Source of the DNA: an uncultured bacterium
Lineage (GTDB): Bacteria > Krumholzibacteriota > Krumholzibacteriia > LZORAL124-64-63
Assembly: GCA_963727525.1 (NCBI GenBank)
Contig: CAVSGO010000007.1
Location: 256,001 to 320,000 of the forward strand
Direction of reading: 5' to 3'
DNA: 64,000 bases
Shown: piece by piece, positions 1-64,000 of the stretch
How positions within the stretch are numbered: position 1 is the first letter of the stretch
Layout of the letters: each line of letters begins with the position of its first letter
Position numbers and translations under genes: made by a program
Notes under the pieces: generated by a model
Databases searched by the model: none
The model's input: the letters and a program-made list of their open reading frames with translations, nothing else
Told to the model about the DNA's origin: nothing

Positions 1-2
1 CG

Positions 3-740
3 TGGACCTGGCGACGCGCGCCTCGCCGGCGGGTCCGGTACCAGGCGCTGGGCTGCGGCGCCGTGCAATTCGGACTCATGTACGCCCTCTATATTACATC
101 GTACCAGTACCTGCCGGCCTACGGCGTGGCACTCTGGACGGTGACCACACCCCTCTTCGTGGTGTTTCTCGCCGACGCGCGCCGCCGACGTCTGGCGCGG
201 CGGCACGCGGCGGCGGCATTGCTCGCCGTCGCGGGTGCGGCCGTCGTGCTCGTGCACGGTTCGCCGGTCGCCGCGTGGCCAGGGGTCCTCCTGGTGCAGG
301 GCGCCAATCTCTGCTTTGCCGGCGGCCAGCTCGCCTATCCGCGCCTCGCGGTCGAGGGCACCGATGGACGGCTCGCCGGCGAGGTCGGGCTGCTCGGCTG
401 GATGTATCTGGGCGGTGCCGCATTCGCGGCGGCGGGTTTCATCATGCTTGGCGCGTCGGACGCGCCTACCATCGACGGCGGCGCCGCATTCGCCCTGATC
501 TACCTCGGTCTCGTGCCCACGGCCGTGGGATTCGCGCTCTGGAACCGAGGTGCGGCGCGGTCGAACCCCGGTATATTGGCCGTATCCAACAATCTCAAGG
601 TGCCGCTCGCCGTGCTGGTCGCGTGGGTGGTATTCGGCGAGCAAGCGCAGTACCTGCGAATGCTGCTGGGCCTGGCGTTGCTTGCCGCGGCAACGTTACT
701 CGCCACCGGGACTCGCCGTGCGTCGGCCGCAGGGCGCTGA
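3..740 (+). CDS. EamA/DMT family transporter (5' partial)
   Basis: Frame open from the window edge; multiple hydrophobic helices; QFGLMY and YLGLVPTAVGFALWN motifs. Confidence 0.8.
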   Translation, partial: WTWRRAPRRRVRYQALGCGAVQFGLMYALYITSYQYLPAYGVALWTVTTPLFVVFLADARRRRLARRHAAAALLAVAGAAVVLVHGSPVAAWPGVLLVQGANLCFAGGQLAYPRLAVEGTDGRLAGEVGLLGWMYLGGAAFAAAGFIMLGASDAPTIDGGAAFALIYLGLVPTAVGFALWNRGAARSNPGILAVSNNLKVPLAVLVAWVVFGEQAQYLRMLLGLALLAAATLLATGTRRASAAGR

Positions 741-763
741 CGCGCGATCGCAAAGGAGAGAGC

Positions 764-2341
<1,578 letters not shown>

Positions 2342-2363
2342 CCTGGATTCGGGGACGTCGAAC

Positions 2364-2400
2364 ATGCCAGCGGGGCTCCCGTCGGGAGCCCCGCTGGCAT
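2364..2400. terminator. 17-bp perfect hairpin between convergent genes
   Basis: ATGCCAGCGGGGCTCCC-gtc-GGGAGCCCCGCTGGCAT. Confidence 0.7.
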
Positions 2401-2422
2401 CAAGGACCGCGTGGTTCGGCGC

Positions 2423-3094
2423 CTACTCGAAAAGTGCCTTCACCGTGCTCCAGGTGCTGGGCTCGGTCGCTACGGGGCCGGTATCGCTCCCCGAGCCGAT
2501 CGTGCCGATGGCGAAGACTCCGGCAGGCGCGTTCGCGTCCTGGATGAAGTGCACCTCGATCCGATCGATGTTGTGAGGGTTGACGCTGGGGAACGCGGTC
2601 CAGGGGATGTAGTAGTCGCCCGTCGCTGTCAGCTGTGCGGACGCCGTATCCGAGGCGCCATCGGTGGTGAGCGTGATTTCCGCCGTGATGAACTGCCCGG
2701 GATTTCCGTCGGTGGAGCCCGAGTATCCCTCGATCACGAAGCCGGTCAGGGAGGAATTGCCCGCAAATTCCTCGTTCATGTCCACCGTGGCGCCGTAGAT
2801 CAGGGTGACCTCGCCGGTCTCGCCGGCGCCCGCTGCGTACTCGAGGCTGCCGCCGCTCGACGTGATGCCGCTCACTGTCGGTGAATCGGCGGTGCCGGTA
2901 TTCTTGACGAGCGTGACCCGGCGCTGACCGCCGATGACGGCCGCGGAGTAGTCCTGGGTGACCGTGACCGGTGGCAAGGTGGTGCCTAGGCCGAGGGTGA
3001 ACGCCATGCTCTGGAAATTGTCCGCGACCCTTGCGAAGGCCTGGCCGGTGATTGCGAGCGCCACGACGAGTAGCAGGGCTGTGACCTTGTTCAT
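2423..3094 (-). CDS. Secreted hypothetical protein with C-terminal TW..VK.LF tail
   Basis: Signal peptide MNKVTALLLVVALAITGQAFA; GAGGAG RBS; ends GPVATEPSTWSTVKALFE. Confidence 0.8.
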   Translation of the reverse strand: MNKVTALLLVVALAITGQAFARVADNFQSMAFTLGLGTTLPPVTVTQDYSAAVIGGQRRVTLVKNTGTADSPTVSGITSSGGSLEYAAGAGETGEVTLIYGATVDMNEEFAGNSSLTGFVIEGYSGSTDGNPGQFITAEITLTTDGASDTASAQLTATGDYYIPWTAFPSVNPHNIDRIEVHFIQDANAPAGVFAIGTIGSGSDTGPVATEPSTWSTVKALFE

Positions 3095-3273
3095 GTTGAC
3101 TCCTCTCGAACGGAGCGCGTTCGCTCAGGGCGAGGGTGGGGGTTTTCTTGACCTACCTGCAGCGGGTCCCGCATTATATCAGCACATGGCCGCCGGTTTC
3201 AAGCGTCATTGCGTGAAAATTTGATGGTCGATGCTGGACGTGCGTCGCGTCCCGTGGTTCCCAGGAGCTGCCG

Positions 3274-3954
3274 TTGCCACTCGCGATCTTGCATGAGGAC
3301 AATCATCTCCTGGGCGTGCTCAAGCCGGCCGGCCTGCTGTCGCAGGGCGACCACACCGGGGACCCGTCCGTCGTGGATGTCGCGAAGGTGTATCTGAAGG
3401 AACGCTACGCCAAGCCCGGCAACGTCTTTCTCGGACTCGTGCATCGCCTCGACCGGCCGGTCTCCGGAGTGATGGTCCTGGCGCGTACGAGCAAGGCCGC
3501 CTCGCGGCTGGCGGCGCAATTCCGCGACGGCACCGTGGACAAGCGCTACCTCGCCATCGTCCGCGGGCGGCTGCCGCTGCCGCGGGGCGAGCTAGCGGCC
3601 CACCTGGCGGCCACGGGTGACACACACGGCGTGACCCGGGCAGCCCGCAGCGGATTTCCCGGCTCGCGCCCCGCTTTGCTGCGCTACCGGGTCCTCGATC
3701 AGGCGCGCGACGTCACCCTCATCGAGATCGAGTTGCTCACGGGCCGGCGCCACCAGATCCGGGCGCAGTTCGCGCTCGAGGGATGTCCGGTACGCGGCGA
3801 CGTGAAGTACGGCGCGGCCGCGACAGCCGACGGTCAGCTCGCGCTCCACGCCCAGCGGCTGGAGTTCGCGCATCCGGTGGGGGGAAAGCCAGTGGTGCTG
3901 CAGGCGCCACCGCCATGGTGCTGGCCGCCGGCGGACACCACGGCGGAGCTTTAA
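3274..3954 (+). CDS. RluA-family RNA pseudouridine synthase
   Basis: KPAG, HRLDRPVSG, TGRRHQIR, GDVKYG, LHA motifs; TTG start with AGGAG RBS. Confidence 0.92.
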   Translation: MPLAILHEDNHLLGVLKPAGLLSQGDHTGDPSVVDVAKVYLKERYAKPGNVFLGLVHRLDRPVSGVMVLARTSKAASRLAAQFRDGTVDKRYLAIVRGRLPLPRGELAAHLAATGDTHGVTRAARSGFPGSRPALLRYRVLDQARDVTLIEIELLTGRRHQIRAQFALEGCPVRGDVKYGAAATADGQLALHAQRLEFAHPVGGKPVVLQAPPPWCWPPADTTAEL

Positions 3955-4019
3955 CTTCGCGCGCCGAGCGCCTATCTTGAACCGGTTCCAGCGGCAAGGA
4001 CTCCAACCTGGACACGCCC

Positions 4020-5165
4020 ATGCCCGATCTCGACGTCACGATCATCGGCGGCGGCATCGTCGGCTGCGCCGTCGCGGCCGCGACGGCGTCGCGCGGCCTG
4101 ACCACCGTACTGCTCGAGCGCGAGGGTGCTCTCGCCCGTGGCACCACCAGCCGCAACAGCGAGGTGGCCCATGGCGGTATGTACTATCCCACGGGCTCGG
4201 CCAAGGCGCGTCTTTGCGTGCGCGGCCGCCGATTGCTCAGGGAGTTCTGCATGACCCACGGGGTGCGTTACCGTGAGTGCGGCAAGCTCATCGTGGCTGT
4301 GGCGCCGGCGGAGATCCCCGAGCTCGAACGCCTCTTCGCGCTGGGCACGGCGAACGACGTGGAGGATCTTGCCTTGCTCGATCGCGCCGAGGTGGCGAGC
4401 CTCGAGCCCGAGATCCGCGCGGTGGCGGCGCTCTACTCGCCACGCACGGCCGTTCTCGACGCCGAGGGTGCCACCCGTGCTTACGGCCGGGCGGCTCGCG
4501 ACTCCGGCGCCGAGATCATGACGGGTAGCGAGGTCGTGGGCCTGAAGCCGACGCGTGCTGGCTGGCGCGTCGAGGTGCAACCGCCGGTCGGGTCGGACCG
4601 GCAGGGCTGGGTGCACACGAGCCGCTGGGTCGTCAATGCCGCCGGCCTGTACGCCGACCGCGTGGCCGCTCTGGCGGGAATCGACGTCGATGTCCGGGGC
4701 TGGCGACTGCGCTGGGTGAAGGGCAACTACATCGGCATCTCGCCGCGTCACGATGGGCGCGTACGCCGCCTCGTGTATCCGGTGCCTCCGCGCGACGGCT
4801 CGAGTCTCGGCATCCACCTCTGCATCGACGTGGCCGGCCAGATGCGCCTGGGGCCGGACGTGGAGCCGCTGCCGCCACAGACGCGGGAAGACTACCGCGT
4901 CGATCCGCTGCGCCAGGAGGCGTTCTTCGCCTCCGCCAGCACCTTCCTGCCGTTCCTGCAGCGCGAGGATCTCTCGCCGGCCATGTGCGGCCTGCGCCCG
5001 CGTTTCGCCGTGGCCGGTGCGGGCGGGTTCCGCGACTTCGTCATCCGGCACGAGTCGGACGACCGGCAAGGGCTGGTCAATCTCCTGGGCATCGAGTCGC
5101 CGGGCCTCACCGCGGCCGCGGCAATCGCCGAGGAGATCGGCGACGCTCTGATCTCGAGCCGTTGA
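4020..5165 (+). CDS. FAD-dependent oxidoreductase (LhgO/DAO family)
   Basis: IIGGGIVG, TTSRNSEVAHGG, NAAGLYAD, IESPGLT. Confidence 0.88.
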   Translation: MPDLDVTIIGGGIVGCAVAAATASRGLTTVLLEREGALARGTTSRNSEVAHGGMYYPTGSAKARLCVRGRRLLREFCMTHGVRYRECGKLIVAVAPAEIPELERLFALGTANDVEDLALLDRAEVASLEPEIRAVAALYSPRTAVLDAEGATRAYGRAARDSGAEIMTGSEVVGLKPTRAGWRVEVQPPVGSDRQGWVHTSRWVVNAAGLYADRVAALAGIDVDVRGWRLRWVKGNYIGISPRHDGRVRRLVYPVPPRDGSSLGIHLCIDVAGQMRLGPDVEPLPPQTREDYRVDPLRQEAFFASASTFLPFLQREDLSPAMCGLRPRFAVAGAGGFRDFVIRHESDDRQGLVNLLGIESPGLTAAAAIAEEIGDALISSR

Positions 5166-5188
5166 ACTCTCGACGAGGAGACCCCGCC

Positions 5189-5572
5189 GTGAAGGAGTAC
5201 CAGAAGATCACCCTGCTGCCGCGCGACACCAATGGCCGCGGCACCATCTTCGGCGGCGTCATCATGAGCGCCATCGACCTCGCCGGCGCGGTATGCGCGC
5301 GCGATCACTTCGCCAATCGAGACTTCGTGACCGTCTTCGTGCATGAGATGGAATTCCACGCGCCGGTCTACGTGGGCGACCTGCTCACGCTGCGCGGCGA
5401 GCTCGTGCGCGCGGGACGCACGTCCGTGACGGTGAAGATCGTGGCCGAGGCCGAACGGTACGACACGGCCGAGACCGTCACCGTGACGGAGGGCTTGCTG
5501 GTCTACGTCGCGGTCGACGAGCGCGGGCAGAAGACGCCCCTGCGGCCACGGGAGCCGCGACCGTGTGGATAG
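5189..5572 (+). CDS. Acyl-CoA thioesterase (hotdog fold)
   Basis: DTNGRGTIFGG, GRTS, YVAVDE; GAGGAG RBS before GTG. Confidence 0.88.
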   Translation: MKEYQKITLLPRDTNGRGTIFGGVIMSAIDLAGAVCARDHFANRDFVTVFVHEMEFHAPVYVGDLLTLRGELVRAGRTSVTVKIVAEAERYDTAETVTVTEGLLVYVAVDERGQKTPLRPREPRPCG

Positions 5573-6339
5573 CCCTGGTCATCGCTCTCCTGCTCGTGGT
5601 TGCCTGGCCCACCGGGCGCCCCCGGCGGCGGGGCCGTCCGGTCCTGCGCGACACCGGCCCGCAATGGCGAAGCATGTATGGTCGGCGCGCGCTGCTGCGC
5701 TACGGCATCGGTCTCGGCGTGGCGGCGGTGCTCGCCTACAGCGGTGCCGACGAGGCTTTCGATCGGTGGCATACGCGGGCCCTCGACGTGCGCGAGGGCC
5801 GTGGTGGCAACGCGCAGCCGCCCAGCCCGAGCGACCGCGTCGCCGCCGCGGTGAAGCCGGCCGGCGAACGTTGGTGGTTCCTGGTTTGGCTGCTCACGGC
5901 CGTGGCCGACTGGCGCTGGCGCTCCACCGCATTCACGCGCTGGGGGCGCGCCAACTTCGAGGCGCTCTGCGTCGGATTGCCGCTGCTGTGGGCCACGCAG
6001 TACGGGCTGGGGGCGAACCGACCCAGCAGCCGCGGCGGCAGTCCGCGCTGGCGGCCGTTCCAGAACGCGAACTCGGCGAGTGGCCACGCCATGCTCGGCG
6101 CCGTACCGTGGTGGACGCTGGCGCAGCGGCTGCCCGACACCGTGACACGGTCGCTGACGCGGGGGCTCGGCTTGGTGACCGGCTGGTCGCGGCTGAACGA
6201 TCGCAAGCATTACCTCTCCCAGGTGCTGTTGGGCTGGCTGATCGCGGCGAACGCCGTCGCGGCGGTGTCGCAGGAAGGCGAGGAGCGCGATGACAGGTGT
6301 CGATCTGCCTCTGGAGAGTCCAGGCTTCCGCATCCGTGA
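5563..6339 (+). CDS. PAP2-family phosphatase-like membrane protein
   Basis: RP..SGH..SRLNDRKHYLSQV motifs. Confidence 0.75.
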   Translation: MWIALVIALLLVVAWPTGRPRRRGRPVLRDTGPQWRSMYGRRALLRYGIGLGVAAVLAYSGADEAFDRWHTRALDVREGRGGNAQPPSPSDRVAAAVKPAGERWWFLVWLLTAVADWRWRSTAFTRWGRANFEALCVGLPLLWATQYGLGANRPSSRGGSPRWRPFQNANSASGHAMLGAVPWWTLAQRLPDTVTRSLTRGLGLVTGWSRLNDRKHYLSQVLLGWLIAANAVAAVSQEGEERDDRCRSASGESRLPHP

Positions 6340-6844
6340 GTACCGCGAGGACGACGCCGAGAACATCGTCAGGCTGGGCGGCAACTACCAGATCTGGCGC
6401 CATCTGGGCGATGCCTTCCCGTTTCCCTACACGCACGAGAAAGCGCTCGCGTGGCTCCACGAGGTCGCGGCCCAAGATCCCACCACGTGCTTCGCCATCG
6501 CCGATCCCGAGAACCGACTCTGTGGCGGTGTCGGCGTGATGCTGAAATCCGAACCCAACTACGCGCACGATGGCGAGATCGGCTACTGGCTCGGTCGCCA
6601 GTACTGGAACCAGGGCATCGCGACGGCCGCCGTGCGCGCCTTTACGGCCTGGGTACGCGCCGCCTACGGATTGCAGCGCGTCTCGGCCCGGGTCTTCGCG
6701 ACCAATACTGCGTCCGCACGGGTGCTGCAGAAGTGCGGCTTCCGGCTCGAGGGAACGCTGCGCCAGGGTGTACGCAAGGAGGATCGATACCTCGACCTGC
6801 TGGTCTTCGGGCACCTGCCCGGCGACGGTCACTCGGACACCTGA
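6290..6844 (+). CDS. GNAT RimJ/RimL-family N-acetyltransferase
   Basis: EIGYWLGRQYWNQGIAT, NTASARVLQKCGFRLEG. Confidence 0.92.
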   Translation: MTGVDLPLESPGFRIREYREDDAENIVRLGGNYQIWRHLGDAFPFPYTHEKALAWLHEVAAQDPTTCFAIADPENRLCGGVGVMLKSEPNYAHDGEIGYWLGRQYWNQGIATAAVRAFTAWVRAAYGLQRVSARVFATNTASARVLQKCGFRLEGTLRQGVRKEDRYLDLLVFGHLPGDGHSDT

Positions 6845-6863
6845 CCCTCTGGCCCGAAACACA

Positions 6864-6891
6864 GCGGGCGTAGCCTCGCGGCTACGCCCGC
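6864..6891. terminator. Hairpin between convergent genes
   Basis: GCGGGCGTAGCC-tcgc-GGCTACGCCCGC. Confidence 0.6.
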
Positions 6892-6923
6892 ACGCGGACG
6901 TGGGAGTGGATGGGATCAGCCGG

Positions 6924-8201
6924 TCAGGCGCCGACCTGCTGCTTCACCCATTCGACGGTGACGGTCTTCGGCCGCTCGATCGGAGCCATCATGGCGCGGT
7001 TCCATACGAGCTGCGCACACATGCCCATGGCACGCGACACCGAGAACATGACCGTATAATATGGGAACTCCGTCATGCCGTAATGATACAGCACGGCGCC
7101 GCTGCCCGCGTCGACGTTCGGCCACGGGTTCTTCGCCTTGCCCTGCGCGGTGAGCACCTTCGGCACGACGTTGAATACGAGGTCGACCATCTGCACCAGC
7201 GGATCGTCCGGGAAATGCTTCAGCCCGAACGCGCGCAACGCGGTGAAGCGCGGGTCGGTGACGCGCAGCACGGCATGGCCGTAGCCCGGGATCACGCGGC
7301 CGGCATTGAGCGTATCCCACGCCACTTTCTCGAGCTGCTCGGCCGTGGGTACACCGCCGAACTGCTTCATCATCTCGAGCACCCAGCCCAGGCATTCCTG
7401 GTTGGCCAGGCCGTGCAACGGACCGGCCAGGCCATTCAGGCCAGCGGAGATCGAGTAATATGCATCGCTCAGCGCCGAACTTACAAGGTTGGTCGTGTGC
7501 GCCGACACGTTGCCGCCTTCATGGTCGCAGTGCAACACGAGATACAGACGCACGGCGTCGGCCGCTTCCTTGTGCTTCTTCGTCAGGCCCAGCATATGCG
7601 CGAAGTTCTCGGCGTAGCTGAGGCCCTTCTTCGGGGCGATGCGCGGCCCTTTCTTGAAGCGCATGCGATACACGCCCGCCGCGATCGTGGCGATGCGCGC
7701 CTGGATCGTGAGGCAGTCCTCGAGCATCGGCTGCCACATCTCGGTCTTCGGTACGCCCTTGTTGTAGGCTTTCACGAACTCGCTCTCACGCTGCATGCAC
7801 AGGATGGCGGTGTCGAGCATCGTCATCGGATGCGAGTTCGCCGGCATCGCTTCGAGCACTTTCCATATATAGGCCGGCACGCGTGCGCGTGACGCGAATT
7901 CCTCTTGCAGCGCCTTGCGGTCCTTCGCGTTCGGCAGCTCGCCCGTGCAGAGCAGGTAGAAGATGTCTTCCGGCGTCTTCGCCGTGAGTTCGGCCAGCGG
8001 GATCCCGCGGATGATGAGCCCCTTCTCCGGAGGCACGACGCTCGTGTCGCAGATCATGCCCTTGACGCCACGCATGCCACCGAAGGCCTGGCCCACGGTC
8101 ACCTCACTGATGACCTTGTCGCCGTGCGCCTTCACCAGCGCGCCGACGTCTTCGCGCCAGACCGGAATCTTTTTCGCCAGAGCGTTCTGCAGCTTCGCCA
8201 T
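6924..8201 (-). CDS. gltA: Citrate (Si)-synthase, eukaryote-like type
   Basis: GGMRG, DHEGGNVSAH, GPLHGLANQE, PGYGHAVLRVTDPR, WPNVDA. Confidence 0.95.
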   Translation of the reverse strand: MAKLQNALAKKIPVWREDVGALVKAHGDKVISEVTVGQAFGGMRGVKGMICDTSVVPPEKGLIIRGIPLAELTAKTPEDIFYLLCTGELPNAKDRKALQEEFASRARVPAYIWKVLEAMPANSHPMTMLDTAILCMQRESEFVKAYNKGVPKTEMWQPMLEDCLTIQARIATIAAGVYRMRFKKGPRIAPKKGLSYAENFAHMLGLTKKHKEAADAVRLYLVLHCDHEGGNVSAHTTNLVSSALSDAYYSISAGLNGLAGPLHGLANQECLGWVLEMMKQFGGVPTAEQLEKVAWDTLNAGRVIPGYGHAVLRVTDPRFTALRAFGLKHFPDDPLVQMVDLVFNVVPKVLTAQGKAKNPWPNVDAGSGAVLYHYGMTEFPYYTVMFSVSRAMGMCAQLVWNRAMMAPIERPKTVTVEWVKQQVGA

Positions 8202-8411
8202 GATACACGTCCTCCCACGTCTACCCCGAGCCCGGGGCCGGATCGCAGCTCCCCGTTGAACCGCGATGCGGACATCCTACTCTCCTGGAAGGTGAAGTCA
8301 ACCACGAGCGGCGGCCCGGTGCGATTTGCTTTCGTTCTGGAAACCAACCGACTTTCCACCTACCTTTGAGTGCGAGAATCTGGCCGCGATCCCGTGCGTG
8401 AGGAGGATGGG

Positions 8412-8942
8412 ATGACCGATCAATTGAAGAAGTGCCTCGTGATCTTCGACCAGGCGATCAAATTCGAGGAAACGGGTATGGCTTTCTTCGAGGAACGCGC
8501 CGCCAAGGCGGAGAGCGCGCTCGAGCGCAACCTGTTCCACGCCCTGGCCAAGGACGAGCTTGGCCACAAGAAATACCTGCTGCAACTGCGTGACGAACTC
8601 CTGCGTGAGAACGATCTGGAGGCCATGAGCCCCGTATCCGGGCAGCATGCGACGGCCCGTGAGATCTTCGAGAGCGCCATGTCCGGCGCGCAGGATCCGT
8701 ACGAGTACGAGAGCGATCAGCTCCGGATCCTCGACGGGGCCATGGACGTCGAGCGCAAGGGCTACACGCTGTACATCAATGCGGTGAACAGCGTCGAGTC
8801 GCCGCGCGCCAAGGCCGTTTTCCAGCACCTGGCGGGCGAGGAGCAGAAGCACTACAACCTGCTCAAGAACACGTACGACTACATGGCCGACCCCGAGGCC
8901 TGGCACGGGTTCGACGAGAGCCCGATGCTCGACGGCGGCTAG
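8412..8942 (+). CDS. Rubrerythrin/ferritin-like diiron protein
   Basis: Duplicated E..Y..ExxH pattern (DELGH, EEQKH); AGGAGG RBS. Confidence 0.88.
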   Translation: MTDQLKKCLVIFDQAIKFEETGMAFFEERAAKAESALERNLFHALAKDELGHKKYLLQLRDELLRENDLEAMSPVSGQHATAREIFESAMSGAQDPYEYESDQLRILDGAMDVERKGYTLYINAVNSVESPRAKAVFQHLAGEEQKHYNLLKNTYDYMADPEAWHGFDESPMLDGG

Positions 8943-9027
8943 TCGCATCGTCATGGCGCGACGTTCGGCGGCTGCCCTCGCGGGCGGCCGCCTTGTTTCT
9001 GATTTCTGCCATTCATGAGGGGGAACC

Positions 9028-10071
9028 GTGCCGCTCTCCGCGCCCGAACGCTCGCGCTACTTCGCCGACACGATCGCCATGGCACCCATGGCGCAGGGGG
9101 GCAACCTGCCCTATCGGCGCCTGTGCCGCGAATTCGGCGCCGACCTCACCTGCAGCGAGATGGTGATCGCCGACAAGCTCGTCAAGGGTGGTGAGGGGCC
9201 GCTGCTGCGCCACCACCCGAGCGAGGAGACCTTCGGTGTGCAGCTCTGCGGCATGCGTCCCTCCGTCGTCGCCGAGGCGGCTCGCATCGCGGTGGACCGT
9301 GGCGCGCGCTTCATCGACCTGAACTTCGGCTGTCCGATCGACCTCGTCGTGCGCCGTGGCGCGGGTTCAGCGCTCATGAAGAAGCCGCGCAAGCTGGCCG
9401 AGGTGGTGGCCGCCGTGCGGGAGGCGGTGGAGGTGCCGCTGTCGGCGAAGATCCGCACGGGCTACACGGAGGAGCGTCAGAACGCAGTCGAGGTGGCCCT
9501 GGCCGCCCAGGATGCGGGGGCCGACGCGCTGGCGATCCACGGCCGCACGCGGCAGCAGCGTTACAAGCGAAGCGCGAACTGGAACGTCATTGCCGACGTG
9601 GCCGGGGCGCTCACCATTCCCGTGCTCGGCAACGGCGACCTGCTCACGCCGTGGGACCTCGACCGCCGCCGCGGCGAGACGCCGGTGCGCGGATTCATGA
9701 TCGCGCGCGGTTGCCTCATCAAGCCGTGGGTCTTTCGCGAGCTGCGTAGCGGCGAGGCCTGGGTGCCCACGGTTGCCGAGCGCTGGGCCGTGATGCGACG
9801 CTACCTCGACTACGCGCTCGAGTACTTCGGCGACGACGACAAGGGGCAGCAGCGCGCCCACCGTTTCCTGATCTGGCATCTCCATTTCTGGCCACGCTGG
9901 CGGCCATACACCGAGGCCGACTATCAGGCGCACCTGCCCGAATCGCTCATCCAGCGCCGTGACGACGAGGTTGTCGGCGATCCCGACCTGGTACTGCTCG
10001 CAAGCGACGACGAGGCCGATCACGAGCGCATCTGGCGACGCCTCCTTGACAGCGATTACCCGGGAGCCTAG
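9028..10071 (+). CDS. tRNA-dihydrouridine synthase (Dus3-like)
   Basis: APM, DLNFGCP, GAGSAL, HGRTRQQRY, GNGD, MIARGCLIKPW. Confidence 0.92.
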   Translation: MPLSAPERSRYFADTIAMAPMAQGGNLPYRRLCREFGADLTCSEMVIADKLVKGGEGPLLRHHPSEETFGVQLCGMRPSVVAEAARIAVDRGARFIDLNFGCPIDLVVRRGAGSALMKKPRKLAEVVAAVREAVEVPLSAKIRTGYTEERQNAVEVALAAQDAGADALAIHGRTRQQRYKRSANWNVIADVAGALTIPVLGNGDLLTPWDLDRRRGETPVRGFMIARGCLIKPWVFRELRSGEAWVPTVAERWAVMRRYLDYALEYFGDDDKGQQRAHRFLIWHLHFWPRWRPYTEADYQAHLPESLIQRRDDEVVGDPDLVLLASDDEADHERIWRRLLDSDYPGA

Positions 10072-10074
10072 AGT

Positions 10075-10245
10075 GCGCGGGTAGTCGACGGCCTGTCGAC
10101 CAGCGGAAGTCCGGTGAGAATCCGGCGCGGCCCCGCCACTGTGAGCGGCGACGAAACCTGCACGACAGCCACTGGATGCCCGCGGGGCATCCGGGAAGGC
10201 GCAGGCGGTAGGACGACCCGCAAGCCAGGAAACCGGTTCCAGGCC
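10075..10245 (+). ncRNA. Cobalamin riboswitch (boundaries approximate)
   Basis: GGAAgtccGGTGAGAATCCGG..CCCCGCCACTGT, GCCACTGG..GGGAAGGC and B12-box-like AGCCAGGAAACCGG, directly upstream of a TonB receptor. Confidence 0.92.
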
Positions 10246-10276
10246 CTGTCCGTCACCTTCGCGGGCGAGGTACGGC

Positions 10277-12424
10277 ATGGTGGATCCCACTCGCGTGGGT
10301 TCCGGTCACTGGTGCAGTGGCCCATTCCTTCGCCATCGTGGCTCTCGATCTCCACGACCCTTCCTCTGGTTCGCGGTTCTGAGCGTCGTGCTCCGCGTCC
10401 TTGCGTCGCCCGCAGCCGCCAGGCCGGCAGTGACCGCCGCGGCGCCGGCCGACGGGGACGCCGCGGCGGCCGTGCTCGACACGGTCGTCGTGTCGGCGCC
10501 GGCGGTGCGGTCACCCGGGCTCTTCCCGAGCGCGCCGGGTGTGGCCACGGTGGTGCCGCTGGAGGACGCCACCGGCGGTGCCGACCTCGCCGAGCTGCTG
10601 GCCGGCGCGGCCGGCCTGCAGATGCGCCGCTTCGGCGGCCTCGGCGCTTATGCGCTTCCGTCGGTCCGCGGCTCGAGCGCAGCCCAGGTGGAGGTGCTCA
10701 TCGACGGGCTGCCCCTGGGCGACGCCCAGACCGGCGTCGTCGATCTCAGCGCGCTGCCGCTGGAACGCTTCGACCGCGCGGAGATCCACCGCGGCCTCGT
10801 GCCGGCCGGATTCGGCGGCGTTGGCGCAGCGGGTGCGATCGACCTGCGCACTCGCGACATCCCCGGCGGCCGCCTCGACGTGCGTCTCTTCGGCGGCAGC
10901 TTCGGCGACCGCGGTGCCCGGGCCACCGTCGCCGGAGCCACGTCCGGTGGCGGGCTGCGCGGCATGCTGCTGCTGCACGGCCGAGCCACGGACAATCGCT
11001 TCCGCTACCTCGACCATCACCAGACGTTCCTGACAACGGCCGACGACACCATCCGGGACCGTGTCAACGCCGAGCGACAGGAGGCCGGTTTCTATGGCCT
11101 AGGCGAGCTTGACGGCGGCACTGGGACCCTGCGCGCCTCGGCCGGCTTCTTCCGCCAGGACGCGGGGCGTCCGGGCCCTCTCGGTTTTCCGAGCCCGCAC
11201 GCCGGCCTGCGCCGTGACCGCTGGGACGGTCGCCTCACCGCGGCCACGCCGCGGCGTGACGTCACCCTTGATCTCGCCGCGAGTCGCCGCCGCGAGACGC
11301 TCGCCGACGGCGACGGTGAGGTTGGCTGGGACCCGCCGGGCGACACGCAAGCGACCAGCGACGAGGTCACCGCGCGTGCCATGTGGGCGCCCGTCTGGTT
11401 GCTCAGCGATCTGGTGCATGACCTGCCCGACCTGCTGCTCTCGCTCACTGCGGGCGGCGACTGGCGGCAGCAGGAGTACCGCGCAACGCAGCCCGACCGT
11501 ACCCTGCCACGGCGCGAGCGTACCACGACGTCGGCCTTCGCCTCCCTCGCCATCGACATGCCGCACCCCCGCCTGCGCGTCACGCCGGGCTGGCGCTGGC
11601 AGCGGGCGCGCGACGACTTCCCGCCCGTGCCCGATCTGCCCTGGCTGCCCGAGGGGCCGGCCGAGGCACACGTGAGCGAGGCCACCTCGCCGAGTCTGGG
11701 CCTCACCTGGCAAGCCGTGCCCGGCGCGTTGACGCTGGATGCGCACTGGCACGAGACGGTGCGTCAGCCCACCTGGGTGGAACTGTTCGGCGAGCCGGGC
11801 GGCCTCGAGGGCAACCGCGAACTCCAGCCCGAAGCGATCACCGGACGCGACGTGGGCGTCACCATGAGCGATCGGGATGCCGGCACGGCGTTACGCGTGA
11901 CGGTGTTCTCGCAGACCACCGAGCGCACGATCACCTGGCTGCAGAGCAGCCTCTACACGGTGAAGCCCGTGAACATCGGGCGCGCGCAGACGCGCGGGGT
12001 GGAGGTGGAGGCGCGCGGGCGGTTCCTCGAGGGCCTTGCCCTCACCGCCAACGTCACCGCACAGCGCGCCCGCGATCGTGGCCCCGACCCGGCGTACCGC
12101 GGCAAGGCCCTGCCCTACCTGCCGTCGCTGGAGCTGTTCGCCACCATCAGCCTCGATCGCGACACGGGCTGGGTTCCGACGGTCACCGTGCAGGCGTCGA
12201 GCAGCAATCCGCGCGATCGCTACAACCAGCCCGAGCAGCGGGCGCCTGCACGCAGCCTCGTGCATCTGGCGCTGGCCCGCACCTGGCGTGGCGGCGTCTG
12301 GGGCGCCGGGCGCGTCGCCACGCTCACCGGCGAGATCATGAACGTCACGGACAACACCGTCACCGATGTCGAGGGCTACCCGCTGCCCGGGCGCAGTGTC
12401 CGCGTCTCGCTCGCGTGGCGCTGA
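10277..12424 (+). CDS. TonB-dependent receptor, BtuB-like cobalamin transporter
   Basis: TonB box LDTVVVSA, plug SVRGSSAAQVEVLIDG, C-terminal YPLPGRSVRVSLAWR; follows B12 riboswitch; start uncertain. Confidence 0.88.
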   Translation: MVDPTRVGSGHWCSGPFLRHRGSRSPRPFLWFAVLSVVLRVLASPAAARPAVTAAAPADGDAAAAVLDTVVVSAPAVRSPGLFPSAPGVATVVPLEDATGGADLAELLAGAAGLQMRRFGGLGAYALPSVRGSSAAQVEVLIDGLPLGDAQTGVVDLSALPLERFDRAEIHRGLVPAGFGGVGAAGAIDLRTRDIPGGRLDVRLFGGSFGDRGARATVAGATSGGGLRGMLLLHGRATDNRFRYLDHHQTFLTTADDTIRDRVNAERQEAGFYGLGELDGGTGTLRASAGFFRQDAGRPGPLGFPSPHAGLRRDRWDGRLTAATPRRDVTLDLAASRRRETLADGDGEVGWDPPGDTQATSDEVTARAMWAPVWLLSDLVHDLPDLLLSLTAGGDWRQQEYRATQPDRTLPRRERTTTSAFASLAIDMPHPRLRVTPGWRWQRARDDFPPVPDLPWLPEGPAEAHVSEATSPSLGLTWQAVPGALTLDAHWHETVRQPTWVELFGEPGGLEGNRELQPEAITGRDVGVTMSDRDAGTALRVTVFSQTTERTITWLQSSLYTVKPVNIGRAQTRGVEVEARGRFLEGLALTANVTAQRARDRGPDPAYRGKALPYLPSLELFATISLDRDTGWVPTVTVQASSSNPRDRYNQPEQRAPARSLVHLALARTWRGGVWGAGRVATLTGEIMNVTDNTVTDVEGYPLPGRSVRVSLAWR

Positions 12425-12441
12425 CCCGCAAGGAGCTGCCG

Positions 12442-13803
12442 ATGCGATACCTCCTCGTTCCCTGTGCGCTCTTCCTGGCCTCGGCCGTTTCCGCGTCCGC
12501 GTGGACGGAGGGCGCGATCATCACCTCCGACTACAGCGGCAGCGGCGCCGTGAGCACCTTCCTGCGCGACGACCCATGGACCGTCAGCCCGGATCGCGCG
12601 ACGGTTTATCGCGACGCCGTGGCGCACTGGCACGACGGCCTGCTCTACGTCGTCAATCGCGCGGGGGCGGACAACATCCAGGTGCTCGATCCGGCGGCCG
12701 GCTATCAGACCGTGCGGCAGTACAGCCTGGGCACGAACCGGGGCTTGCACGACATCGCCTTCGATACCGAGGGCGAGGCCTACGTGGCGTGCTACGACAC
12801 CGCCGAGCTGCTGCGGATCGATCCGGTCAGCGGGCAGATTCTCGACGTGATCTCCACGGCCGCATGGGCCGATGCCGATGGTCGTCCCGAGACGGGCCAG
12901 CTCCTGGCTGTCGGCGACCGGCTGTTCATCACCTGCGAGCGCCTCGACCGCGGCCACTACTACCAACCCGTCGGCGACAGCTACCTGCTGGTTTGGGACA
13001 TGGCTGCCGAGGCGTGGGAGGGCAGCATCCTGCTCGCGGGGACCGATCCCTATGCCCGGCCTTTCTACGATGGCCAGTATCTCCACGTCGCCTGCATCGG
13101 TGTGTATGGCGTGCTCGACGCGGGGGTCGACGTCGTCGATCCGGTGTCGCTCACGTCCCTCGGATTCGAGATCACGGACGCGCTCGCCGGCGGTGACGTC
13201 CTGGACATCGAGCCGGGGCCGGGCGGCTGGCGCGAGGTCATCGTCAGCGACACGGCGCTGCAGACGAGCGTACGGCGCTACCGAGCGGGCGAAGGCGCGG
13301 CGGCGGTGATCCTGCCCACGAGCGCCTACGACTACGCCGACCTCGCGTTCGACGGCGACTTCCAGCTCTATGTCGCCGACCATTCGGCGTCGGCGCCCGG
13401 CCTGCGGGTCTTCGATGCCGTCAGCGGCGCGGAGCTGACATCGGCGCCCCTCGCCACCGGCTTGCCGCCCGTGTCGATCGTTCTGCCCGAGGGCGCGGTG
13501 GTCGCGGCGCCCGACCTGCCGTCGCCGCACCTGCAACTCGCGGCGCCGTGGCCGAATCCGGCCAACCCTGCCACGCAGGTGGCCTGGACGGCCTCGGCCG
13601 GACAGGCGGTGACGCTGCGCGTGCTCGATCTGCGGGGCCACGAGTTGCAGCGCGTGGCGCGCGTCACCGACGACAGGGGCCACGGGACTTGGCGCTTCGA
13701 CGGTCTCGACGACTGCGGGCGCCGCGTCGCCTCGGGAACTTACCGTCTGGTGGTCGAGGGTGCCGGAGGCTTCGCCGCGCGCAGCTTCAGCCTCGTGCGC
13801 TGA
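12442..13803 (+). CDS. Secreted beta-propeller (YncE/BtuG-like) with FlgD-Ig C-terminal domain
   Basis: AAGGAG RBS, signal peptide, propeller repeats (LYVVNR, AYVACY, LFITCE, LYVAD), PWPNPANP..DG.D..GRRVASGTY tail. Confidence 0.75.
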   Translation: MRYLLVPCALFLASAVSASAWTEGAIITSDYSGSGAVSTFLRDDPWTVSPDRATVYRDAVAHWHDGLLYVVNRAGADNIQVLDPAAGYQTVRQYSLGTNRGLHDIAFDTEGEAYVACYDTAELLRIDPVSGQILDVISTAAWADADGRPETGQLLAVGDRLFITCERLDRGHYYQPVGDSYLLVWDMAAEAWEGSILLAGTDPYARPFYDGQYLHVACIGVYGVLDAGVDVVDPVSLTSLGFEITDALAGGDVLDIEPGPGGWREVIVSDTALQTSVRRYRAGEGAAAVILPTSAYDYADLAFDGDFQLYVADHSASAPGLRVFDAVSGAELTSAPLATGLPPVSIVLPEGAVVAAPDLPSPHLQLAAPWPNPANPATQVAWTASAGQAVTLRVLDLRGHELQRVARVTDDRGHGTWRFDGLDDCGRRVASGTYRLVVEGAGGFAARSFSLVR

Positions 13804-13894
13804 TCCCCGTCCGCACCCTCCACGCTTGCGATCCGCCCCCGAATGGTGGACATTCGAGGGCGCTGACGATGTCCCTACCGGGGAGAAACGAGCC

Positions 13895-14497
13895 ATGACC
13901 CGCATCTACACCCGCACCGGCGACGGTGGCGAGACCGGCCTCTTCGGCGGTGGCCGCACGGCCAAGAGCGACCCGCGGGTCGATCTCTACGGCGAGGTGG
14001 ACGAGCTGAACAGCGCCCTGGGCGTGGTCCGCGCCCACCTGGAGCCCCAGCTCGCGGCGCAGCCGGCCCTCGCCGCTCTCGATGCCGACCTCCTCGCGTT
14101 CCAGAGCGATCTCTTCGAACTCGGCGCCCTGCTCGCGGATCCCGAGCGCTGCCGGCGGCTGCGCGATGCCGCGCCCACCGAGCTGGGCATCGACGGCCCG
14201 GCCCTCGAGCCCGTGATCGACCGGCTGGAGGACGGGCTGCCCCCGCTACGCGCCTTCATCCTGCCGGGGGGCGACGCCGCGGCGGCGGCCCTCCACCTGG
14301 CGCGCACGATCTGCCGCCGTGTGGAACGCAAGGCCGTGGCGGCCGTGCACGCGCAACTCGAGGTGCCGGACGGCGTGATCGTCTATCTCAATCGCCTGAG
14401 CGACCTCCTGTTCGTCGCGGCGCGCCGCGTCAATCACGAGCGCGGCCGTGACGACGTCATCTGGCCCGGTCGTCGTCAGGATCCTGACCCGAGGTGA
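13895..14497 (+). CDS. ATP:cob(I)alamin adenosyltransferase, PduO type
   Basis: IYTRTGDGGET, GEVDELNS, FILPGG, ARTICRRVER, YLNRLSDLLF. Confidence 0.95.
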   Translation: MTRIYTRTGDGGETGLFGGGRTAKSDPRVDLYGEVDELNSALGVVRAHLEPQLAAQPALAALDADLLAFQSDLFELGALLADPERCRRLRDAAPTELGIDGPALEPVIDRLEDGLPPLRAFILPGGDAAAAALHLARTICRRVERKAVAAVHAQLEVPDGVIVYLNRLSDLLFVAARRVNHERGRDDVIWPGRRQDPDPR

Positions 14498-14500
14498 TCC

Positions 14501-15160
14501 GTGGTCCCGCGCCTGCTGCGCCGCTTCGAGAAAATCGCCCCCGCCGACGCGAATAACGGGTCGGCCGCCGGGTTACCACCCCCGTTCGTCGATGCCGCCG
14601 CGGCCACGGCCGCGGACGGCGATCCGGATCAGGGCGACATCGTCCGTTTTCTGGATGGAGATCCGCGGGGGTTCGAGGCGCTCATGGAGCGGTACCGACG
14701 GCAGGCATACGGCATCGCCCTGGGGCTGTGCGGCAACCATGACGACGCCATGGACGCGGTGCAGAAAGCGTTCATCCGCATCCATCGCTCGCTCGGCCGG
14801 TTCCGGCTCGGGGCGCCGTTCTTCCCGTGGCTCTACCGGATCGTGCGCAACGCGGCGCTCAACCAGCGCCGCGACGAGAAGCGCCACCGCGGCGAGATGC
14901 CCCTGGAGTGGGTCACGCGCCCGGCGGACGATCCGAACCCGCTGGAGGCAGCCGTGGCCGATGACCTGGCGGTCCGCCTCTGGGCCGGTATCCAGGGACT
15001 GTCGCCCGAGCTACGCGAGGTGTTCATGCTCTACCATTTCCAGGGCTTGAAGTATCGCGAGATCGCCGCTGCCGTGGACATCCCGATCGGCACCGTGATG
15101 TCGCGCTTGCACGCCGCGCGGCGCCAGCTCCGCGCCGGCATCGGCGAGGTGGGGGACTGA
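14501..15160 (+). CDS. ECF RNA polymerase sigma factor
   Basis: DAMDAVQKAF, WLYRIVRN, YREIAAAVDIPIGTVMSRLH; start uncertain. Confidence 0.92.
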   Translation: MVPRLLRRFEKIAPADANNGSAAGLPPPFVDAAAATAADGDPDQGDIVRFLDGDPRGFEALMERYRRQAYGIALGLCGNHDDAMDAVQKAFIRIHRSLGRFRLGAPFFPWLYRIVRNAALNQRRDEKRHRGEMPLEWVTRPADDPNPLEAAVADDLAVRLWAGIQGLSPELREVFMLYHFQGLKYREIAAAVDIPIGTVMSRLHAARRQLRAGIGEVGD

Positions 15161-15624
15161 TGCGCGCTCCTCATGAATACCAACCTGAGCGCGACGCGCC
15201 CCTGCTCTCCGCGTACGTCGACGGCGAACTCGACGCCGCCGACGCGGCACTGGTCGAGGGCTGGGTCGCGGCGCATGACGAGGTGCGGCGCGAGGTGGAT
15301 CGCCTGCGCGCCTTCGTCACCTTGACGAGCCGCCTTCGCCTGCGCGACGCGCCACCCGAGGCATGGGAGGTGTTCTGGCGTCGCTCCTACAATCGCGGCG
15401 AGCGCCGGCTCGGCTGGATCCTGTTCATCGTGGGCGTGGCCGTCGTCGGCGGCTGGGCGTTCGGCAACGCCGTGGCCAGCGTGCTGCACCGCGTCCACCT
15501 GCCGACCGTCGTGAAGATCGGCACGGGCGCCGTGGGCGCGGGGCTGCTCATCCTCATGGTTTCCGTGCTGCGCGAGAGCTGGTACGCGCGCAACCACTCA
15601 CGGTACAAGGACGTCATTCGCTGA
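15160..15624 (+). CDS. Membrane anti-sigma factor
   Basis: LLSAYVDGEL N-terminus plus two TM helices; TGATG overlap with the sigma gene. Confidence 0.85.
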   Translation: MRAPHEYQPERDAPLLSAYVDGELDAADAALVEGWVAAHDEVRREVDRLRAFVTLTSRLRLRDAPPEAWEVFWRRSYNRGERRLGWILFIVGVAVVGGWAFGNAVASVLHRVHLPTVVKIGTGAVGAGLLILMVSVLRESWYARNHSRYKDVIR

Positions 15625-15635
15625 CGGAGGCGGAC

Positions 15636-15968
15636 ATGCTACTGACCACCATCGAATCCATCCCGGGCAAGCGAGTCGTCAAGGTCATCGGCATGGTGAA
15701 GGGCAACACCGTGCGCTGCCGCGACATTGGACACGACTTCATGGCCGGGCTGAAGAACATCGTCGGCGGCGAGGTGAGCGACTATACGAAGATGATCGCC
15801 GAGAGCCGCGAGGAGGCGCTGGACCGCATGACGGCGCAGGCGGCGGCGAACGGCGCCAACGCCATCGTGTGCGTGCGATTTGCGACGAGCGAGATCATGA
15901 CACATGCCTCGGAGCTGCTGGCATACGGGACGGCGGTCATCGTCGAGGACGATCTCCCACCGCGCTGA
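15636..15968 (+). CDS. YbjQ/UPF0145 family protein
   Basis: AGLKNIVGGE..Y, SREEALDRM, GANAIV, AYGTAV; GGAGG RBS. Confidence 0.92.
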   Translation: MLLTTIESIPGKRVVKVIGMVKGNTVRCRDIGHDFMAGLKNIVGGEVSDYTKMIAESREEALDRMTAQAAANGANAIVCVRFATSEIMTHASELLAYGTAVIVEDDLPPR

Positions 15969-15989
15969 GGATCCGGACGGAGAAAATGA

Positions 15990-16017
15990 AAGAGCGCCGC
16001 TCACGAGCGGCGCTCTT
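15990..16017 (-). terminator. Intrinsic terminator (probably bidirectional)
   Basis: AAGAGCGCCGCTC-ac-GAGCGGCGCTCTT with a U-rich tail on the minus strand. Confidence 0.8.
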
Positions 16018-16052
16018 CAAGTCGCAGCGACCAGGGGACGCCGGCTGCTTTC

Positions 16053-16226
16053 CTACTCCATCACGATGGCGGTCTCGGGGCAGACGTCGACGCACGCCTC
16101 GCAATCGGTGCACTCGTCGGCATTCACGAACGCCTTCCCATCCACCAGGCTGATGCACTCGACGGGACAGGTCTCGATGCAGTCCTCGCACGCTGTGCAC
16201 TTCTCGGGGTTGACTATGGCGGCCAT
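16053..16226 (-). CDS. 2x[4Fe-4S] ferredoxin, 57 aa (not in ORF track)
   Basis: MAAIVNPEKCTACEDCIETCPVECISLVDGKAFVNADECTDCEACVDVCPETAIVME; two CxxCxxCxxxCP motifs; GAGGAGG RBS. Confidence 0.95.
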   Translation of the reverse strand: MAAIVNPEKCTACEDCIETCPVECISLVDGKAFVNADECTDCEACVDVCPETAIVME

Positions 16227-16284
16227 TGACTTTCCTCCTCGGCACGGTCATTCCGCAGCCGCACGTCGCGGCCATCTTGCGGCA

Positions 16285-16313
16285 ATAATGGGCAGGCCGG
16301 GCAGCCAAGTCAA
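16285..16313 (-). promoter_or_regulatory. Sigma70-like promoter for the ferredoxin
   Basis: TTGACT-N17-CATTAT on the minus strand. Confidence 0.55.
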
Positions 16314-16366
16314 ATCCGCTCCGGTTGCCTTCAGGAGGCAAAAACGTTGACATGGAAGGGTAGGTT

Positions 16367-16840
16367 TCAGGCGCTCCCGCGTCGCAACAGACGCCCCAGC
16401 GCGAAGCGATCCGAAGCGGCCAGCAACGGCACCAGGGCCGCGGCGAGCAGGATCGCGTCGCGGACGAGTAACGAGACGCCCACCTCGTGCCCGCCCTCGG
16501 TGTGGAAGCAGCCGCAGGAGATATCGAGACCGCGCGCCAGGGCCACGGCGATGGCCACCATGAACACGACGAGCAGAATCACCGCGAGCAGGGCGGCGCC
16601 GCGGCGGGCGACACCGAAGACGAGGGCGAGGCCCAGCACGCACTCCACCATCGGCATGAGCAACGCGAAGGGATGCAGCAGGACGAGGGGGACCATGTGG
16701 TAGTTGTGGATCGCCGTCGCGAAGGCCGCGGGATGCGTGAGCTTGTCGAGGCACGCGTAGAGGAACACGCCACCCACGCCGAGCCGGCAGACGAGCGCCA
16801 GGAGATCGCGCCCCAGCGCGGGTGACGAGGCAGTGGTCAC
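16367..16840 (-). CDS. MauE/DoxX family membrane protein
   Basis: RLGVGGVF..DKL..P..F, four TM helices, RGLDISCGCF. Confidence 0.88.
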   Translation of the reverse strand: MTTASSPALGRDLLALVCRLGVGGVFLYACLDKLTHPAAFATAIHNYHMVPLVLLHPFALLMPMVECVLGLALVFGVARRGAALLAVILLVVFMVAIAVALARGLDISCGCFHTEGGHEVGVSLLVRDAILLAAALVPLLAASDRFALGRLLRRGSA

Positions 16841-17328
16841 GGTGTGTCGCCTCCCATCAGCGGCCCGCCCTCGCGACGCCAGGCCGGCAAGCCGCCGTCG
16901 AGGATCCTGAGGTTCGTGTAGCCGCGTTCGAGGAATCGCGAGGCCGCCGCCGACGCGAGTTGCATCGTGCCGTCGTCGTAGAGAACCAGGGTGTCCTCGG
17001 GATAGATGAAATCGAGCACGGCGGCGAGATCGTCGTCGAACGTGCTGGCGCAGACCGTGAAGGCGCCAGGGATCGTCGACCTGGGATCGTCGGGCCGCGT
17101 GTCGACGAAGAGATCGGTGCCCGCGTCGAAGAGCCCGCGCGCCTCGGCCGCGCTCACCACGGGCGCGGGCAACTTCAGCTCGTAGACCTCGGCCTGGGCG
17201 CGTAGCGGCAGGCGATCAGGGCGCACCAGGGTGACCACCGCGACCAGGACCACGGCGATGCCCACCAGAGCGAGAGCCTGGCGGGTGGCCGTGGCCCATA
17301 TGGCGTGCGGATGGGGACGGGTGGTCAC
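16837..17328 (-). CDS. Membrane-anchored rhodanese-like protein (active-site Cys absent)
   Basis: FVDTRP, IPGA, LVLYDDG, ILDGGLPAW. Confidence 0.8.
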   Translation of the reverse strand: MTTRPHPHAIWATATRQALALVGIAVVLVAVVTLVRPDRLPLRAQAEVYELKLPAPVVSAAEARGLFDAGTDLFVDTRPDDPRSTIPGAFTVCASTFDDDLAAVLDFIYPEDTLVLYDDGTMQLASAAASRFLERGYTNLRILDGGLPAWRREGGPLMGGDTP

Positions 17329-17337
17329 CTGCGGCCT

Positions 17338-18348
17338 CTACAATCGCACCATGTAGCTCACGTGGACCGTGAGTACCGGTGACGACGGCAGATCCGTGTG
17401 GATCGTCAGCTCGCCCTTCATGCGGCCGTGATTGGCCTGCAACGTCGCGTCGTCCTCGGGCAGAGCGTTGCCCTCGATCACGGCCTGCCACTCGGTACCC
17501 GGAATGGAGTTCTTCACGGACGCCTTGAGTCCGGGGATGTCGATCTCCGCGCCGGTCAGGTTGAAGTGCGTGCCCTTGTCATAGGCCCCCACGCGAATCT
17601 GCGAACGCAGCGGTTGCCCGGCCTGAACGTAGTTGAAGTTCACGCGATCGCGGCCAAGGATGAGATCCTGGATCACCATGGCGCCGACCTCGAGCGTCAC
17701 GGTCGGCTCGTCCGCGAGGTTCGTGCCGAGGATCAGCGTGGTGCGCTTGCGCCCCGGCGGCGTGTCGGCGCGCAGCGTGAAATTCACCTTGCTGCGCTGC
17801 TTGTCGCCGTCGACGCCGTTCTTGATGTCCACGTCGACGAAGTCCGGCTTGTCCTTCACCGACATCTTCAGGGCCGGGACGTCCTCCGTCCAGAACGTCC
17901 ATTCCTTCGTGCTGGTGTTGCCCGACTTGGTGACCTCGAAGCCGAGCGAGCGGCCGGGAGGATCGTTGTAAAGCGGCACCTTCACGTCGGCGGTGATCAT
18001 CACGTCGACGTCGCCGAGCTTGGGGTCGTCGGAGAAGATGTTGATGAACTTGGTTTGCGGTCCCTGGAAACTCTTGCTGTTGAAATCGACGGCGATCGTG
18101 GTCGATTCCCCAGGGCCGAGCGTGTCCTTCGCCAGCTCGGCTACGGTGCAGCCGCACGTCGTCTCGACGTTGCGGATATTCAAAGGCGCGTCGCCTTCGT
18201 TGGCGATGGTCAGGGTCGCCTGTTTGGCCTCGTTCTGCTTCATGTCTCCAAAGTCGATATGCAATGGTTCCACCCGGATGACCGGAGCGGCGATGGCGGC
18301 TGCGGCCGTCGTGAGCGAGATGACCAGGGCGATGCTGAGGCTGCGCAT
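17338..18348 (-). CDS. Exported DUF1573 (Ig-like) domain protein
   Basis: Signal peptide; DFG..N.GDAPLNI..VETTCGCT..LGPGES. Confidence 0.8.
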   Translation of the reverse strand: MRSLSIALVISLTTAAAAIAAPVIRVEPLHIDFGDMKQNEAKQATLTIANEGDAPLNIRNVETTCGCTVAELAKDTLGPGESTTIAVDFNSKSFQGPQTKFINIFSDDPKLGDVDVMITADVKVPLYNDPPGRSLGFEVTKSGNTSTKEWTFWTEDVPALKMSVKDKPDFVDVDIKNGVDGDKQRSKVNFTLRADTPPGRKRTTLILGTNLADEPTVTLEVGAMVIQDLILGRDRVNFNYVQAGQPLRSQIRVGAYDKGTHFNLTGAEIDIPGLKASVKNSIPGTEWQAVIEGNALPEDDATLQANHGRMKGELTIHTDLPSSPVLTVHVSYMVRL

Positions 18349-18530
18349 GGGTCCCTTCCTCGTGTAGGGCGGTGTGGCAGGTCGCGAGATCCGGGCATGA
18401 ACGTGACCCGTTCGCGAAAGTTCCCCGCCGCCGGTCCCGGCCTCGCGCCGGGGCCCCCCACAATTTTGGCACTTTCCCGTTTCGCGGCAAGCCCTTACGC
18501 TGGAGGCACGTGAACAGGGAGGTGAGCGGG

Positions 18531-19547
18531 ATGCATGGCGACAAGCGCCTGAGCACGCTGACCCGCGGGGCCGGGCTGCTGACGCTCGTCCTTGCCGGCG
18601 GGACGATAGGCTTCATGGTGCTGGAGCGCTACACGCTCCTCGACGCCCTCTACATGACGGTGATCACGATCAGCACGGTCGGATTCGGCGAGGTCCGGCC
18701 GCTCGATCGCAGCGGGCACCTCTTCGTCATCCTCCTCATCATCACCGGGCTGGCCGTGGTCGGCTACACCCTGACCTCGCTGGGCCAGGCGATCGTGGAA
18801 GGCTCCGTCCAGCGCATGTTCTGGAGGCGACGCATGATGCGCGAGATCGAATCGATGCGCGATCACTACATCGTATGCGGCCACGGACGCATGGGGCGCG
18901 TCGTCTGCCGCGAATTGAAGGAGGAGAAGGTCCCGTTCCTGGTCATCGAGCGCGACGCCGACGCGGCCGCGCTCCTGCATGATCGCGGCTATCGCGTGGT
19001 GCAGGGCGATGCCACCGAGGACGAGGTGCTCGCCCGTGCCCGCGTTGACCACGCTCGCGCCCTGGTCTCTGTCGTCTCGCGCGATGTGGACAACCTCTAC
19101 ATCACGCTGTCGGCGCGAGAGATGTGCCGCCAGGATAATGCCGGGCTGTACATCCTCGCCCGGGCGAGCGATGCGCGCGACCGCCGTAAGCTCCAGCACG
19201 CCGGCGCCAACCGCGTGATCTCGGCCGACGAGATCGGGGCCATGCGCATCGTCCAGGCGTTGCTGCGGCCCACGGTCTTCGATTTCATGGAGGTGACGAC
19301 CACCAGCAGCCATCTCGAACTCATGTTCGAGGAGATGACCGTCGGCCCGGCCAATCACCTCGCTGGCAGCAAGTTGCGCGATTCCAGCATCCGGCAGAAC
19401 TATGACGTGATCATCATCGCCGCCAAGAAGGCCGACGGCACCATGGTCTTCAATCCGGGTTCCGAGTACATGCTCGAGGCGGGCGACGTGCTGATCACCC
19501 TGGGCAACAAGGACCAGCTCGGCCGCCTGCGCCGCGCCCTCGCCTGA
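18531..19547 (+). CDS. Potassium channel with TrkA-N/TrkA-C (RCK) domains
   Basis: TISTVGFGE selectivity filter, CGHGRMG, GDAT; start could be GTG 18510. Confidence 0.93.
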   Translation: MHGDKRLSTLTRGAGLLTLVLAGGTIGFMVLERYTLLDALYMTVITISTVGFGEVRPLDRSGHLFVILLIITGLAVVGYTLTSLGQAIVEGSVQRMFWRRRMMREIESMRDHYIVCGHGRMGRVVCRELKEEKVPFLVIERDADAAALLHDRGYRVVQGDATEDEVLARARVDHARALVSVVSRDVDNLYITLSAREMCRQDNAGLYILARASDARDRRKLQHAGANRVISADEIGAMRIVQALLRPTVFDFMEVTTTSSHLELMFEEMTVGPANHLAGSKLRDSSIRQNYDVIIIAAKKADGTMVFNPGSEYMLEAGDVLITLGNKDQLGRLRRALA

Positions 19548-19609
19548 GGGCGAGCCACCGGATCGCGATCGCACCGGTGGCGGTGTCGCCGGACCGCGTT
19601 AATTTGCTC

Positions 19610-19634
19610 AAAGTTGATCAAGGTGGTCAAGTAT
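19610..19634. promoter_or_regulatory. Putative Rrf2-family (IscR/CymR-like) operator overlapping a TATACT -10 box
   Basis: AAAGTTGATCAAGGTGGTCAAGTAT, an imperfect 25-bp dyad in an AT-rich patch upstream of cysK. Confidence 0.5.
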
Positions 19635-19653
19635 ACTGTCCAGGAGAGGGCCC

Positions 19654-20625
19654 ATGGCAAGTCGCAAGCCGGCAAACGCAAAGACCCGGACCGGGGAATC
19701 CATTCATGACAGCGTGCTGGAACTGGTGGGCGAGACCCCGCTGGTACGCCTGGCGCGCCTGAACACGACCGATGCGGACGTGGTTCTGAAACTCGAATAC
19801 TACAATCCGATGTCCAGCGTGAAGGATCGGATCGCGCTGTCGATGATCGAGGCCGCGGAGCGCGATGGTTCGCTGCAACCCGGCGGCGAGATCATCGAAC
19901 CGACGAGCGGCAACACCGGCATCGGTCTCGCCTTCGTCGCGGCCGCGCGCGGCTATCGCATCACGCTCACCATGCCCGAGAGCATGTCGCGCGAGCGCCG
20001 CGCGATCCTGCGCGCGCTGGGGGCTGAACTGGTGCTCACCCCGGCGGAGAAGGGCATGGGTGGCGCGATCGCCGAGGCCAGTGCGTTGCAGGAGGCGCGG
20101 CCGGGATCGTTCATGCCGCAGCAGTTCGCCAATCCCGCCAACCCGGATGCGCACTACCGCACGACCGCCGAGGAGATCTGGCGCGACACCGGTGGCCACG
20201 TGGACGTGCTCGTGGCCGGGGTCGGCACCGGCGGCACTATCACAGGAGCCGGTCGTCGACTCAAGGAGCTGAACCCGCAGCTGCGGTGCGTGGCCGTGGA
20301 GCCCTCCGCATCGCCCGTGCTGTCGGGCGGCAAGTCGGGGCCGCACAAGATTCAGGGCATCGGTGCCGGATTCGTGCCCGAGATCCTGGACGTGGACGTC
20401 ATCGACGAGATCGTCACCGTCGACGACTCCCAGGCACTCGCGATGGCGCGGGAGGCCGCGCGGCGCGAGGGGCTGTTCATCGGCATCAGCAGCGGGGCGG
20501 CCTTGCATGCGGCGCTCGGCCTCGCGGCGCGGCCGGAGTTCGCGAAGAAACGCATCGTCACCATCATCCCGAGCTTCGGCGAGCGGTACCTGTCGTCGGT
20601 CCTCTACGCCGATCTCATGGACTAG
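19654..20625 (+). CDS. cysK: Cysteine synthase A
   Basis: [39 protein letters not shown]. Confidence 0.96.
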
Positions 20626-20684
20626 GCCACGTCGCACCTGGGCGCGTTCCAGGCGCCGGGTCCTCCGGCCGGAAGGGTGGGCGC

Positions 20685-21617
20685 ATGACCGAGCAGGAAC
20701 GCAGCCGGCGGATCCGTGAGCTGGCCGGCCGGCTGGCGGCCACGTATCGCGATATGGGGCAGATCAACCGCATCGGCGAGGAGAACCTGCCGTCTCGCGA
20801 CATGATCGTGCAGCTCGTGGAACGCCTGCTCACGCTCGTCTTCCCGGGGTATTTCGGCGAACGCGTCCCGCGCGACACGGATCTCGAGCTTTTTGCCGCC
20901 AGCATCCTCGATCGGCTGGCCGTCGATCTGGCCGAGGTGATCGAGCAGACGCTTCTATTCTGCTGCCGGCACCCGTGCTCGTGCTCCCAGCTCTGGGCAC
21001 CGGGCGCCGACGGCGACCTCGCGCACGATATCGCCATGGTCTCGCGCCGCCTCTCCCTCGACTATCTCGACCAGCTTCCGGATGTGCGCATCGCCCTGCG
21101 GCAAGATGTGCAGGCGGCCTACGAGGGCGATCCGGCGGCTGTGAACACGGACGAGATCATCCTCTGCTATCCCGGCACCTTCGCCATCGCGGTCTATCGC
21201 CTCGCGCACGCGCTGCACCGGCTCGGCGTACCCCTGGCGCCGCGTATCATGACGGAGTGGGCGCATCATCGTACGGGCGTGGACATCCATCCCGGCGCGC
21301 GCATTGCGCCGGCCTTCTTCATCGACCACGGCACGGGCGTGGTCATCGGCGAGACCACCGAGATCGGCGAGCGGGTCAAGCTGTACCAGGGTGTCACCCT
21401 GGGGGCGCGCAGCTTCCCGAGGCTGCCCGACGGCACCCTCGTCAAGGGCGGCAAGCGCCACCCCACGGTGGAGGACGATGTCACGATCTACGCGAACGCC
21501 ACCATTCTCGGCGGCGAGACGGTGATCGGCCGCGGCGCCGTCATCGGGGGCGGCGCCTGGATCACCAGCAGCGTGCCTCCCGGCACGACCGTGCTCAAGA
21601 ACACGATCCACGCGTGA
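20685..21617 (+). CDS. cysE: Serine O-acetyltransferase (EpsC-type)
   Basis: AYEGDPAA, DIHPGA, FIDHGTGVVIGET, KRHPT. Confidence 0.93.
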   Translation: MTEQERSRRIRELAGRLAATYRDMGQINRIGEENLPSRDMIVQLVERLLTLVFPGYFGERVPRDTDLELFAASILDRLAVDLAEVIEQTLLFCCRHPCSCSQLWAPGADGDLAHDIAMVSRRLSLDYLDQLPDVRIALRQDVQAAYEGDPAAVNTDEIILCYPGTFAIAVYRLAHALHRLGVPLAPRIMTEWAHHRTGVDIHPGARIAPAFFIDHGTGVVIGETTEIGERVKLYQGVTLGARSFPRLPDGTLVKGGKRHPTVEDDVTIYANATILGGETVIGRGAVIGGGAWITSSVPPGTTVLKNTIHA

Positions 21618-21689
21618 CGGTTGGCCCCGCATTGAGGGTTCGCTCAGGGTGTGGTATCCTGTCGGACAGGTCGGCCAGGGGAACCGACC

Positions 21690-23774
21690 ATGAGCCCTTC
21701 AGCCGCGAGGTTCTGCTGCATGCATCCACGTCGTGACTTCCGTCAGGCGCCGCTGGTCGGTGCGTTGATGCTCCTCGTCCTGATGGCGCCGGCCACGGCC
21801 GCGCACGCCTGGCCCGATCACGATCCCAAAGCTCCACCGCCGGACGCGCCGGCCACGCGGGATGCCTGGGAACATAAGATGCTGCCCGCCGGCAATCCCG
21901 AGCATGGCGACGCCGTGGTCACGAGCGACCGCTACGACGTGCGGCGCTACGATCTCGACCTTCGCATCAGTCCCGAGGACACGACCGTCGCCGGCGTGGT
22001 CACGATGATCTTCACCAGCAAGGTGGCCGGGCTCGCGTCGTGCGTGCTCGACTTCGCCAATCGTGGGCTCGATGTCGACGGCGTCAGCGACGGCTCCGGC
22101 GCGCGGCCTTTCGTGCACCAGGGCGACTCGCTCAGCGTCAGCCTGCGCGCACCGCTGGCTGCGGGCGACGTCGACTCGCTGCGCATCGCCTACAGCGGAC
22201 GGCCCGGGAGCCCCGCCGCCGACCGCGGACTCTTCTGGCGCGAGCACTTCCACTGGATTCCGTCCGAGGAGCAGACCGTCGACGGCGGCCGCGCGATCGC
22301 GAACATGAGCGAACCTTCCTATGCGCGTTACTGGTGGCCATGCAAGGATCGGCCCGATGACAAGGCCGACACCGTCCGGGTGGCCGTGACGGTACCCGAC
22401 ACGCTGGAAGTGGCGAGCAACGGGCGGCGCATGGGCGTAACGCCGGCCGAACCCGGCTGGCGCACGACGACCTGGCTCTCCACCTATCCGATCGCGACGT
22501 ACCTCGTGAGCGTGGCGGTGAGCAACTACGCCTACTGGGAAGACGCGTGCACCACGGCGCTCACCACCGACCTGCCGCTCGTGAGCTACGTCTTCCAGCA
22601 ACACCTGGCGAACTCACATGTCGAATTCGCTCCTCTTTGCGACATGATCGACGCCTGCGAGAGCTGGTTCGGCGCGTATCCGTTTGCGCGGGAGAAGTAC
22701 GGTCATGCCGAATTCGTCTGGGGCGGTGCCATGGAACATCAGACCTGTACGAGTCTGGGCGCCGCTTACCTCAACGGGTCGGGCGAATCGAATGCCGAGG
22801 GCGTCATCGTCCACGAACTCGGTCACCAGTGGTTCGGCGATTCCCTCACTCCCGACACCTGGGCCGACATCTGGCTGAATGAGGGCTTCGCCACGTACGC
22901 GGAGGCGCTATGGGCGAGCCGCCAGGATCCTGCTTCGGGCTATCAGGACTACATGAGCGGGATCCGCGATTTCTATGACTGGGTTGGTGACAGCCAGGTG
23001 TACGATCCCGTGCCCGTGTTCCCGGGTTGGGTGATCTACCGCAAGGGCGCCTGGATCCTGCACATGGTGCGCGGTCGCCTCGGCGACGACGCGTTCTTCG
23101 CCATGCTGGAAGACTGGGCCACGGGCGGGGGCCGGCCGTACCACACGGTCACCACCGAGGAATTCATCGACCACGCCAGCTCCTACGCCGGGGAGGATCT
23201 CCACGGGTTTTTCGATCCCTACCTGAAGACGACCGCGTTGCCGCAGGTACGCCTGGCCACGACGATCGCGGACGGACCACGCGGCGCGCAGACACGCCTG
23301 CACGTGGAACTGCAGCAGGTGCAGATGCCGCTTTTCGACAACGTGTATCCCATCCGGGTGGCCACGGCGGCCGGCGATACCACGCTGCGCGTGCGCCTCG
23401 CCGCCGCCAGCGCCGCCACGGTCGTCGACGTCGCCGCGGCCGTGCAGACGGTGACGCTGGATCCCGAGCACTGGGTGCTCTGGCAGAGCACCCGCAGTGG
23501 TCTGCCCCTGCTGGCCGTGCATCCCAATCCCAGCGCCGCGGACGTCACGATCACCTACCGTACGGCGCAGGCACAGGACGTCACATTGAACGTGTACGAC
23601 GTGCGCGGGCGGCTGGTGCGTTCCCTGAATCGGGGCATCATGGCGCCGGGCGAGCATCAGGACACCTGGGATGGGTACGACGACACCAGCCGGCGCGTCG
23701 CGAGCGGCGTCTACTGGATCACGGTGGAGATCGATGGCCGTCGCCAGGTCGGGCGCGTCACGATCGTGCGTTGA
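21690..23774 (+). CDS. Secreted M1 aminopeptidase with FlgD-Ig C-terminal domain
   Basis: GAMEH, HELGH..WLNEGFA, YRKGA; HPNP..YDVRGRLV..WDG..SGVY tail; start uncertain. Confidence 0.9.
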   Translation: MSPSAARFCCMHPRRDFRQAPLVGALMLLVLMAPATAAHAWPDHDPKAPPPDAPATRDAWEHKMLPAGNPEHGDAVVTSDRYDVRRYDLDLRISPEDTTVAGVVTMIFTSKVAGLASCVLDFANRGLDVDGVSDGSGARPFVHQGDSLSVSLRAPLAAGDVDSLRIAYSGRPGSPAADRGLFWREHFHWIPSEEQTVDGGRAIANMSEPSYARYWWPCKDRPDDKADTVRVAVTVPDTLEVASNGRRMGVTPAEPGWRTTTWLSTYPIATYLVSVAVSNYAYWEDACTTALTTDLPLVSYVFQQHLANSHVEFAPLCDMIDACESWFGAYPFAREKYGHAEFVWGGAMEHQTCTSLGAAYLNGSGESNAEGVIVHELGHQWFGDSLTPDTWADIWLNEGFATYAEALWASRQDPASGYQDYMSGIRDFYDWVGDSQVYDPVPVFPGWVIYRKGAWILHMVRGRLGDDAFFAMLEDWATGGGRPYHTVTTEEFIDHASSYAGEDLHGFFDPYLKTTALPQVRLATTIADGPRGAQTRLHVELQQVQMPLFDNVYPIRVATAAGDTTLRVRLAAASAATVVDVAAAVQTVTLDPEHWVLWQSTRSGLPLLAVHPNPSAADVTITYRTAQAQDVTLNVYDVRGRLVRSLNRGIMAPGEHQDTWDGYDDTSRRVASGVYWITVEIDGRRQVGRVTIVR

Positions 23775-23784
23775 GGCGCGGTCG

Positions 23785-25245
23785 TCAGGGCGCGTCGGCC
23801 ACGGCCCAGGACGTGCGGAAGGCCAGGCGCACGAGATCCGCATAGAGGGCGCCATCGAGCGTGACCGGTCGGTCGGCGGGCTGGTGCAGGTACGTGTAGC
23901 TATTCGTCGTCACCCAGTACAGCGTGCGCACGCCGAGATCGGCGAATGGTTGCGCGTCGGCGCCGCCCGATTTCCAGGTAGCCTTCACCATGCGGCGCGC
24001 ATGGGAGGCATCGAGTTCGCGTGCCAGACGCCAGAGTTCCGGCGCGCCGTCGCCGCCTCCCACCTTGATGCTGTCGCCATGGGCCACGCAATCCAGATTG
24101 AACATCGCTGTCGTGTGATCGAGCGCCACGAAGGGGTGCGCGGCGTGGAAGCGTGAACCCTCGAGGCCCGATTCCTCGCTCGCGAAGAGCACGAACACGA
24201 CGGTGCGCGCCGGCGGGCGGTCGGCCCGCGCGAAGGCCGCGGACAGGGCAAGCACGGCGGAGGCGCCCGAGGCATTGTCGTTGGCGCCGGGGAAGGTGAC
24301 GTCGGGCGACTGCCGGCCCACGTGATCGAGGTGGCCACCGATGACGAGGGCCTCGTCGCGGCGTATCGGGTCGCTGCCCGGTAACACGGCGACCACGTTC
24401 CAGGTGGGGTGTTGCGTTTCGTAGCGGGCCTGTACCGCCAGGTCGACGGATGCCGGGAGCGCGAAGGACTGTGGGCGGTGGTCGGCGTCGATCCGACGGC
24501 GCAGCCGGCGCGCGTCGCCGGCGCCGCCGAGCAACCGGTCGGCGACGGTCTCGCCAATCTCCAGGTGCGGGAAGTCCGGGTGGTGATCGCCGTCGCCGTG
24601 CAGCACGCTGCCGATGGGCACGGGCGGCGGCGCGTCGGCTGCACTCGGGGCGTCGACCCAGAGCAGGGCGACCGCGCCGTGCGCGATGGCGGTGGCCGCT
24701 CTGGCGCGGGGCGTGGCGCTCTGTGCGGACCATCCTGCGTCGTCCAGCGTCCAGTCGGGATTCCGCTTGAAACACAGGGCCACCTTGCCGCGGATATCGA
24801 CGCCGGCATAGTCGTCGAAACCGCGGTCGGCCTCGCTCAGCCCGTAGCCCACGAAGACCACCGGGGCTGCCACCGCGCCGCTGCCCGTGAATCCACGGCA
24901 GGTGAAATCGGGGCCGAGTGCGCAGGTCGTCCACGCACCGTCGTGGCAACGTACGCTCAGACGCGGCGTGCCCACGATCGCGTTGTACTCGATGGTGAGG
25001 GTTTGCAAGTATCCGTCGTCGCCCCCGGGTTGCAGACCGAGCGCAGCGAATCGATCGGCCGCCCAGCGCGCGGCGGCCAGGTAACCGTCCGATCCCGACA
25101 GGCGCCCGCCGTATTGCGGACCGGCGAGGTGCGTCACATCGGCCAGCAGTCCGTCGGCGGTGATGGCCGCGACGCCGGCATCCGGCGCCTGCGCGTGCGC
25201 GAGGTTCGCGACCATGAACAGCGTCAGGATGAGCCAGCAGCGCAT
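23785..25245 (-). CDS. Exported M28 peptidase with PA domain
   Basis: Signal peptide; GGHLDHVG, GANDNASG, SEESGL, NLDCV, HQPAD. Confidence 0.9.
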   Translation of the reverse strand: MRCWLILTLFMVANLAHAQAPDAGVAAITADGLLADVTHLAGPQYGGRLSGSDGYLAAARWAADRFAALGLQPGGDDGYLQTLTIEYNAIVGTPRLSVRCHDGAWTTCALGPDFTCRGFTGSGAVAAPVVFVGYGLSEADRGFDDYAGVDIRGKVALCFKRNPDWTLDDAGWSAQSATPRARAATAIAHGAVALLWVDAPSAADAPPPVPIGSVLHGDGDHHPDFPHLEIGETVADRLLGGAGDARRLRRRIDADHRPQSFALPASVDLAVQARYETQHPTWNVVAVLPGSDPIRRDEALVIGGHLDHVGRQSPDVTFPGANDNASGASAVLALSAAFARADRPPARTVVFVLFASEESGLEGSRFHAAHPFVALDHTTAMFNLDCVAHGDSIKVGGGDGAPELWRLARELDASHARRMVKATWKSGGADAQPFADLGVRTLYWVTTNSYTYLHQPADRPVTLDGALYADLVRLAFRTSWAVADAP

Positions 25246-25252
25246 CGCGTCT

Positions 25253-26641
25253 CTACTTCCAGTGCTCGGAGATGAAGGCATCCACCTCGGGGATGCCGCC
25301 CTGCATCACGAGATATCCGTTGTGGGGCTCGCGGTCGGTGATCTCACCACACACCGGCGTGAGCATGAGGCGCTCGACCTCGGCGTGGTCCTGGCTCTGG
25401 GCCAGGGCCCAGCCCAGCTTCACGTAGGCCACCTCGGGCAACATGTTGGCTGCGGGCACCACGCCCTTCTCCATGAGCTCGCGCCCGGTCTCGTAGACGT
25501 ACATCTGTACGTAGCCCCAGAGCGTCTGCACGGTCATGTAGACGTGCAGGCCCGCGTCACGCGCGCGCTCGAGCGCAGGGTACAGCGGTTTGTTCACGTG
25601 ACCGAGGCCGGTACCCGCGATGATGATGCCGCGATAGCCATTCGCGATCAGGGAGTCGATGATGTCGGGCTTCATGTTGGGATAGTAGTAGACGATGGCC
25701 ACGCGGTCGTCGAAAACGGCCTTCAGATCGACGTGGGTATCGTCGCGGCGATGGTGGTAGTCCTGGCGGAAGGGCGTCACGCCGTCGGCGTCGACCTTGC
25801 CGAGGGGCACGTCGCTCAGCGTGCGGAAGGTGGAACGATACGACGAGTGCATCTTGCGCACGCGGGTGCCCCGATGCAGCAGGCCGTACTGGTCGCTGGT
25901 GGGGCCGAACATGCACACCATGACCTCGGCGATGTCGCTCGTGGCCGCCGTGCGCGTGGCGTTGATCAGGTTGATCGCGGCGTCGGAGCTGGGCCGGTCG
26001 CTCGAGCGCTGGCTGCCCACCATCACGACCGGCACCGGCAGGTCCTGGAGCATGAACGTGAGCGCGGCGGCGGTGTGATGCATGGTATCGGTGCCATGGC
26101 CCACCACGATGCCGGCCACGCCCTTCTCGATCTCGCGGGCGATGGCCTCGGCCGTACCCATCCACTGCTCGGGCCCCATGTTCTCGCTGAAGACGCCGTA
26201 CAGTTTCTCGGTCTCCAGGTTGCAGACGTCCGCCAGCTCGGGCACCGAGCCGTACAACTCGCCGGGACTGAAGGCCGGAATCACGGCGCCGGTGCGGTAG
26301 TCGAGGCGGCTGGCGATGGTGCCGCCCGTGCCCAGGAGCTTCACACGTGGTTTCACCGGATCGTAGGGGAAGGCTTTTTCCGGGATCTGGTAATGAGCTT
26401 CCTTGCGACCATGCACCGTGATGCGCTGCACCGTATCGTGGCGCACGCCGATGTTGTAGCCGGTGTCGAGCTTCAAGACGATGTGATCAGCGTCGGCTGT
26501 CTCGCTGCGGGGCAGGATCAGACCGGTGAAGTCGCCTCGCGTCGTGTGCAGGGTGGCCAGGCTCCAGACCTTGGCGTCCTGCGACTCCAGCAGGTCGCGC
26601 GTGGGGCAGCGGTATCCGCGGTATGCGTCGTTCGTGCTCAC
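25253..26641 (-). CDS. gatD: Glu-tRNA(Gln) amidotransferase subunit D (archaeal type)
   Basis: GatD-specific N-domain PRSE..HIVLKLDTGYNIG; TGGTIASRLDYRTGAV, HGTDTM, GSQRSSDRPSSD, GTRVRKMHSS, MLPEVAYVKL. Confidence 0.93.
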   Translation of the reverse strand: MSTNDAYRGYRCPTRDLLESQDAKVWSLATLHTTRGDFTGLILPRSETADADHIVLKLDTGYNIGVRHDTVQRITVHGRKEAHYQIPEKAFPYDPVKPRVKLLGTGGTIASRLDYRTGAVIPAFSPGELYGSVPELADVCNLETEKLYGVFSENMGPEQWMGTAEAIAREIEKGVAGIVVGHGTDTMHHTAAALTFMLQDLPVPVVMVGSQRSSDRPSSDAAINLINATRTAATSDIAEVMVCMFGPTSDQYGLLHRGTRVRKMHSSYRSTFRTLSDVPLGKVDADGVTPFRQDYHHRRDDTHVDLKAVFDDRVAIVYYYPNMKPDIIDSLIANGYRGIIIAGTGLGHVNKPLYPALERARDAGLHVYMTVQTLWGYVQMYVYETGRELMEKGVVPAANMLPEVAYVKLGWALAQSQDHAEVERLMLTPVCGEITDREPHNGYLVMQGGIPEVDAFISEHWK

Positions 26642-28545
26642 GCGAGCGCCTCCTTCACCCAGGTGCTGACGGTATGGCCGGCCACGCGGCCGCGCAGGCG
26701 CGGCATGACGTGTCCCATCGCGAAGTTCAGGTGGGCGCCGGTGTCGCGCGGACCCGGCGGGAGAGTCTGCAGCGCAGCCGCCACGCCGGCGCGCGCCTCC
26801 GCCTCCGCCAGTGGCGCCAGGGGTTCATCGTCGGCATTGTACACGCCCTCGGGCAGCACGTCACCGCGGACGAGCCGTGCGACGACGCGACGCCACCAGT
26901 CGCCCGCCGCGCGCAGGCTGGGCGGGCGCGGGCAGGAGCGATCGAGAAGCAGCGAGGCCAGGCCGGTGGGCGTGAGCCGGCTGTCGTCGGGCAACGTGGC
27001 CACGAGGTCGAGGAAGAGGTCGTAGGCGAGATGCCGGCTCAGGCGCTCGGCGAGGTCAGGTCCCACGCCGAGGTCCTGCAGGCGCTCCTGCCGTTCCCAC
27101 GGCCGCTCGGGCAGCCTGGCGAACACGCGGTCGAGACGTTCGTCGTCGATGCGGATGGGTGGCAGATCGGTGTCGGGATACATGCGGTCGGCGCCGGGCA
27201 GGATACGCTCGAAACCGTTGGTACCGTCGTCGAGGGCCTGGCGCGTCTCGCCCGGCACACCGGTCACCGCGTCGCGGGCGCGGATCACGATCTCGCGCGC
27301 GGCCGTCTCGGCGTCGTGCCGGCGTCCCCAGACCACGAGGATGGGCGTGGCCGTGTCCACCTGGCAGGCCTTGGTGACCTTGTCCCACTCGCCGCTGCTG
27401 AACGTGGGGGCATCCTGGGAGGAGCAGGCCAGGTTCGGCAGGTCGTCGATGCAGGCGATCACGCGGATACGATCGCTGAATTCCTTGAGGAACGACGTGC
27501 GCGGCTGGGTCTGGCACGACATGAGGCCCGCGAAGCCCGGCAAGGGCACGGCAAGTACGGTGGCGCCCTTGTCCACCGCCTGGCGCACGTTCCGGAACTC
27601 CGTGCTGCGCACCGTGGTCGTCACGTCGACGGCTTTGTCCGCGATGCCCTCGGCGGTCACGCCGCGCAGCGCCAGCTCCTTCTGGATCGCCACCAGCGTG
27701 GTCTGGCGCAGACCCTCGTTGTGTACGAGACGGGGGATGTGGCGCAGGCTCGGCACGCCCTTGATCTCGATGCGCGTGCCGCCGGTCACCGACACGTTGA
27801 CGTCCTGGCGCGCGGCACCCGGTCCCGTGCGCACCAAACCGCTGACGCGCGCGAGCCAGCGCAGGATCTGTCCCACTTCCATCACCTCGTGGGGCGTCGT
27901 CATGTCCGGATCGGTGACAGTCTCGATGAGCGGCATGCCGAGGCGATCGGTACGGTAGGTGCGCAGGTGACCGCGGTCGCTCACCTCGCGGCAGCTATCC
28001 TCCTCGATCGAGATCTGACGGATGCGTACGGTGCGCCCCCGGTACGGGATGGCGCCGTCGGTGCCCAGGATCGCGGTGCGCTGGAAGCCGGTGGGGATGC
28101 TGCCGTCGAGGTACTGCTTCCGTGTGATGTGCACCTCGCTCACGATGTTGCAGCCGAGCAGACGCGCGACCGCGAAGGCGCGGTCGAGAGCCTCGGCATC
28201 GATCTCGAAGGGCGGTGCATCGTCCATCTCGTAGGTGCACACCGTCTCGTTGTTGAGCAGGTAGACGATGTCCTTGCGCGTCTTGAACTCCATGAGCGCG
28301 GTGCCGTCGTACTCGCCCATCTCCGAGAGCGTGGGCCGCATATGCCGTAGCACCTCGGCGTGGTGCTCATCGCTGTAGCGGCCGGCCGGGCAGCGGCAGA
28401 ACAGCTTGCGCCGGGTGAGCAACTGCTGGTGTATCTCGAGGCCGGACATCAGGCCGAGGGCGGCGTATCCCTCGCGGTCCAGCTCTCCGAAGAGCGGCAG
28501 GGGCCGCTGCAGCCAGGGATGGGTCAGGGCACGATGGTGGTCCAT
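26638..28545 (-). CDS. gatE: Glu-tRNA(Gln) amidotransferase subunit E (archaeal type)
   Basis: GLEIHQQL, KLFCRCP, RPTLSEMGE, DGSIPTGFQRT, EEDS, DRLGMPLIE, RQDVNVS, insertion domain, PGADRMYPDTD; start uncertain (up to 28572). Confidence 0.92.
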   Translation of the reverse strand: MDHHRALTHPWLQRPLPLFGELDREGYAALGLMSGLEIHQQLLTRRKLFCRCPAGRYSDEHHAEVLRHMRPTLSEMGEYDGTALMEFKTRKDIVYLLNNETVCTYEMDDAPPFEIDAEALDRAFAVARLLGCNIVSEVHITRKQYLDGSIPTGFQRTAILGTDGAIPYRGRTVRIRQISIEEDSCREVSDRGHLRTYRTDRLGMPLIETVTDPDMTTPHEVMEVGQILRWLARVSGLVRTGPGAARQDVNVSVTGGTRIEIKGVPSLRHIPRLVHNEGLRQTTLVAIQKELALRGVTAEGIADKAVDVTTTVRSTEFRNVRQAVDKGATVLAVPLPGFAGLMSCQTQPRTSFLKEFSDRIRVIACIDDLPNLACSSQDAPTFSSGEWDKVTKACQVDTATPILVVWGRRHDAETAAREIVIRARDAVTGVPGETRQALDDGTNGFERILPGADRMYPDTDLPPIRIDDERLDRVFARLPERPWERQERLQDLGVGPDLAERLSRHLAYDLFLDLVATLPDDSRLTPTGLASLLLDRSCPRPPSLRAAGDWWRRVVARLVRGDVLPEGVYNADDEPLAPLAEAEARAGVAAALQTLPPGPRDTGAHLNFAMGHVMPRLRGRVAGHTVSTWVKEALA

Positions 28546-28688
28546 GGACACCGCCGAGAGGCTAGGGGACACGAGATCGTGGGAGCCGGAACTTGCGGAC
28601 CAAATATAGATTGCAACGGTTTAGCGTCCAGGAAAAGCCGTGGGTAGGGCGCACCGTCGCCAAATTCCGCGTTTTTACTTTCATTTTT

Positions 28689-28706
28689 CTGTGAAAAGTG
28701 TAACAA
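28689..28706. promoter_or_regulatory. Putative Rex operator
   Basis: CTGTGAAAAGTGTAACAA versus consensus TTGTGAA-N4-TTCACAA (3 mismatches), just upstream of rex. Confidence 0.6.
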
Positions 28707-28767
28707 TGCGAGCCACATTGTAGGCAATGCTGTCCATTTCTCGAAGATGCTGCGCGGAGGTGATGGT

Positions 28768-29454
28768 GTGAGGCGAGTGCGACGCGGCTGCGACGTTCCC
28801 GAGGCGACCATCGGCCGGCTGCCCCTCTACCTGGAGAAGCTCAAGCTCTTGCAGGCCATCGGTGTGGAGGACGTCTCATCGCGCCAGCTCGCCGAGTCGC
28901 TCGACATCAAGGCGAGCCAGCTCCGCCATGATTTCCACTACTTCGGCGGCTTCAGTCGCCCCGGGCGGCCGTACCAGGTCAACAAGCTCGTCCCGGCGCT
29001 CGAGCAGATCATCGGCATCGATATCCCCGTGCCCACCGCCATCGTCGGCGCCGGCCACCTGGGCCAGGCCCTCGCGAATTACGCCAACCTCGATCTGCAG
29101 GGATTCCCCGTCCGGGGCATCTTCGACACCAATCCCAAGCTCGTCGGACTCGAGATCCGCGGCATGCCGATCCGCGATCTCGACGAGATGGAGACGGTGT
29201 GTCTGCAGGAGAAGATCAAGATCGGCGTCGTCACGGTGCCAGCCAGCGTCGCCCAGGCGACGGCCGATCGGCTCGTGGCCTGCGGCGTCATCGGCCTGTT
29301 CAACTTCGCGCCCACCGACCTGCGAGTCCCCCCCTACGTGGCGCTGCGCAACGAGCGCATCACCGTGGGGATCATGGCGCTGAGCTTCAAGGTGAAATGC
29401 CTGGCGCAGGCGCGCGCCGAGAGCGGCGAGGCTGTGAGCGACAGCGAGGCCTGA
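28768..29454 (+). CDS. rex: Redox-sensing transcriptional repressor Rex
   Basis: PEATIGRLPLY, VSSRQLA, YFG, VGAGHLGQAL, NFAP; GGAGG RBS before GTG. Confidence 0.93.
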   Translation: MRRVRRGCDVPEATIGRLPLYLEKLKLLQAIGVEDVSSRQLAESLDIKASQLRHDFHYFGGFSRPGRPYQVNKLVPALEQIIGIDIPVPTAIVGAGHLGQALANYANLDLQGFPVRGIFDTNPKLVGLEIRGMPIRDLDEMETVCLQEKIKIGVVTVPASVAQATADRLVACGVIGLFNFAPTDLRVPPYVALRNERITVGIMALSFKVKCLAQARAESGEAVSDSEA

Positions 29455-29476
29455 TCGGCGTCACCGTCCGCGTACC

Positions 29477-30235
29477 CTAGCGGTGCACTGCGATCGCGTC
29501 CGCCAGCTCGGGGGAGTGAGACGTGGCGTAGAGCTGCGCTTGCTGCCGGCTCGCGAAGAACCCCACCCAGACCCGGTACACGATCGCCCCGTCGCTGGTG
29601 CTGGCCGCGCGCACGTGCATCGGATATCCGAGCGTCGTGAAACGGTCGCGCAAGGACAGGGCATTGGCCTCGCTGCTGAATGACCCCAGCTGCAGCGCGT
29701 AAGGGCCATCGGAACGCGGTGTGATGGGCACCGCGTCCTTGAGCTCCGCCGAACCTGTCGGCGTCCCTAAAGACGACTGGGCCGCGGGGCGGGGTTCCGT
29801 GGACGCTTTCCCATGGGGTTTGGCGGCCGGTTGCGAGGGCGACGCTGCCGTTTCCGACGGCTTGCCCGCGGGCTTCTCCGCCACGATCGGGGTCGCGGCC
29901 TTGTCGATGTCCACGTTGCCAGAATGCGGCCGGGCGTGCACGGCGCCCGCGGAATCGCGAGCCGTCACCACAGTGAGCTGCTCGCCGATCCCGGTGGGCA
30001 CGCCGCCGCCTCGGGGCCAGAACAGGAAGGCCGCCACGGCGAGGACGAGGATGAGGGCTACCAGTAAGGGGCGCGCGACGCGGCCGCCGCCGTCGTCCGG
30101 GGCATAGCGCAGTCGGGGGCGCCGGGCTCGGGGCGGGGACGGTCGGTCATTCCTGTCCCGGTTTCCTTGGTCCCGGTTGCCTTGGTCCTTGTCGCCTCGT
30201 TCTCCGACATCCTTGTTCCTGGCGGATCGAGCCAT
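29477..30235 (-). CDS. SPOR-domain membrane-anchored protein
   Basis: AAGGAG RBS; charged N-tail, one TM helix, P/A/S linker, YALQLGSFSSEANA..YRVWVG. Confidence 0.88.
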   Translation of the reverse strand: MARSARNKDVGERGDKDQGNRDQGNRDRNDRPSPPRARRPRLRYAPDDGGGRVARPLLVALILVLAVAAFLFWPRGGGVPTGIGEQLTVVTARDSAGAVHARPHSGNVDIDKAATPIVAEKPAGKPSETAASPSQPAAKPHGKASTEPRPAAQSSLGTPTGSAELKDAVPITPRSDGPYALQLGSFSSEANALSLRDRFTTLGYPMHVRAASTSDGAIVYRVWVGFFASRQQAQLYATSHSPELADAIAVHR

Positions 30236-30307
30236 CCTGTCTCTCCTTGGTTGGCGGGGCCGGCACCCGAGATGCTCACCGGAGATTATCACTGCAGGAG
30301 CGCGATC

Positions 30308-31018
30308 ATGGCAACCGACAACCGTGGCACCGTGTCTCCCGCTGCCATCATTTTCGACCTCGATGGCACCCTCATTGACTCTGGATCGGACATCGCCCAC
30401 GCGGCGAACGCGGCGCGGGAGGCCGTCGGTCTGCCGCCGCTGGCGACGGAGACGGTCGTGGGCTACGTGGGTGATGGCGTGGAGATGCTGCTGAGGCGCA
30501 TGCTTGCGCACGGGCGCGGCGGGGAGCGCCCCGGGGCCGCTGTCGACGCCGACCGGCTCACGGCAGCTCTCGCCGCGTTCCAGGCTCATTACGCGCTCCA
30601 CTGTCTCGACCACACCCGTGGCTATCCGGGCGTCGAGGCCATGCTCCACGCGTGTGTCGGTCGGTCTCTGAGTGTGGCGACCAACAAGCCACGCGCCTTC
30701 AGTCTCCAGATCCTGTCGGGGCTCGGCCTGGAGCGCCATTTTGCTCGCGTCGTGGGGGGAGACGACGCGCCGGCCCGCAAACCCGACCCGCGTCATCTGA
30801 TGGCCTGCCTGGCGGGGCTCGACGTGGATCCTGCGCAGGTGGCGGTGGTGGGCGACAGCCCGAATGACGTGCGTGCCGCGCATGCGCTGGGAGCGGTGGC
30901 AGTGGCCGTCACGTATGGCCTCACGAGTGCCGAGCGGTTACGGGCGAGCGGGCCCGACCTCGTCGTCGCCCGCGTCTGCGACCTGCCCGCCGCCCTCGGC
31001 CTCGGCCGCCGCGGCTGA
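30308..31018 (+). CDS. gph: HAD hydrolase, phosphoglycolate phosphatase-like
   Basis: FDLDGTLIDS, TNKP, KPDP, VGDSPND. Confidence 0.85.
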   Translation: MATDNRGTVSPAAIIFDLDGTLIDSGSDIAHAANAAREAVGLPPLATETVVGYVGDGVEMLLRRMLAHGRGGERPGAAVDADRLTAALAAFQAHYALHCLDHTRGYPGVEAMLHACVGRSLSVATNKPRAFSLQILSGLGLERHFARVVGGDDAPARKPDPRHLMACLAGLDVDPAQVAVVGDSPNDVRAAHALGAVAVAVTYGLTSAERLRASGPDLVVARVCDLPAALGLGRRG

Positions 31019-34000
31019 CGGCGGCGCGAGCTGCTCCAGTGTCGCCTCCTGCCGGTAGCCGGCCATCCTGGCGGCGTCGCATAGGCACCGGGCGGCGTCG
31101 GCGGCGTCCTTATCGTCACCGTCGGCGCGTAGCGCGGCCGTGTCGCGCACGAGCACCACGAGCGCCTCGAAACGCTCCCTGCTGAAGTACCACACGCCGT
31201 CGAAGCGGTTGCTCTGCAGGTAGGCCTGCGCGTCGGGATCGAGGAAGAGCTTGCGTGTGGTCTCCGCAAGGGAAGGCGCCGCGTCGAGCAGGTCGCCGTG
31301 GCGGCCGAGCAGCACCGCGAGTGGCCCCGCGGCCTCGCGCAGGGCGGTGTTGGACAGGGAGCCGGCGATCCCGGGCATGGCGCGGTCGAGGAGGAGCACG
31401 AGGTCGTCGGCCTCGAGGCGCTGGATCGCGTCCGCGGTCCCGGAGGTGTCGAGCACTTCGGTCAGCCAGCGGAGTTGCAGCGCCAGGTAGGCCAGGACGC
31501 GCGCGTCGGCCGCCCGGATGGCCGTCGCCTGCGTGGCCGCCGTGGCGGGCTTCTTCGCGGCGACCTCACCAGTATCCGAGGGTTCGCCCAGAGGTGCGAG
31601 CGCTGCCATGATGCGTGTCTCGTCGGGAACGGCAGCGGCCGAGGATGAGCCGGACACGGCGGCCGCAGCCACCAGCGTCTCCCGCAGCAGCCGGGACAGA
31701 GCAGCACTGTCGTCGTCGCGGCCGCTGCGCAGCCGTGCGAGAGCGGAGGGCGCATTCGCCTCCGCGAATGGACCGAGGACCGGGGCCAGGATCAGCTCGC
31801 GCCGCGCGCGGCGCAGGCTGGGCACGGGGCGTCCGTCCAGCCGGCCGTGCAGCTCTCGCCAGAGACCGTCCGTATCATCGAGTTCGCGGAATTCGAGGAA
31901 GACGTGCACCTCGTACCCGCGGAGCTGGGCGAACATGCCCTCCCGCGCCAACTCCTCGCCAGAGCGCAGGTACTCCTGGCCTCCCACGCCATCACGGAAG
32001 CGGTAGAATCGGTTCGGCCCGGTGTCCAGCGCGAGCGCCTCGGTGAGCGACCGCTGCACAAGGCGCGGATCCTCCGTGTCGCCGGCCACGTTGATCGCCG
32101 TCGACGTGTGGATGCGCCCGGACGTGTTGCTGTACGCGTTGTTGTAGAGGACGACAGCGCGGTCTTGTCCGTGGCGATTGGTGTAGGCGAACACATTCTC
32201 GTCGACGCCGCCCTCGGGTGTCACGAAGTCGAAGAGCGCGAAGTTCTCGGCGCCGCTGAACAGCCCGCGCTGGTGCAGCAGGGGGGAGATCTCGCGTTCG
32301 TGGCGGTGCACCATGTCCATGTCGACGGGTTCGTCCCAGTACGCCCGTCGATACTCCATGCCATACTTCTCGGCGAAGCCCTCGATCTGGCCATGCCCGA
32401 ACATGGGCAGGCCCGGCATGGTCGCCATGAGAATGGCCACACCGAAATACTTGTCGCCCTTGCCGAACTGCTCCACGGCGGTGCGCTCGTCGGGGTTGTT
32501 CATGAAGTTCACGAAGCGTTGCAGCACGGCGGGGCTGAACGCGAGCACGTTCTTCACCGTCTGCCGGTACTTCCCGTTCTCTTCCATCTTCAGCATGTTC
32601 ATGAACGCACTGTTGTACACACGATGCATGCCGAGGGTGCGCACGAAGTAGCCCTCCATGAGCCAGAAGGCTTCGGCCAGCAGCAACGTGTCGGGTACCT
32701 CGGCGGCCACCCGGTCGACGACCTCGCGCCAGAACTCCTTTGGCATGTGCGCGAGGAAGTCCTCGCGGCTCATGCCGTGCTCGGCGCGGGAGGGGATGGC
32801 GCCCGCATCGCCGGGCGCGGGAAACCACAGACGCTGGAAGTGCTTGCGGGCCAGGGTCATGGCTGCGTCGAAGCGGATGATCGGGAACCTGCGGGCGACG
32901 TGCAGGATGGTCTGGATCACGGCCTCGCGCACGTCGGCGCGGGTGAAGTCGAGTTGGGCCGTGTCGTTCCAGGGCATGCTCGTGCCGTCGTTGCCGTGGT
33001 AGATGTAGCGGTTCTCGCCGTTGCGGGTGTCGCGCCGCTCGAACACGACGGCCGCGTCGGTGCGATGCCAGTAGCCCTCCTCGATGCGAACCTCGACGTC
33101 GGAGTGATCGCAGAGATCGCCGCCGGTGAAGCGGTACGCGGGGAACGGTGGTCGCGGCGACTGCAGGAACCAGTCGGGATGCTCGATCACCCAGCGCGAG
33201 TCGATGCCCATGTGATTGGGCACCATGTCGCTCGCGAGCCTGATGCCGCGCTGCCAGGCGCGCTCGCGCAGGTTCGCGTACGCTTCGTCACCGCCGAGAT
33301 CGTCGGCGATGCGGTACTCGTCGAGGGAGTAGGCCGAGGCCACGGCTTCGGGGTTGCCCTGGTACTGCTTGATCTTGCGCGAGGCCTCCGAACGCTGCCA
33401 CAGACCGATCAGCCACAGCCCGGTGAAGCCCCAGGCGGCGAGGCGGTCGAGCTCCTCGTCGGGGATGTCGGCGAGCGTGCGCACCGGGCGGCCGTGCCGC
33501 TTCGAGAGCTGATCGAGCCATACGTAGGTGCTCTTGGCGATGAGCACGACGTTGCTCATCCAGTCGGCGTCGCGGCTGAACGCGGCCGGTTCGGCGAACG
33601 ACCCGGCCTCGGAGCCGCCGAAGGTGAGCACCGGCGGCGGGCCGTATTCGGGGGCGCGGTGCAGATCCATCTCGCGCATCAGGTCGCGCGCGAGATCGAT
33701 TCGCGCCAGCATCTCCGGCGGCAAGATGGCGGCCCAGTGCGCGCGGATGAAGGCGAGCTGTCCCTCGAGGCTGTCGGGGCTGGCCAGGATCGGCGCTCGC
33801 AGCGTGTGGAACAGCGTCTTGCCGCTCACGCCCGAGGGTTCCTCGCGATCGAAGAATTCCTCGAAGCTGACGACCACCGGTACGTAGCCCGCGCGCCGCT
33901 GCAGCTCCTCGTCGTCGAACAGCTCGCGCAGGGGGCGGGTCGCGGGATTGCGCATCATCAGGTAGAGCAGGATCGACTCCACCGCCACGCGCCCGGACAC

Positions 34001-34456
34001 GCCCAGCACAGCCTCTCCGTCCACCAGCCAGGCGTCGCGCGGCTTGAGCCCCGCGGCCACGGTTCCCGGGGGAAAGAGCTGGACGAACTCGGGAAACAGG
34101 CGGTCCACCGTCGCCTCGCCCACCCGCTGGCGGGCCCAGGCCAGGACGCGGGTGATGGCGTCCGGGCGTTCGTGGATGCAGTAGTGCAGCGCCATGAAGC
34201 GCATGGCGTCGTTCAGGACGCCGAGCGACAGCAGCTGTTCGGCGTGGATCGGCACGAAGGTGCGCCCCGTGGACGGCGGCCGCTCGTTGAAACGATCGGC
34301 GAGTCGCCGCACCGCATATCGGATGTTGTCAGGCCCGAAAGGCAGCTCGTGCGCCAGCAGACGGACGATCGTGAACTCGTCCCAGCCCCGCTGCGATAGC
34401 TGGAATCCGAAGGGAAAGTAGGCATTGACGAGATCGCGCAGACTCGAAGGCGGCAC
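30938..34456 (-). CDS. Large alpha-amylase family (GH13) protein
   Basis: DMVPNH, WNDTAQL, RFDAAM, LLAEAFW, NNPDE; 3' end overlaps gph by 81 nt. Confidence 0.9.
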   Translation of the reverse strand: MPPSSLRDLVNAYFPFGFQLSQRGWDEFTIVRLLAHELPFGPDNIRYAVRRLADRFNERPPSTGRTFVPIHAEQLLSLGVLNDAMRFMALHYCIHERPDAITRVLAWARQRVGEATVDRLFPEFVQLFPPGTVAAGLKPRDAWLVDGEAVLGVSGRVAVESILLYLMMRNPATRPLRELFDDEELQRRAGYVPVVVSFEEFFDREEPSGVSGKTLFHTLRAPILASPDSLEGQLAFIRAHWAAILPPEMLARIDLARDLMREMDLHRAPEYGPPPVLTFGGSEAGSFAEPAAFSRDADWMSNVVLIAKSTYVWLDQLSKRHGRPVRTLADIPDEELDRLAAWGFTGLWLIGLWQRSEASRKIKQYQGNPEAVASAYSLDEYRIADDLGGDEAYANLRERAWQRGIRLASDMVPNHMGIDSRWVIEHPDWFLQSPRPPFPAYRFTGGDLCDHSDVEVRIEEGYWHRTDAAVVFERRDTRNGENRYIYHGNDGTSMPWNDTAQLDFTRADVREAVIQTILHVARRFPIIRFDAAMTLARKHFQRLWFPAPGDAGAIPSRAEHGMSREDFLAHMPKEFWREVVDRVAAEVPDTLLLAEAFWLMEGYFVRTLGMHRVYNSAFMNMLKMEENGKYRQTVKNVLAFSPAVLQRFVNFMNNPDERTAVEQFGKGDKYFGVAILMATMPGLPMFGHGQIEGFAEKYGMEYRRAYWDEPVDMDMVHRHEREISPLLHQRGLFSGAENFALFDFVTPEGGVDENVFAYTNRHGQDRAVVLYNNAYSNTSGRIHTSTAINVAGDTEDPRLVQRSLTEALALDTGPNRFYRFRDGVGGQEYLRSGEELAREGMFAQLRGYEVHVFLEFRELDDTDGLWRELHGRLDGRPVPSLRRARRELILAPVLGPFAEANAPSALARLRSGRDDDSAALSRLLRETLVAAAAVSGSSSAAAVPDETRIMAALAPLGEPSDTGEVAAKKPATAATQATAIRAADARVLAYLALQLRWLTEVLDTSGTADAIQRLEADDLVLLLDRAMPGIAGSLSNTALREAAGPLAVLLGRHGDLLDAAPSLAETTRKLFLDPDAQAYLQSNRFDGVWYFSRERFEALVVLVRDTAALRADGDDKDAADAARCLCDAARMAGYRQEATLEQLAPPSAAAAEAEGGGQVADAGDDEVGPARP

Positions 34457-34665
34457 GGTGGACCTTTCGACATGGTATGCAAGTGCACGGGAGCCTCTCC
34501 TTACCAGTCTAACCCAGGAAGCCGGGGCGTAAAGGCGAACAGCGGTATCTAGGTTGGCAGGACGGGGAATCCCGGGTTGGGCAACCGGCCCCCGACGTGG
34601 TAAATTCGAGGCGGACGACGGATCCCGAGAGGTTCGATCTCAATGCCGGGAAAGCGGAGGACGCG

Positions 34666-36450
34666 ATGCCTTGCAACGATATGGCCAAGAAGAATCTCAT
34701 CGCCCAGTGGGCCTTCGACACGCGCCCGATCCTGGGCCGATTCCACCTGTGGCTCGAGGACGTCGAGGTCGAATGGATTTCCGGGGATGGTTCCCGCGAG
34801 CTGCGGGACGTGATCTCCTTCGTGGGCGGGGCCATGGAGCGGCTGTTCATGATGACGGCGTGTGTCACGGCCCTGGGCACCCGGCTCTTCGGCCGTTACG
34901 GCGAGGGCAAGGGGCTCGACAAGCAAGGGCTCAACCGGGTCAAGAAGGACGCCGACGCGATCTCGGCCTACGTCATGAGCGAGTGCCTGTGGTACCTCAC
35001 GCGCAATCTCCCCGAGAACCACGCGGTGATGGTGTGCCTCGGCGAGGGCCTCATGCCCAAGGCCGGCGAGACGCCCGAGATGGGCAGCAATCCCATGCTC
35101 GGCTTCGGTCGCATCTATGCCCGCCCCGAGGTCGCCAAGTTCCTCGACCGGCAGGTCCAGAAGCTCATCAACAACCATGACTCGTGGCAGGATTTCCAGA
35201 GCCGCATCGACCAGGCCGGCATCACCATCTGGGGTGCGGCGATCGACACGCTCGAGAACACGAGCCGCTTCGCGACGGGCGCGACCACGGGCCCGCTGGC
35301 GGTATTGCACGTCTTCGACCAGCCTCTCTCGGTGACCAAACCCTACGAGGGCTACATGGGCAATCTCATCCTGCCGCGCGCCGTGTCGGACGCGGCTGCC
35401 CACGAGTCGCTCCTGATCGACTTCCACACGCCGCGGGAGAAGGTGCTCCACGCCTGCCAGAAGGCCTGGCCCGACCTGCAGCCCCGGAATGTCCACGTGT
35501 GGACCCTGGGCGGCAAGAGCCGTGCCGACCGTATCGGCGACCTCTGGCGGGAGTGGCAGGACGTGGGCGTGCACGTGGCGGAGGACGGCTGGACGCTTCC
35601 CAGCGGTCAGGGCCTCTTCAACGAGTCTGGCACCTACTCGCCCACCCAGATCGTGCGCACCTGGCTCGACGGCGACGGCACGCGCCACCTCTTCCTCGTC
35701 GATGGCTATGCCGCCTCGGCCGAGGCCATGCAGGCGGCGAGCCTGGCGCCGTGCCACGACATCGACGTCTATCTCGCGGTCTTCAGCTCGTCGTTCAAGC
35801 TGCCGTTCCGCAAGGAGGCCGAGGTGATGCAGCTCGACCCGGCGAGCCCCGACTTCGCCACCAAGCTCGGGGACATCCTCGGCGAGCCTGTGGATGCGGC
35901 GACGGAGAAGACCTTCAAGGGGTACATCCACGAGGTCGTCGACGCGAACATCCCCCTCAACAAGCGCTACCTTACCGCCGACGACTTCCTGCCCCGCAAA
36001 CGCTGGGACGTGATGGCCCTCTCGGGTTTCATGCTCGACGACCCCTACGTCGGGGCGCCGGGTGTGCTGCGCGTGGATGACGACACCTACAAGGTCACCG
36101 TCCGGCTGTCCACGCCCCGCGGCATCAAGCGCGTGACCCTCACCCTGCGCTTCATGGAGCCGCCGGAGGTGCGCCGCCTGGTCTGCAATCCACTCCTGAA
36201 CCGCTTCCTCAAGGGGGAGGACTACGAGGAACGGCCAGTGAAGATCTCGGACAGCGGACGTATTCGCAACGAGTTGCAGACGCTCTGTTCCGAAGCGCTC
36301 GAGCATTTCGGCGAGAGCGGGGTTCGGGTGCGGTTCGATCGCATCCCGGCCGACGTGATCAGCCCGGCCGACCAGAAGCGGCTGCAGCAGATCCTGCGCT
36401 GGTACAAGGCCAATCACCCCATCTGGTTCAGCTGGCTCGATCTGGCCTGA
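34666..36450 (+). CDS. Divergent GlpX (class II FBPase)-like protein with C-terminal extension
   Basis: KKDADA..M, VCLGEG..PML, IDTLENT..ATG..LAVL, YMGNLIL, IDFHTP, GKSR, DG, GYAASAE are collinear with GlpX motifs; GGAGG RBS. Confidence 0.65.
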   Translation: MPCNDMAKKNLIAQWAFDTRPILGRFHLWLEDVEVEWISGDGSRELRDVISFVGGAMERLFMMTACVTALGTRLFGRYGEGKGLDKQGLNRVKKDADAISAYVMSECLWYLTRNLPENHAVMVCLGEGLMPKAGETPEMGSNPMLGFGRIYARPEVAKFLDRQVQKLINNHDSWQDFQSRIDQAGITIWGAAIDTLENTSRFATGATTGPLAVLHVFDQPLSVTKPYEGYMGNLILPRAVSDAAAHESLLIDFHTPREKVLHACQKAWPDLQPRNVHVWTLGGKSRADRIGDLWREWQDVGVHVAEDGWTLPSGQGLFNESGTYSPTQIVRTWLDGDGTRHLFLVDGYAASAEAMQAASLAPCHDIDVYLAVFSSSFKLPFRKEAEVMQLDPASPDFATKLGDILGEPVDAATEKTFKGYIHEVVDANIPLNKRYLTADDFLPRKRWDVMALSGFMLDDPYVGAPGVLRVDDDTYKVTVRLSTPRGIKRVTLTLRFMEPPEVRRLVCNPLLNRFLKGEDYEERPVKISDSGRIRNELQTLCSEALEHFGESGVRVRFDRIPADVISPADQKRLQQILRWYKANHPIWFSWLDLA

Positions 36451-36471
36451 CCCTGCCTTTCACCCCGATTA

Positions 36472-36507
36472 TGGAGCGCCCTGGGATTCTTGGCACAGGG
36501 CGCTCCA
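36472..36507 (+). terminator. Hairpin downstream of the GlpX-like gene
   Basis: TGGAGCGCCCTG-N12-CAGGGCGCTCCA. Confidence 0.5.
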
Positions 36508-36725
36508 CTCATCAGTGCCAGCGTCGATCTCAAGTCCGCACCGCCGCTGACCTCGCCGCCGCGACCTCGACATGCGGGCCCAGGAACTGGCGTCGGCCGC
36601 AGCGGACCTCGTCCTGCCCCTGGGAGAGCAGGGGCAGGCGGTAGGCAGAGATGCACGCGATAGCATCGACAGGTTGTGCGAGCTCTGCTACGCTTGTCCC
36701 GGTACGCTTGTCGCGGAGGTTCCAC

Positions 36726-37097
36726 ATGCCGCACTGCATTCTCGAGTTCTCGGACAACGTGGTCGATCGGCCGGATCTGCGCGCGGTTCTGGCCGCGATC
36801 CACGACGGTCTCATGTCCACCGGCATGTTCGTGTCGGGCGACATCAAGTGCCGGGCGATCGAGCACCGCGCTTACGTGGTGGGCGACGGAGCTGCCGATC
36901 GTACGTTCGTGACTCTCGATATCCAGGTGCTGTCCGGCAAGACCGACGATGCCAAGGCGGGTCTCGCCGAGCAGGCGTTGGCGGTACTCGAGCGATTCTA
37001 TCCGCATACGCTCGCAGAGTCCCGGTGCAGCCTCACGGTGCAGGTCACCGACATCCATGCTCCGAGCTACCGGCGTACGCGGACATATGAGTCCTGA
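36726..37097 (+). CDS. CHMI/tautomerase family protein
   Basis: Starts MPHCILEFS (catalytic Pro1), DIKCRA; GGAGG RBS. Confidence 0.88.
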   Translation: MPHCILEFSDNVVDRPDLRAVLAAIHDGLMSTGMFVSGDIKCRAIEHRAYVVGDGAADRTFVTLDIQVLSGKTDDAKAGLAEQALAVLERFYPHTLAESRCSLTVQVTDIHAPSYRRTRTYES

Positions 37098-37112
37098 CAG
37101 GAGGGATTCGCC

Positions 37113-37256
37113 ATGGTCACGGGCCATTGCGCACTCTGCGGTGCCACGAGGGAGATGGACGAGCTCACGACCTGCCAGGGGTGTGGCCGCAAGTACTGCA
37201 AGGAATGCAAGAGCACCACGACCATGCTGAACTACTGCCAGGACTGTTCGCCATGA
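37113..37256 (+). CDS. 47-aa protein with four CxxC motifs (not in ORF track)
   Basis: MVTGHCALCGATREMDELTTCQGCGRKYCKECKSTTTMLNYCQDCSP; AGGAGG RBS. Confidence 0.8.
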   Translation: MVTGHCALCGATREMDELTTCQGCGRKYCKECKSTTTMLNYCQDCSP

Positions 37257-37262
37257 CCGCTG

Positions 37263-37736
37263 TCACGGCTGGTGGATGAGCTCGACCACCGTCTGCAGAC
37301 CATCCACGTCGACCTGCGCGAACGCCGACTCTCGGTCACCGTCGACGTCGAGTACGGCGACGATACCGCCATCCCGGTCGCGCACGGGCACCACGACCTC
37401 GCTGCGCGAACGGCTGTCGCAGGCCACGTGACCGGGAAATGCGTGCACGTCGGGCACGAGCACGGGCTCGCCACGTTGCACCGCGGCCCAGCACACGCCC
37501 TGCGGTCCCGACAGCACGGCGCAGGCCAGTGGCCCCTGGTAGGGGCCGACGACGAGCCTCTCGCCCTGCACGCGGTAGAATCCGGTCCAGAAGAAGTAGG
37601 GAAACTTGTGGTGCAGGAGCGCGGCCGCCGTCGCCATGCGGGCGATGGGATCGGCCGTCTTCTGGTAGAGCTCAGCGAGCTGGGTCGCCACGCGCTCGTA
37701 ACGGTCGGCGAGCTGGATTGCGGATGCCGTGGCCAT
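37263..37736 (-). CDS. msrC: GAF-domain free methionine-R-sulfoxide reductase-like protein
   Basis: WTGFY, GPYQGPLAC, GVCW, DVHAFPGHVACD..SRSE; GGAGGAG RBS. Confidence 0.85.
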   Translation of the reverse strand: MATASAIQLADRYERVATQLAELYQKTADPIARMATAAALLHHKFPYFFWTGFYRVQGERLVVGPYQGPLACAVLSGPQGVCWAAVQRGEPVLVPDVHAFPGHVACDSRSRSEVVVPVRDRDGGIVAVLDVDGDRESAFAQVDVDGLQTVVELIHQP

Positions 37737-37891
37737 CATCTCCTCCGGGGCTGCGGCCGCCGATGCGGTCAGCCGTCCTGCCAAGGTACACATGAGGGCG
37801 CGCGCCGCGAGGTCGGGGCAGACATGAGGCCGATCCCCAGGTATCATCATGTGGGTCAGCCGCAACGTCACCCGTCAGCCCGGAGGCAGAC

Positions 37892-38401
37892 ATGGACGCC
37901 CTCGAGGCCCTTTTCACGCGGCGCAGCGTGCGCCAGTATACTGCCGAGCCCGTCAGCGACGAGCACGTGGAGACCTTGCTGAGAGCCGCCATGGCGGCGC
38001 CGTCGGCCGGCAACCAGCAGGTCTGGGAGCTGGTCGTGATCGACGACCGCCGGTTGCTGGATGCGATCCCGACGGTGCACCCTTACGCGCGCATGTGCAC
38101 CGAGGCGCCCCTGGCCATTGTCGTATGCGCCGATCCGGCGCGCGAGCGCTACGCCGGTTTCTGGGTGCAGGACTGCGCAGCCTCGGCGCAGAACGTCCTC
38201 ATCGCTGCGCATGCGCTGGGGCTGGGCGCGGTGTGGCTGGGGATCGATCCCCAGGGCGATCGCGCCGATGCGATTCGCGCATTGCTCGGGCTGCCTGAAC
38301 ACATCGAACCGCTGGCGATCGTGGCCATCGGCCATCCGCGCCTGCAGCCCGCACCCGAGGACCGTTACGATCTGCACAAGACACACCACAACGGCTGGTA
38401 G
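37892..38401 (+). CDS. Nitroreductase family protein
   Basis: RRSVRQY, APSAGNQQ, AHALGLGAVWLG. Confidence 0.93.
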   Translation: MDALEALFTRRSVRQYTAEPVSDEHVETLLRAAMAAPSAGNQQVWELVVIDDRRLLDAIPTVHPYARMCTEAPLAIVVCADPARERYAGFWVQDCAASAQNVLIAAHALGLGAVWLGIDPQGDRADAIRALLGLPEHIEPLAIVAIGHPRLQPAPEDRYDLHKTHHNGW

Positions 38402-38419
38402 CGCGCCCGGGCGCACCGA

Positions 38420-40303
38420 TCATGGCGCCGGCACCACGACGATAGGCGCGGCGTTCTGGTGCAGGGCCAGCGTGAGCATGGCGCGCAGTGCCGGGTAATC
38501 GTCAGGTTCCCAGCGGCCCGCGTCCAGCGAGAGCGAGCGGCGTACCGTCAAACCGTGCGCCGAACGCTCGCTGACCAGGTCGTACTTGCCGCGCGGACAG
38601 GTGGCTGATGCGCTGCGCGGCGCCGCGTCCACCATCAGGTTCTCGGGCAACCTGAGGGTTAGCGCGACCTCCTCGGCGTACGTCTCGTCGGCGAAGAGCG
38701 CGGTGGTACGCGCGGGTTGTTCGGCGTGGAATCCCGCCGGCAGGCGATCGAGTACGCCTGCCGGGGACAGCGGCAGGAGATAGATGGTCACGCCGCCGGT
38801 CGGTACCGCGAGGCGTGCGGCGCGGGCGTGCAGGCGCAGGTGGACCTCCCGGGGCGTGTCGCGACGCACGTCGAGGTCGGTGACCTCCGGTTCGACACCA
38901 AATCCGGCAGCCCAGGCGTGCGCGATTTCGTCGGCGGTTCCCAGACCCTCGCGCAGACCCCCAGTGAGCGTGAGGTCGATCTCGGCGGTCACGCCACCAT
39001 CGTCGCCCACGGTGATGGTGCCGGCAAGCCGACCGTGGGCACTGCCGGCGGGGACCGTCCACGTCCTGATGCCACCGCCTGCCTCGAGGAAGAGGCCCGT
39101 GCGTCCCGCGAGGTCGCAGGGGCCGGACCAGGGCGCATCCTTCTCGGGGGCGAGCCACCAGTTGTCCCCGTCCAGGGGAAAGACGAGGCGCGGGGTGACG
39201 AGCTGACTCAACGCGGCCACGTCCTTGGCCGGTTCGCGGGCCCGCGTGAAGAGGCCGAGCTCCGGCTGCAGGCCGGCCGCGCGCAGGAGCGCGAGCGCGA
39301 GGCACGCCTGCTCGATCGGCGTGGCGACAGCGGAGGCGTACACGTCGGCCACGGGGCGCGGCGCGCGCGACCACGTGCCCGTCGGCAACGCGATGCGGTG
39401 CACGCCCTCGTGCACGAGGGTGACGATGCGGCGCACCGTATCCTCTCTCGTGAGATCCTCACCCTCGGCGAGCCAGTCCCGCAGGTCGTCGCCGAGGTCG
39501 GCCGTGGCTGCCTCGACGGCGGTGCGCAGGGCGCCGGCAGCGTCGCGCCAGTCGTGCGTCCGGGCCACCACGATGCGCGCCAGCACGTCGCCGCGGGGGG
39601 CCTCGTCGCCCGTGGTCGGCACGGCGGGCAGATCGCGAAGATGCCAGACGCGGGAGCCGCCATCGTCGGACGTCGCCAGGCTCAGGCCTTCGCCATGCAG
39701 GAACGACGCCGCCACGTCGGCCGGCGTCACCCGCGCCGTGACCTTGCACACCGGCCAGCGGCCCTGCAACGCGACAACCGCCCCGGCGGGGCATGCCCCC
39801 GGGGCGCGGTCGCGGACCTCGTAGTCGAGATCGAGCACGCAACCCTCTTCGGTGCCCACGTGCGAGATCACCATCTCGCGCAGGTCGAGGAACGGTGCCG
39901 CCGCGGCGACCGCGTCGGGAGTGACCTCGTTGAAGGCATTGTCCGGGCTCGGGACCGCGGTGCCGTCGGCCATGAACGTGCGGCAGGTGTGGATGACGAG
40001 ATCCTGGCGGGTGCGGTCCCAGTCGACGCGCACGTCGCTGAGATTGCGCATTGCCCACTGCGTCTGCAGGCGGGTGACGACATGGTCGCGCCGCGTCAGC
40101 CGGCCGTCAGGCGCGAATGCGAGATCGATCTCGCGCCAGAGCACGACGGCGTCGGCGTCCGCGTAGGCGCTCGTCGGAGGCGCGGCAGCGATGAGGGCGG
40201 GCACGTCCAGGCCGGCGGCCAGCGCCGGTGCGCCGACGATGGGCACCAGCCAGAGGATCGCGAGGACGAGGATCAGGCAACGGAGGTCGCATCGCCGGGC
40301 CAT
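38420..40303 (-). CDS. Exported DUF3857/DUF3858 protein (degenerate transglutaminase-like partner)
   Basis: Signal peptide; ADAVVL, G.VLDLDYE; catalytic GxC motif absent. Confidence 0.7.
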   Translation of the reverse strand: MARRCDLRCLILVLAILWLVPIVGAPALAAGLDVPALIAAAPPTSAYADADAVVLWREIDLAFAPDGRLTRRDHVVTRLQTQWAMRNLSDVRVDWDRTRQDLVIHTCRTFMADGTAVPSPDNAFNEVTPDAVAAAAPFLDLREMVISHVGTEEGCVLDLDYEVRDRAPGACPAGAVVALQGRWPVCKVTARVTPADVAASFLHGEGLSLATSDDGGSRVWHLRDLPAVPTTGDEAPRGDVLARIVVARTHDWRDAAGALRTAVEAATADLGDDLRDWLAEGEDLTREDTVRRIVTLVHEGVHRIALPTGTWSRAPRPVADVYASAVATPIEQACLALALLRAAGLQPELGLFTRAREPAKDVAALSQLVTPRLVFPLDGDNWWLAPEKDAPWSGPCDLAGRTGLFLEAGGGIRTWTVPAGSAHGRLAGTITVGDDGGVTAEIDLTLTGGLREGLGTADEIAHAWAAGFGVEPEVTDLDVRRDTPREVHLRLHARAARLAVPTGGVTIYLLPLSPAGVLDRLPAGFHAEQPARTTALFADETYAEEVALTLRLPENLMVDAAPRSASATCPRGKYDLVSERSAHGLTVRRSLSLDAGRWEPDDYPALRAMLTLALHQNAAPIVVVPAP

Positions 40304-40304
40304 G

Positions 40305-42320
40305 TCAGGCCCCCTTTCGCCGCGCCACGAGCCGTGTCGAGGCGGCGTCCGCGAAGGCGGTCACGGCTGCGCGAAACAGGAGCCAGTCAGCCGCCGGGAC
40401 GACGCGCCGCGCCACCTGCATCGTGCCGCGCACACGCATCGTCTTGCCGTCGGGCTCGGCGCGCAGGTGGCAGCTCGCGATGTCGCCGGAGTGGCCCGCC
40501 AGCCACGTCGGGGCGCGGTCGGGGGCGTCGGTATCGGTCGTGAAGCCGCGCGGCACGCGAATGTCCTCATCGAGGGTGACGGCCTGGGCCATCCAGAGGA
40601 AGACCGGCGTGGTCCGCGTCTCGTCGTCGACGTCGGCGCGCGCGCCGGCCAGGCGCACGACGCCACCATAATCGGTCGTCGCCAGGGTCGCGGCCGGCGA
40701 ACACCAGGTGACCGTGCGGTCGCCGACGGTGGCGTACCCGGGCACGCGGACCTCGAGGTCCAGATCCATGGCGTGGTCGAAGTCGAGCGGATCACCGGCC
40801 CGCCACGACACCAGCTCGGCTCCGGCGCCGAGGCTGGCGCACCATGACCGTAGCCGCGACTCGACCTGATCGCGCGGCGTCTCGCCGATCGCGCGCCGCA
40901 GCCGCGTGTCGGCCGCGCCGTTGGGCCGCAGTGCCACGCGGGCGCGCAGCGTGCCGTCGGACGCGAGGTCACCGTGCAACGTCAGGGCCACCGCGTTGTC
41001 GTCGGCCGTGAAGGCGCGGATGCTCGCCAGTTCCTCGCCCGTGGGCGTGCCGACGACGTAATCCTGTTCGCCCTCCATGCGGGACCAGGCGAAGCGGCTG
41101 AAGGGGATCCAGGTGGGGTCGAGCATCTCCCACGTTCCGTCGGCCTTCTTCCAGGCGCCGACGCAGTGATTGAACTGGTCGGCGGGAGTGTGTTCCACGC
41201 GGGCGCCGGCCATGGTCATCGCTGGGTAGACCTCGTAGCCCGCCGTGCGGCACAGGGTGATCGCCATGCCGGCGATGTCCTTGCACACACCGCTGCGCTC
41301 GCGCAGGATCATGGGACCCGGGTGCAGGGTGTAGCCCTCGCCCTCGCCCATGTTCAGGCCGCAGTAGCGAATGTTCTGCGCGGCCCAGTGGTTGAGCGCG
41401 GCGACTTTCGCCTCGTCGGACTTCAGGCCGTGAGTAATGTCGGTGACGAGGGCGCGGATCTCCGGCGTGGCGTCGAATTGGCGGGCGTTGGCCTCCCAGA
41501 ACCAGCGGCTCTTCGCGGGCCAGTCGGCGACCGTGGTCATCACCACCTTCGGCGCCGTGTCCCGCGCGTTGGCGCCGCGCCACTCGTGGGGGAGCGGCGG
41601 ACAGTCCTGCTTCCAGAAGCGGTAAGTGAAGTGGTCGACGTCGAAGGTGGATTCGCTGAAGACCTCGCCGCCCACGACCTGGTACTGCAGCGGCCTCGTG
41701 CGCGGGAGGCGCACCGTCACCGTCTTCTCGCGCATGGGGACGTTGCTCTGGAAGAGCTGCACGTCGTACCAGTGGCCGCGCATGGGGGGGATGTAGCGGC
41801 TATCGTCATCGGCCTGGGATTCGCCCAGGTACGCGATCATGTACCCCTTGCGGTACGTCTCCAGTTCCACCGCATCGCCCACCGCCAGGCGCGGCAGCTG
41901 GAGCACCCGCATGCGCGCGCCCCAGTAGATCATGTGAGCCGGCTGCGACACGTCCACCGCCCGCGCCGGATCGACGTCTTCCCAGGTACCGTCGGCCCGG
42001 TGCACGCGCACCGTGCGGATCTCGATGAGCTGCGTCGCGGGGTCGTAGTCGAAGCGCTGGGTCCCTGTGGCGACGGCCCCGGCCCGGGTCAGGACCTTGA
42101 TCACCACGCGGTTGTCGACATGGGCCAGACCGCTCTCCTCGACGTCGCTCGTCGTGCGGTCGAGGACGGTGACGGTGGCGGCGTCCGGGTAGTCGTCGGT
42201 GGTCCCGGCTTCCGCGACGAGGGTGGCCACCGTGGCGGGGTCGAGCGGGAGGGCCCTCGCGGGCAACCCGCACAGCACGGCGAGCCCCGCGGCCGCGATG
42301 GTGTGGTGCAGCGAAACCAT
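40305..42320 (-). CDS. Exported DUF3857 + transglutaminase-like protein
   Basis: Signal peptide; NIRY, SGVCKD, FNHC, LDPT (Cys-His-Asp triad). Confidence 0.85.
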   Translation of the reverse strand: MVSLHHTIAAAGLAVLCGLPARALPLDPATVATLVAEAGTTDDYPDAATVTVLDRTTSDVEESGLAHVDNRVVIKVLTRAGAVATGTQRFDYDPATQLIEIRTVRVHRADGTWEDVDPARAVDVSQPAHMIYWGARMRVLQLPRLAVGDAVELETYRKGYMIAYLGESQADDDSRYIPPMRGHWYDVQLFQSNVPMREKTVTVRLPRTRPLQYQVVGGEVFSESTFDVDHFTYRFWKQDCPPLPHEWRGANARDTAPKVVMTTVADWPAKSRWFWEANARQFDATPEIRALVTDITHGLKSDEAKVAALNHWAAQNIRYCGLNMGEGEGYTLHPGPMILRERSGVCKDIAGMAITLCRTAGYEVYPAMTMAGARVEHTPADQFNHCVGAWKKADGTWEMLDPTWIPFSRFAWSRMEGEQDYVVGTPTGEELASIRAFTADDNAVALTLHGDLASDGTLRARVALRPNGAADTRLRRAIGETPRDQVESRLRSWCASLGAGAELVSWRAGDPLDFDHAMDLDLEVRVPGYATVGDRTVTWCSPAATLATTDYGGVVRLAGARADVDDETRTTPVFLWMAQAVTLDEDIRVPRGFTTDTDAPDRAPTWLAGHSGDIASCHLRAEPDGKTMRVRGTMQVARRVVPAADWLLFRAAVTAFADAASTRLVARRKGA

Positions 42321-42594
42321 GAGTCCTCCACTGGCAACGGGTTATGCCGTCGGGGGCGAGGCGGCGGGCAGCGTCGGCGTTATGGCCAATATGGCACGCA
42401 TGGCCCGGCAGCGGCAAGCGCCGGCTGCCCTGGAAACCAGTAGTTTTGTTATCTTGTTTAACTTCATGCGTTTTGCCGCAATATGGACATCATATATCAG
42501 CAAAACACATGAGACATTAAAATAAACCCCCCAGACGACTGCCGTTCTGGTATAATCTTTCGCGTTCGGCAACCCGAGCCAGGAGCGACGATCC

Positions 42595-44931
42595 ATGCAG
42601 CGACAGCGAATACTCGGCCGTGTGCATCTGGCTCTCATCCTCGCGGGCGTCTGGACCTGGTCGGCGGCCTCGGCACAGGCGCGCTGGGAGCCGCTCGCCG
42701 GCGGCGATGGCGCAAGCCGGCCGCATATCAGCGTCGTTGCGCAGACGGCCACGGCGGTCACGGTCGAAGTGACGGTGCCCGGTGTCGAGCTTCGCGACGC
42801 TGGCAGCGGCAGTGCGCGCTACGTCGAGGCTCTGGTGCCTGGTTGCGCCCCGCTGCAGGTGGCCGAGCATCCCGAGGTTCCATTGCTGCCCGTCTCGCTG
42901 GCGATCGCCGGGCAGGGCCACGTGGCCCTGGAGGTGATCGAGGTCGAGACACGCGTGCTGACGACGGCGCCGATCCTGCCGTCGCTCGGCCAGGTGCCCC
43001 GCGACATCGATCCCTCCTCGTTGACGCGGCGCGAGGGCGACGTGTACCGCGATGGTGGCATCTGGCCCCTGGCTGCAGCCACGCTCGGGCAGCCCTACAT
43101 CGTACGGGACGCGCGGGGCGTGACCGTACAGGTGGCTCCCGTACGCTGGGACGCGGTGCACGGCCAGATCATTGCCATGCGGCGCATCGTGCTGCGCGTG
43201 ACCACCCGTGGCGTCGACGGCGTGAACGCGCTGCCGGCCGCCAAGGCGGCGTCCGACGGGTTCTTCCGCAGCGTGACCTCGCGACTCTTCGCCAATGCTT
43301 CCGTCACGGCGCGCGACGATGGCAAGGCCCAGGGCGATCCCGATCCCACGGCCTCCGCGCGCATGATCGTGGTGTGTGGCGACGCGCTCGCGAGCGCCAC
43401 CCAGCCATTCGTCACCTGGAAGCGGCAGCGCGGCATGGACGTGCAGCTGGTGCGCATGAGCGACATCGGTGGCACGGCCGGCGACCTGTACTACGCGGTC
43501 AACCACTGGTTCACGGAGCCGGCCGGACTGGGCTACCTGGTGCTCGTCGGCGACGTCGAGCAGGTGCCGACTCAGACCGGGACCATCCAGGGCGCCGACG
43601 GTGATCAGATCTACGCCCTGCAGGCGGGCAGCGATCTCTTTCCGGATTTCCTCGTCTCGCGCATCTCGGCCCGCAACGCCACCGAGGTGCAGGTGCAGGT
43701 CGCCAAGATCGTCGCCTACGAACGCGATCCCGAGATCGGTGGCGACTGGTACGGCCGCGCCGTGGGTATTGCCAGCGATGAGGGCACCCCGGCCGATTAC
43801 GAGCGCGCCGACCTGCTGCGCGACGATCTGCTGGGTTACGGTTACAGCGACGTCAGCCGCATCTATCAGAGCTTCGGCGGCACCACGGCCCAGATCACGG
43901 CCGATGTGAATGCCGGCGTGGGCGTGATCAACTACATCGGCCATGGCGCGGCCGCCGGATGGCTGAGCGTGCCGTTCGGGGCGAGCCAGGTGCACGCCCT
44001 CGACAACGTGGGCAAGCTGCCCTGGATCATCGACGTGTCCTGCACCACGGGCGACTTCTCGCTGCCCGAGTGCTTCGCCGAGGCGTGGATGCGGTCCGGT
44101 ACGCCATCGGCGCCCACCGGTGCCGTGGGCATCGTGGCGGCGTCGGCCTCGGCGCCCTGGGTGCCGCCCTGCGTGATGCAGTCGGCGATGATCGACCGCC
44201 TCACGTCTTCGGCATCCACCGCCGGCGAATCGATGGAACTTGGCGCTCTGTTCGCCGTGGGCCTGGCCAAGGTTCTCACCGTCTATGACGGGCTGACCGT
44301 GGCGCAGCAGATGGTCGAGGAATACAACCTGCTGGGCGACTGCTCCCTGCAGCTGCGCACGCGGGCGCCGCAGACGCTCGCCGTGGACCGTCCGGCCACG
44401 CTGCTGCCCGGCGCCACGGCGCTGAGCGTGCGTGTCGTCGGCACGCTGTCGACCACGGTCACGCTGACGTCCGGCGCCGAACTGCTCGGCGTCGCGGCCA
44501 CCGGGACGGACGGCCGCGCCACTCTCACGCTGAGCCGTGCCATCTTGGAGGACGAGACGACCACGCTCACCGTCACCGGGGCCGAGTGTGCGCCTTACCT
44601 GGCGACGTTACCGACGGCGACGCAGACCGTGCCCGTCGACGACCTGTCGCCCGCCGTATCGCGTATCGTGGGCAACTACCCGAACCCCTGCAATCCGCAC
44701 ACCACAGTGGCGTTCGCCACGGCGGGGGTGGGCCAGGTGGATCTGCGTATCTATGACCTCCACGGCAGGCTCGTGAGTGAACTGGTGCACGAGACGCTAC
44801 CGGCGGGCGACCACGAGGTGGCCTGGAATGGTGCGGACACGACGGGGCGGCTCGTCGCCTCGGGCTCGTATCTCGCTCGACTCGTGGCCGGTGGCGAGAC
44901 GAGCGTCCGGTCGCTGATGCTCGTGCGCTGA
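42595..44931 (+). CDS. Gingipain-like C25 cysteine peptidase with FlgD-Ig C-terminal domain
   Basis: Propeptide; WKRQRG, LVLVGD, INYIGHG, DVSCTTG, YNLLGD; NYPNPCNP..WNG.D..G..VASGSY tail. Confidence 0.9.
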   Translation: MQRQRILGRVHLALILAGVWTWSAASAQARWEPLAGGDGASRPHISVVAQTATAVTVEVTVPGVELRDAGSGSARYVEALVPGCAPLQVAEHPEVPLLPVSLAIAGQGHVALEVIEVETRVLTTAPILPSLGQVPRDIDPSSLTRREGDVYRDGGIWPLAAATLGQPYIVRDARGVTVQVAPVRWDAVHGQIIAMRRIVLRVTTRGVDGVNALPAAKAASDGFFRSVTSRLFANASVTARDDGKAQGDPDPTASARMIVVCGDALASATQPFVTWKRQRGMDVQLVRMSDIGGTAGDLYYAVNHWFTEPAGLGYLVLVGDVEQVPTQTGTIQGADGDQIYALQAGSDLFPDFLVSRISARNATEVQVQVAKIVAYERDPEIGGDWYGRAVGIASDEGTPADYERADLLRDDLLGYGYSDVSRIYQSFGGTTAQITADVNAGVGVINYIGHGAAAGWLSVPFGASQVHALDNVGKLPWIIDVSCTTGDFSLPECFAEAWMRSGTPSAPTGAVGIVAASASAPWVPPCVMQSAMIDRLTSSASTAGESMELGALFAVGLAKVLTVYDGLTVAQQMVEEYNLLGDCSLQLRTRAPQTLAVDRPATLLPGATALSVRVVGTLSTTVTLTSGAELLGVAATGTDGRATLTLSRAILEDETTTLTVTGAECAPYLATLPTATQTVPVDDLSPAVSRIVGNYPNPCNPHTTVAFATAGVGQVDLRIYDLHGRLVSELVHETLPAGDHEVAWNGADTTGRLVASGSYLARLVAGGETSVRSLMLVR

Positions 44932-45050
44932 ATCGTCGCCGACGATGTGGTACGGAAATGGCCCGGGCGTGTGCCCGGGCCGGTTTCCGTCCGGCCCGGA
45001 TCGGCCTATCATGGCCGAGAGATGTCCGGCCGCGTCGAGGAGGTTGATCC

Positions 45051-46586
45051 GTGTCCATGCGCCGTCTGCGCCCCTGGTGGTTCGTCTTCGTCATCGTTCT
45101 TGCCCTTGCTCTGGTCGTTGCGGCGCTGTCGCCCACCTGCATCGTGGCGGCCGTCGTCGATCTCGGTCCCATCCCCGCGACCGAACAGAACGTGCAGGGC
45201 GATCGTCTCCCGCTGGCGACGGATCACGGTTTCCTGTCAACGCAGGAAGACGGTCCTTGCCTGACGGCGTCCCAGCGCGCGGCCATCGTGGCCGATCTCG
45301 CGGCCTCGCGCGCCGCGCTGCAGGCGGCGGGCGTGCTGCCGCCCGTATTCGATCGGACGCAAACGGTCACCCTGCAATGGCCGTTGCAGGCGGCGCCATG
45401 GGTGATGGACCCCGGCGTGCACGGGATCTCGAACTACGTCGACCATGATCCGAGCTACCCGGATCAGCTGCTCGACTACGCGTGCGGCGCGCGCACCTAC
45501 GACCAGGCGAACGGCTACAACCATGCGGGCACCGACTACTTCATGTGGCCCTTTCCGTGGCACAAGATGATCGACCAGGACGTTGCGATCGTGGCGGCCG
45601 CGCCCGGCTTCATCATCCTGAAGTACGACGGGAATTTCGATCGGAGCTGCGGCCTGAATGGTGGGCTCTGGAATGCCGTCTATGTGCAGCACGCCGACGG
45701 GTCTGTGGCGTGGTACGGACACATGAAAGCGGGATCGCTCACCAGCAAGCCCGTGGGGTCCACCGTCGAGGCGGGGGAGTACCTCGGCTCCGTGGGCAGC
45801 TCGGGCAACAGCACGGGCCCGCACCTGCACCTCGAGTTGCACGACGGCAGCGGCAACCTCGTCGATCCTTATCTGGGCCCGTGCAACGCCCTGGACGGCG
45901 AGAGCCGGTGGGCCCAGCAACGGCCCTACGATGATTCCGCCATCAACGCGCTACGCACGCACGATGCGCCACCCGAATGGCCCGACTGTCCCGAGCCGGC
46001 GATCACGCACGAGCAGGATCGGTTCCTCGCCGGCGATCTCGTCTACTTCGCGGCCTACTACCGCGATCAGCTCGCCGGACAGTTGACCCAGTTCGCGGTG
46101 CTGCGTCCGGACGGCTCGACCTGGCGCGCCTGGAGCGGCGGGATGTCGTCGCCAGACCACTACGCCGCGAGCTACTGGTGGTGGAACTGGGTACTGCCCC
46201 CGACGGGGCCCGACGGCTGGTGGACATTCCGCGCCACGTTCGAGGGTCAGACGGTGGAGCATCGTTTCGCGGTCGGTGAGAGCACCCCGGTCCCCGATAC
46301 GTCTCCGGCAGGGCTCACGCTCGCGGCTCCCCACCCCAACCCGGCGAATCCGCGCACGGAGGTCCGCTACACGTTGCCGGCGCCGGGTGCGGTGTGGCTC
46401 TCCGTTTACGATGTGCGCGGTCGCCGTCTCCGGGAGTTGACGCTCGGCGTCCAGGTGCCGGGCGACCACGCCGTGACCTGGGATGGTTGCGATGCCGCCG
46501 GCCGCGATCTGCCGTCGGGCACGTACCTCCTGCGCCTGCAGACCGAAGCCGGCTCCCTCACCCGCAAGGTCCAGCTCGCGCGCTGA
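45051..46586 (+). CDS. Secreted M23 peptidase with FlgD-Ig C-terminal domain
   Basis: HAGTD, YGHM, GSSGNSTGPHLHLE; PHPNPANP..RKVQLAR tail. Confidence 0.9.
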   Translation: MSMRRLRPWWFVFVIVLALALVVAALSPTCIVAAVVDLGPIPATEQNVQGDRLPLATDHGFLSTQEDGPCLTASQRAAIVADLAASRAALQAAGVLPPVFDRTQTVTLQWPLQAAPWVMDPGVHGISNYVDHDPSYPDQLLDYACGARTYDQANGYNHAGTDYFMWPFPWHKMIDQDVAIVAAAPGFIILKYDGNFDRSCGLNGGLWNAVYVQHADGSVAWYGHMKAGSLTSKPVGSTVEAGEYLGSVGSSGNSTGPHLHLELHDGSGNLVDPYLGPCNALDGESRWAQQRPYDDSAINALRTHDAPPEWPDCPEPAITHEQDRFLAGDLVYFAAYYRDQLAGQLTQFAVLRPDGSTWRAWSGGMSSPDHYAASYWWWNWVLPPTGPDGWWTFRATFEGQTVEHRFAVGESTPVPDTSPAGLTLAAPHPNPANPRTEVRYTLPAPGAVWLSVYDVRGRRLRELTLGVQVPGDHAVTWDGCDAAGRDLPSGTYLLRLQTEAGSLTRKVQLAR

Positions 46587-46697
46587 CGGGCGCCGCATTG
46601 CACGCCTGGCCGAAATCCGCTACTCTGCCCGCGGCGGATACGCTCGCGGGCGTGCGCCGCCGCTTGCCCTCGATCACCGGAGCCAGGAATCATCACC

Positions 46698-48662
46698 ATG
46701 CCGCCTCACGCGCCGCTGTTCACGCCGTTCGCCACGCACCCGGAAACGCTCGCCATCACGCCGGAACTCGTGACGCGTTACGCCCTGCCCCGCTGGGCGG
46801 CGAACTTCGCGCTCGGCACGGCCGGCTACCGGGACCTGCTCGATCCTGACGACCTCTTCAATCCCGAGGTCCCCTTCAACGGCGTGACCATCGCCATCCT
46901 GCTCACGGCGCGGGCGCAGCTCGCCCTCGAGCACGGACTCGCGCAGCTCCATGTGGGCGGAGAGGTGCGGCCCCACACGCAGGAGTTCATCGACCTGGCC
47001 GCGCGCATCTATGCCGCGCACGGCATCACCGTGCACCTGCGGCCGCAGGGTGAGCGCACGACGCCGATCTGGCTCTCCAGCTTCGGCGTGTTCCACGACG
47101 AGTTGGACGGCGGCGAGAACTTCACGGCGAGCCACAGCCAGAGCTACAAGGGCGGCTGGAAACCGATGGACGCCGCCGGTGGGCAACTCCTGGCGATGGC
47201 CGGCCTCATCGCCGACCGCGTGCGCGCCCTCGTGCAGCAGGCCCAGACGGGCGGCATGACGATCGAGCTGGCCGCCGCGGATGACGCGCGGATCCGCCGC
47301 GACTTCGACCCCGTCACGCCCTACGTGCGCGCGCTGGAGCAGGTCGTGCCGCGCGAACTGATCGCCGAGATCCCGGCAGCAGCGGCGGCGGGGTTTCGCG
47401 CCACCTTCTGCACCGAGGGCGGGAGCATGGCGGCCACGGCCGGGCGCGTCTTCGCGGAGCTGGACCTCGCCATGGCCCCCGACGGCGCCATCAGCTTCAC
47501 CCATGCCGAGGAAGACGAGAACTACCATGGGATCGGCGTGGTCGATGGCGTGAACTACGGCGTCGACCCCGGCAAGTGGCAGATCTACAAGCACGTCGGC
47601 GCGCAGGCCATGCTGCGTGAGAACACGTGCCACATCTTCTTCATCTGGGATCCCGACGGTGATCGTTTCAACATGGTGACGCCGGCGCCGGTGGAGGTCG
47701 CGGACGCGGCCGCAGCCGCCGGGCTCGAGGTCGAGCCGCTCGACGCCACCCGCTGTGTGGTCTACTTCAAGCCCAACCAGATCTACTTCATGCTCACCGG
47801 CGTGCGCCTCGACGCGCTCGCCGCCAACGGCGAGCTGGAGGACCACGACTGGATCGTCGCCACGACCTATCCCACCAGCCGCAGCATCGGCGAGCTGGCC
47901 GAGGCCTACGCCGAGCGCCACGACGTGTCGCTGGCGACCTTTCGCACCCCGGTGGGTTTCAAGCACTTCGCGGCCCTGGTCGGCAACCTCGAGGACCAGC
48001 TCGCCGACGACACCGACCCCTGCACCGCCACCGACGTCACCGGCGAGACCACCGCGTTCGGCGCCGACCCTCGCCTGCTCATCATGGCCGAGGAGAGCGG
48101 CGGCGCCGCCATGGGCCCGGGCGAGCCGATGGCCTGCCGCGGTGGGGAGCAGACGAGCCTCGCGCCCAAGGAAAAGGATGGCATGCAGATCGGCGTGCTT
48201 GCCCTGGGCCTCGCCGCGCGCCTGCACCGCGAGGGTGGCAGCTTCGCGAGCTACTACCTCCACCTGCTCGAGACCTACGACATCGGCTGGCGATTCTATG
48301 AGCGCCGCGACGTGACACTCTTCGACGAATCCCTCCAGGGCGACGCGCGGGCCGCGGCCCAGGCCGCCGGCAACCGGCGCAAGCACGCCACGGTGGCGTT
48401 CTTCGCGAACCTGGAAGATCGCAAGCCGCAAGACGTGGTCGACACGTTGCAGTCCCGCCTGCCAGCGGGCACCACACTCCCGTCCGTGCAGCGCTGCTTC
48501 CACGCGGGCGACGGCACGCTGATCGAGATGGACGGCGTCTGGTTCGAGCTGCGCGCCAGCGGCACCGACGCCGTCCTGCGGTATTACCTGGAAGGCCGCG
48601 ACCGGGCCGGTGTGAGCGCCCTGAACGAGGCCTTCACCAACCTGCGCATCGACGAGGCCTGA
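46698..48662 (+). CDS. Phosphoglucomutase/phosphomannomutase family protein (divergent)
   Basis: GTAGYR, TASHS, DPDGDR, TPVGFK, EESGG, RASGT. Confidence 0.88.
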   Translation: MPPHAPLFTPFATHPETLAITPELVTRYALPRWAANFALGTAGYRDLLDPDDLFNPEVPFNGVTIAILLTARAQLALEHGLAQLHVGGEVRPHTQEFIDLAARIYAAHGITVHLRPQGERTTPIWLSSFGVFHDELDGGENFTASHSQSYKGGWKPMDAAGGQLLAMAGLIADRVRALVQQAQTGGMTIELAAADDARIRRDFDPVTPYVRALEQVVPRELIAEIPAAAAAGFRATFCTEGGSMAATAGRVFAELDLAMAPDGAISFTHAEEDENYHGIGVVDGVNYGVDPGKWQIYKHVGAQAMLRENTCHIFFIWDPDGDRFNMVTPAPVEVADAAAAAGLEVEPLDATRCVVYFKPNQIYFMLTGVRLDALAANGELEDHDWIVATTYPTSRSIGELAEAYAERHDVSLATFRTPVGFKHFAALVGNLEDQLADDTDPCTATDVTGETTAFGADPRLLIMAEESGGAAMGPGEPMACRGGEQTSLAPKEKDGMQIGVLALGLAARLHREGGSFASYYLHLLETYDIGWRFYERRDVTLFDESLQGDARAAAQAAGNRRKHATVAFFANLEDRKPQDVVDTLQSRLPAGTTLPSVQRCFHAGDGTLIEMDGVWFELRASGTDAVLRYYLEGRDRAGVSALNEAFTNLRIDEA

Positions 48663-48671
48663 GGAGACACG

Positions 48672-48940
48672 ATGACCGACCGCCCCTTTCGCAAGCTGAC
48701 CGTCTACAGCTCGACCTACTGCCCGGACTGTACTCAGGCCAAGCGATTCCTGGCCGAGCACAGCATCGATTACGAGGTGATCGAGATCGACCGCGACCCC
48801 GACGCCGCCACGCGTCTGGAGCAGCAGACCGGCAAGCGCGGCGTACCCTACTTCGTGCTCGACGACGAGCAATGGGTGCGTGCCTACATCCCACGCCAGG
48901 GATTCGACCGCAGTGGCATGGCCGAGCTGCTGGGGCTCGC

Positions 48941-48944
<4 letters not shown>
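48672..48944 (+). CDS. Glutaredoxin/NrdH-like protein
   Basis: YCPDC, TGKRGVP; AGGAG RBS. Confidence 0.88.
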
Positions 48945-50143
<1,199 letters not shown>

Positions 50144-50371
50144 TCCCGATTGCGACGCTGGTGCCGGCACCGCTGGCTGGCGGGCCCACGCGGTGCTTGG
50201 CAGCCGGCCCCCCGATCACGGACCGCCGGATCCTGTCATCCGGCCTCGGTGTTACCACCCGCCTCTCGACGCCCCCGTGGTGGATTCGAGCTTCATCGGC
50301 AGCGGAACCTGCCGAAGTTCAGGGAGAAGTCCCGAGTCTTTGTCCAGGTCCCGGAGTCGAGGTCGCCAGTC

Positions 50372-51172
50372 ATGGAACAGCCCGTTGCCACCCAGCCCCG
50401 TATCAAGCGCGCGGCATACGAACGAGAGCTGAAACGGCTGCAGGCCGAACTCGTGAAGTTGCAGTACTGGATCAAGGCGCGTGGCCTGCGTGTGGCGGTG
50501 CTCTTCGAGGGGCGCGACGCCGCTGGCAAGGGGGGTGCGATCACCCGCATCACCGAGTGCCTGAGTCCCCGCATCTGCCGCGTCGTCGCCCTCGGGACGC
50601 CTACCGAGCGCGAGTGCAGCCAGTGGTATTTCCAGCGCTACGCCTCGCACCTGCCAGCCGGCGGTGAGATGGTCCTCTTTGACCGCAGCTGGTACAATCG
50701 GGCAGGCGTCGAACATGTGATGGGCTTCTGCACCGCGGGCGATTACACCGAGTTCCTACGCTCCTGTCCGGAGTTCGAACGCATGCTCGTGCGGTCGGGC
50801 TTGTCGCTCGTGAAGTACTGGTTCTCGGTGAGCGACGAGGAGCAGGAGCGGCGGTTCCAGGCGCGGATCCTCGACCCTCGCAAGCGCTGGAAACTGAGCC
50901 CGATGGACCTCGAGTCACGCGACCACTGGGTAGAGTACTCCATGGCGAAGGACGCCATGTTCCGCCACACGGATCTGAAGCAGGCCCCCTGGTATGTCGT
51001 GAATGGAGAAGACAAGCGGCGGGCGCGGCTGAACTGCATCAGCCATCTCCTGAGTCTCTTTCCTTACGAGGACCTCACGCCGGCGCCGATCGATCTGCCG
51101 CCACGTCAAGAGCAGCGCGACTACGTGCGACCACCCCTGACGGATCAGACGTTCGTACCAGAGACCTACTAG
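50372..51172 (+). CDS. ppk2: Polyphosphate kinase 2
   Basis: FEGRDAAGKGG, QWYFQRY, FDRSWYNRAGVE, WKLSPMD. Confidence 0.96.
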   Translation: MEQPVATQPRIKRAAYERELKRLQAELVKLQYWIKARGLRVAVLFEGRDAAGKGGAITRITECLSPRICRVVALGTPTERECSQWYFQRYASHLPAGGEMVLFDRSWYNRAGVEHVMGFCTAGDYTEFLRSCPEFERMLVRSGLSLVKYWFSVSDEEQERRFQARILDPRKRWKLSPMDLESRDHWVEYSMAKDAMFRHTDLKQAPWYVVNGEDKRRARLNCISHLLSLFPYEDLTPAPIDLPPRQEQRDYVRPPLTDQTFVPETY

Positions 51173-51321
51173 CTCGCCGTTCCCGGAGCGACGCCGGGTA
51201 CAGGCGTACTCGTAGGACTGACCGCTCCGCAACGGCGCCGGATCGACCCAGACCCTGATGTCCGCGTAGATTGGCATGGGATCGCATTCGACACTACCGA
51301 CAAGCGAATTTGATCGGGACG

Positions 51322-51549
51322 CTACCTCCGAAGATCCTCGAGTAGGCGCTCGTATTCGTCCTTGCTGATCTCGCCACGGGCGTAGCGCTGCTTGAGGATC
51401 GTCTCGGGGGATTCGCCGGGGAAGTCCCGGTCACGCGACCCCGACAGCTTCACGAGCCGGTAGACCAGCACCACAGCGACCACCAGCACCACGATCCAGA
51501 TGATTCCCATGAGTCCGCCTCCACCGAAACCACCCATGTTGCCGAACAC
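51322..51549 (-). CDS. SHOCT-domain membrane protein
   Basis: MGG-rich N-terminus, TM helix, ILKQRYARGEISKDEY; AGGAGG RBS. Confidence 0.88.
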   Translation of the reverse strand: MFGNMGGFGGGGLMGIIWIVVLVVAVVLVYRLVKLSGSRDRDFPGESPETILKQRYARGEISKDEYERLLEDLRR

Positions 51550-51583
51550 GGGTCGTCACCTCCTATCACCGCGCCGGGCGCCG

Positions 51584-51959
51584 TCAGGGCGTCGGCGGGC
51601 ACGTCTCGAGGTAGAAGTACGCCGCGGCGATCTCCTCGTCGGTGAGGTAAGGCAGGGCAGGCATCGATTGTCCTCCCATGGTCAACATCATCCGCGACGA
51701 ACCGTAGTGAACCTGCTGGCGAACGTTGCTGAGAGAGAGTTTGCGCGGCATGCTCGCCAGCGACGGTATGACACCGCGCATCATCGCCATGTTCCCGCCG
51801 CCGGGGTCGTCGCGCCACTGCCGCTTTCATCCTGGCCCAGACGACGTCCGGGAACTCCGTCTTCGTCTGCGCCTGGGCCTGGGTTGCACCGAGCAGAATC
51901 GAGGATGTGAGGACTATTGCAGCCGCCGTCCCGTTCCGTCCCCGCGGGGTAAGAACCAA
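51584..51959 (-). pseudogene. Degraded cytochrome c-like gene
   Basis: Signal-peptide-like start in one frame and MPALPYLTDEEIAAAYFYL (cytochrome c-like C-terminus) in another; no CxxCH remains. Confidence 0.5.
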
Positions 51960-52150
51960 GTGGACTCGAAGGAGTATCAGGTACCTACCGCCGGCAAGTG
52001 GAGTCTGGCGACACCATCGAAGCGGGTGCGACGTCTCGTCACCTGCGTACGGGACCAGCGCCAGGCCGAGACCAGAGACACGATGTCGCCGGCTACCGCG
52101 GTGACCACCAGCGTGAGTATCGAGTCCGAAGCCGACGCTGCGGCGCCGAT

Positions 52151-52520
52151 CGCCAGCACAGCTAGCCGATCGTGGAAGACTTCTTCACGTGGTTGCATCA
52201 TTCACAGGCGAAAAAGGCATTGTTGCCGAGCGGACTCTTTGCCAGGGTCTCAGTGTACGCCTTGGTGTGCCAGTCGGCGTTGACGATGTTCCTTGAGGAT
52301 CGGGGGTACCGTTGGATACGAACCACCTGGAGCCCCAGACCCGTTCGATCGCGGTGAGCCGGAAGAACTGGCTGTCCTGTTGGACGGAGATCGGAGCGAA
52401 GTCCGTGGGAGTCGCTTAGATCCTGGCCACGATCCGTGTGCTGCAAGGCGTGGAGCCGTATACGTATCTGGTGGAGTGCTGAAGCGGTTGGACACGACCG
52501 ACGCACACCGAAAGCTCACG
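52151..52520 (+). mobile_element. IS66-family transposase (TnpC) C-terminal relic
   Basis: RQHS*PIVEDFFTWL..LPSGLFA..YAL..FLED / VPLDTNHLE..SRKNWLSCWTEIGAK..GVEPYTYLV, with stops and frameshifts. Confidence 0.85.
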
Positions 52521-52561
52521 ATCCCCATTACCCATCCCGCGACGCCCGGTCCCCAACACAA

Positions 52562-52640
52562 GCCGGGGGGCTCTGTCGGTGGGTGAGATGGCGCCTCATT
52601 CCATGCGAAGCCACCTCACCCACCGACAGAGCCCCCCGGC
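52562..52640 (-). repeat. Long inverted repeat (31-bp RNA stem) in the 3' region of selenoprotein A
   Basis: 52562-52587 is the exact reverse complement of 52615-52640; the stem extends by one G-U pair plus 4 bp on the minus strand; 17-nt loop. Confidence 0.9.
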
Positions 52641-52662
52641 GCTCTGCGCCATCCCGCAGCGT

Positions 52663-54666
52663 CTATTTGACGAGAGTCATCTTTCTCGTCAGCGTCTGCG
52701 CGTCCGTCGCCAGGCGATACACGTAGGTGCCAGAGGCGGCGGCAAGACCCGAGTCGGTCCGGCCGTCCCACACCACGGCGTGATCGCCCGATGCCATCGG
52801 CTCGTTGATCAGAGTGCGTACCATGTGGCCCTGCAGGTCGAAGACCTCCAGGCGCACCGGGCCGCGCTGGTCGAGCACGAAGGCGATCTTCGTGGACGGG
52901 TTGAAGGGGTTGGGCTGGTTCTGGGCGAGCGTCAGCGGGCGCGGCGCTTCGTCCTGGACCGGCGTCGAACCACCGGGGATCAACCAGTCGAGGCTGTTCT
53001 GCATGACGGCGTCGCGACTCGCGGCATCGGCGATGCCTTCCAGGCCGAAGCCGAGGAACACGATCTTGAAGCCGTTCATGTCGGTGCGCGAGCCGGCAAC
53101 GCGATCATTCGCGTAGTCGAAGATCGGCACGGCATCCGAGTAGTAGGTCTGGAACCAGTCGGGGTCGGACTGGTTGTTGGCGCCGTCGCCACCGGTGAGC
53201 TCGAAGGCGAGTCCGTCACCGATGGCATCGTCCGCCACACCCACGACCGAAGTACTGCCGGAGTTGCCACCGCGGAGGCGAATCCGGGTCTTGTTCTGGA
53301 ACCAGGTATTGAGGCCGTCGGCGTAGAGCGCCTCGGCGAGGTCCTGGCCCGACCAGAGCATGCGGCCGCCGGCGCCGAGGTAGGCGTCGATGGCGTCGCG
53401 GTCTTCGGCGTTGAAGCCGGGGTTCGCGTTGCCGCAGGCCCACACGACGGCGTCGAACATGCCGAGCGACGCCGCGTCGACCGTGGTCAGCGAACGGTTC
53501 CAGATCGTCACCGTCCGCCCGGCCGCGGTGATGGCCGGTTCGAAGTAGTCGGCGGCATAGCCCGCGTCGGCATCGTCGGCGATGAGCAGCACGTCGCGGC
53601 CGCCGGGCACCGCGAGGAAGCTCGCGGAGGCCACGGTCGCCTGGGCGCCCTGGCTATGCACGTTCAGCGTCACGGTGCCGTAGTCCGCGTCGGCCGCGTC
53701 CGTGGTCACCACGAGCTGCGTCGTGCCGAAGCTGGGGATCGGCACCGTCACGCTGGTGCCGTCCACACCATCGTGCGTGAAGTGGGCCGACCAGCCGGTC
53801 GGAAGCTGCGACGTGTCCAGCGTGATGTCGTAGACGTCGTCTTCCAGACCGAAGTTGGTGACGGTGGCCGTGCCGAAGACCAGCGGTCCGCCGGTCGCGA
53901 CGGCCTGCTGCTGTCCGTCAACGGCAACGCCGCCGGCGAACGGCAGGCTGCGGCTGTTGCCGCTGTTGTAGATGAACTTGTCGGTGTCGCGCTGTACCCA
54001 GACGATCGCTTGCATGTTCGCCGGGTTCCAGTCACCCATGACGAAGGGCAGCGTGACCGTCTGGATGTCGCCGATGTTCTGGGCCGTCAGCGGCGTGCCG
54101 GTGGCGTTGGGAAGCATGTCGCGCAGCACGTGTTCGAACGTGCGCGGTGCGTAGTAGAGGTCGCTCTCGACGATCGCGACACGCAGGTACGTGTTGGCGA
54201 TACTCGCAAGGTTCTCTCCGACGATCTCCACCTGCGCCGTCACGGAGGCGTTCCCGGGGGTGAAACTGTAGGCCTCCACCGTCACCGAGACCGGCGTGGT
54301 GTTTGTCCAGTGGTTCTCGATCACCGGGAAGTAGAGATGCCCGTCCATGGCGTCCGTACCGGCTCCGACGATGTGGTAGAACCCATCGAAGTAGAGGTCG
54401 GGGATGCCGCTCATGCTGTAATAGCTCTGACGCTGATCCGATTCCGGACAGCTCAGACCACCGCTCGATGCGAGGTAGTTGATGTAATTGAACTGGGTCG
54501 GTTGGTAGGTGTCCTCGCACACGGCGAGTCCCGCTTCAGCGTTGGGGCAGTACACTCACCAGGTGGCGGCGCCCAGCTCGGCCAAGACCGTGCGGGGCAC
54601 CTGGGCGTTGGCGACGGCGCTCGTCATCAAGACGCCGAACACCAGCAGCGACAGCATGCGCTTCAT
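52663..54666 (-). CDS. Secreted Omp28/thioredoxin-fold selenoprotein A (667 aa, Sec37) with FlgD-Ig C-terminal domain
   Basis: GGAGG RBS, ATG 54666, signal peptide, RTVLAELGAATW-TGA(54556-54558)-VYC in frame, GIPDLYFDG, HVLRDML, NQPNPFNP..RKMTLVK. Confidence 0.88.
54517..54555 (-). promoter_or_regulatory. SECIS-like hairpin A
   Basis: 39 nt after UGA; CGC-UGAA-GCG apical stem-loop 17 nt from the UGA, with an extended lower stem (folded by eye). Confidence 0.6.
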
Positions 54667-54811
54667 GGTTTTCCTCCGGAGGGTTGGCAGCTTCGAACAT
54701 GCCCGCGGGCATATGCTTCGACGATAGCACATGCTCCTCGAGTATACCAGTGTAACCTGATGGGAATTGATGTTTTAAAACGGTTCTCATGATCAGGATG
54801 CCTGCCTGTGG

Positions 54812-54841
54812 CACGGCCTCCCACCGGAGCGGGAGGCCGTG
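54812..54841 (-). terminator. Hairpin after selenoprotein B
   Basis: CACGGCCTCCC-N8-GGGAGGCCGTG; similar to the hairpin at 57011. Confidence 0.6.
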
Positions 54842-54860
54842 ACGTCGGCACGAGGATGCC

Positions 54861-56870
54861 CTATTTCACCAGGGTCATCTTCCTCGTCAGCGATTGCGTG
54901 TCGGTCTGCAGGCGGTACACATAGGTGCCGGAAGCGGCGCTTGGACCGTTATCGGTCCGGCCGTCCCACACCACGGTGTGGTCACCCGCGTCCATAGCTT
55001 CGCTGGCCAGCGTACGCACCAGGCGGCCCTGCAGGTCGAAGACCTCCAGCCGCACGGGACTCCGCTGGTCGAGAACGAAGGCGATCTTGGTCGACGGGTT
55101 GAAGGGATTGGGCTGGTTCTGGGCGAGCGCCAGGGGTTTCGGGGCCTGGTCCTCGACCGGCGTCGACGTGGTGCCGATCAGCCAGTCGAGGCTGCTGTCC
55201 ATGACGCTGTTGCGGTCCGCCTGGTCGGCGATGCCCTCGAGGCCGAAGGCCAGGAACACCAGCTTGTAGCCCGTGATCTCGATGCGGCTGCCTGCCAGCG
55301 CGCCGGTGCCATACTGGAATACCGGGATGGCGTCGGCGGTCAGTGTCTCGATCACGTCGGGGTCGCTCTGATTGTTGGCGCCGTCGCCGCCGTTCAGGGT
55401 GAACGCGAGCCCGTCGCCGATGGGATCGTCGGCCACGCCGGTGATGGCAAGGTTGCCGGAATTGCCGCTGACGACTCGGCAGCGGGTCTTGAATTGCATC
55501 CAGAGGTTGGCCGAGCCACCTTCGGCCTGCAGGTCCTGGGCGATGTCCTGACCCGTGATGAGGATCTTGCCGCCGGCCGTGAGGTAAGTGTCGATCGCGG
55601 CGCGATCGGCCGCCTCGAGACCGGGATTGGTGCCGCCGCAGGCCCACACGACCGCGTCGAAGTGACTCAGCACACTGCCGTCGAGCGCCGTCAGGTTGCG
55701 GTCCCACACGGAGTACGTGCGGGCCGACGCGCCGACCGCGGGACCGACGAAGTCGGTGGCGATGTTGTCCAGGCCGTCATCGGCGACCAGGAGCACGGTC
55801 TTGGTACCCGACACTGCGACGAAGTCGAGGGAGGCGACGTTGGAACCCGCTCCCTGGCTGGCGATGTTCAGCGTGACCTGTCCGCTTTGGTCGTCGGCCG
55901 CGTCGATCGTCACGACGAGGTCAAGGCTGTTGAAGCTGGCGAGCGGCAGCGTCATGCTCGTGGCGTCGGCGCCGTCGTGCGTGAAGTGCGCGTCCCAGCC
56001 GGCCGGAAGGCTGCCCAGTTCCAGGCTGATGTCGTAAACATCGTCCTCGAGGCCCAGGTTCGTGACCGTGGTGTTGCCGAAGGCTACCGGGCCGCCCTCG
56101 GAGACTGCCTGCTGCGCGCCATCGATGGCCACGCCGGCCGCGAAGGGCACCATGAGGCTGTTGCCGCTGTTGTAGATGAACTTGTCGGAGTCGCGCTGCA
56201 CCCAGACGATGATCTCCAGGTTCGCGCTGTTCCAGGCGCCCATGGTGAACGGCAGGGTGAACTCTTGCGTCTCGCCGCTGTTCTGGATGGTCAACGGCGT
56301 GCCCGTTGCGCTCGGCAGCATGTCGCGCAGTACGTGCTCGTACGTCGAACCGCCATACACGACATCGTTCTCGATGATCGCCGCGCGCACGTAGGTGTTC
56401 GCGGTGCTCGTGAGACTGCCGTCGATGAGTTCCACGCGCACGGTCGCGTACGCGTTGCCGGGCGCGAAGCTGAAGTCCGTCACGGCGACCGCAACGGGTG
56501 TGGAGTTGGTCCAGTGATCCTCGATGATCGGGACGTAGATGTGTCCGTCCTGGGCATCGGACCCGGCTCCGACAAGGTGGTAGTAGCCGTCGAAGAACAG
56601 GTCGGGAATGCCGCCCATCCCGTAATAGCTCATGCGCTGGTCCGATTCCGGGACGCTCAGGCCACCCGAGGAGGCCATGTAGACGATGTAGTTGAACTGT
56701 GTCGGATAGTAGGTGTCCCCGCACACGGCGAGGCCCGCTTCAGCGTTGGGGCAGTACACTCACCAGGTGGCTGCGCCGAGCTCGGCCAGCACCGTGCGTG
56801 GCACCTGGGCAGTAGCGACGGCACTGATCAGAAGCAGGCTGACCGCCACCAGCGATAGCAATCGCTTCAT
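54861..56870 (-). CDS. Secreted Omp28/thioredoxin-fold selenoprotein B (669 aa, Sec37) with FlgD-Ig C-terminal domain
   Basis: GGAGG RBS, ATG 56870, MKRLLSLVAVSLLLISAVATAQVPRTVLAELGAATW-TGA(56760-56762)-VYC in frame. Confidence 0.88.
56721..56759 (-). promoter_or_regulatory. SECIS-like hairpin B
   Basis: Differs from hairpin A at one of 39 nt; same UGAA loop. Confidence 0.6.
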
Positions 56871-57007
56871 GGTTTTCCTCCGGAGGTTGGCAGCTTTGAA
56901 CGATGCCCGTAGGCGTCTGGTGATTTTAGCATGATCTTTATGGAGAATCCAAGTTCAACTTTCGGTTGCTCAAATAAAGAAACAATACTCATTATCTTTT
57001 GACAACG

Positions 57008-57042
57008 AAAATCCGGCCCCCCACCAGAGTGGGAGGCCGGAT
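57008..57042 (-). terminator. Intrinsic terminator after selenoprotein C
   Basis: ATCCGGCC..CCCAC/GTGGG..GGCCGGAT stem followed by a U run on the minus strand. Confidence 0.75.
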
Positions 57043-57069
57043 CGTACGACAAGGGCTCGCAGCGTGTAT

Positions 57070-59085
57070 CTACTTGACCATCAACATCTTCCGTGTCAGA
57101 CGCTGGTTGCCCGCATCCAGGCGATACACGTACGTGCCCGACGCGGCCTGCTGACCGGCGTCAGTGAGACCGTTCCAGACCACGGCGTGGTCACCGGCCG
57201 CCATCGCCTCGCCTGCCAGCAGCGTGCGTACGAGGCGGCCCTGCAGATCGAAGACCTGTAGGCTCACCGGTCCGCGCTGGTTGAGCGCGAAGGCGATCTT
57301 GGTCATCGGGTTGAACGGGTTGGGCTGGTTCTGGGCGAGTGCCAGGGCCTTCGGGGCCTGGTCCTCGACCGGTGTCGACGTGGTGCCGATCAGCCAGTCC
57401 AGCGAGTTGTGCATGACCATGTCACGATCGGCCTGACTGGAGATGCCCTCGAAGCCGAAAGCCAGGAACACCAGCTTGTATCCCGAGATCTCGATCCGGC
57501 TGCCGGCCAGTGAGCCATCGCCGTAGTGGAACACGGGAATGGCGTCGGCCGTCAGCGTCTCGATGACATCCGGGTCGGTCTGGTCGTTGGCGCCGTCGCC
57601 ACCGTTGAGCGTGAAGCTCAGACCATCGCCGATCACATCGCCCGACTCACCGTCGATCTGGAAGTTGTTCGAGTTGCCGTTGAGGAACCGGCAGCGAGTC
57701 TTGAACTGCATCCAGAGGCTGGCCGAACTGCCCTCGGCGGCGAGGTCCTGGGCCACGTCCTGTCCCGTGATCAGGAGGCTGCCGCCGGCGGCGAGATAGG
57801 TGTCGAGTGCTGCGCGGTCGGTGTCGCGCAGACCGGGATTGGTACTGCCGCATTCCCAGATGACGGCATCGTAGTCCGTCAAGACGTTGCCATCGACCGG
57901 ACCCAGCGACCGTTCCCAGGTCGCGTAGGACTTGCCGGCGGACATGATGGCGGGGCCGAAGTACGGATCGGTGAGTCCGGCACCGTCATCGTCGGCGACC
58001 ACCAGCAGATCGGTGCCGCCGGCGAGGCCGGCGAAGGTCAGCGTCTTCACGACTTCCTGACCGGCCTGGCTGAACACCGTGAGGTCGGTACGGCCGGAGC
58101 CGCTCGCGCCCGGCATCATCGTCACGACGAGGTCTGTGCTCGTGAACGGATCCAGTGTCACCGTCGTGCTCGTGCCGTCGACACCGTCATGCGTGAAGTG
58201 GGCGCTCCAGCCCGCGGGCAGCGACGACGTATCGAGCGAGATGTCGTAGGTGTCCTGCTCGGTACCCACATTCACGATGCTCGTCGTGCCGAACACGATG
58301 GGATCGGAACCCTGCGCGATGACCTGCTGGGGACCGTTCACCGCGGCCTGCACCGAGTAGGGGCCGACCTCGCTGTTGCTGCTGTTGTAGATGAACTTGT
58401 CGGTGTCACGCTGCACGAACACGATCGCGTTCATGTTGGTAGCATTCCACGTGCCCATCGTGAACGGCAGGTGCAGGGTCTGCTCCTCGCCGTCGTTCTG
58501 GATCGTCAGTGGCGTGCCGGCCGCATTGGGCAGCATCTTGCGGCAGATGTGGGTGTAGTACTCGTGTCCACCGTACGTGAGGTCGTCCTCGATCAGGACG
58601 ACGCGGATGTACGTGCTGGCGTTGCTCGCCAGGTCGCCGAAGAGCTTCACCTTCACATCGACGAATGCGTCGGTGTGGTCGAACGACCAGTCCGTCACTG
58701 CGCACGCGACCGGTGTGGTGTTGAGGAAGTGGTTGTCGATGATCGGGATATAGGTGTGCCCGTCGACTTCACCGGATCCGGCGCCCACGACCTGCTGGTA
58801 ACCGTCCCACCGCAGGGTGGGGAAGCCGGTCACGCCGTAGTAACCGATGCGCGTCTGCGAGTCCGGGTTGTTGAGCCCGCCGGAGTTGTCCTCGTAGCAG
58901 ACGTACTTGAACTGGGAGTCTTCATAGAGGCCGTCGCACACGGCGAGGCCCGCATAAGCGTTGGGGCAGTACACTCACCAGGTGGCCGAGGCCATCTCGC
59001 AAAGCACCGTCCGGGGCACCTGGGCCGACGCCACAGCGCCGCACAGCAGAATGCCGAGCGCAACGGTAGTAGCCAGTCGCTTCAT
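57070..59085 (-). CDS. Secreted Omp28/thioredoxin-fold selenoprotein C (671 aa, Sec37) with FlgD-Ig C-terminal domain
   Basis: GGAGG RBS, ATG 59085, MKRLATTVALGILLCGAVASAQVPRTVLCEMASATW-TGA(58975-58977)-VYC in frame; GFPTLRWDG; RKMLMVK. Confidence 0.87.
58936..58974 (-). promoter_or_regulatory. SECIS-like hairpin C (variant loop)
   Basis: Same stem as B, but the loop is UUAU. Confidence 0.5.
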
Positions 59086-59238
59086 GGTAACCTCCAGGGG
59101 TTCGCGACTTCGAAATTCGAGACCGCTACCGATTTTATCAGGTATCCCTGTGGGGGGCAAGGGGTGAATCCCGTAAACTGTTGTGATGCAGTAAATTCAA
59201 AAACAGGAGAAATTCGCAGTTTTACCCACTTCGGCGTC

Positions 59239-59269
59239 AAAAACGGCCCCGGCTGGAGCCCGGGGCCGT
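59239..59269 (-). terminator. Intrinsic terminator after the TlpA-barrel gene
   Basis: ACGGCCCCGG..CCGGGGCCGT followed by UUUUU on the minus strand. Confidence 0.8.
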
Positions 59270-59295
59270 CGGCTTGCGCCGCGCGCGGTCGGCGC

Positions 59296-61281
59296 TCAGT
59301 AGCGGAATACCCCGAAGCATTCCACGCCCTCGAACGCCGGCTCGAACTTGCAGACGCCGCCCGAGCACAGGTAGCCCGCCTGGCGCTTGCCGAACCACAC
59401 GTTCAGGCTGCCGCCGTCGTCGAGGGTGTAGCTCACCTGGCCGGCGGGGAAGCTGCTGCCCTGCACCTCGCCCGAGCCGAGCTGGGCGTCGAACTTGTTG
59501 TTGGTCTCGAGGATCGCGTCGAAGGCCCAGTGGGGCGCGATCTCGTGCTCCAGCTTGTACCACTGCTGGTCGTACTTGCCCAGCACGCCCAGGCGCACAT
59601 GTTGCTGCTCGGCCTGCAGCGTCCAGCTGCGGACGGCGCTCTGGTACCAGGTGAGTTCGCCGATCACGGTCTGGCGGATCGCATCCTCACTATCGCGATA
59701 GCCGAATCCGGCGCGGAACCGGAAGTCGCCGAGGCGCTCCTGTTCGAGGTGGCCGTAGATCTCCTCGAAGAGATGCTCGTTCGCGTGGTTGGCGATGCGG
59801 CTCGCATTCGCGAGGGCGTTCCAGCCGTGGGGGCCGGTGTAATTGGCTTCCACCTGCCAGCCCTTCTCATCGTCGGGATCGAGGTTGTGCGGCGCGCGGT
59901 TCAGCAGCGTGTAGATGTGCTCGCGCACCAGGGCGGGCGGACGGTTGAGCGGCTGCTTGCCGTCGGCGCGCTTGATCACCGAAAAGTCACGGTAGTCGCT
60001 GTGTTCCACCGAGAGGCTGACCGGTCCTGTGTACAGGTTCAGATTGCCGTAGTAGGCCTTCCCCGGGGCCTTGTCGAGCGTGGTGGGATCGACGTCGAAA
60101 CCGGTCTTGTGACCGTACTCGAAGTAGGCGTCGCCCTTGCCGAAGAAGAGGCTGGCGCGGCCCGAGGCCACCCACTCGCGCTTGATGTCATCATGCGAGG
60201 GGAGCAGCGACGGCTCGTAGGTCAGGGCCGTGCCTCCCACCTTGAACGCCCATGGCAGTCCGAGCGCCCCGGCGAGCGGCACGTCGAAGGCCGCATCGAG
60301 GCCGCGCACGTCGACGTCGGCGATCTCCGCGCCACTGGTGGCATCGAGCACGCTGGCGGTGCCGGTGGTGCCCGAAAAGACCTGCATGTCGGCGGGGCCG
60401 GCCTGGCCGCGCACGTAGATGCCGTCGAGGCTCGTGTCGACGCGGATGTTGCGATCCTCGTAGCTGTTGAAGACGATGCCGCGGCCGAACATGCCGTAGA
60501 ACTGGCCCACCCGCACGAACGCGTCGCCATTGTTGTACTCGAAGAAGCGGTGGACGATCTTGTTGCGCCGGTTGCCCTCCTCGCTCGGCGCCTGGTGGTC
60601 GAGCAGGATGCCGGTGCGGAAGTCGCCGAAGAGGTACACGACGTCGAGCCAGTTCTCCACCTGCTCCTCGTCGGAGCTGGTGTCGTACTTGTACTTGAAC
60701 TGATCGCGCACGCTGAGCGCATCGCGCCAGTCCACGCCGCCGGTGCCCGCGGAGGCGGCGAGCGGCTCGGTCGGCTGCGTGAGCAGCGTCTCCAGCGCGA
60801 GCCGCACCTCTTCCTCGTCGCCGTCCTTGTAGCCGATGTGGCGGAACGCTTCGGCGCCATTCGCGTCGAATACGACCACGAAGGGAATCATGCCGCCGAT
60901 CTGCATGATCTGCTGCACGTCGCCCGCCGTGTCGAGGGCCACGATCACGTCGTCGTAGCCGCGCGACTGCACGTAGGGCTGCACCTTCGCCACGCTCTTG
61001 CTGTTGTCGATGTTCACGGCGATGAATGTGGCCTTGCTCGCGTACTCGCCGGCGAGCCGATTCATCTGCGGTAGTTCCTTGAGGCACGGGTTGCACCACA
61101 GCGCCCAGAACGACACGACCACCGGCCCCTGGGCCAGTTGCTCGCGCAGGTTCACCGTGCCGCCGCTGGCGGTGGGCAGGGTCCAGTCGGTGCTCAGGTA
61201 ATCGACGGCGGCCGCCGGCAAGGCGGCGCCGGCGAGAATGAGCAGGGCGAGGAATTGCAAAGCCCGGCGGTGGACCACCAT
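59296..61281 (-). CDS. TlpA thioredoxin fused to an outer-membrane beta-barrel (DUF6029-like)
   Basis: Signal peptide; SFWALWCNPC..ELP, IPF; then amphipathic strands (GQFYGMFGRG..SYEDR..DTSLDG) ending GKRQAGYLCSGGVCKFEPAFEGVECFGVFRY. Confidence 0.82.
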   Translation of the reverse strand: MVVHRRALQFLALLILAGAALPAAAVDYLSTDWTLPTASGGTVNLREQLAQGPVVVSFWALWCNPCLKELPQMNRLAGEYASKATFIAVNIDNSKSVAKVQPYVQSRGYDDVIVALDTAGDVQQIMQIGGMIPFVVVFDANGAEAFRHIGYKDGDEEEVRLALETLLTQPTEPLAASAGTGGVDWRDALSVRDQFKYKYDTSSDEEQVENWLDVVYLFGDFRTGILLDHQAPSEEGNRRNKIVHRFFEYNNGDAFVRVGQFYGMFGRGIVFNSYEDRNIRVDTSLDGIYVRGQAGPADMQVFSGTTGTASVLDATSGAEIADVDVRGLDAAFDVPLAGALGLPWAFKVGGTALTYEPSLLPSHDDIKREWVASGRASLFFGKGDAYFEYGHKTGFDVDPTTLDKAPGKAYYGNLNLYTGPVSLSVEHSDYRDFSVIKRADGKQPLNRPPALVREHIYTLLNRAPHNLDPDDEKGWQVEANYTGPHGWNALANASRIANHANEHLFEEIYGHLEQERLGDFRFRAGFGYRDSEDAIRQTVIGELTWYQSAVRSWTLQAEQQHVRLGVLGKYDQQWYKLEHEIAPHWAFDAILETNNKFDAQLGSGEVQGSSFPAGQVSYTLDDGGSLNVWFGKRQAGYLCSGGVCKFEPAFEGVECFGVFRY

Positions 61282-61396
61282 GGTTGCTCCTTCGGCGCGG
61301 CGCGTGACGGGAGGGGCGACCGCCTCACGCGGTTTCGCCCCGTCTCCCGGGCCGGATCGGCACCGGGGGACGGGGCGCTGGGATGGTTCTCGGGTC

Positions 61397-62533
61397 CTAC
61401 TTGACGAGCGACATCTTCACTGTCTGGGTCTGCGCGCCGACCTGGACCTTTGCCAGGTACACGCCCGTGCCCAGGGGATCGCCCGCGCCGTCGCGGCCGT
61501 CCCAGCTCACGCTCTGGCTGCCCGGGGCGACGAGCCCGGCATCGAGCGTGCGCACCTTCTGACCGCGCACGTCGTAGATGTCGATCGCTGCCGGCAGGGC
61601 ATGGTCGCCACCCACAGCGAAGCGGATCTCCGTGCGCGGATTGAACGGGTTCGGCGTTGCCTGCACCCCGCTCAGCAGCGGCTGCGCCATGTCTTCCACG
61701 CCCACGAGGCCTTCGGTGGACACGTAGTACGTGTACGATCCCACGACGGCACCATCGGTATTGCTGGCGATGTTCAGCGTCATCGAACCTGCACCCGTGG
61801 TGAAGAGGGGTGTGAAGTCGAGGTCGAAGTCGAGGAAGCCGCCGCTCGCGACGACACCAGTGACGGGCACGGTGAAGTCGGTCTGCGACGGCGGGTAGCA
61901 GATGCCGTCGTAGCACACGGTCGCGCTCCAGTCCAACGGCATGTCGCGAGTCACGGTCAGCGTGTAGCTGTCGTCCTGCATGCCCGTATTGAAGAGCGCG
62001 GTGTGGAAGCGCACGACTTCACCGTTGTTCGCCGGCAGTATGTTGGCGCCGGGGGCGAACGTGAAGGCCACGGGTGCGTCGCTCAGGGGAAGCACGGTGT
62101 ACGTCACATGCTCGTCGTAGCTCGGGTCGCTATTACTCGTGATGTTGATCGTGTAGGTTCCCGGTCCCTCGGTCACCAGCGTCGTGATGTCGAGATCGAC
62201 CTCAGTGGTTTCGCCCGGCGCGAGCGTACCGGTCTCGGGCACGATGAAGTCGACCAGGTCCGGCGTGTAGCAGACGCCGCCGTAGCATACGCTGAGGGTC
62301 CAGTCGTCGGGAATGTCCTTGGTGACTGTCAGGTGGAAGGTGTCGGCGTTCTCGCCGGTATTCGTGAGTTGCGCGATCACCTGATAGTACGAGAAGATCG
62401 GCATCACCACCGTGGTGGGGCCTGGGTTGTACTGGAGACCGTGGGGTGCTGCCAGGGCGGGGCCGGCGGTGAGGGCCAGCATGAGGCCGCCGGCCAGGCT
62501 ACAGAGGCAAGCGAGCTTGCGCAGGGTCGACAT
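61397..62533 (-). CDS. Secreted protein with two CxxGxC-containing Ig-like repeats and FlgD-Ig C-terminal domain
   Basis: Repeats WTLSVCYGGVCY and WSATVCYDGICY; TPNPFNP..WDGRD..GVY..KMSLVK. Confidence 0.82.
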   Translation of the reverse strand: MSTLRKLACLCSLAGGLMLALTAGPALAAPHGLQYNPGPTTVVMPIFSYYQVIAQLTNTGENADTFHLTVTKDIPDDWTLSVCYGGVCYTPDLVDFIVPETGTLAPGETTEVDLDITTLVTEGPGTYTINITSNSDPSYDEHVTYTVLPLSDAPVAFTFAPGANILPANNGEVVRFHTALFNTGMQDDSYTLTVTRDMPLDWSATVCYDGICYPPSQTDFTVPVTGVVASGGFLDFDLDFTPLFTTGAGSMTLNIASNTDGAVVGSYTYYVSTEGLVGVEDMAQPLLSGVQATPNPFNPRTEIRFAVGGDHALPAAIDIYDVRGQKVRTLDAGLVAPGSQSVSWDGRDGAGDPLGTGVYLAKVQVGAQTQTVKMSLVK

Positions 62534-62536
62534 GAG

Positions 62537-63817
62537 TTACCTCCCGGAATGCAGGGGTGGAGGGGGGGACGTGGCGGCGCGCGCGGTGTTCGTCAGCGTA
62601 GAACCGGCCTGGACCACGACTTTATCACTGGTGCGCTGGACGAAGGCCACCAAGGCCTTGCCATGCGGCGTCAAGATCGAGACGGGGTTGGTGGTGGGAT
62701 CGGGTTCGACGAGGGTGACAGAATAGTCGTGCAGTCCGGCCGCGAGCGCGCCCAGGTTCATCGAGGCCACGACGTGATCGCGGACGACGTTGTGGAACGT
62801 GCTGACGCCCTGATACACGGCCGCCGTCTCGACCTCCTCGTAGGTCAGGACGACACTCAGCGAGTAGCCGGTGAGATCGACGTCGGCAGGCAGATCGAGC
62901 GTGACGGTGGCGTCGACATTGAGATCGCTGAAATCGGGCGTCGGGATGATGATCGCGAAATCGGCGTCCCCGCTCTCCGCGACGATGCTGCTTTGCATCG
63001 CGGTGACGCCCGGCGGGGTGCCATAGGCACCGGCCAGAGCGCCATCGATGAAGAGCGACGGGTGGTTGAAGGAACCAGCCGGATTGTAGTACGCCATGCG
63101 CGCGTCCATCACCTGCTGCGACGTCCAGTAGAAGGGATCGGCGGGTGTGGGCACGTCTCCCACCCATTTCACGTAGATGACCTGGTCGGCGCCGTAGCCC
63201 GGTTGGCTCTGCAAGTACTCCACGTTGGCGTTGAAGGCCGGACAGCCGGTGCAGTGTACGTTGGAGAATCCCTCGAACAGCACGATGCGTGCGATGGCGA
63301 GCGAGGTAAGGGCGAAGTCGGCGGTGGCCGTCTCTTCGGCCACGACCGACACCTCCCGCGACTCCGGGTCGACGTCGAATCCATCCAGGACCACCGACAC
63401 CATGTGATCGCCCGGCAACAGGTCGGTGAAGGTGTGGGGCGTGAGGAACCCGCTATCGGTGCCGTCGAGCATGATCGCGGCGCCGGCCGGCGTCGACGTG
63501 ACGGTGAGGCCGCCCACGTGCGCGGCGAGCGTGAAGTCCGCACCTGCCGTGCCCCCGTAGGGGACGGTGACGGTGCGCTGGGCCGGGATCGGTGTGTGGT
63601 CTGCGAGTTCGACCGCGATATTGTACGTGCCACCTTCAACGTCAGTGAAGGTATGGGGAGTCACGTACGCGGTCACGGCGCCGTCGAGGCGGATGGCGGC
63701 CCCGGAAGGATCGGACGTGACCGTGAGGTCGCCAGGGGCCGGGGCTTCGCGGCCGCAGGCGGCCACGAGTACCAGCGTGACGAGGACGATGGCGAGAGCA
63801 GAGTGGCGGACGCGCAA
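62537..63817 (-). CDS. Lipoprotein with two PEGA domains and an Omp28/thioredoxin-like CxxC domain
   Basis: TTG start after GGAGGG; lipobox VAAC; two VTS.P.GAAI.LDG..TP repeats; RIVLFEGFSNVHCTGC, HPSLFIDG, NVVRD. Confidence 0.85.
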   Translation of the reverse strand: MRVRHSALAIVLVTLVLVAACGREAPAPGDLTVTSDPSGAAIRLDGAVTAYVTPHTFTDVEGGTYNIAVELADHTPIPAQRTVTVPYGGTAGADFTLAAHVGGLTVTSTPAGAAIMLDGTDSGFLTPHTFTDLLPGDHMVSVVLDGFDVDPESREVSVVAEETATADFALTSLAIARIVLFEGFSNVHCTGCPAFNANVEYLQSQPGYGADQVIYVKWVGDVPTPADPFYWTSQQVMDARMAYYNPAGSFNHPSLFIDGALAGAYGTPPGVTAMQSSIVAESGDADFAIIIPTPDFSDLNVDATVTLDLPADVDLTGYSLSVVLTYEEVETAAVYQGVSTFHNVVRDHVVASMNLGALAAGLHDYSVTLVEPDPTTNPVSILTPHGKALVAFVQRTSDKVVVQAGSTLTNTARAATSPPPPLHSGR

Positions 63818-63888
63818 CGCGTAACCCTCCGGGGTTGAGGATGAGGGTGGGGGCGCTTGCGAAATCATGCGGCACACGACGAAAGCCC

Positions 63889-63918
63889 AGTATACTATCC
63901 GGAGCTCATGCGAGTCAA
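63889..63918 (-). promoter_or_regulatory. Sigma70-like promoter of the redox operon
   Basis: TTGACT-N18-TATACT on the minus strand. Confidence 0.6.
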
Positions 63919-64000
63919 ATCGTTATGCCGATCGAACCGGTCCGGTCGTGATATTCGCGACTGTACCGTGCACGGGTCGCCTCCCCGCCGCGGGTTCTCT

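What the first reader, a model, noticed from the sequence alone, without database searches (positions are those of the whole stretch)
25253..28545. Archaeal-signature GatDE amidotransferase in a bacterium
Seen: coupled gatE-gatD (GTGA overlap) with the GatD-specific N-domain and GatE-specific motifs and insertion domain, among clearly Gram-negative bacterial genes with similar GC-rich composition. Known: GatDE is described as archaea-specific for Gln-tRNA(Gln) synthesis and reads an A1-U72 pair, whereas bacteria use GatCAB (U1-A72) or GlnRS. Inferred: an old interdomain transfer that either replaced the bacterial route or was repurposed.
Basis: partly seen in the sequence, partly recalled or inferred. 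Interest (0 to 1): 0.78.

Follow-up and report, generated by a model that had tools for sequence, protein, structure and literature searches.

The report
Bacterial GatDE amidotransferase beside GlnRS
A bacterium of the Krumholzibacteria group carries an intact copy of GatDE, the tRNA-dependent glutamine-making enzyme that textbooks call archaea-only, although it also has the ordinary enzyme that loads glutamine on tRNA, and the same pair of genes turns out to be common in several bacterial phyla.

Summary
Window 26638-28572(-) and 25253-26641(-) are gatE and gatD, joined by a GTGA overlap. Both score above NCBIfam's GatE/GatD equivalog cut-offs, and the Mg2+ ligands and asparaginase-type motifs are conserved.

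It is not a chimera or a one-off:
- GatE was found in 116 of 151 genomes of the same phylum.
- The 80 best loci in GTDB genomes all bear bacterial names.

The interpretation needs correcting:
- The genome lacks GatCAB but has GlnRS, AsnRS, glutamine synthetase and AsnB.
- 28 of 30 GatE-bearing relatives also have GlnRS, and 17 also have GatB. GatDE is therefore a second route, not a replacement.
- Both tRNAGln genes have the bacterial U1-A72 pair, not the A1-U72 pair that archaeal GatDE reads.

Best reading (0.6): an active Glu-tRNAGln amidotransferase adapted to bacterial tRNAGln, working beside GlnRS on Glu-tRNAGln made by the single GluRS. Why it is kept is unknown.

Origin is unresolved. 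The clade sits next to Heimdall/Thor-type GatE, but the root could make it nested in, or sister to, all archaeal GatE. I found no paper describing bacterial GatDE.

The parts
26638..28572 (-). gatE, the kinase/transamidase subunit. The longest ORF is 644 aa from GTG 28572; the likely start is ATG 28545 (635 aa).
   Evidence: NF003107 479 bits and TIGR00134 408.7 bits, both over cut-off. Pfam GatB_N. 49 invariant columns in 57 GatE sequences, including H48, E190 and E217. Model pLDDT 92.5, best fold matches 1zq1_C and 2d6f_D.
27283..27672 (-). GatE insertion domain (residues about 301-430), AspRS/GAD-like, absent from GatB.
   Evidence: Aligns with P. abyssi GatE through this stretch. Folded at pLDDT above 90. 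Weak Foldseek matches to AspRS chains. Pfam PF02938 is not detected here, unlike in archaeal GatE. 7 of the 17 archaeal-conserved columns that fall below 90% retention in the bacterial clade lie at residues 349-386.
26641..27132 (-). GatE helical and YqeY-like tail region (residues about 481-644), the D-loop-binding part in archaeal GatDE.
   Evidence: Helical model, pLDDT about 90 except residues 541-560. The MG..M...RG motif aligns with the P. abyssi tail, but that HMMER stretch is not significant on its own. G628 is nearly invariant. Pfam PF02637 is not detected. Identity to archaeal GatE is 19-22% here.
25253..26641 (-). gatD, the asparaginase-type glutaminase subunit, 462 aa.
   Evidence: TIGR02153 512.2 bits (cut-off 324). 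Pfam GatD_N, Asparaginase and Asparaginase_C. Aligns over 404 residues to P. abyssi GatD (1zq1_A, 407 bits), with GTGGTIASR, HGTDTM and RKMH kept.
26638..26641 (-). GTGA overlap of the gatE stop and the gatD start (translational coupling).
   Evidence: Read directly from the sequence. gatD follows gatE in 69 of 80 bacterial loci.
28601..28608 (-). TATATTTG, a TAnnTTTG-type -7 promoter-like motif upstream of gatE.
   Evidence: Sequence. Similar motifs stand at the same relative place in the rex-gatE spacers of relatives. The consensus itself is recalled from knowledge of Bacteroidota promoters and was not tested.
28690..28705 (.). Palindrome TGTTACACTTTTCACA, Rex-operator-like, in the rex-gatE spacer.
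   Evidence: Found in the window and in 5 of 8 further rex-gatE spacers by pattern, with near variants in 2 more. The Rex box consensus is recalled. It lies nearer to rex, so control of gatED is only a possibility.
28747..29454 (+). rex (redox-sensing repressor), divergent neighbour of gatE.
   Evidence: NF003995 208.8 bits (cut-off 126). Divergent from gatE in 8 of 88 fetched loci, all Krumholzibacteria-type.
23785..25281 (-). M28-family peptidase gene. It overlaps the end of gatD by 29 bases, so it may be co-transcribed; no functional link is claimed.
   Evidence: Pfam Peptidase_M28 117.2 bits. ORF coordinates. Also follows gatD in L019 and L020.

Best explanation
gatE-gatD encodes an intact heterodimeric tRNA-dependent amidotransferase of the GatDE type, belonging to a large clade that lives in bacteria.

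Inferred mechanism, by homology to the archaeal enzyme:
1. GatE binds Glu-tRNAGln and phosphorylates the gamma-carboxyl with ATP/Mg2+.
2. GatD releases ammonia from Gln or Asn.
3. The ammonia passes to GatE, which forms Gln-tRNAGln.

In this organism the substrate would have to be bacterial-type tRNAGln (U1-A72), mischarged by the single bacterial GluRS. The enzyme must therefore have a different first-base-pair rule from the characterised archaeal GatDE.

It works beside GlnRS, not instead of it, as a second (backup, correcting or condition-dependent) route to Gln-tRNAGln.

Shown here: identity of the genes, conservation of catalytic residues, coexistence with GlnRS, the U1-A72 pair of the tRNAs, and phylum-wide retention.

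Inferred only: that GluRS makes Glu-tRNAGln, that GatDE accepts U1-A72, and why the route is kept.
For: Identity of the genes:
- Equivalog scores are over cut-off for both subunits.
- Fold and sequence match to solved GatDE.

Catalytic residues:
- The Mg2+ ligands of M. thermautotrophicus GatE (His15, Glu157, Glu184; passage in PMC2330236) map, by the alignment offset, onto H48, E190 and E217. These are invariant in 57 GatE sequences.
- 66 of 83 columns that are at least 90% conserved in the archaeal set keep the same residue in at least 90% of the bacterial-type clade.

Retention:
- GatE was found in 30 of 41 relatives and in 116 of 151 genomes of the phylum, 58 of 69 genera.
- gatD follows gatE in 69 of 80 bacterial loci.

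Second route rather than replacement:
- GlnRS is present in the genome, in 28 of 30 GatE-bearing relatives, and in 4 of 5 GatDE genomes of other phyla.
- Only one GluRS and one GlnRS exist in the genome.

tRNA features:
- tRNAGln(CUG) and tRNAGln(UUG) both have U1-A72.
- tRNAGlu D-loops are 1-2 bases longer than that of tRNAGln(CUG), the kind of feature amidotransferases use to reject tRNAGlu.

Neighbours are housekeeping genes, with no biosynthetic cluster.
Against: - No evidence here that the GluRS is non-discriminating. It keeps an Arg at the position of T. thermophilus Arg358. I recall that residue as a mark of discriminating GluRS, although M. tuberculosis GluRS also aligns an Arg there.
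- With GlnRS, AsnRS, two glutamine synthetase homologues and AsnB present, no metabolic need for the route is visible.
- Two relatives (G011 95% complete, G016 88% complete) have neither GatE nor GatB, yet carry the same tRNAGln(CUG). The route is therefore dispensable in the lineage.
- Characterised GatDE requires A1-U72, which these tRNAs lack.
- Pfam does not detect the two tRNA-binding domains, so binding of another substrate cannot be excluded.
- No expression data were obtained.
Confidence: 0.6

Rival explanations
1. Repurposed enzyme. The bacterial GatDE no longer serves general Gln decoding. It amidates another (aminoacyl-)tRNA, or supplies Gln-tRNA for a use outside the ribosome.
For: - It looks redundant with GlnRS.
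- The host tRNAGln lacks A1-U72.
- Pfam models for the insertion (PF02938) and tail (PF02637) domains hit archaeal GatE but not this clade.
- The archaeal-conserved positions 380-386 in the insertion domain are degenerate here.
Against: - The catalytic cradle is conserved as in archaea.
- No conserved partner gene other than gatD in 80 loci.
- Insertion and tail domains are also the least conserved parts among archaeal GatE (arch-arch identity 0.33 and 0.27 against 0.50 in the cradle), so their divergence is not special.
Confidence: 0.12
2. Dual Glu/Asp amidotransferase. Having adapted to U1-A72, which tRNAAsn of this genome also has, the bacterial GatDE also makes Asn-tRNAAsn and so stands in for GatCAB.
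For: - tRNAAsn(GUU) has U1-A72.
- GatCAB is missing in this genome and in 13 of 30 GatE-bearing relatives.
Against: - AsnRS is present in 41 of 41 relatives, 40 of them over cut-off, and AsnB is present in this genome, so no need is visible.
- Archaeal GatDE does not use Asp-tRNAAsn (passage in PMC2330236).
- 17 of 30 GatE genomes keep GatCAB as well.
Confidence: 0.08
3. Neutral passenger. A transferred operon that is drifting towards loss and has no role.
For: - Patchy presence: 10 of 41 relatives have no GatE match (one more, G002, has only a contig-end fragment), and 35 of 151 genomes of the phylum have none.
- Apparent redundancy.
Against: - Intact in 112 of 151 genomes over cut-off, across 58 of 69 genera.
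- 49 invariant columns.
- Only one in-frame stop was seen among the listed matches (G049).
- Translational coupling and conserved upstream motifs.
Confidence: 0.05
4. Artefact. An archaeal fragment mis-assembled or mis-binned into a bacterial genome.
For: None found. One relative in the clade (P0374) bears a Thermoplasmata label.
Against: - The genes lie in the middle of a 2.37 Mb contig.
- GC and GC3 match the neighbours.
- The same flanking genes appear in relatives.
- Present in 116 of 151 genomes of the phylum.
Confidence: 0.01

Closest known systems
Archaeal GatDE (M. thermautotrophicus, PDB 2D6F; P. abyssi, PDB 1ZQ1)
   Same: - Two-gene unit and same domain order: GatD N-domain plus asparaginase; GatE cradle, insertion, helical and tail parts.
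- Same Mg2+ ligands and asparaginase motifs.
- Best sequence and fold matches.
   Different: - The host is a bacterium that has GlnRS, whereas archaea are stated to lack it (PMC9499178 passage).
- The host tRNAGln has U1-A72 instead of A1-U72.
- The only GluRS is of bacterial type.
- Insertion and tail domains are below Pfam detection.
- The sequences form a separate clade with full support.
Bacterial GatCAB
   Same: - Same chemistry and a paralogous kinase subunit (GatB/GatE).
- Reads U1-A72 tRNAGln in bacteria (PMC2330236 passage), which is the rule the bacterial GatDE would need.
   Different: - GatB models score 131-139 bits against cut-offs of 315 or more.
- The glutaminase is an asparaginase homologue, not the amidase GatA.
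- There is no GatC.
- GatE carries the insertion domain.
Bacteria that keep an amidotransferase beside GlnRS and AsnRS (Deinococcus, Thermus, Bdellovibrio with GatCAB)
   Same: Direct and indirect routes coexist in one cell (abstract of PMC4206432 seen in the listing).
   Different: In those cases, as I recall, GatCAB is kept for tRNA-dependent asparagine synthesis. Here the enzyme is GatDE, known only for Gln, and free Gln and Asn synthesis genes are present.
Type I L-asparaginase (AnsA)
   Same: GatD contains a complete asparaginase fold and also passes the subfamily model TIGR00519 (374.7 bits).
   Different: It scores higher on the GatD equivalogs, has the GatD N-terminal domain, and is translationally coupled to gatE.

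Membership tests
GatE (NCBIfam NF003107 / TIGR00134) | Whole-protein score over the curated equivalog cut-off, and higher than for GatB. | tested here: met
   479 bits (cut-off 456) and 408.7 bits (cut-off 319.55). The best GatB model gives 139.3 bits (cut-off 338). TIGR00134 matches only profile positions 4-489 of 622.
GatE | Cradle domain with the Mg2+-binding His/Glu/Glu needed for kinase and transamidase activity. | tested here: met
   H48, E190 and E217 are invariant in 57 sequences. They correspond by alignment offset to His15, Glu157 and Glu184 of the M. thermautotrophicus enzyme (PMC2330236 passage). The offset is my mapping, not a structural superposition.
GatE | AspRS-like insertion domain that GatB lacks. 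| tested here: met
   Aligned to P. abyssi GatE through residues about 300-430. Confidently folded. Best fold matches are GatE chains, with weak AspRS matches. Pfam PF02938 itself does not hit.
GatE | C-terminal helical plus YqeY-like tail domain. | tested here: inconclusive
   A helical C-terminus is modelled at pLDDT about 90, and the MG..M...RG motif is shared with archaeal tails. Pfam PF02637 does not hit, and the HMMER tail stretch is not significant.
GatD (NCBIfam TIGR02153 / NF003217) | Score over cut-off, GatD N-terminal domain, and asparaginase Thr nucleophile with Thr-Asp-Lys motifs. | tested here: met
   512.2 bits (cut-off 324) and 507 bits (cut-off 310). PF18195 46.6 bits. GTGGT, HGTDT and RKMH are aligned with P. 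abyssi GatD.
GatDE system as characterised in archaea | Substrate tRNAGln carries A1-U72. | tested here: not met
   Both tRNAGln genes of the genome, and all 29 tRNAGln(CUG) genes that ARAGORN called in 30 loci of the genome and its relatives, start with U and pair with A72.
GatDE system as characterised in archaea | Sole route to Gln-tRNAGln (no GlnRS in the cell). | tested here: not met
   GlnRS scores 722.9 bits (cut-off 425.8) in the genome. GlnRS is present in 28 of 30 GatE-bearing relatives.
GatDE system | A non-discriminating GluRS supplies Glu-tRNAGln. | tested here: inconclusive
   There is a single bacterial-type GluRS. Its best PDB match is the T. maritima GluRS2 found in the glutamine transamidosome entry 3AL0. 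The Arg358-equivalent residue is not diagnostic.
GatDE system | Transamidation of Glu-tRNAGln to Gln-tRNAGln. | not testable with these tools
   Needs enzyme assays.
GatB (TIGR00133) | Score over the curated cut-off. | tested here: not met
   130.8 bits against a cut-off of 314.8. No other GatB-like gene in the genome.

The most novel reading that the evidence does not exclude
The bacterial GatDE is not a late archaeal import. It is an old, separate branch of the family, sister to all archaeal GatDE, so that GatDE predates the split of the two domains or crossed very early. It has evolved its own tRNA identity rule (U1-A72). In whole bacterial phyla it runs as a second, possibly redox-conditioned (Rex), route to Gln-tRNAGln beside GlnRS.
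Probability: 0.2. Interest if true: 0.8.

Novelty: new variant of a known kind. Interest (0 to 1): 0.64.

Why it matters
GatDE is used as an archaeal signature protein. Its co-evolution with A1-U72 tRNAGln is the standard explanation for why archaea never took up GlnRS (PMC9499178; PMC2330236).

A large bacterial GatDE clade breaks both parts of that picture, because it coexists with GlnRS and with U1-A72 tRNAGln. It also offers natural material for three questions:
- How an amidotransferase changes its tRNA identity rule.
- Whether GlnRS and GatDE can share one tRNAGln pool.
- Whether GatDE was present before the domains split.

It also bears on metabolic reconstruction of uncultured FCB-group phyla. 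In these genomes a GatDE hit should not be read as archaeal contamination.

Tried and rejected
1. **Isoacceptor idea.** tRNAGln(CUG) has C3-G70 and A73, unlike tRNAGln(UUG) with G3-C70 and G73, so it might have been a GatDE-only substrate. This is rejected as far as comparison can tell. The same tRNAGln(CUG) occurs in G011 and G016, which have neither GatE nor GatB, and the gene lies next to glnS in G006, G009, G012 and G014.
2. **'No free glutamine' idea.** Rejected: two Gln-synt_C genes and AsnB are present.
3. **'No AsnRS' idea.** Rejected: AsnRS is present in 41 of 41 relatives.
4. **Arg358 rule for GluRS discrimination.** The position is Arg here, but also in the aligned M. tuberculosis enzyme, so it is not diagnostic. 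The rule itself is recalled.
5. **Conserved partner genes.** None besides gatD in 80 loci. PhoH/PIN (9 loci) and H+-pyrophosphatase (6 loci) are lineage-specific neighbours.
6. **Placement beside Asgard as proof of transfer.** The quick tree gave SH-aLRT 95. However, a tree with all 45 archaeal-side rows held together is 49.3 log-likelihood units better (p-AU 0.90 against 0.10), and both trees stay in the confidence set. The direction of transfer is therefore not settled.
7. **Excluded row.** In the FastTree run the row L102_GatB was a wrong-frame ORF (branch 4.6). It was left out afterwards.
8. **RNA runs.** No RNA holder was listed, and read laying was not used.
9. **Unavailable sources.**
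   - The listing of cluster members could not be made.
   - Sheppard and Soll 2008 (PMC2366055) is not held.
   - No supplements were opened.
10. **Not done.** No GatD tree and no careful (bootstrap) GatE tree were built.
Full report
**1. What is there**

On the minus strand, ORF 26638-28572 (644 aa) is followed by ORF 25253-26641 (462 aa). The stop of the first and the GTG start of the second overlap as GTGA.

- The first ORF passes both NCBIfam GatE equivalogs: 479 bits against a cut-off of 456, and 408.7 against 319.55. It fails every GatB model, reaching at most 139 bits against cut-offs of 315 or more.
- The second ORF passes both GatD equivalogs (512 and 507 bits; cut-offs 324 and 310). 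It carries Pfam GatD_N plus the two asparaginase domains.
- Against solved structures the best sequence matches are GatE and GatD of Pyrococcus abyssi (1ZQ1) and Methanothermobacter (2D6F).
- An AlphaFold model of GatE built on 57 sequences has pLDDT 92.5. It matches those GatE chains best (TM 0.77-0.82 by target length), then GatB chains.

That is the ATG giving the 635-aa form found in the protein database.

**2. The host is a bacterium and the contig is sound**

The window is part of a 2.37 Mb contig of a genome that is 96.7% complete, in 8 contigs.

- Neighbours include an ECF sigma factor, a TonB-dependent receptor, peptidases with type-IX-secretion-like C-terminal domains, a SPOR protein, Rex and cysteine synthase.
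- GC and GC3 of gatED equal those of the neighbours.
- The closest GatE homologues (76-80% identity) are named Krumholzibacteria by their sources. The genome itself is unnamed.
- rex, the M28 peptidase and the SPOR gene flank gatED in related genomes too.

**3. It is a clade, not an accident**

- In 41 relatives (the genome itself included), GatE is over cut-off in 30.
- In a sample of 151 genomes of the phylum (at least 85% complete), 116 have a match at E <= 1e-80, 112 of them over cut-off, covering 58 of 69 genera.
The 80 best are all on records with bacterial names: Krumholzibacteriota, Ignavibacteriota/Melioribacteraceae, Bacteroidota, Aminicenantes/Acidobacteriota, Gemmatimonadota, Calditrichota, Cloacimonadota, Myxococcota and others. 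Identity is 46-78%. Some of those labels come from automated bins and may be imprecise.
- gatD follows gatE in 69 of the 80 loci. No other gene is conserved next to them.

**4. What else the genome has**

- No GatB apart from GatE itself.
- No GatA; the best amidase scores 176 bits against a cut-off of 481.
- GlnRS at 722.9 bits and AsnRS at 634 bits.
- One bacterial-type GluRS and no third Glx-tRNA synthetase.
- Two glutamine synthetase homologues and AsnB.

| Set examined | GlnRS | GatB | AsnRS |
|---|---|---|---|
| 30 GatE-bearing relatives | 28 of 30 | 17 of 30 | (see next row) |
| All 41 relatives | 34 of 41 over cut-off | 25 of 41 | 41 of 41 |
| 5 GatDE genomes of other phyla | 4 of 5 | 2 of 5 | not searched |

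G011 and G016 have neither amidotransferase. GatDE is thus neither the sole route to Gln-tRNAGln nor a simple substitute for GatCAB. Direct and indirect routes coexist widely in this group.

**5. The tRNAs**

ARAGORN finds 50 tRNA genes.

- tRNAGln(CUG) and tRNAGln(UUG) both have U1-A72, the bacterial type.
- Reviews state that archaeal GatDE recognises A1-U72 and the D-loop (passages in PMC9499178; PMC2330236).
- tRNAGlu D-loops here are one or two bases longer than that of tRNAGln(CUG), so D-loop discrimination remains possible.

I tested whether tRNAGln(CUG), which differs at 3-70 and 73 from tRNAGln(UUG), might be a GatDE-specific substrate. The same tRNA occurs in relatives without any amidotransferase, and it often sits beside glnS. 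That idea is not supported.

**6. Is the enzyme likely active?**

- In an alignment of 57 GatE sequences, 49 columns are invariant.
- Of 83 columns at least 90% conserved in 77 archaeal-side sequences, 66 keep the same residue in at least 90% of the 56 sequences of the bacterial-type clade.
- The three Mg2+ ligands shown by mutation to be essential in the Methanothermobacter enzyme (PMC2330236) map onto invariant H48, E190 and E217. This is my mapping, by the offset.
- GatD keeps the Thr nucleophile motif and the Thr-Asp and Lys motifs.

The differences concentrate in the insertion domain (residues 349-386). Pfam's GAD and GatB_Yqey models hit archaeal GatE but not this clade. These domains are also the least conserved among archaeal GatE, so I read this only as compatible with a changed tRNA rule, not as evidence for it.

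**7. Origin**

- A FastTree tree of 137 rows and an IQ-TREE quick tree of 82 rows (LG+C20 PMSF) put every bacterial-labelled GatE in one clade with full support (34 rows in the latter). That clade also holds unlabelled metagenome representatives and one sequence labelled Thermoplasmata, which sits on a 5.16 Mb contig.
- Its neighbour is a group named Heimdallarchaeota, Thorarchaeota or Asgard by NCBI (SH-aLRT 95).
- With three bacterial GatB as outgroup, the quick tree made the bacterial clade nested among archaea.
- A constrained search holding all 45 archaeal-side rows together found a tree 49.3 log-likelihood units better (p-AU 0.90 against 0.10; neither rejected). In that tree the bacterial clade is sister to all archaeal GatE, the archaeal stem is only 0.025, and the Heimdall/Thor group is the first archaeal branch.

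The unrooted neighbourhood is stable but the root is not. The long outgroup branch may be attracted to the long bacterial stem. Transfer from an Asgard-like donor and an ancient separate lineage both remain open.

**8. Literature**

Five full-text searches found no paper describing GatDE in bacteria. They covered GatDE with bacterial and horizontal transfer; with the phylum names; gatE/gatD with archaeal-type; all GatDE papers since 2014; and genus names.

The library lacks most subscription journals, and Sheppard and Soll 2008 could not be read. Public annotation pipelines already name these bacterial proteins GatE, so the genes are known to databases even if not discussed.

**9. Verdict**

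This is a genuine GatDE in a bacterium, and a member of a large bacterial clade. That clade breaks two rules attached to the family: an archaeal host without GlnRS, and an A1-U72 tRNAGln.

The most likely function is the canonical transamidation, on bacterial tRNAGln, as a second route beside GlnRS (0.6). The supply of Glu-tRNAGln and the reason for retention are unproven.

Noticed in passing
window 28573-28746 (rex-gatE spacer); L013, L015, L019, L021-L025: rex is divergent from gatE in the window and in 8 of 88 fetched loci, all Krumholzibacteria-type. The spacer holds a palindrome TGTTAC-N4-TTT(C/G)ACA (window 28690-28705) resembling a Rex operator. The pattern is found in 5 of the 8 other spacers, with near variants in 2 more. 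gatED might therefore be under redox control, or the site may serve rex alone (consensus recalled).
   Followed up: partly
window 28601-28608: A TATATTTG motif of the TAnnTTTG type (Bacteroidota-style -7 promoter element, recalled) lies 29-56 bases upstream of the possible gatE starts. Similar motifs appear in relatives' spacers.
   Followed up: partly
G000:C7:179391-179584 (outside the window); L105-L134: tRNA-Gln(CUG) and tRNA-Glu(CUC) form a conserved tandem, with a tRNA-Glu(CUC) called beside the tRNA-Gln in 27 of 30 loci. Most copies of both carry discriminator A73. In this genome the tandem lies 2.2 kb downstream of gltX, and in G006, G009, G012 and G014 it lies next to glnS.
   Followed up: partly
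relatives G004, G006, G009, G010, G012, G013, G015, G022, G024, G026, G028-G031, G033, G034 (GlnRS, AsnRS, GatB, GatE) and G036 (no GlnRS): 17 of 41 relatives carry both GatCAB (GatB) and GatDE together with AsnRS, and 16 of them also carry GlnRS. This is an unusual fourfold redundancy for Gln/Asn-tRNA formation.
   Followed up: partly
G000:C7:1642602-1642699; window 17338-18348: The genome has a tRNA-SeC gene. A window ORF matches the OS_HP2 (seleno)protein family below its cut-off (56 bits against 100).
   Followed up: no
window 52663-58974 (-) and 42595-44931 (+): Three tandem paralogues of about 630 aa carry Omp28-like and FlgD_ig domains. Further upstream is a C25 (gingipain-family) peptidase with propeptide and FlgD_ig tail. 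Several other window proteins end in the same FlgD_ig/T9SS-like tail.
   Followed up: no
protein P0374 (not in the window): A GatE labelled 'Thermoplasmata archaeon' sits on a 5.16 Mb contig and falls inside the bacterial-type clade. Its close relatives carry mixed labels (Thermoplasmatales, Bacteroidetes). This is either a mislabelled bin or an archaeal member of the clade.
   Followed up: partly
G049:C21:35615-37447: One relative's gatE match has a single in-frame TGA. This could be a sequencing error, a pseudogene or a recoding event.
   Followed up: no
window 38420-42320 (-): Two adjacent genes of 627 and 671 aa carry DUF3857, and one also has a transglutaminase-like core. Their function is unknown.
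   Followed up: no

Follow-up and report, generated by a model that had tools for sequence, protein, structure and literature searches.

Three tandem genes in the window, the whole 64,000-nucleotide stretch of DNA that was analyzed, raise the question of where their proteins begin. Under translation table 11 they are called as reading frames with GTG starts, all on the minus strand, at 52663..54555 (630 aa), 54861..56759 (632 aa), and 57070..58974 (634 aa). A sequence-only reading of the window had proposed that these frames are shortened forms of exported selenoproteins, interrupted by an in-frame TGA that encodes selenocysteine (Sec). The analysis described here makes it highly probable that each gene encodes one exported Sec precursor of about 670 residues, with a redox domain around Sec37 and a tail of the type IX secretion system (T9SS), and not a 36-codon stub followed by a 630-residue protein.

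Structure of the Three Tandem Genes

Read through the TGA, the genes run from ATG to TAG at 52663..54666 (gene 1), 54861..56870 (gene 2), and 57070..59085 (gene 3) on the minus strand. All three copies have the same upstream layout. It consists of GGAGG, six bases, ATG, and 36 sense codons, followed by TGG TGA GTG TAC TGC CCC. The TGA is in frame as codon 37 and lies at 54556..54558 in gene 1, 56760..56762 in gene 2, and 58975..58977 in gene 3 (all minus strand). The frames of about 630 aa are truncations in all three copies, as had been claimed. Translation of TGA as U gives proteins of 667, 669, and 671 residues, the lengths predicted earlier, each with U as residue 37 and with the common motif QVPRTVL.E...ATW-U-VYCPNA. 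The genes are separated by spacers of 194 and 199 bases. Over their full length, the products of genes 1 and 3 are 67 and 62% identical to that of gene 2. The three copies have diverged, because identity to copy 2 over the N-terminal 260 residues is only 70 and 56% for the other two. They probably arose by tandem duplication, with copies 1 and 2 as sisters.

Conservation of the TGA and Coding Signal Upstream

A search of 208 genomes of the phylum gave a match at E <= 1e-5 in 92 of them. Exactly one TGA is present in 44 of the best 47 matches (E <= 1.5e-41) and none in the other three. Because the same in-frame TGA is found in 44 of these 47, its recurrence across the compared sequences is far beyond chance. 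The sole point in favor of pseudogenes, or of the TGA being an assembly error, is the stop codon itself. The three diverged paralogues and those 44 matches, which come from many genomes, all have this codon in one and the same column, and the frames remain intact for about 630 codons past it. The comparative data rule out this explanation, the chance of which is negligible.

Cysteine is the classic partner residue of Sec. The sequence-only reading had suggested that a tBLASTn-type comparison might reveal Sec/Cys pairs at this position, and such same-column pairs were found. Of 32 loci aligned by tblastn, 30 have a stop in the column opposite residue 37 and two (L042 and L047) have Cys. The full-length database homologues P0030, P0042, and P0052 read ATW-C-xYCP at the Sec site, and loci L058-L060 also have Cys there. 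In 29 sequences that represent four architectures, no variation is seen at the U/C column, at C+3, or at a Pro.

The 16 codons before the TGA vary by codon position as 0.16/0.09/0.33. Codon differences upstream of the TGA are synonymous in 2487 of 4815 cases in frame vs. 493 of 5017 and 312 of 4734 in the shifted frames. By this substitution pattern, the upstream stretch is coding and in the same frame as the downstream part. These data bear on the possibility that the TGA is a true stop, with translation starting from the GTG that follows and with the 36-codon frame either untranslated or a separate leader peptide. A GTG does lie directly 3' of the TGA in all three window copies, and gene callers pick it as the start. 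However, initiation at this GTG, which the sequence-only reading had itself named as evidence that would count against selenoproteins, is not general; the codon directly after the TGA is GTG in only six of the 32 loci, ATG or TTG in none, and GGC, GGA, ACC, AGC, etc. in the rest. Termination at the TGA is also at odds with the coding-type constraint on the 16 upstream codons and with the Cys homologues, which run uninterrupted through the site, and it would cost the protein its signal peptide, its nucleophile, and strand 1 of the thioredoxin fold. We regard it as highly improbable.

Selenocysteine Machinery and Decoding

The genome, assembled in 8 contigs at 96.7% completeness, contains selA (462 bits), selB (302 bits, above its cut-off), selD (365 bits), and a tRNA-Sec with the anticodon TCA (70.4 bits), so all four of the genes that the sequence-only reading had proposed to look for are in the same genome. 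The selD gene has one in-frame TGA of its own, at the canonical site AKSAG-U-AAK. TGA is also used as an ordinary stop, since the neighboring gene at 59296..61281 (minus strand) ends in it. The reading of UGA at codon 37 as selenocysteine is well supported by the sequence comparisons. The organism's own SelA, SelB, SelD, and tRNA-Sec would decode this UGA as Sec, as judged by comparison. Alternatively, the UGA could be read through as another residue, such as Cys or Trp by near-cognate decoding, or under a reassigned code. This has in its favor that the folding tests described below did not demonstrate a SECIS element. It is very improbable in the face of the full Sec machinery, the UGA at the canonical site of selD, the TGA that terminates the neighboring gene, the single TGA per family member that is always at the redox site, and the homologous Cys in two of the 32 loci and in three database proteins.

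A bacterial SECIS element had also been proposed as a check on Sec decoding. None is demonstrable by folding energy, and pair counts alone favor one candidate hairpin. Compared with shuffles, the 69 nucleotides downstream of each UGA show no extra folding stability (z 0.94, 1.04, and -0.48). The mean z is -0.24 against synonymous-codon shuffles (negative in 20 of 30) and -0.44 against other windows of the same genes (negative in 25 of 41), and the latter comparison gives 0.17, 0.80, and -0.50 for the three genes studied here. RNAalifold predicted zero consensus pairs downstream of the UGA, and an Rfam search returned no SECIS match. The candidate hairpin occupies nucleotides 28-49 from the U of the UGA, at 54510..54531 in gene 1, 56714..56735 in gene 2, and 58929..58950 in gene 3 (all minus strand). 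It is identified by pair counts and has the stem CUCGC/GCGAG and the loop CGUGU in gene 1; in gene 3 it reads GGCCUCGC CGUGU GCGA-C-GGCC. This distal hairpin is 73.8% paired vs. 31-58% in slid controls. Its covariation is 0.275 vs. at most 0.156 in controls, figures that relatedness alone can yield without structure. A proximal hairpin (nucleotides 14-29) has a covariation score of 0.133, which was reached by 12 of 500 shuffles and topped by one slid control (0.186). The distal hairpin, favored by pair counts only, is a candidate with modest pair support. A hairpin within 50 nucleotides after the UGA probably assists decoding, and the distal hairpin is a candidate for this element, not an established one.

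Fold and Active Site of the Redox Domain

The HBP35/Omp28-type domain of gene 2 spans residues 22-240 (56151..56807, minus strand). It combines a thioredoxin fold that carries U37-V-Y-C40-P with a β-sandwich. The AlphaFold2 model of the whole protein has a mean pLDDT of 89.5, and that of the N-domain 94.3. The N-domain model superposes on HBP35 (5y1a) with Z 23.6 and an rmsd of 2.3 Å over 209 residues, and the same structure is matched by Foldseek (E 4.6e-11) and by profile search (E 2.4e-6). In the profile alignment the Sec column falls on the first Cys of HBP35 WCGYCP. Thioredoxins match at Z 9-11 over domain-model residues 3-102, and the β-sandwich half matches 2r2c with an rmsd of 1.9 over 98 residues. 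The thioredoxin-core elements in the model are E27-33, H40-53, E59-65, H74-83, E90-93, E97-100, and H113-120, and U-x-x-C sits at the N-terminal start of helix 1. The model agrees in this respect with the earlier proposal that Sec takes the place of the nucleophilic Cys of a thioredoxin-type CxxC motif. C17, C20, and P69 do not vary among 29 sequences, and P69 is probably the cis-Pro of the thioredoxin fold.

Sec is a more reactive nucleophile than Cys. Acting as a reductase or isomerase, the selenol/thiol pair would perform thiol-disulfide exchange on substrates at the cell surface or outside the cell. This activity is proposed because recombinant HBP35 performs it in vitro via two homologous cysteines, and the redox function would be carried over from HBP35 by analogy at 17% identity.

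Other Domains, Export, and Sorting

The gene 2 protein begins with a signal peptide (residues 1-21, MKRLLSLVAVSLLLISAVATA; 56808..56870, minus strand) that forms a low-pLDDT N-terminal helix in the model and has a putative cleavage site. Residues 245-354 (55809..56138, minus strand) form a β domain that we read as Ig-like from the strand pattern in the secondary structure of the model. Residues 356-568 (55167..55805, minus strand) form a GATase1-like α/β domain with no conserved catalytic Cys/His. Its structural matches range over Z 13-18 (5xb7, Z 18.1; 2gk3, Z 16.9; 4jqs, Z 16.3), and the top ones come from GH42 and ThuA-like proteins, in which the matched domains are non-catalytic. The invariant and near-invariant columns of this region in 48 sequences include no Cys or His. 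A class I glutamine amidotransferase enzyme was rejected; the fold fits, but the catalytic Cys-His-Glu triad is missing, as Cys and His are not conserved. Foldseek matches to the whole model are mainly multidomain proteins, e.g., GH2 glycosidases and biofilm or S-layer proteins.

The C-terminus (residues 586-669; 54864..55115, minus strand) is a T9SS type-A C-terminal sorting/FlgD-Ig-like domain, with 33.1 bits for TIGR04183 and 50.5 bits for PF13860. The combination of a signal peptide and a T9SS-like C-terminal domain that had been proposed is borne out in all three copies, in which TIGR04183 scores 26.9, 33.1, and 30.5 bits (genes 1, 2, and 3) vs. a cut-off of 23. The predicted product comprises, in order, a Sec-type signal peptide, the HBP35/Omp28-type domain with U37-x-x-C40-P, the Ig-like domain, the non-catalytic GATase1-like domain, and the T9SS C-terminal sorting domain. 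It would reach the periplasm, cross the outer membrane through the T9SS, lose its tail, and be shown on or released from the surface.

It is also conceivable that these are true selenoproteins whose FlgD-Ig-like tail is no working T9SS signal here. They would then act, for instance as Dsb-like oxidoreductases, in the periplasm or at the inner face of the outer membrane. Pfam Por_Secre_tail scores 13.7-20.9 bits, under its cut-off of 27, while FlgD_ig passes, and the PorV-like gene of the genome reaches 91 bits vs. a cut-off of 250. The adjacent TlpA-like redoxin is suggestive of redox traffic in the periplasm, and HBP35 has been reported to complement an E. coli dsbA mutant (PMC2907840). We nevertheless consider a periplasmic role unlikely. 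TIGR04183 is over its cut-off in every copy, the tail superposes on the C-terminal domain of PorU (6za2) with Z 12.2 and 25% identity, and the genome has a SprA homologue at 480 bits, above the cut-off. In addition, the tail pattern PNPFNPxTxI is widespread, in genomes labeled Cloacimonadota, Ignavibacteriota, Calditrichia, Bacteroidota, Fibrobacteraceae, and others. Export by the T9SS remains the preferred reading.

Neighboring Genes

The upstream neighbor that ends in TGA (59296..61281) encodes a TlpA-like redoxin (WCNPC) fused to DUF6029. This gene adjoins a family gene in one of eight other genomes examined. A Cys paralogue lies at 62537..63877 (minus strand). It is a lipoprotein in which two PEGA domains are combined with an Omp28-like domain that has VH-C-TG-C-P, and its translation contains LVAAC, a lipobox-like N-terminus. 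The gapless alignment of the Sec to its first Cys, noted before, was reproduced (FEGFSNVH-C-TGCP vs. AELGAATW-U-VYCP).

Annotation and Significance

With the apparent stop read as Sec, databases list the three proteins cut short. That standard gene callers miss the full-length form, as anticipated, is seen across the family. In the protein collection, 49 of 52 family members span at most 94% of the read-through protein, so the database entries lack the signal peptide, the catalytic residue, and strand 1. These entries go under the names "hypothetical," "FlgD Ig-like domain containing," or "Omp28-related outer membrane protein." Judged by the in-frame TGA, 44 of the 47 closest family members in this little-studied phylum keep Sec in place of Cys. 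At least three architectures contain the Sec domain. The smallest has about 350 aa; one of about 670 aa also has Ig and GATase1-like domains, and one of about 870 aa has FG-GAP-type repeats. Several architectures of the phylum that have this domain are predicted to be exported, so selenium demand would reach the cell surface.

A full-text literature search for a link between selenocysteine and type IX secretion gave only incidental mention, and it returned nothing that links Omp28 to a selenoprotein. The T9SS link appears not to be in print within the literature searched; the underlying family, GOS_C, is. The gain is incremental, in that both the mechanism of decoding and the chemistry of the redox site follow the textbook. 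A broader and rather doubtful speculation is that, phylum-wide, Sec is the default nucleophile of a T9SS-exported surface redox set that works extracellularly without an NADPH-linked reductant and receives electrons via a dedicated outer-membrane route, with the TlpA-like redoxin-DUF6029 protein as candidate conduit. If true, such proteins would be the first selenoproteins described as cargo of a type IX secretion system.

Comparison With Known Systems

The three genes are a divergent branch of a selenoprotein group (GOS_C) predicted since 2008. GOS_C was reported to have a Trx-like fold with UxxC and to be represented in GOS by 74 sequences with Sec and 312 with Cys (Zhang and Gladyshev, 2008; PMC2398784), and a table in a 2026 review equates it with NF045500, UxxC (PMC13188914). 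The earlier remark that this is an unusual location for bacterial Sec was overstated, given that this related family has been in print since 2008. The window proteins share UxxC in a Trx-like fold with NF045500 ("Omp28-related selenoprotein"), and they match it over residues 26-251, Sec site included (E 1.7e-7 to 1.5e-12). We treat them as a separate branch because the scores are only 31.0, 47.6, and 40.8 bits (genes 1, 2, and 3) vs. a curated cut-off of 200, which is exceeded in none of the 208 phylum genomes (best 71.8 bits). The NF045500 model has 377 positions, whereas the window proteins, at about 670 residues, include additional domains. The window Sec column probably equals that of GOS_C, as judged from model coordinates only and not from a true member. 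Other UxxC thioredoxin-fold selenoproteins (Trx, Grx, redoxin, and DsbA-like) likewise have Sec at the N-terminal CxxC position and Cys orthologues and are shortened by gene callers, but they belong to another domain family and are mostly single-domain (PMC13188914). In the available part of that review, no mention of a T9SS tail, secretion, or signal peptide was found for its selenoproteins.

The β-sandwich half also superposes on Omp28 of Porphyromonas gingivalis (PF11551, PDB 2R2C; Z 11.9). PF11551 scores 29.4, 32.5, and 34.5 bits on genes 1, 2, and 3 over residues 77-242, just under the gathering score of 34.9, and a precomputed database list has PF11551.15 on the shortened forms of copies 2 and 3, with copy 1 absent. 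NF033782, "Omp28 family outer membrane lipoprotein," gives 14.7-20.1 bits vs. 150, and unlike that family the window proteins have a plain signal peptide and not one of the lipoprotein type.

The known protein HBP35, the 35-kDa hemin-binding protein of P. gingivalis (PDB 5Y1A), is a T9SS-exported thioredoxin displayed on the cell surface, and a C48S and C51S double mutation was reported to abolish its insulin reduction (PMC2907840). It resembles the window proteins in its N-domain of thioredoxin fold and β-sandwich, in the W-[C/U]-x-Y-C-P site in the same place, and in the presence of a signal peptide and a T9SS C-terminal domain. In contrast, the window proteins have Sec instead of the first Cys, come from another phylum (sources label their homologues Krumholzibacteria or Eisenbacteria), and carry Ig-like and GATase1-like domains between the redox domain and the tail.

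Three Tandem Genes Interrupted by an In-Frame TGA

Translation under the standard bacterial code yields three ORFs on the minus strand (630, 632, and 634 residues), all of which are GTG-initiated. Each is preceded by GGAGG, 6 bases, an ATG, and 36 sense codons that run into TGG TGA GTG TAC TGC CCC. With TGA read as selenocysteine (Sec, U), gene 1 (52663-54666, minus strand), gene 2 (54861-56870, minus strand), and gene 3 (57070-59085, minus strand) encode proteins of 667, 669, and 671 residues, respectively, with U at residue 37 of each. All three copies have ATG as first codon and TAG as terminator, and they share the motif QVPRTVL.E...ATW-U-VYCPNA around U37. Over residues 1-260, copy 1 is 70% and copy 3 is 56% identical to copy 2. 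In a gapless alignment, the Sec site lies opposite the first Cys of the VH-C-TG-C-P motif of a lipoprotein-like neighbor (62537-63877). The sequence-only reading had described both the TGA-interrupted ORFs, with their GGAGG, ATG, and 36 codons before a TGA at codon 37, and the gapless match to the neighbor; every detail of the former was borne out on the DNA, and the latter holds as well.

Comparative Evidence for Decoding of the TGA as Selenocysteine

The genome that contains these genes is assembled in 8 contigs and is 96.7% complete. The earlier reading had proposed a search for selA, selB, selD, and tRNA-Sec, and all four are present: selA (462 bits), selB (302 bits, over cut-off), selD (365 bits), and a tRNA-Sec gene with anticodon TCA (70.4 bits; gathering score 47). 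The selD gene (G000:C8:225636-226547, minus strand; locus L010) likewise encodes a selenoprotein: an in-frame TGA interrupts it at AKSAG-U-AAK.

Matches to residues 1-260 were sought in 208 genomes from the phylum, allowing read-through of stops. The family was matched at E <= 1e-5 in 92 of the 208 genomes and in 58 of the 125 high-quality ones. At E <= 1.5e-41 there are 47 matches, of which 44 contain exactly one TGA and the other 3 have none. For 32 loci that were fetched, the tblastn column of residue 37 holds a stop in 30 and Cys in 2 (L042 and L047, both ATW-C-GYCP), so the Cys/TGA pairs that had been anticipated at this position do occur. It had also been expected that gene callers would miss the full gene. 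Consistent with this, 49 of 52 family members in a large protein collection cover <=94% of the query and are gene-caller truncated forms, and the three that cover 97-100% (P0030, P0042, and P0052) all carry Cys at the Sec site.

Variability at the three codon positions before the TGA is 0.16/0.09/0.33. Among pairwise codon differences in this stretch, 2487 of 4815 are synonymous in the proposed frame (493/5017 and 312/4734 in the shifted frames). Judging from these substitutions, the sequence ahead of the TGA codes for protein in the same frame as the rest. An alternative is that the proteins restart after the TGA, and initiation at the downstream GTG had been named as an outcome that would speak against selenocysteine. 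The codon right after the TGA is GTG in just 6 of 32 loci and is never ATG or TTG (0/32), which rules out restart as a general rule. The adjacent gene terminates in TGA; hence TGA is still an ordinary stop in this genome.

The machinery, the phylum-wide TGA, the Cys forms, the coding upstream stretch, the lack of a general restart, and the use of TGA as a stop together identify these as selenoprotein genes on comparative grounds. Comparison of the loci shows a single continuous coding sequence across the UGA, and it likewise shows that Sec and Cys replace each other where the nucleophile of a thioredoxin-fold CxxC sits. As far as sequence comparison can tell, the three genes are a real and well-supported selenoprotein set that is mis-annotated in public data.

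Search for a SECIS Element

The SECIS element is the weak point of the Sec reading, and folding energy gives it no support. By minimum free energy, the 69 nt after each UGA are no more stable than dinucleotide shuffles (z 0.94, 1.04, and -0.48). Synonymous-codon shuffles of 30 orthologues (mean z -0.24, 20/30 negative) and comparison with other windows of the same genes at 41 Sec loci (mean z -0.44, 25/41 negative; 0.17, 0.80, and -0.50 for genes 1-3) revealed no significant excess stability. RNAalifold predicted zero pairs on 30 sequences, and a search of Rfam at E <= 10 returned no SECIS, only four weak unrelated matches.

Pair counts give modest support to a candidate hairpin at nt 28-49, counted from the U of UGA, which reads CUCGC-CGUGU-GCGAG in copies 1-3. 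In its alignment, 73.8% of cells are paired (31-58% in slid controls) and one pair changes from U-A to C-G in 7 sequences. Its covariation score is 0.275 against <=0.156, although relatedness alone can yield such figures. A more proximal hairpin at nt 14-29 is 76.7% paired with little covariation. A downstream hairpin may play a role in UGA decoding.

The DNA likeness among the paralogues is 0.92, 0.78, and 0.75 over the 60 nt after the TGA (54556-54498, 56760-56702, and 58975-58917, minus strand), compared with 0.79, 0.66, and 0.69 over codons 1-37. Constraint on both the active site and an RNA element would account for the higher likeness after the TGA, but constraint on the active site may be enough by itself.

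Protein Fold and Domain Architecture

AlphaFold2 models the protein with confidence: the mean pLDDT is 89.5 when it is folded whole and 94.3 when residues 21-245 are folded on their own. In a Foldseek search with the whole model, GH2 glycosidases and other large multidomain proteins crowded the results, and the fold search therefore had to be done domain by domain. The N-terminal domain model resembles HBP35, the surface thioredoxin of Porphyromonas gingivalis (PDB 5y1a; Z 23.6, rmsd 2.3 A over 209 residues), and Atu2684 (2axo; Z 18.4). Its first 100 residues match many thioredoxins at Z 9-11 and its beta-sandwich half matches an Omp28 domain (2r2c; Z 11.9); Foldseek on this domain is in accord. 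A profile built from 29 N-terminal domains reaches the HBP35 sequence at E 2.4e-6, and the Sec column falls on the first Cys of its WCGYCP. Across these 29 domains, which span four architectures, a Cys at +3 from the U/C column is invariant, as are that column itself and one Pro.

Residues 245-354 form an all-beta domain in the model, which we read as probably Ig-like. Residues 356-568 have the GATase1-like fold seen in domains of GH42 enzymes and ThuA-like proteins that have no catalytic role (5xb7, Z 18.1; 2gk3, Z 16.9; 4jqs, Z 16.3). A search of this domain for a conserved Cys or His found none. Its Atlas look-alikes, all scoring <0.9, are DUF4960, a beta-galactosidase trimerisation domain, and ThuA; these are no more than leads, but they agree with the fold search. 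Modelling thus shows a predicted HBP35-type fold and the domain order. The signal peptide would be cleaved, and thiol-disulfide exchange is the putative activity of the Sec proteins.

Further exported architectures in the phylum begin with the same Sec domain as copies 1-3. A short Sec form of ~350 residues (L052-L054 and L061) carries only a type IX secretion system (T9SS) tail, a long Sec form of ~870 residues (L055-L057) carries FG-GAP/VCBS-type repeats, and Cys forms of the same domain are found at L058-L060. On a maximum likelihood tree of the 29 N-terminal domains, the Sec/Cys label requires 4 changes; the tree is midpoint-rooted only and hence does not prove their direction. Three of the 5 Cys rows (L042, L047, and L058) each stand alone inside Sec clades, with L042-Cys sister to L045-Sec (support 100/99). 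L059 and L060 form a Cys pair, starred in the tree, whose sister group is the short Sec forms L052/L053. Among the three tandem copies, 1 and 2 group as sisters (support 96/91).

Predicted Secretion Signals and Neighboring Genes

A T9SS type-A sorting domain occupies residues 586-669, with scores of 26.9-33.1 bits on TIGR04183 (cut-off 23). FlgD_ig matches the C-terminal domain at 37.7-50.5 bits, and the PorU C-terminal domain matches residues 586-669 at Z 12.2. The genome encodes an SprA homologue (480 bits, over cut-off) and a PorV-like protein that scores below cut-off (91 bits vs 250). The selenoproteins would be exported by the T9SS and then displayed on the surface. When the tail pattern PNPFNPxTxI was used as a query, it returned tail-bearing proteins of many phyla and not family members. 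With the gene 2 tail, tblastn (E 5e-9 to 1e-19) found further T9SS/FlgD-type tails in four plus-strand ORFs at 13519-13800, 23502-23771, 44620-44928, and 46281-46583, so putative T9SS cargo is abundant in the window.

The gene immediately upstream of the Sec trio (59296-61281, minus strand) encodes a 661-aa fusion of a TlpA/redoxin-type thioredoxin domain with WCNPC (Redoxin 50.6 bits) to DUF6029 (148 bits). The 378-aa product of 61397-62533 (minus strand) has a signal peptide, a T9SS/FlgD-type tail, and two internal repeats. The motif C-Y-x-G-x-C-Y-x-P occurs in both repeats, and the Cys forms L059 and L060 have a similar C-x-x-x-x-C-Y-P-P-W. In the lipoprotein-like neighbor (62537-63877, minus strand), a Cys-bearing paralogue of the Sec domain, two PEGA domains (69.4 bits) precede the Omp28-like domain with VH-C-TG-C-P, and there is no T9SS tail. 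Of 8 other genomes examined, only that of the closest genus (G109) repeats the arrangement of PEGA-Cys paralogue, 378-aa protein, TlpA-DUF6029 fusion, and Sec genes within ~10 kb; an operon-level functional link was therefore dropped and none is claimed.

Comparison With Known Systems

HBP35 is a T9SS cargo that is found on the cell surface attached to anionic polysaccharide. Recombinant HBP35 reduces insulin faster than Escherichia coli thioredoxin, the C48S/C51S double mutation abolishes this activity, and HBP35 complements an E. coli dsbA mutant (PMC2907840).

In full-text literature, "Omp28" with "selenoprotein" found no paper; supplements and the BSepDB website may already list the branch. 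"Selenocysteine" with "type IX secretion" gave one incidental paper, and searches for Krumholzibacteria/Eisenbacteria with selenocysteine/selenoprotein found either lineage named only in an ecogenomics study. The searched text of the BSepDB paper (PMC13326102) has no mention of Omp28, outer membrane, signal peptide, or secreted, and that of the Haft 2022 preprint has none of Omp28.

From ocean metagenomes, Zhang and Gladyshev (2008, PMC2398784) described GOS_C as a protein of unknown function with a Trx-like fold, represented by 74 Sec and 312 Cys sequences. A 2026 review lists its model, NF045500 ("Omp28-related selenoprotein" in NCBIfam), as "Hypothetical protein GOS_C" with the motif UxxC (PMC13188914). 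NF045500 matches copies 1-3 across the Sec region, and since GOS_C was described in 2008 this kind of selenoprotein is already known. Copies 1-3 nevertheless reach just 31.0, 47.6, and 40.8 bits, where the cut-off is 200. The other architectures also fall below it (38-71 bits; 38-66 bits for the ~350- and ~870-residue Sec forms), and none of the 208 phylum genomes has a match over the cut-off. Copies 1-3 are a separate, larger branch below the curated threshold of the GOS_C family.

Follow-up and report, generated by a model that had tools for sequence, protein, structure and literature searches.

HBP35 and the gingipain-type cysteine proteases, both T9SS cargo, depend on reduced cysteines, and HBP35 is said to have thioredoxin activity itself, reportedly found by Shoji in 2010. 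We know of no reductant for HBP35-type proteins and, more broadly, of no Gram-negative route by which thiol enzymes stay reduced once beyond the outer membrane. In DsbD, electrons go from a thioredoxin-fold domain to an Ig-fold domain and from there to thioredoxin-fold clients; to our knowledge the outer membrane has nothing comparable, and thiol-disulfide transfer across it is without precedent. MtrB, for its part, holds MtrA.

According to published accounts, PorA of P. gingivalis is a small protein with a FimH-like domain and a T9SS tail that gets to the surface independently of the T9SS machinery, and PorA (PG2172), Omp28 (PG2173), a vesicle protein (PG2174) and a thioredoxin-domain protein (PG2175) bear locus tags in order (PMC7712824; PMC13744359; PMC4335976). 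PorA is placed upstream of the PorXY system, for which it also serves as a ligand (PMC7712824; PMC12152298). Among selenoproteins, Zhang and Gladyshev 2008 present GOS_C as a family with a Trx-like fold and UxxC, with Sec in 74 sequences and Cys in 312 homologues (PMC2398784).

The window analysed here is a stretch of 64,000 nt from an uncultured bacterium (GCA_963727525.1 CAVSGO010000007.1:256001-320000), and all positions are counted from its first letter. Within 52,663–63,918, ORF calls gave six co-oriented envelope genes, G1 to G6, all on the minus strand, and the Cys or Sec motifs that a first-pass annotation had claimed for them were located in all six ORFs. The genes fill the span drawn by that annotation, except that its upper limit, 63918, lies 41 bases past the G1 ORF start at 63877. 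By ORF coordinates the gaps between genes of the cluster are 115–210 bases. We read this locus, with a probability of about 0.9, as the local version of an FCB-group cassette made up of a TlpA-type thiol reductase, a DUF6029 barrel, an Omp28/HBP35-like lipoprotein and an Ig-like Cys-hairpin protein with a T9SS tail; here TlpA is fused to the barrel, and three tandem HBP35-like selenoprotein paralogues have been added downstream. The cassette probably handles thiol chemistry at the outer membrane.

The fusion protein is G3 (59296–61281, minus strand, 661 aa), in which a TlpA/Redoxin domain (residues 25–158, approximately 60778–61209) precedes a DUF6029 beta-barrel (residues 196–654, approximately 59299–60717). 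In Pfam the first scored 50.6 bits against Redoxin PF08534 (cut-off 26.6) and the second 148.1 bits against PF19494 (cut-off 27), the only copy of DUF6029 in the genome. The TlpA domain, which superposes on 3gl3_B with Z 14.9 (rmsd 2.1, 137 aligned), carries WCNPC at residues 62–66, its cysteines lying inside 61084–61095, and a second motif, CSGGVC (residues 639–644, 59350–59367), forms the turn between the last two barrel strands. Across 120 sequences both C63/C66 and C639/C644 are at least 90% conserved, and the barrel C-x4-C recurs in 11 of 12 DUF6029 proteins from other phyla, the twelfth having an X at the second cysteine.

An AlphaFold2 model of G3 (pLDDT 89.0, pTM 0.89) has 24 barrel strands, as counted from its DSSP string, no plug domain of its own and a linker of only about 20 residues between TlpA and barrel; CSGGVC makes a tight, two-residue turn that joins strands 23 and 24. 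By strand parity the barrel cysteine pair is predicted to sit in the last extracellular hairpin, on the membrane face opposite to the periplasmic TlpA. This placement bears on the proposal of the first-pass annotation, a relay in which TlpA electrons would pass through the barrel to the surface lipoprotein and secreted selenoenzymes. Spelled out, the route would be the Cys hairpin and/or a lumenal Omp28-type domain, and thioredoxin-fold and selenol enzymes at the surface would thereby be recycled. The TlpA-barrel fusion and the predicted extracellular position of an invariant cysteine pair both fit that proposal, and a plugless 24-strand barrel could, by analogy with MtrB and MtrA, house a partner. 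The need of surface thiol enzymes for a reductant also speaks for the relay, as does the alternation of thioredoxin folds with Cys pairs in beta-hairpins or Ig-like domains, which by analogy recalls DsbD. The same model puts the hairpin on the far side from a TlpA held by a short linker, so that electron relay can be put only as a possibility, and the C-x-G-G-x-C geometry also suits an ordinary structural staple across two strands. We regard the relay as improbable. In another alternative, the genes would be neighbours with structural disulfides or independent active sites, TlpA would serve general periplasmic clients, and there would be no joint mechanism. The modelled hairpin geometry suits this, and the gaps of the cluster are wide enough to permit separate transcription; the gene fusion argues against it, as does the distribution described below.

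The best structural matches of the barrel were the 24-strand usher pores, FimD (3ohn_A; Z 15.1, rmsd 4.3, 367 aligned) and PapC (2vqi_B; Z 14.5, rmsd 4.7, 364 aligned), and LptD was among the Foldseek matches. These matches speak for another reading, in which the barrel would be a dedicated translocon or assembly platform (cf. LptD-LptE, usher pores, Slam) that takes the Omp28-type lipoprotein and the Ig-like hairpin protein to the cell surface; TlpA would only keep their cysteines reduced until passage, and no electrons would exit. The Z for usher pores (about 15) is, however, near that for 18-strand porins (about 13).

The putative lipoprotein client is G1 (62537–63877, minus strand, 446 aa), a PEGA and Omp28/HBP35-like thioredoxin-fold lipoprotein with a lipobox Cys41, two PEGA stretches (69.4 bits in Pfam) and CTGC at residues 209–212 (63242–63253). 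Since the lipobox sits at codon 41, the true start is probably more internal than 63877. The label 'Omp28-like', given in the first-pass annotation, holds as distant homology, by profile and by structure, and falls short of the curated cut-offs for G1 as for G4–G6: G1 scored 22.5 bits against the NCBIfam Omp28 lipoprotein NF033782 (cut-off 150), and a Pfam search with G1 gave no PF11551 (Omp28) match. G1 can nonetheless be aligned to the Omp28 proteins encoded beside DUF6029, the C..C being invariant, and a profile of DUF6029-adjacent Omp28-type proteins, G1 and G5 included, found Omp28 (PDB 2r2c, E 7.3e-22) and HBP35 (5y1a, E 2.5e-12). All 12 G1 orthologues compared have Cys41, C209 and C212, and the Omp28-type CxxC is kept in 10/10 neighbours of DUF6029. 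A protein of the G1 type may lie at the cell surface.

Between these two genes lies G2 (61397–62533, minus strand, 378 aa), a secreted protein in which a signal peptide is followed by two Ig-like repeats and, at the C-terminus, a T9SS type A tail (30.7 bits for TIGR04183, whose cut-off is 23, and 44.3 bits for FlgD_ig). Each repeat has a cysteine hairpin, CYGGVC at residues 83–88 (62270–62287) and CYDGIC at 207–212 (61898–61915), and both cysteines of these C-x4-C hairpins were retained in 31 of 31 HSPs from 17 loci. Homologues of G2 include small tail-bearing proteins that adjoin TlpA elsewhere, Cys motif included (L004, E 2e-24; L007, E 4e-12), and at 12 of the 14 loci of the window's own family the middle gene encodes a G2-type Ig domain fused to a GATase1-like domain of the kind found in G4–G6. 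In cassette position, size, tail and one cysteine pair, G2 may resemble PorA.

This resemblance bears on the translocon reading, since PorA adjoins Omp28 by locus tag and arrives at the surface independently of the T9SS machinery, and G2-type proteins occupy the matching position in the cassette. Compared with PDB sequences at E up to 10, the G2 homologue from L004 gave a single, weak match, to FlgD, and none to a PorA entry, and according to its authors PorA has homologues only in Porphyromonas (PMC7712824). Moreover, G2 and G4–G6 carry T9SS tails and the genome encodes PorU (436.5 bits against a cut-off of 420), with many further T9SS tails, so an export route is already present. Taken together, we consider a dedicated translocon unlikely, to much the same degree as the relay.

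PorA also suggests a role as redox sensor or regulator, in which thioredoxin-fold partners would set hairpin disulfides, in the barrel and in the PorA-type protein, as switches that report envelope or external redox to T9SS regulation. Cross-strand disulfides between neighbouring strands belong to a class that is often cleaved by oxidoreductases, the cysteine pairs are conserved, and PorA is both upstream of PorXY and a ligand for it. Changing the four cysteines of PorA, on the other hand, left its signalling role in P. gingivalis unaffected, so that they are dispensable for activation (PMC12152298), a result that counts against the explanation that we prefer as well. Around the cassette, a sigma-54 activator is encoded on the opposite strand at a distance of about 11 kb. 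A sensor is the least probable of the readings considered.

The cassette extends well beyond this genome. TlpA is fused to, or adjoins, DUF6029 in Krumholzibacteriota and Bacteroidota and at single loci labelled Aminicenantes and Balneola, and of the 120 best G3 homologues, 117 have both thioredoxin-type and DUF6029 Pfam domains. In unfused cases the TlpA gene directly adjoins the DUF6029 gene (e.g. G056, G109, G046, G006, G051, G034), an adjacency that holds too in 12 loci of other phyla picked for full-length matches. In the family to which the window's cassette belongs, all 14 primary loci have the order G1-type, G2-type, TlpA-barrel. Outside the window's phylum, Omp28 adjoins TlpA and DUF6029 at 9 of the 12 loci, being absent beside them in L006, L007 and L022, and at two of the 12 (L009, L018) the position directly upstream of TlpA is taken by a secreted Redoxin protein that has a T9SS tail. 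In a sample of 151 Bacteroidota genomes, as read from profile tables, 28 had both Omp28 and DUF6029, 3 DUF6029 only, 2 Omp28 only and 118 neither; the two genes were at most 6 kb apart in 22 of the 28. An omp28-DUF6029-TlpA neighbourhood in Bacteroidota, mentioned in the first-pass annotation, thus exists: 28 of 31 genomes with DUF6029 have Omp28. The cassette is not general, as 0/14 control genomes, Bacteroides thetaiotaomicron among them, matched for DUF6029 and likewise for Omp28.

The neighbourhood survey and the check on cysteine conservation that had been suggested at the outset both failed to refute the proposal: the genes co-occur in other genomes and all four cysteine pairs of the cassette are conserved (11/12, 12/12, 31/31 and at least 90% of 120, as above). 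The observation exceeds chance, with gene order and all Cys pairs recurring elsewhere. A literature search found no paper describing the cassette, and our verdict is that it is a real, widespread and unstudied module. An order conserved across phyla and a near-exclusive co-occurrence of DUF6029 and Omp28 also speak against neighbours that share no mechanism, which we think quite unlikely, if slightly less so than a sensor; the strict co-occurrence of three or four Cys-pair proteins is, conversely, a point for the relay.

Downstream of the fusion lie three selenoprotein genes, all on the minus strand: G4 (57070–59085; TGA at 58975–58977), G5 (54861–56870; TGA at 56760–56762) and G6 (52663–54666; TGA at 54556–54558), G4 being 61% and G6 66% identical to G5. 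Each begins with a conserved signal peptide followed by ATW-TGA-VYCPN, with the TGA as codon 37, and goes on through an HBP35/Omp28-like thioredoxin fold containing UVYC, an Ig-like domain, a GATase1/ThuA-like domain and a T9SS tail. For G4, G5 and G6 respectively, the tail scored 30.5, 33.1 and 26.9 bits against TIGR04183 (cut-off 23), PF11551 (Omp28) gave 34.5, 32.5 and 29.4 bits, below its cut-off of 34.9, and the 'Omp28-related selenoprotein' family NF045500 gave 40.8, 47.6 and 31.0 bits (E 1.7e-7 to 1.5e-12). Since the cut-off of NF045500 is 200, we take G4–G6 for a separate, longer subfamily. An AlphaFold2 model of G5 (pLDDT 83.7) superposes on HBP35 5y1a_A over residues 20–239 (Z 23.7, rmsd 2.3, 210 aligned, 17% identity) and on the ThuA-like 4jqs_A over residues 356–571 (Z 16.9, rmsd 3.2, 196 aligned).

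The genome is able to make selenocysteine, with SelA (388.8 bits), a SelB wing domain (52.6 bits) and tRNA-Sec(tca). Among 22 aligned family members, the column of the TGA holds U in 21 and Cys in one (L115, WCGYC), the reading frame being conserved on both sides, and a Cys-type paralogue is located on contig C3. For the SECIS after the TGA, RNAalifold gave no consensus and single-sequence z-scores ran from -1.09 to +1.11; a two-hairpin SECIS model, whose structure was derived from the same sequences, paired 64.9% of cells, against 58.6% in shuffles (0/500 reaching 64.9%) and 23–49% when slid. This is a weak indication of a SECIS hairpin behind the TGA.

The selenoproteins had been proposed as members of a six-gene relay unit. 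This part of the proposal is not supported: among 22 other genomes with close Sec-type homologues, selenoprotein genes adjoin the cassette in only 4, and in 18 they are on other contigs or far off, a distribution that weighs against the relay and also counts against our preferred explanation. Gaps of 194–210 bases separate G4–G6 from G3 and from one another, and they may thus have their own transcription. The conserved core is G1-G2-G3 and G4–G6 are a lineage-specific addition outside it.

Just upstream of the cluster, and transcribed divergently, are T9SS-tailed secreted peptidases of the C25 and M14 families, in keeping with the secreted proteases that the annotation had invoked as context. 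The genome also has a DsbD_TM/CcdA membrane-domain match (176 bits). Gene content, conservation, folds and the capacity for selenocysteine are observed; the mechanism that follows is inferred throughout, from the flow of electrons or cargo to the placement at the surface. The inner-membrane CcdA/DsbD-type protein would reduce TlpA, which would be tethered where the 24-strand barrel opens to the periplasm and would act there on the cysteine pairs of its partners, CxxC in the lipoprotein and C-x4-C hairpins in G2, during their assembly at, or passage through, the barrel. The partners would then arrive at the cell's surface with the right redox state, where thioredoxin-fold proteins (the G1-type CxxC and the T9SS-exported G4–G6, with the more reactive UxxC) may act on external substrates, possibly including the neighbouring secreted cysteine peptidase. 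As a whole, this scheme, in which a barrel-tethered TlpA sets the redox state of its partners and surface thiol-disulfide chemistry follows, remains tentative, and we would put it at somewhat short of even odds. Speaking for it are the fusion and adjacency of TlpA and barrel, the cassette order, the co-occurrence of Omp28 and DUF6029, the conserved cysteine pairs, the folds, the genome context and the shared domains; speaking against it, besides the points already named, are the three loci that lack Omp28, the control genomes without the cassette and the chance that cysteine pairs at tight turns are purely structural.

A bolder version would be a porin-thioredoxin conduit, with a thioredoxin-fold lipoprotein in or on the DUF6029 barrel and TlpA beneath, carrying reducing equivalents or reduced cargo from the periplasm to the surface of FCB-group bacteria; we hold it to be unlikely. 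If true, thiol and selenol enzymes at the surface, and cysteine proteases that are secreted, would stay active outside the cell, and the conduit would be a thiol counterpart of the haem-based MtrCAB. Without any electron crossing, a role would still be assigned to DUF6029, to Omp28 and to the whole selenoprotein family. With its periplasmic reductase always joined to a thioredoxin-fold lipoprotein and a very large barrel, the cassette is the obvious candidate for study in this respect, and the Krumholzibacteriota fusion is direct genetic evidence for reductase and barrel working together. Tandem secreted selenoproteins would, in addition, mean that selenium is used outside the cell. The cassette is found in cultured Bacteroidota (L019, labelled Flavobacterium sp. 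LMO8), and by locus-tag order it also appears to lie beside porA in P. gingivalis.

The closest described systems share some features with the cassette and lack others. Like HBP35 of P. gingivalis (PDB 5Y1A), G4–G6 are built as T9SS cargo, opening with a thioredoxin-fold domain and continuing through a beta-sandwich to a sorting domain at the C-terminus; unlike it, they have UxxC in place of CxxC and extra Ig-like and GATase1/ThuA-like domains, and are about twice as long. With NF045500, possibly the same family as 'hypothetical protein GOS_C', they have in common a thioredoxin-like fold, the UxxC motif and Cys-containing homologues. G1 resembles lipoproteins of the Omp28 type (PG2173, PDB 2R2C, PF11551, NF033782) in being encoded beside DUF6029 and TlpA, and differs in its two added PEGA domains and in scoring far under the curated cut-off. 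The TlpA domain of G3 shares the Redoxin fold and WCxPC with the TlpA/ResA/CcmG/Etrx reductases (DsbE, ResA and pneumococcal Etrx1/2 superpose with Z 14–15 and an rmsd of about 2 A), but here TlpA either forms one protein with a 24-strand outer-membrane barrel or always has that barrel encoded next to it. That barrel is like FimD/PapC and LptD-LptE in size, in its end-to-end alignment with usher pores and in being paired with a lipoprotein gene; at 8–10% identity to usher pores and 10–12% to LptD, the shared fold does not mean a shared function, and the plug and the N- and C-terminal domains of ushers are missing, with a thioredoxin domain in their place. Finally, DsbD and the cassette both alternate Cys pairs between thioredoxin-fold and beta-rich domains, whereas the membrane domain of DsbD is helical and lies in the inner membrane.

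Six genes, all in the same orientation on the minus strand, make up the cluster (ORF listing, translated with TGA read as U). G1 (62537–63877), an Omp28/HBP35-like lipoprotein, has an LVAAC lipobox (Cys41), two PEGA stretches (69.4 bits) and a C-terminal domain carrying CTGC at residues 209–212. Three bases beyond its end starts G2 (61397–62533), with a signal peptide, two Ig-like repeats containing CYGGVC and CYDGIC, and a sorting domain at the C-terminus (TIGR04183, 30.7 bits vs a cut-off of 23). G3 (59296–61281) joins a Redoxin/TlpA domain (WCNPC) to a DUF6029 barrel (148 bits vs 27) and has a CSGGVC motif 18 residues ahead of its C-terminus. The remaining three, G4 (57070–59085), G5 (54861–56870) and G6 (52663–54666), are tandem paralogues (55–66% identity), each with a signal peptide followed by ATW-TGA-VYCPN; the intergenic gaps among G3, G4, G5 and G6 measure 194–210 bases. 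Since the genes of the downstream flank, namely a PPK2 polyphosphate kinase (50150–51172, plus strand), a 75-residue SHOCT-domain protein (51322–51549, minus strand) and a PUA/SAM methyltransferase (48872–50143, plus strand), have no envelope or redox role, the cluster ends at G6. Upstream of G1, just past the window end, two peptidase genes are found in divergent orientation on the plus strand: a C25 (gingipain-family) peptidase of 1583 residues (locus L123, 395–5146, or G000:C7:320194–324945 in the window's own genome) with propeptide, C25, CarboxypepD_reg, P-domain and T9SS-type tail, and a tail-bearing M14 carboxypeptidase of 853 residues (L123, 6084–8645; G000:C7:325883–328444). Genome-wide, PorU scored over its cut-off and about four dozen further places were matched through the PorU tail segment alone. 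The sole find of an Rfam gathering search of the window was a cobalamin riboswitch aptamer (10054–10255, plus strand; 81.7 bits, full-length model match).

The core of this cassette, G1-G2-G3, is widespread in Krumholzibacteriota. Thioredoxin-type and DUF6029 domains occur together in 117 of the best 120 homologues of G3, and the named sources among these 120 are Krumholzibacteria or unclassified bacterium. A homologue of G3 was found in 93 of the 151 genomes of the phylum, including 57 of the 60 from the family of the window; in the phylum sample, split versions have the TlpA gene directly adjoining the barrel gene. All 14 primary loci of the family keep the order G1-type lipoprotein, G2-type gene, TlpA-barrel, and in 12 of them the middle gene is a fusion of the G2-type Ig domain with the middle domain of G4–G6. 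One genome (G047; loci L092, L093, L115) has two TlpA-DUF6029 copies, the second 28% identical and with no G1 or G2 neighbours detected. In two related genomes (L084, L096) the G1 orthologue changes frame between its PEGA and Omp28-type parts, perhaps reflecting misassembly or a pseudogene.

Outside the phylum, the contig scan was crowded by generic TlpA matches, and only 15 of 80 loci, those with a DUF6029 match, were kept. Twelve loci from other phyla with full-length matches (138 ORFs scanned with Pfam) were selected for having TlpA and DUF6029 as adjacent separate genes, an arrangement thus present in 12/12 by construction. Pfam was used for Omp28 because tblastn with Krumholzibacteriota queries missed this gene in Bacteroidota; it placed Omp28 adjacent in nine of the twelve and detected no adjacent Omp28 in L006 (labelled Aminicenantes), L007 (Melioribacter roseus) and L022 (Balneola). 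Directly upstream of TlpA-DUF6029-Omp28, a Flavobacteriales MAG (L009, 8363–9895, plus strand) and a Crocinitomicaceae MAG (L018, 8388–9887, plus strand) encode a roughly 500-residue protein that bears a T9SS tail and, N-terminally, a Redoxin domain (ATWCGPC), a parallel to the secreted thioredoxin-fold genes of the window. Across 151 sampled Bacteroidota genomes, related ones among them not being independent, DUF6029 was present in 31, Omp28 in 30 and both in 28, with the two at most 6 kb apart in 22 of these 28 (read from tables), a clear pattern of co-occurrence. Two Omp28 matches with one in-frame TGA (G253:C41:85208–85687 and G227:C6:45153–45413), about 1 kb or less from DUF6029, may represent Sec-type Omp28 inside the Bacteroidota cassette. 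When a Bacteroidales DUF6029 protein was used as query, the matches listed were close rumen relatives only.

The first-pass annotation had proposed a thiol/selenol relay across the outer membrane, and this supposes that the cysteine pairs are kept in orthologues. Such conservation is borne out for TlpA, barrel, Omp28-type, G1 and G2 proteins alike. Across 120 G3 sequences, conservation reaches 90% or more at TlpA C63/C66 and barrel C639/C644 but not at C655. The barrel motif C-x-[GNS]-G-x-C recurs in 11 of the 12 DUF6029 proteins outside the phylum (the remaining one reads X where the second cysteine would stand), and all ten Omp28-type neighbours contain E-x-[FLY]-T...C-x-x-C. C209/C212 and the lipobox cysteine of G1 show no variation among its orthologues (12/12), and the pairs of G2 are preserved in 31/31 HSPs from 17 loci; the G2-type pair, as W-S-S-S-x-C-[YF]-x-x-C-[YF]-x-P, appears again in L004 and L007, in small proteins with a tail encoded next to TlpA.

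The selenoproteins are an addition to this conserved core. Searching with the N-domain of G5, we found close Sec-type homologues (E < 1e-40, one in-frame TGA) in 22 other genomes. Only four of these genomes (G130, G097, G090, G089) have them next to a G3 homologue, and three of the four, those in the phylum-wide table of G3 homologues, belong to one genus; the remaining 18 carry them elsewhere. In 23 genomes, weaker matches devoid of TGA, either G1 type or the Cys-type N-domain of the middle gene, lie upstream of the G3 homologue by about 2 kb. In the window, the DNA of G4–G6 is nearly identical over the roughly 50 bases surrounding the TGA. The 22 aligned members (G4–G6 and 19 of 20 homologues cut from related genomes) conserve the signal peptide and VPR..E..ATW ahead of the TGA; in the TGA column, 21 have U and one (L115) has Cys. 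This sole Cys-type member (WCGYC) is carried by G047, the genome with two TlpA-DUF6029 copies. The genome encodes SelA (388.8 bits), the SelB wing domain and tRNA-Sec(tca), and the NCBIfam model 'Omp28-related selenoprotein' matches G4–G6 weakly (31–48 bits vs 200). RNAalifold gave no consensus structure for 21 post-TGA stretches, and single-sequence folds of these and the three window genes were no better than shuffles. A two-hairpin model, drawn from the same sequences, paired 64.9% of cells vs 58.6% in shuffles and 23–49% when slid, which hints weakly at a candidate SECIS after the TGA. A Cys-type paralogue of G4–G6 with signal peptide and tail (G000:C3:446643–448445, minus strand) has SCAPC in place of UVYC and 26.6% identity over G6 residues 71–667. 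Another gene flagged with one TGA, a TlpA paralogue beside CcdA, proved to be an ordinary Cys lipoprotein that terminates at this TGA.

The module is securely identified; what it does is a matter of weighing models. G3 was modelled with confidence (pLDDT 89.0, pTM 0.89), with 24 strands counted from the DSSP string. Every long connection of the barrel (13–39 residues) leads from an odd-numbered strand to the even-numbered one after it, and the even-to-odd connections are all of 2–10 residues. Given a periplasmic TlpA, strand parity would put the C639-G-G-C644 turn, which joins strands 23 and 24, on the extracellular face. A strict relay through the outer membrane, with electrons handed from periplasmic TlpA to this pair and on to the surface partners, seems to us unlikely. 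Complex prediction of G3 (26–661) with the Omp28-type domain of G1 (193–446), using their own alignments, scored 0.01 (mark 0.32) and counts neither way. We favour, with a probability of roughly 0.4, a reading in which TlpA is tethered to the barrel and, at the outer membrane, services its partners' cysteine pairs, which would yield thioredoxin-fold proteins able to act on the cell surface. A CcdA/DsbD membrane domain is also encoded in the genome.

Some of these components are known from other contexts. Within the portions of the literature consulted, DUF6029 is called an uncharacterised domain that HHpred likens to polysaccharide porins (PMC9603273), and GOS_C a Trx-like UxxC selenoprotein family (PMC2398784); no paper devoted to the cassette itself emerged from our literature search, and none joining 'Omp28' and 'selenoprotein'. 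In Porphyromonas gingivalis, consecutive locus tags designate PorA (PG2172), Omp28 (PG2173), an uncharacterised vesicle protein (PG2174) and a thioredoxin-domain protein (PG2175) (PMC13744359, PMC4335976); PGN_0124, PGN_0125, PG2173, PG2174 and PG2175 are proteome-table or list entries there. PorA gets to the surface independently of the T9SS machinery (PMC7712824), and its signalling does not need its cysteines (PMC12152298); a PDB sequence search with the L004 homologue of G2 listed no PorA entry at E up to 10. The Omp28-type profile matched Omp28 (2r2c, 7e-22) and HBP35 (5y1a, 2.5e-12) in the PDB, where phmmer with a Bacteroidales Omp28 gave no match. The G5 model (pLDDT 83.7) has four parts, an N-domain resembling HBP35 (5y1a_A, Z 23.7, rmsd 2.3, 210 aligned), an Ig-like domain, a GATase1/ThuA-like domain close to 4jqs_A (Z 16.9, rmsd 3.2, 196 aligned), with no conserved catalytic cysteine seen in the alignment, and a sorting tail. 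The barrel of G3 aligns end to end with the 24-strand pores FimD (Z 15.1, rmsd 4.3, 367 aligned) and PapC (Z 14.5, rmsd 4.7, 364 aligned), and LptD is among its Foldseek matches; its model differs in having no usher-type plug. A translocon role for the barrel seems to us unlikely. The TlpA domain of G3, the proposed servicing partner, resembles DsbE, ResA and Etrx at Z 14–15.
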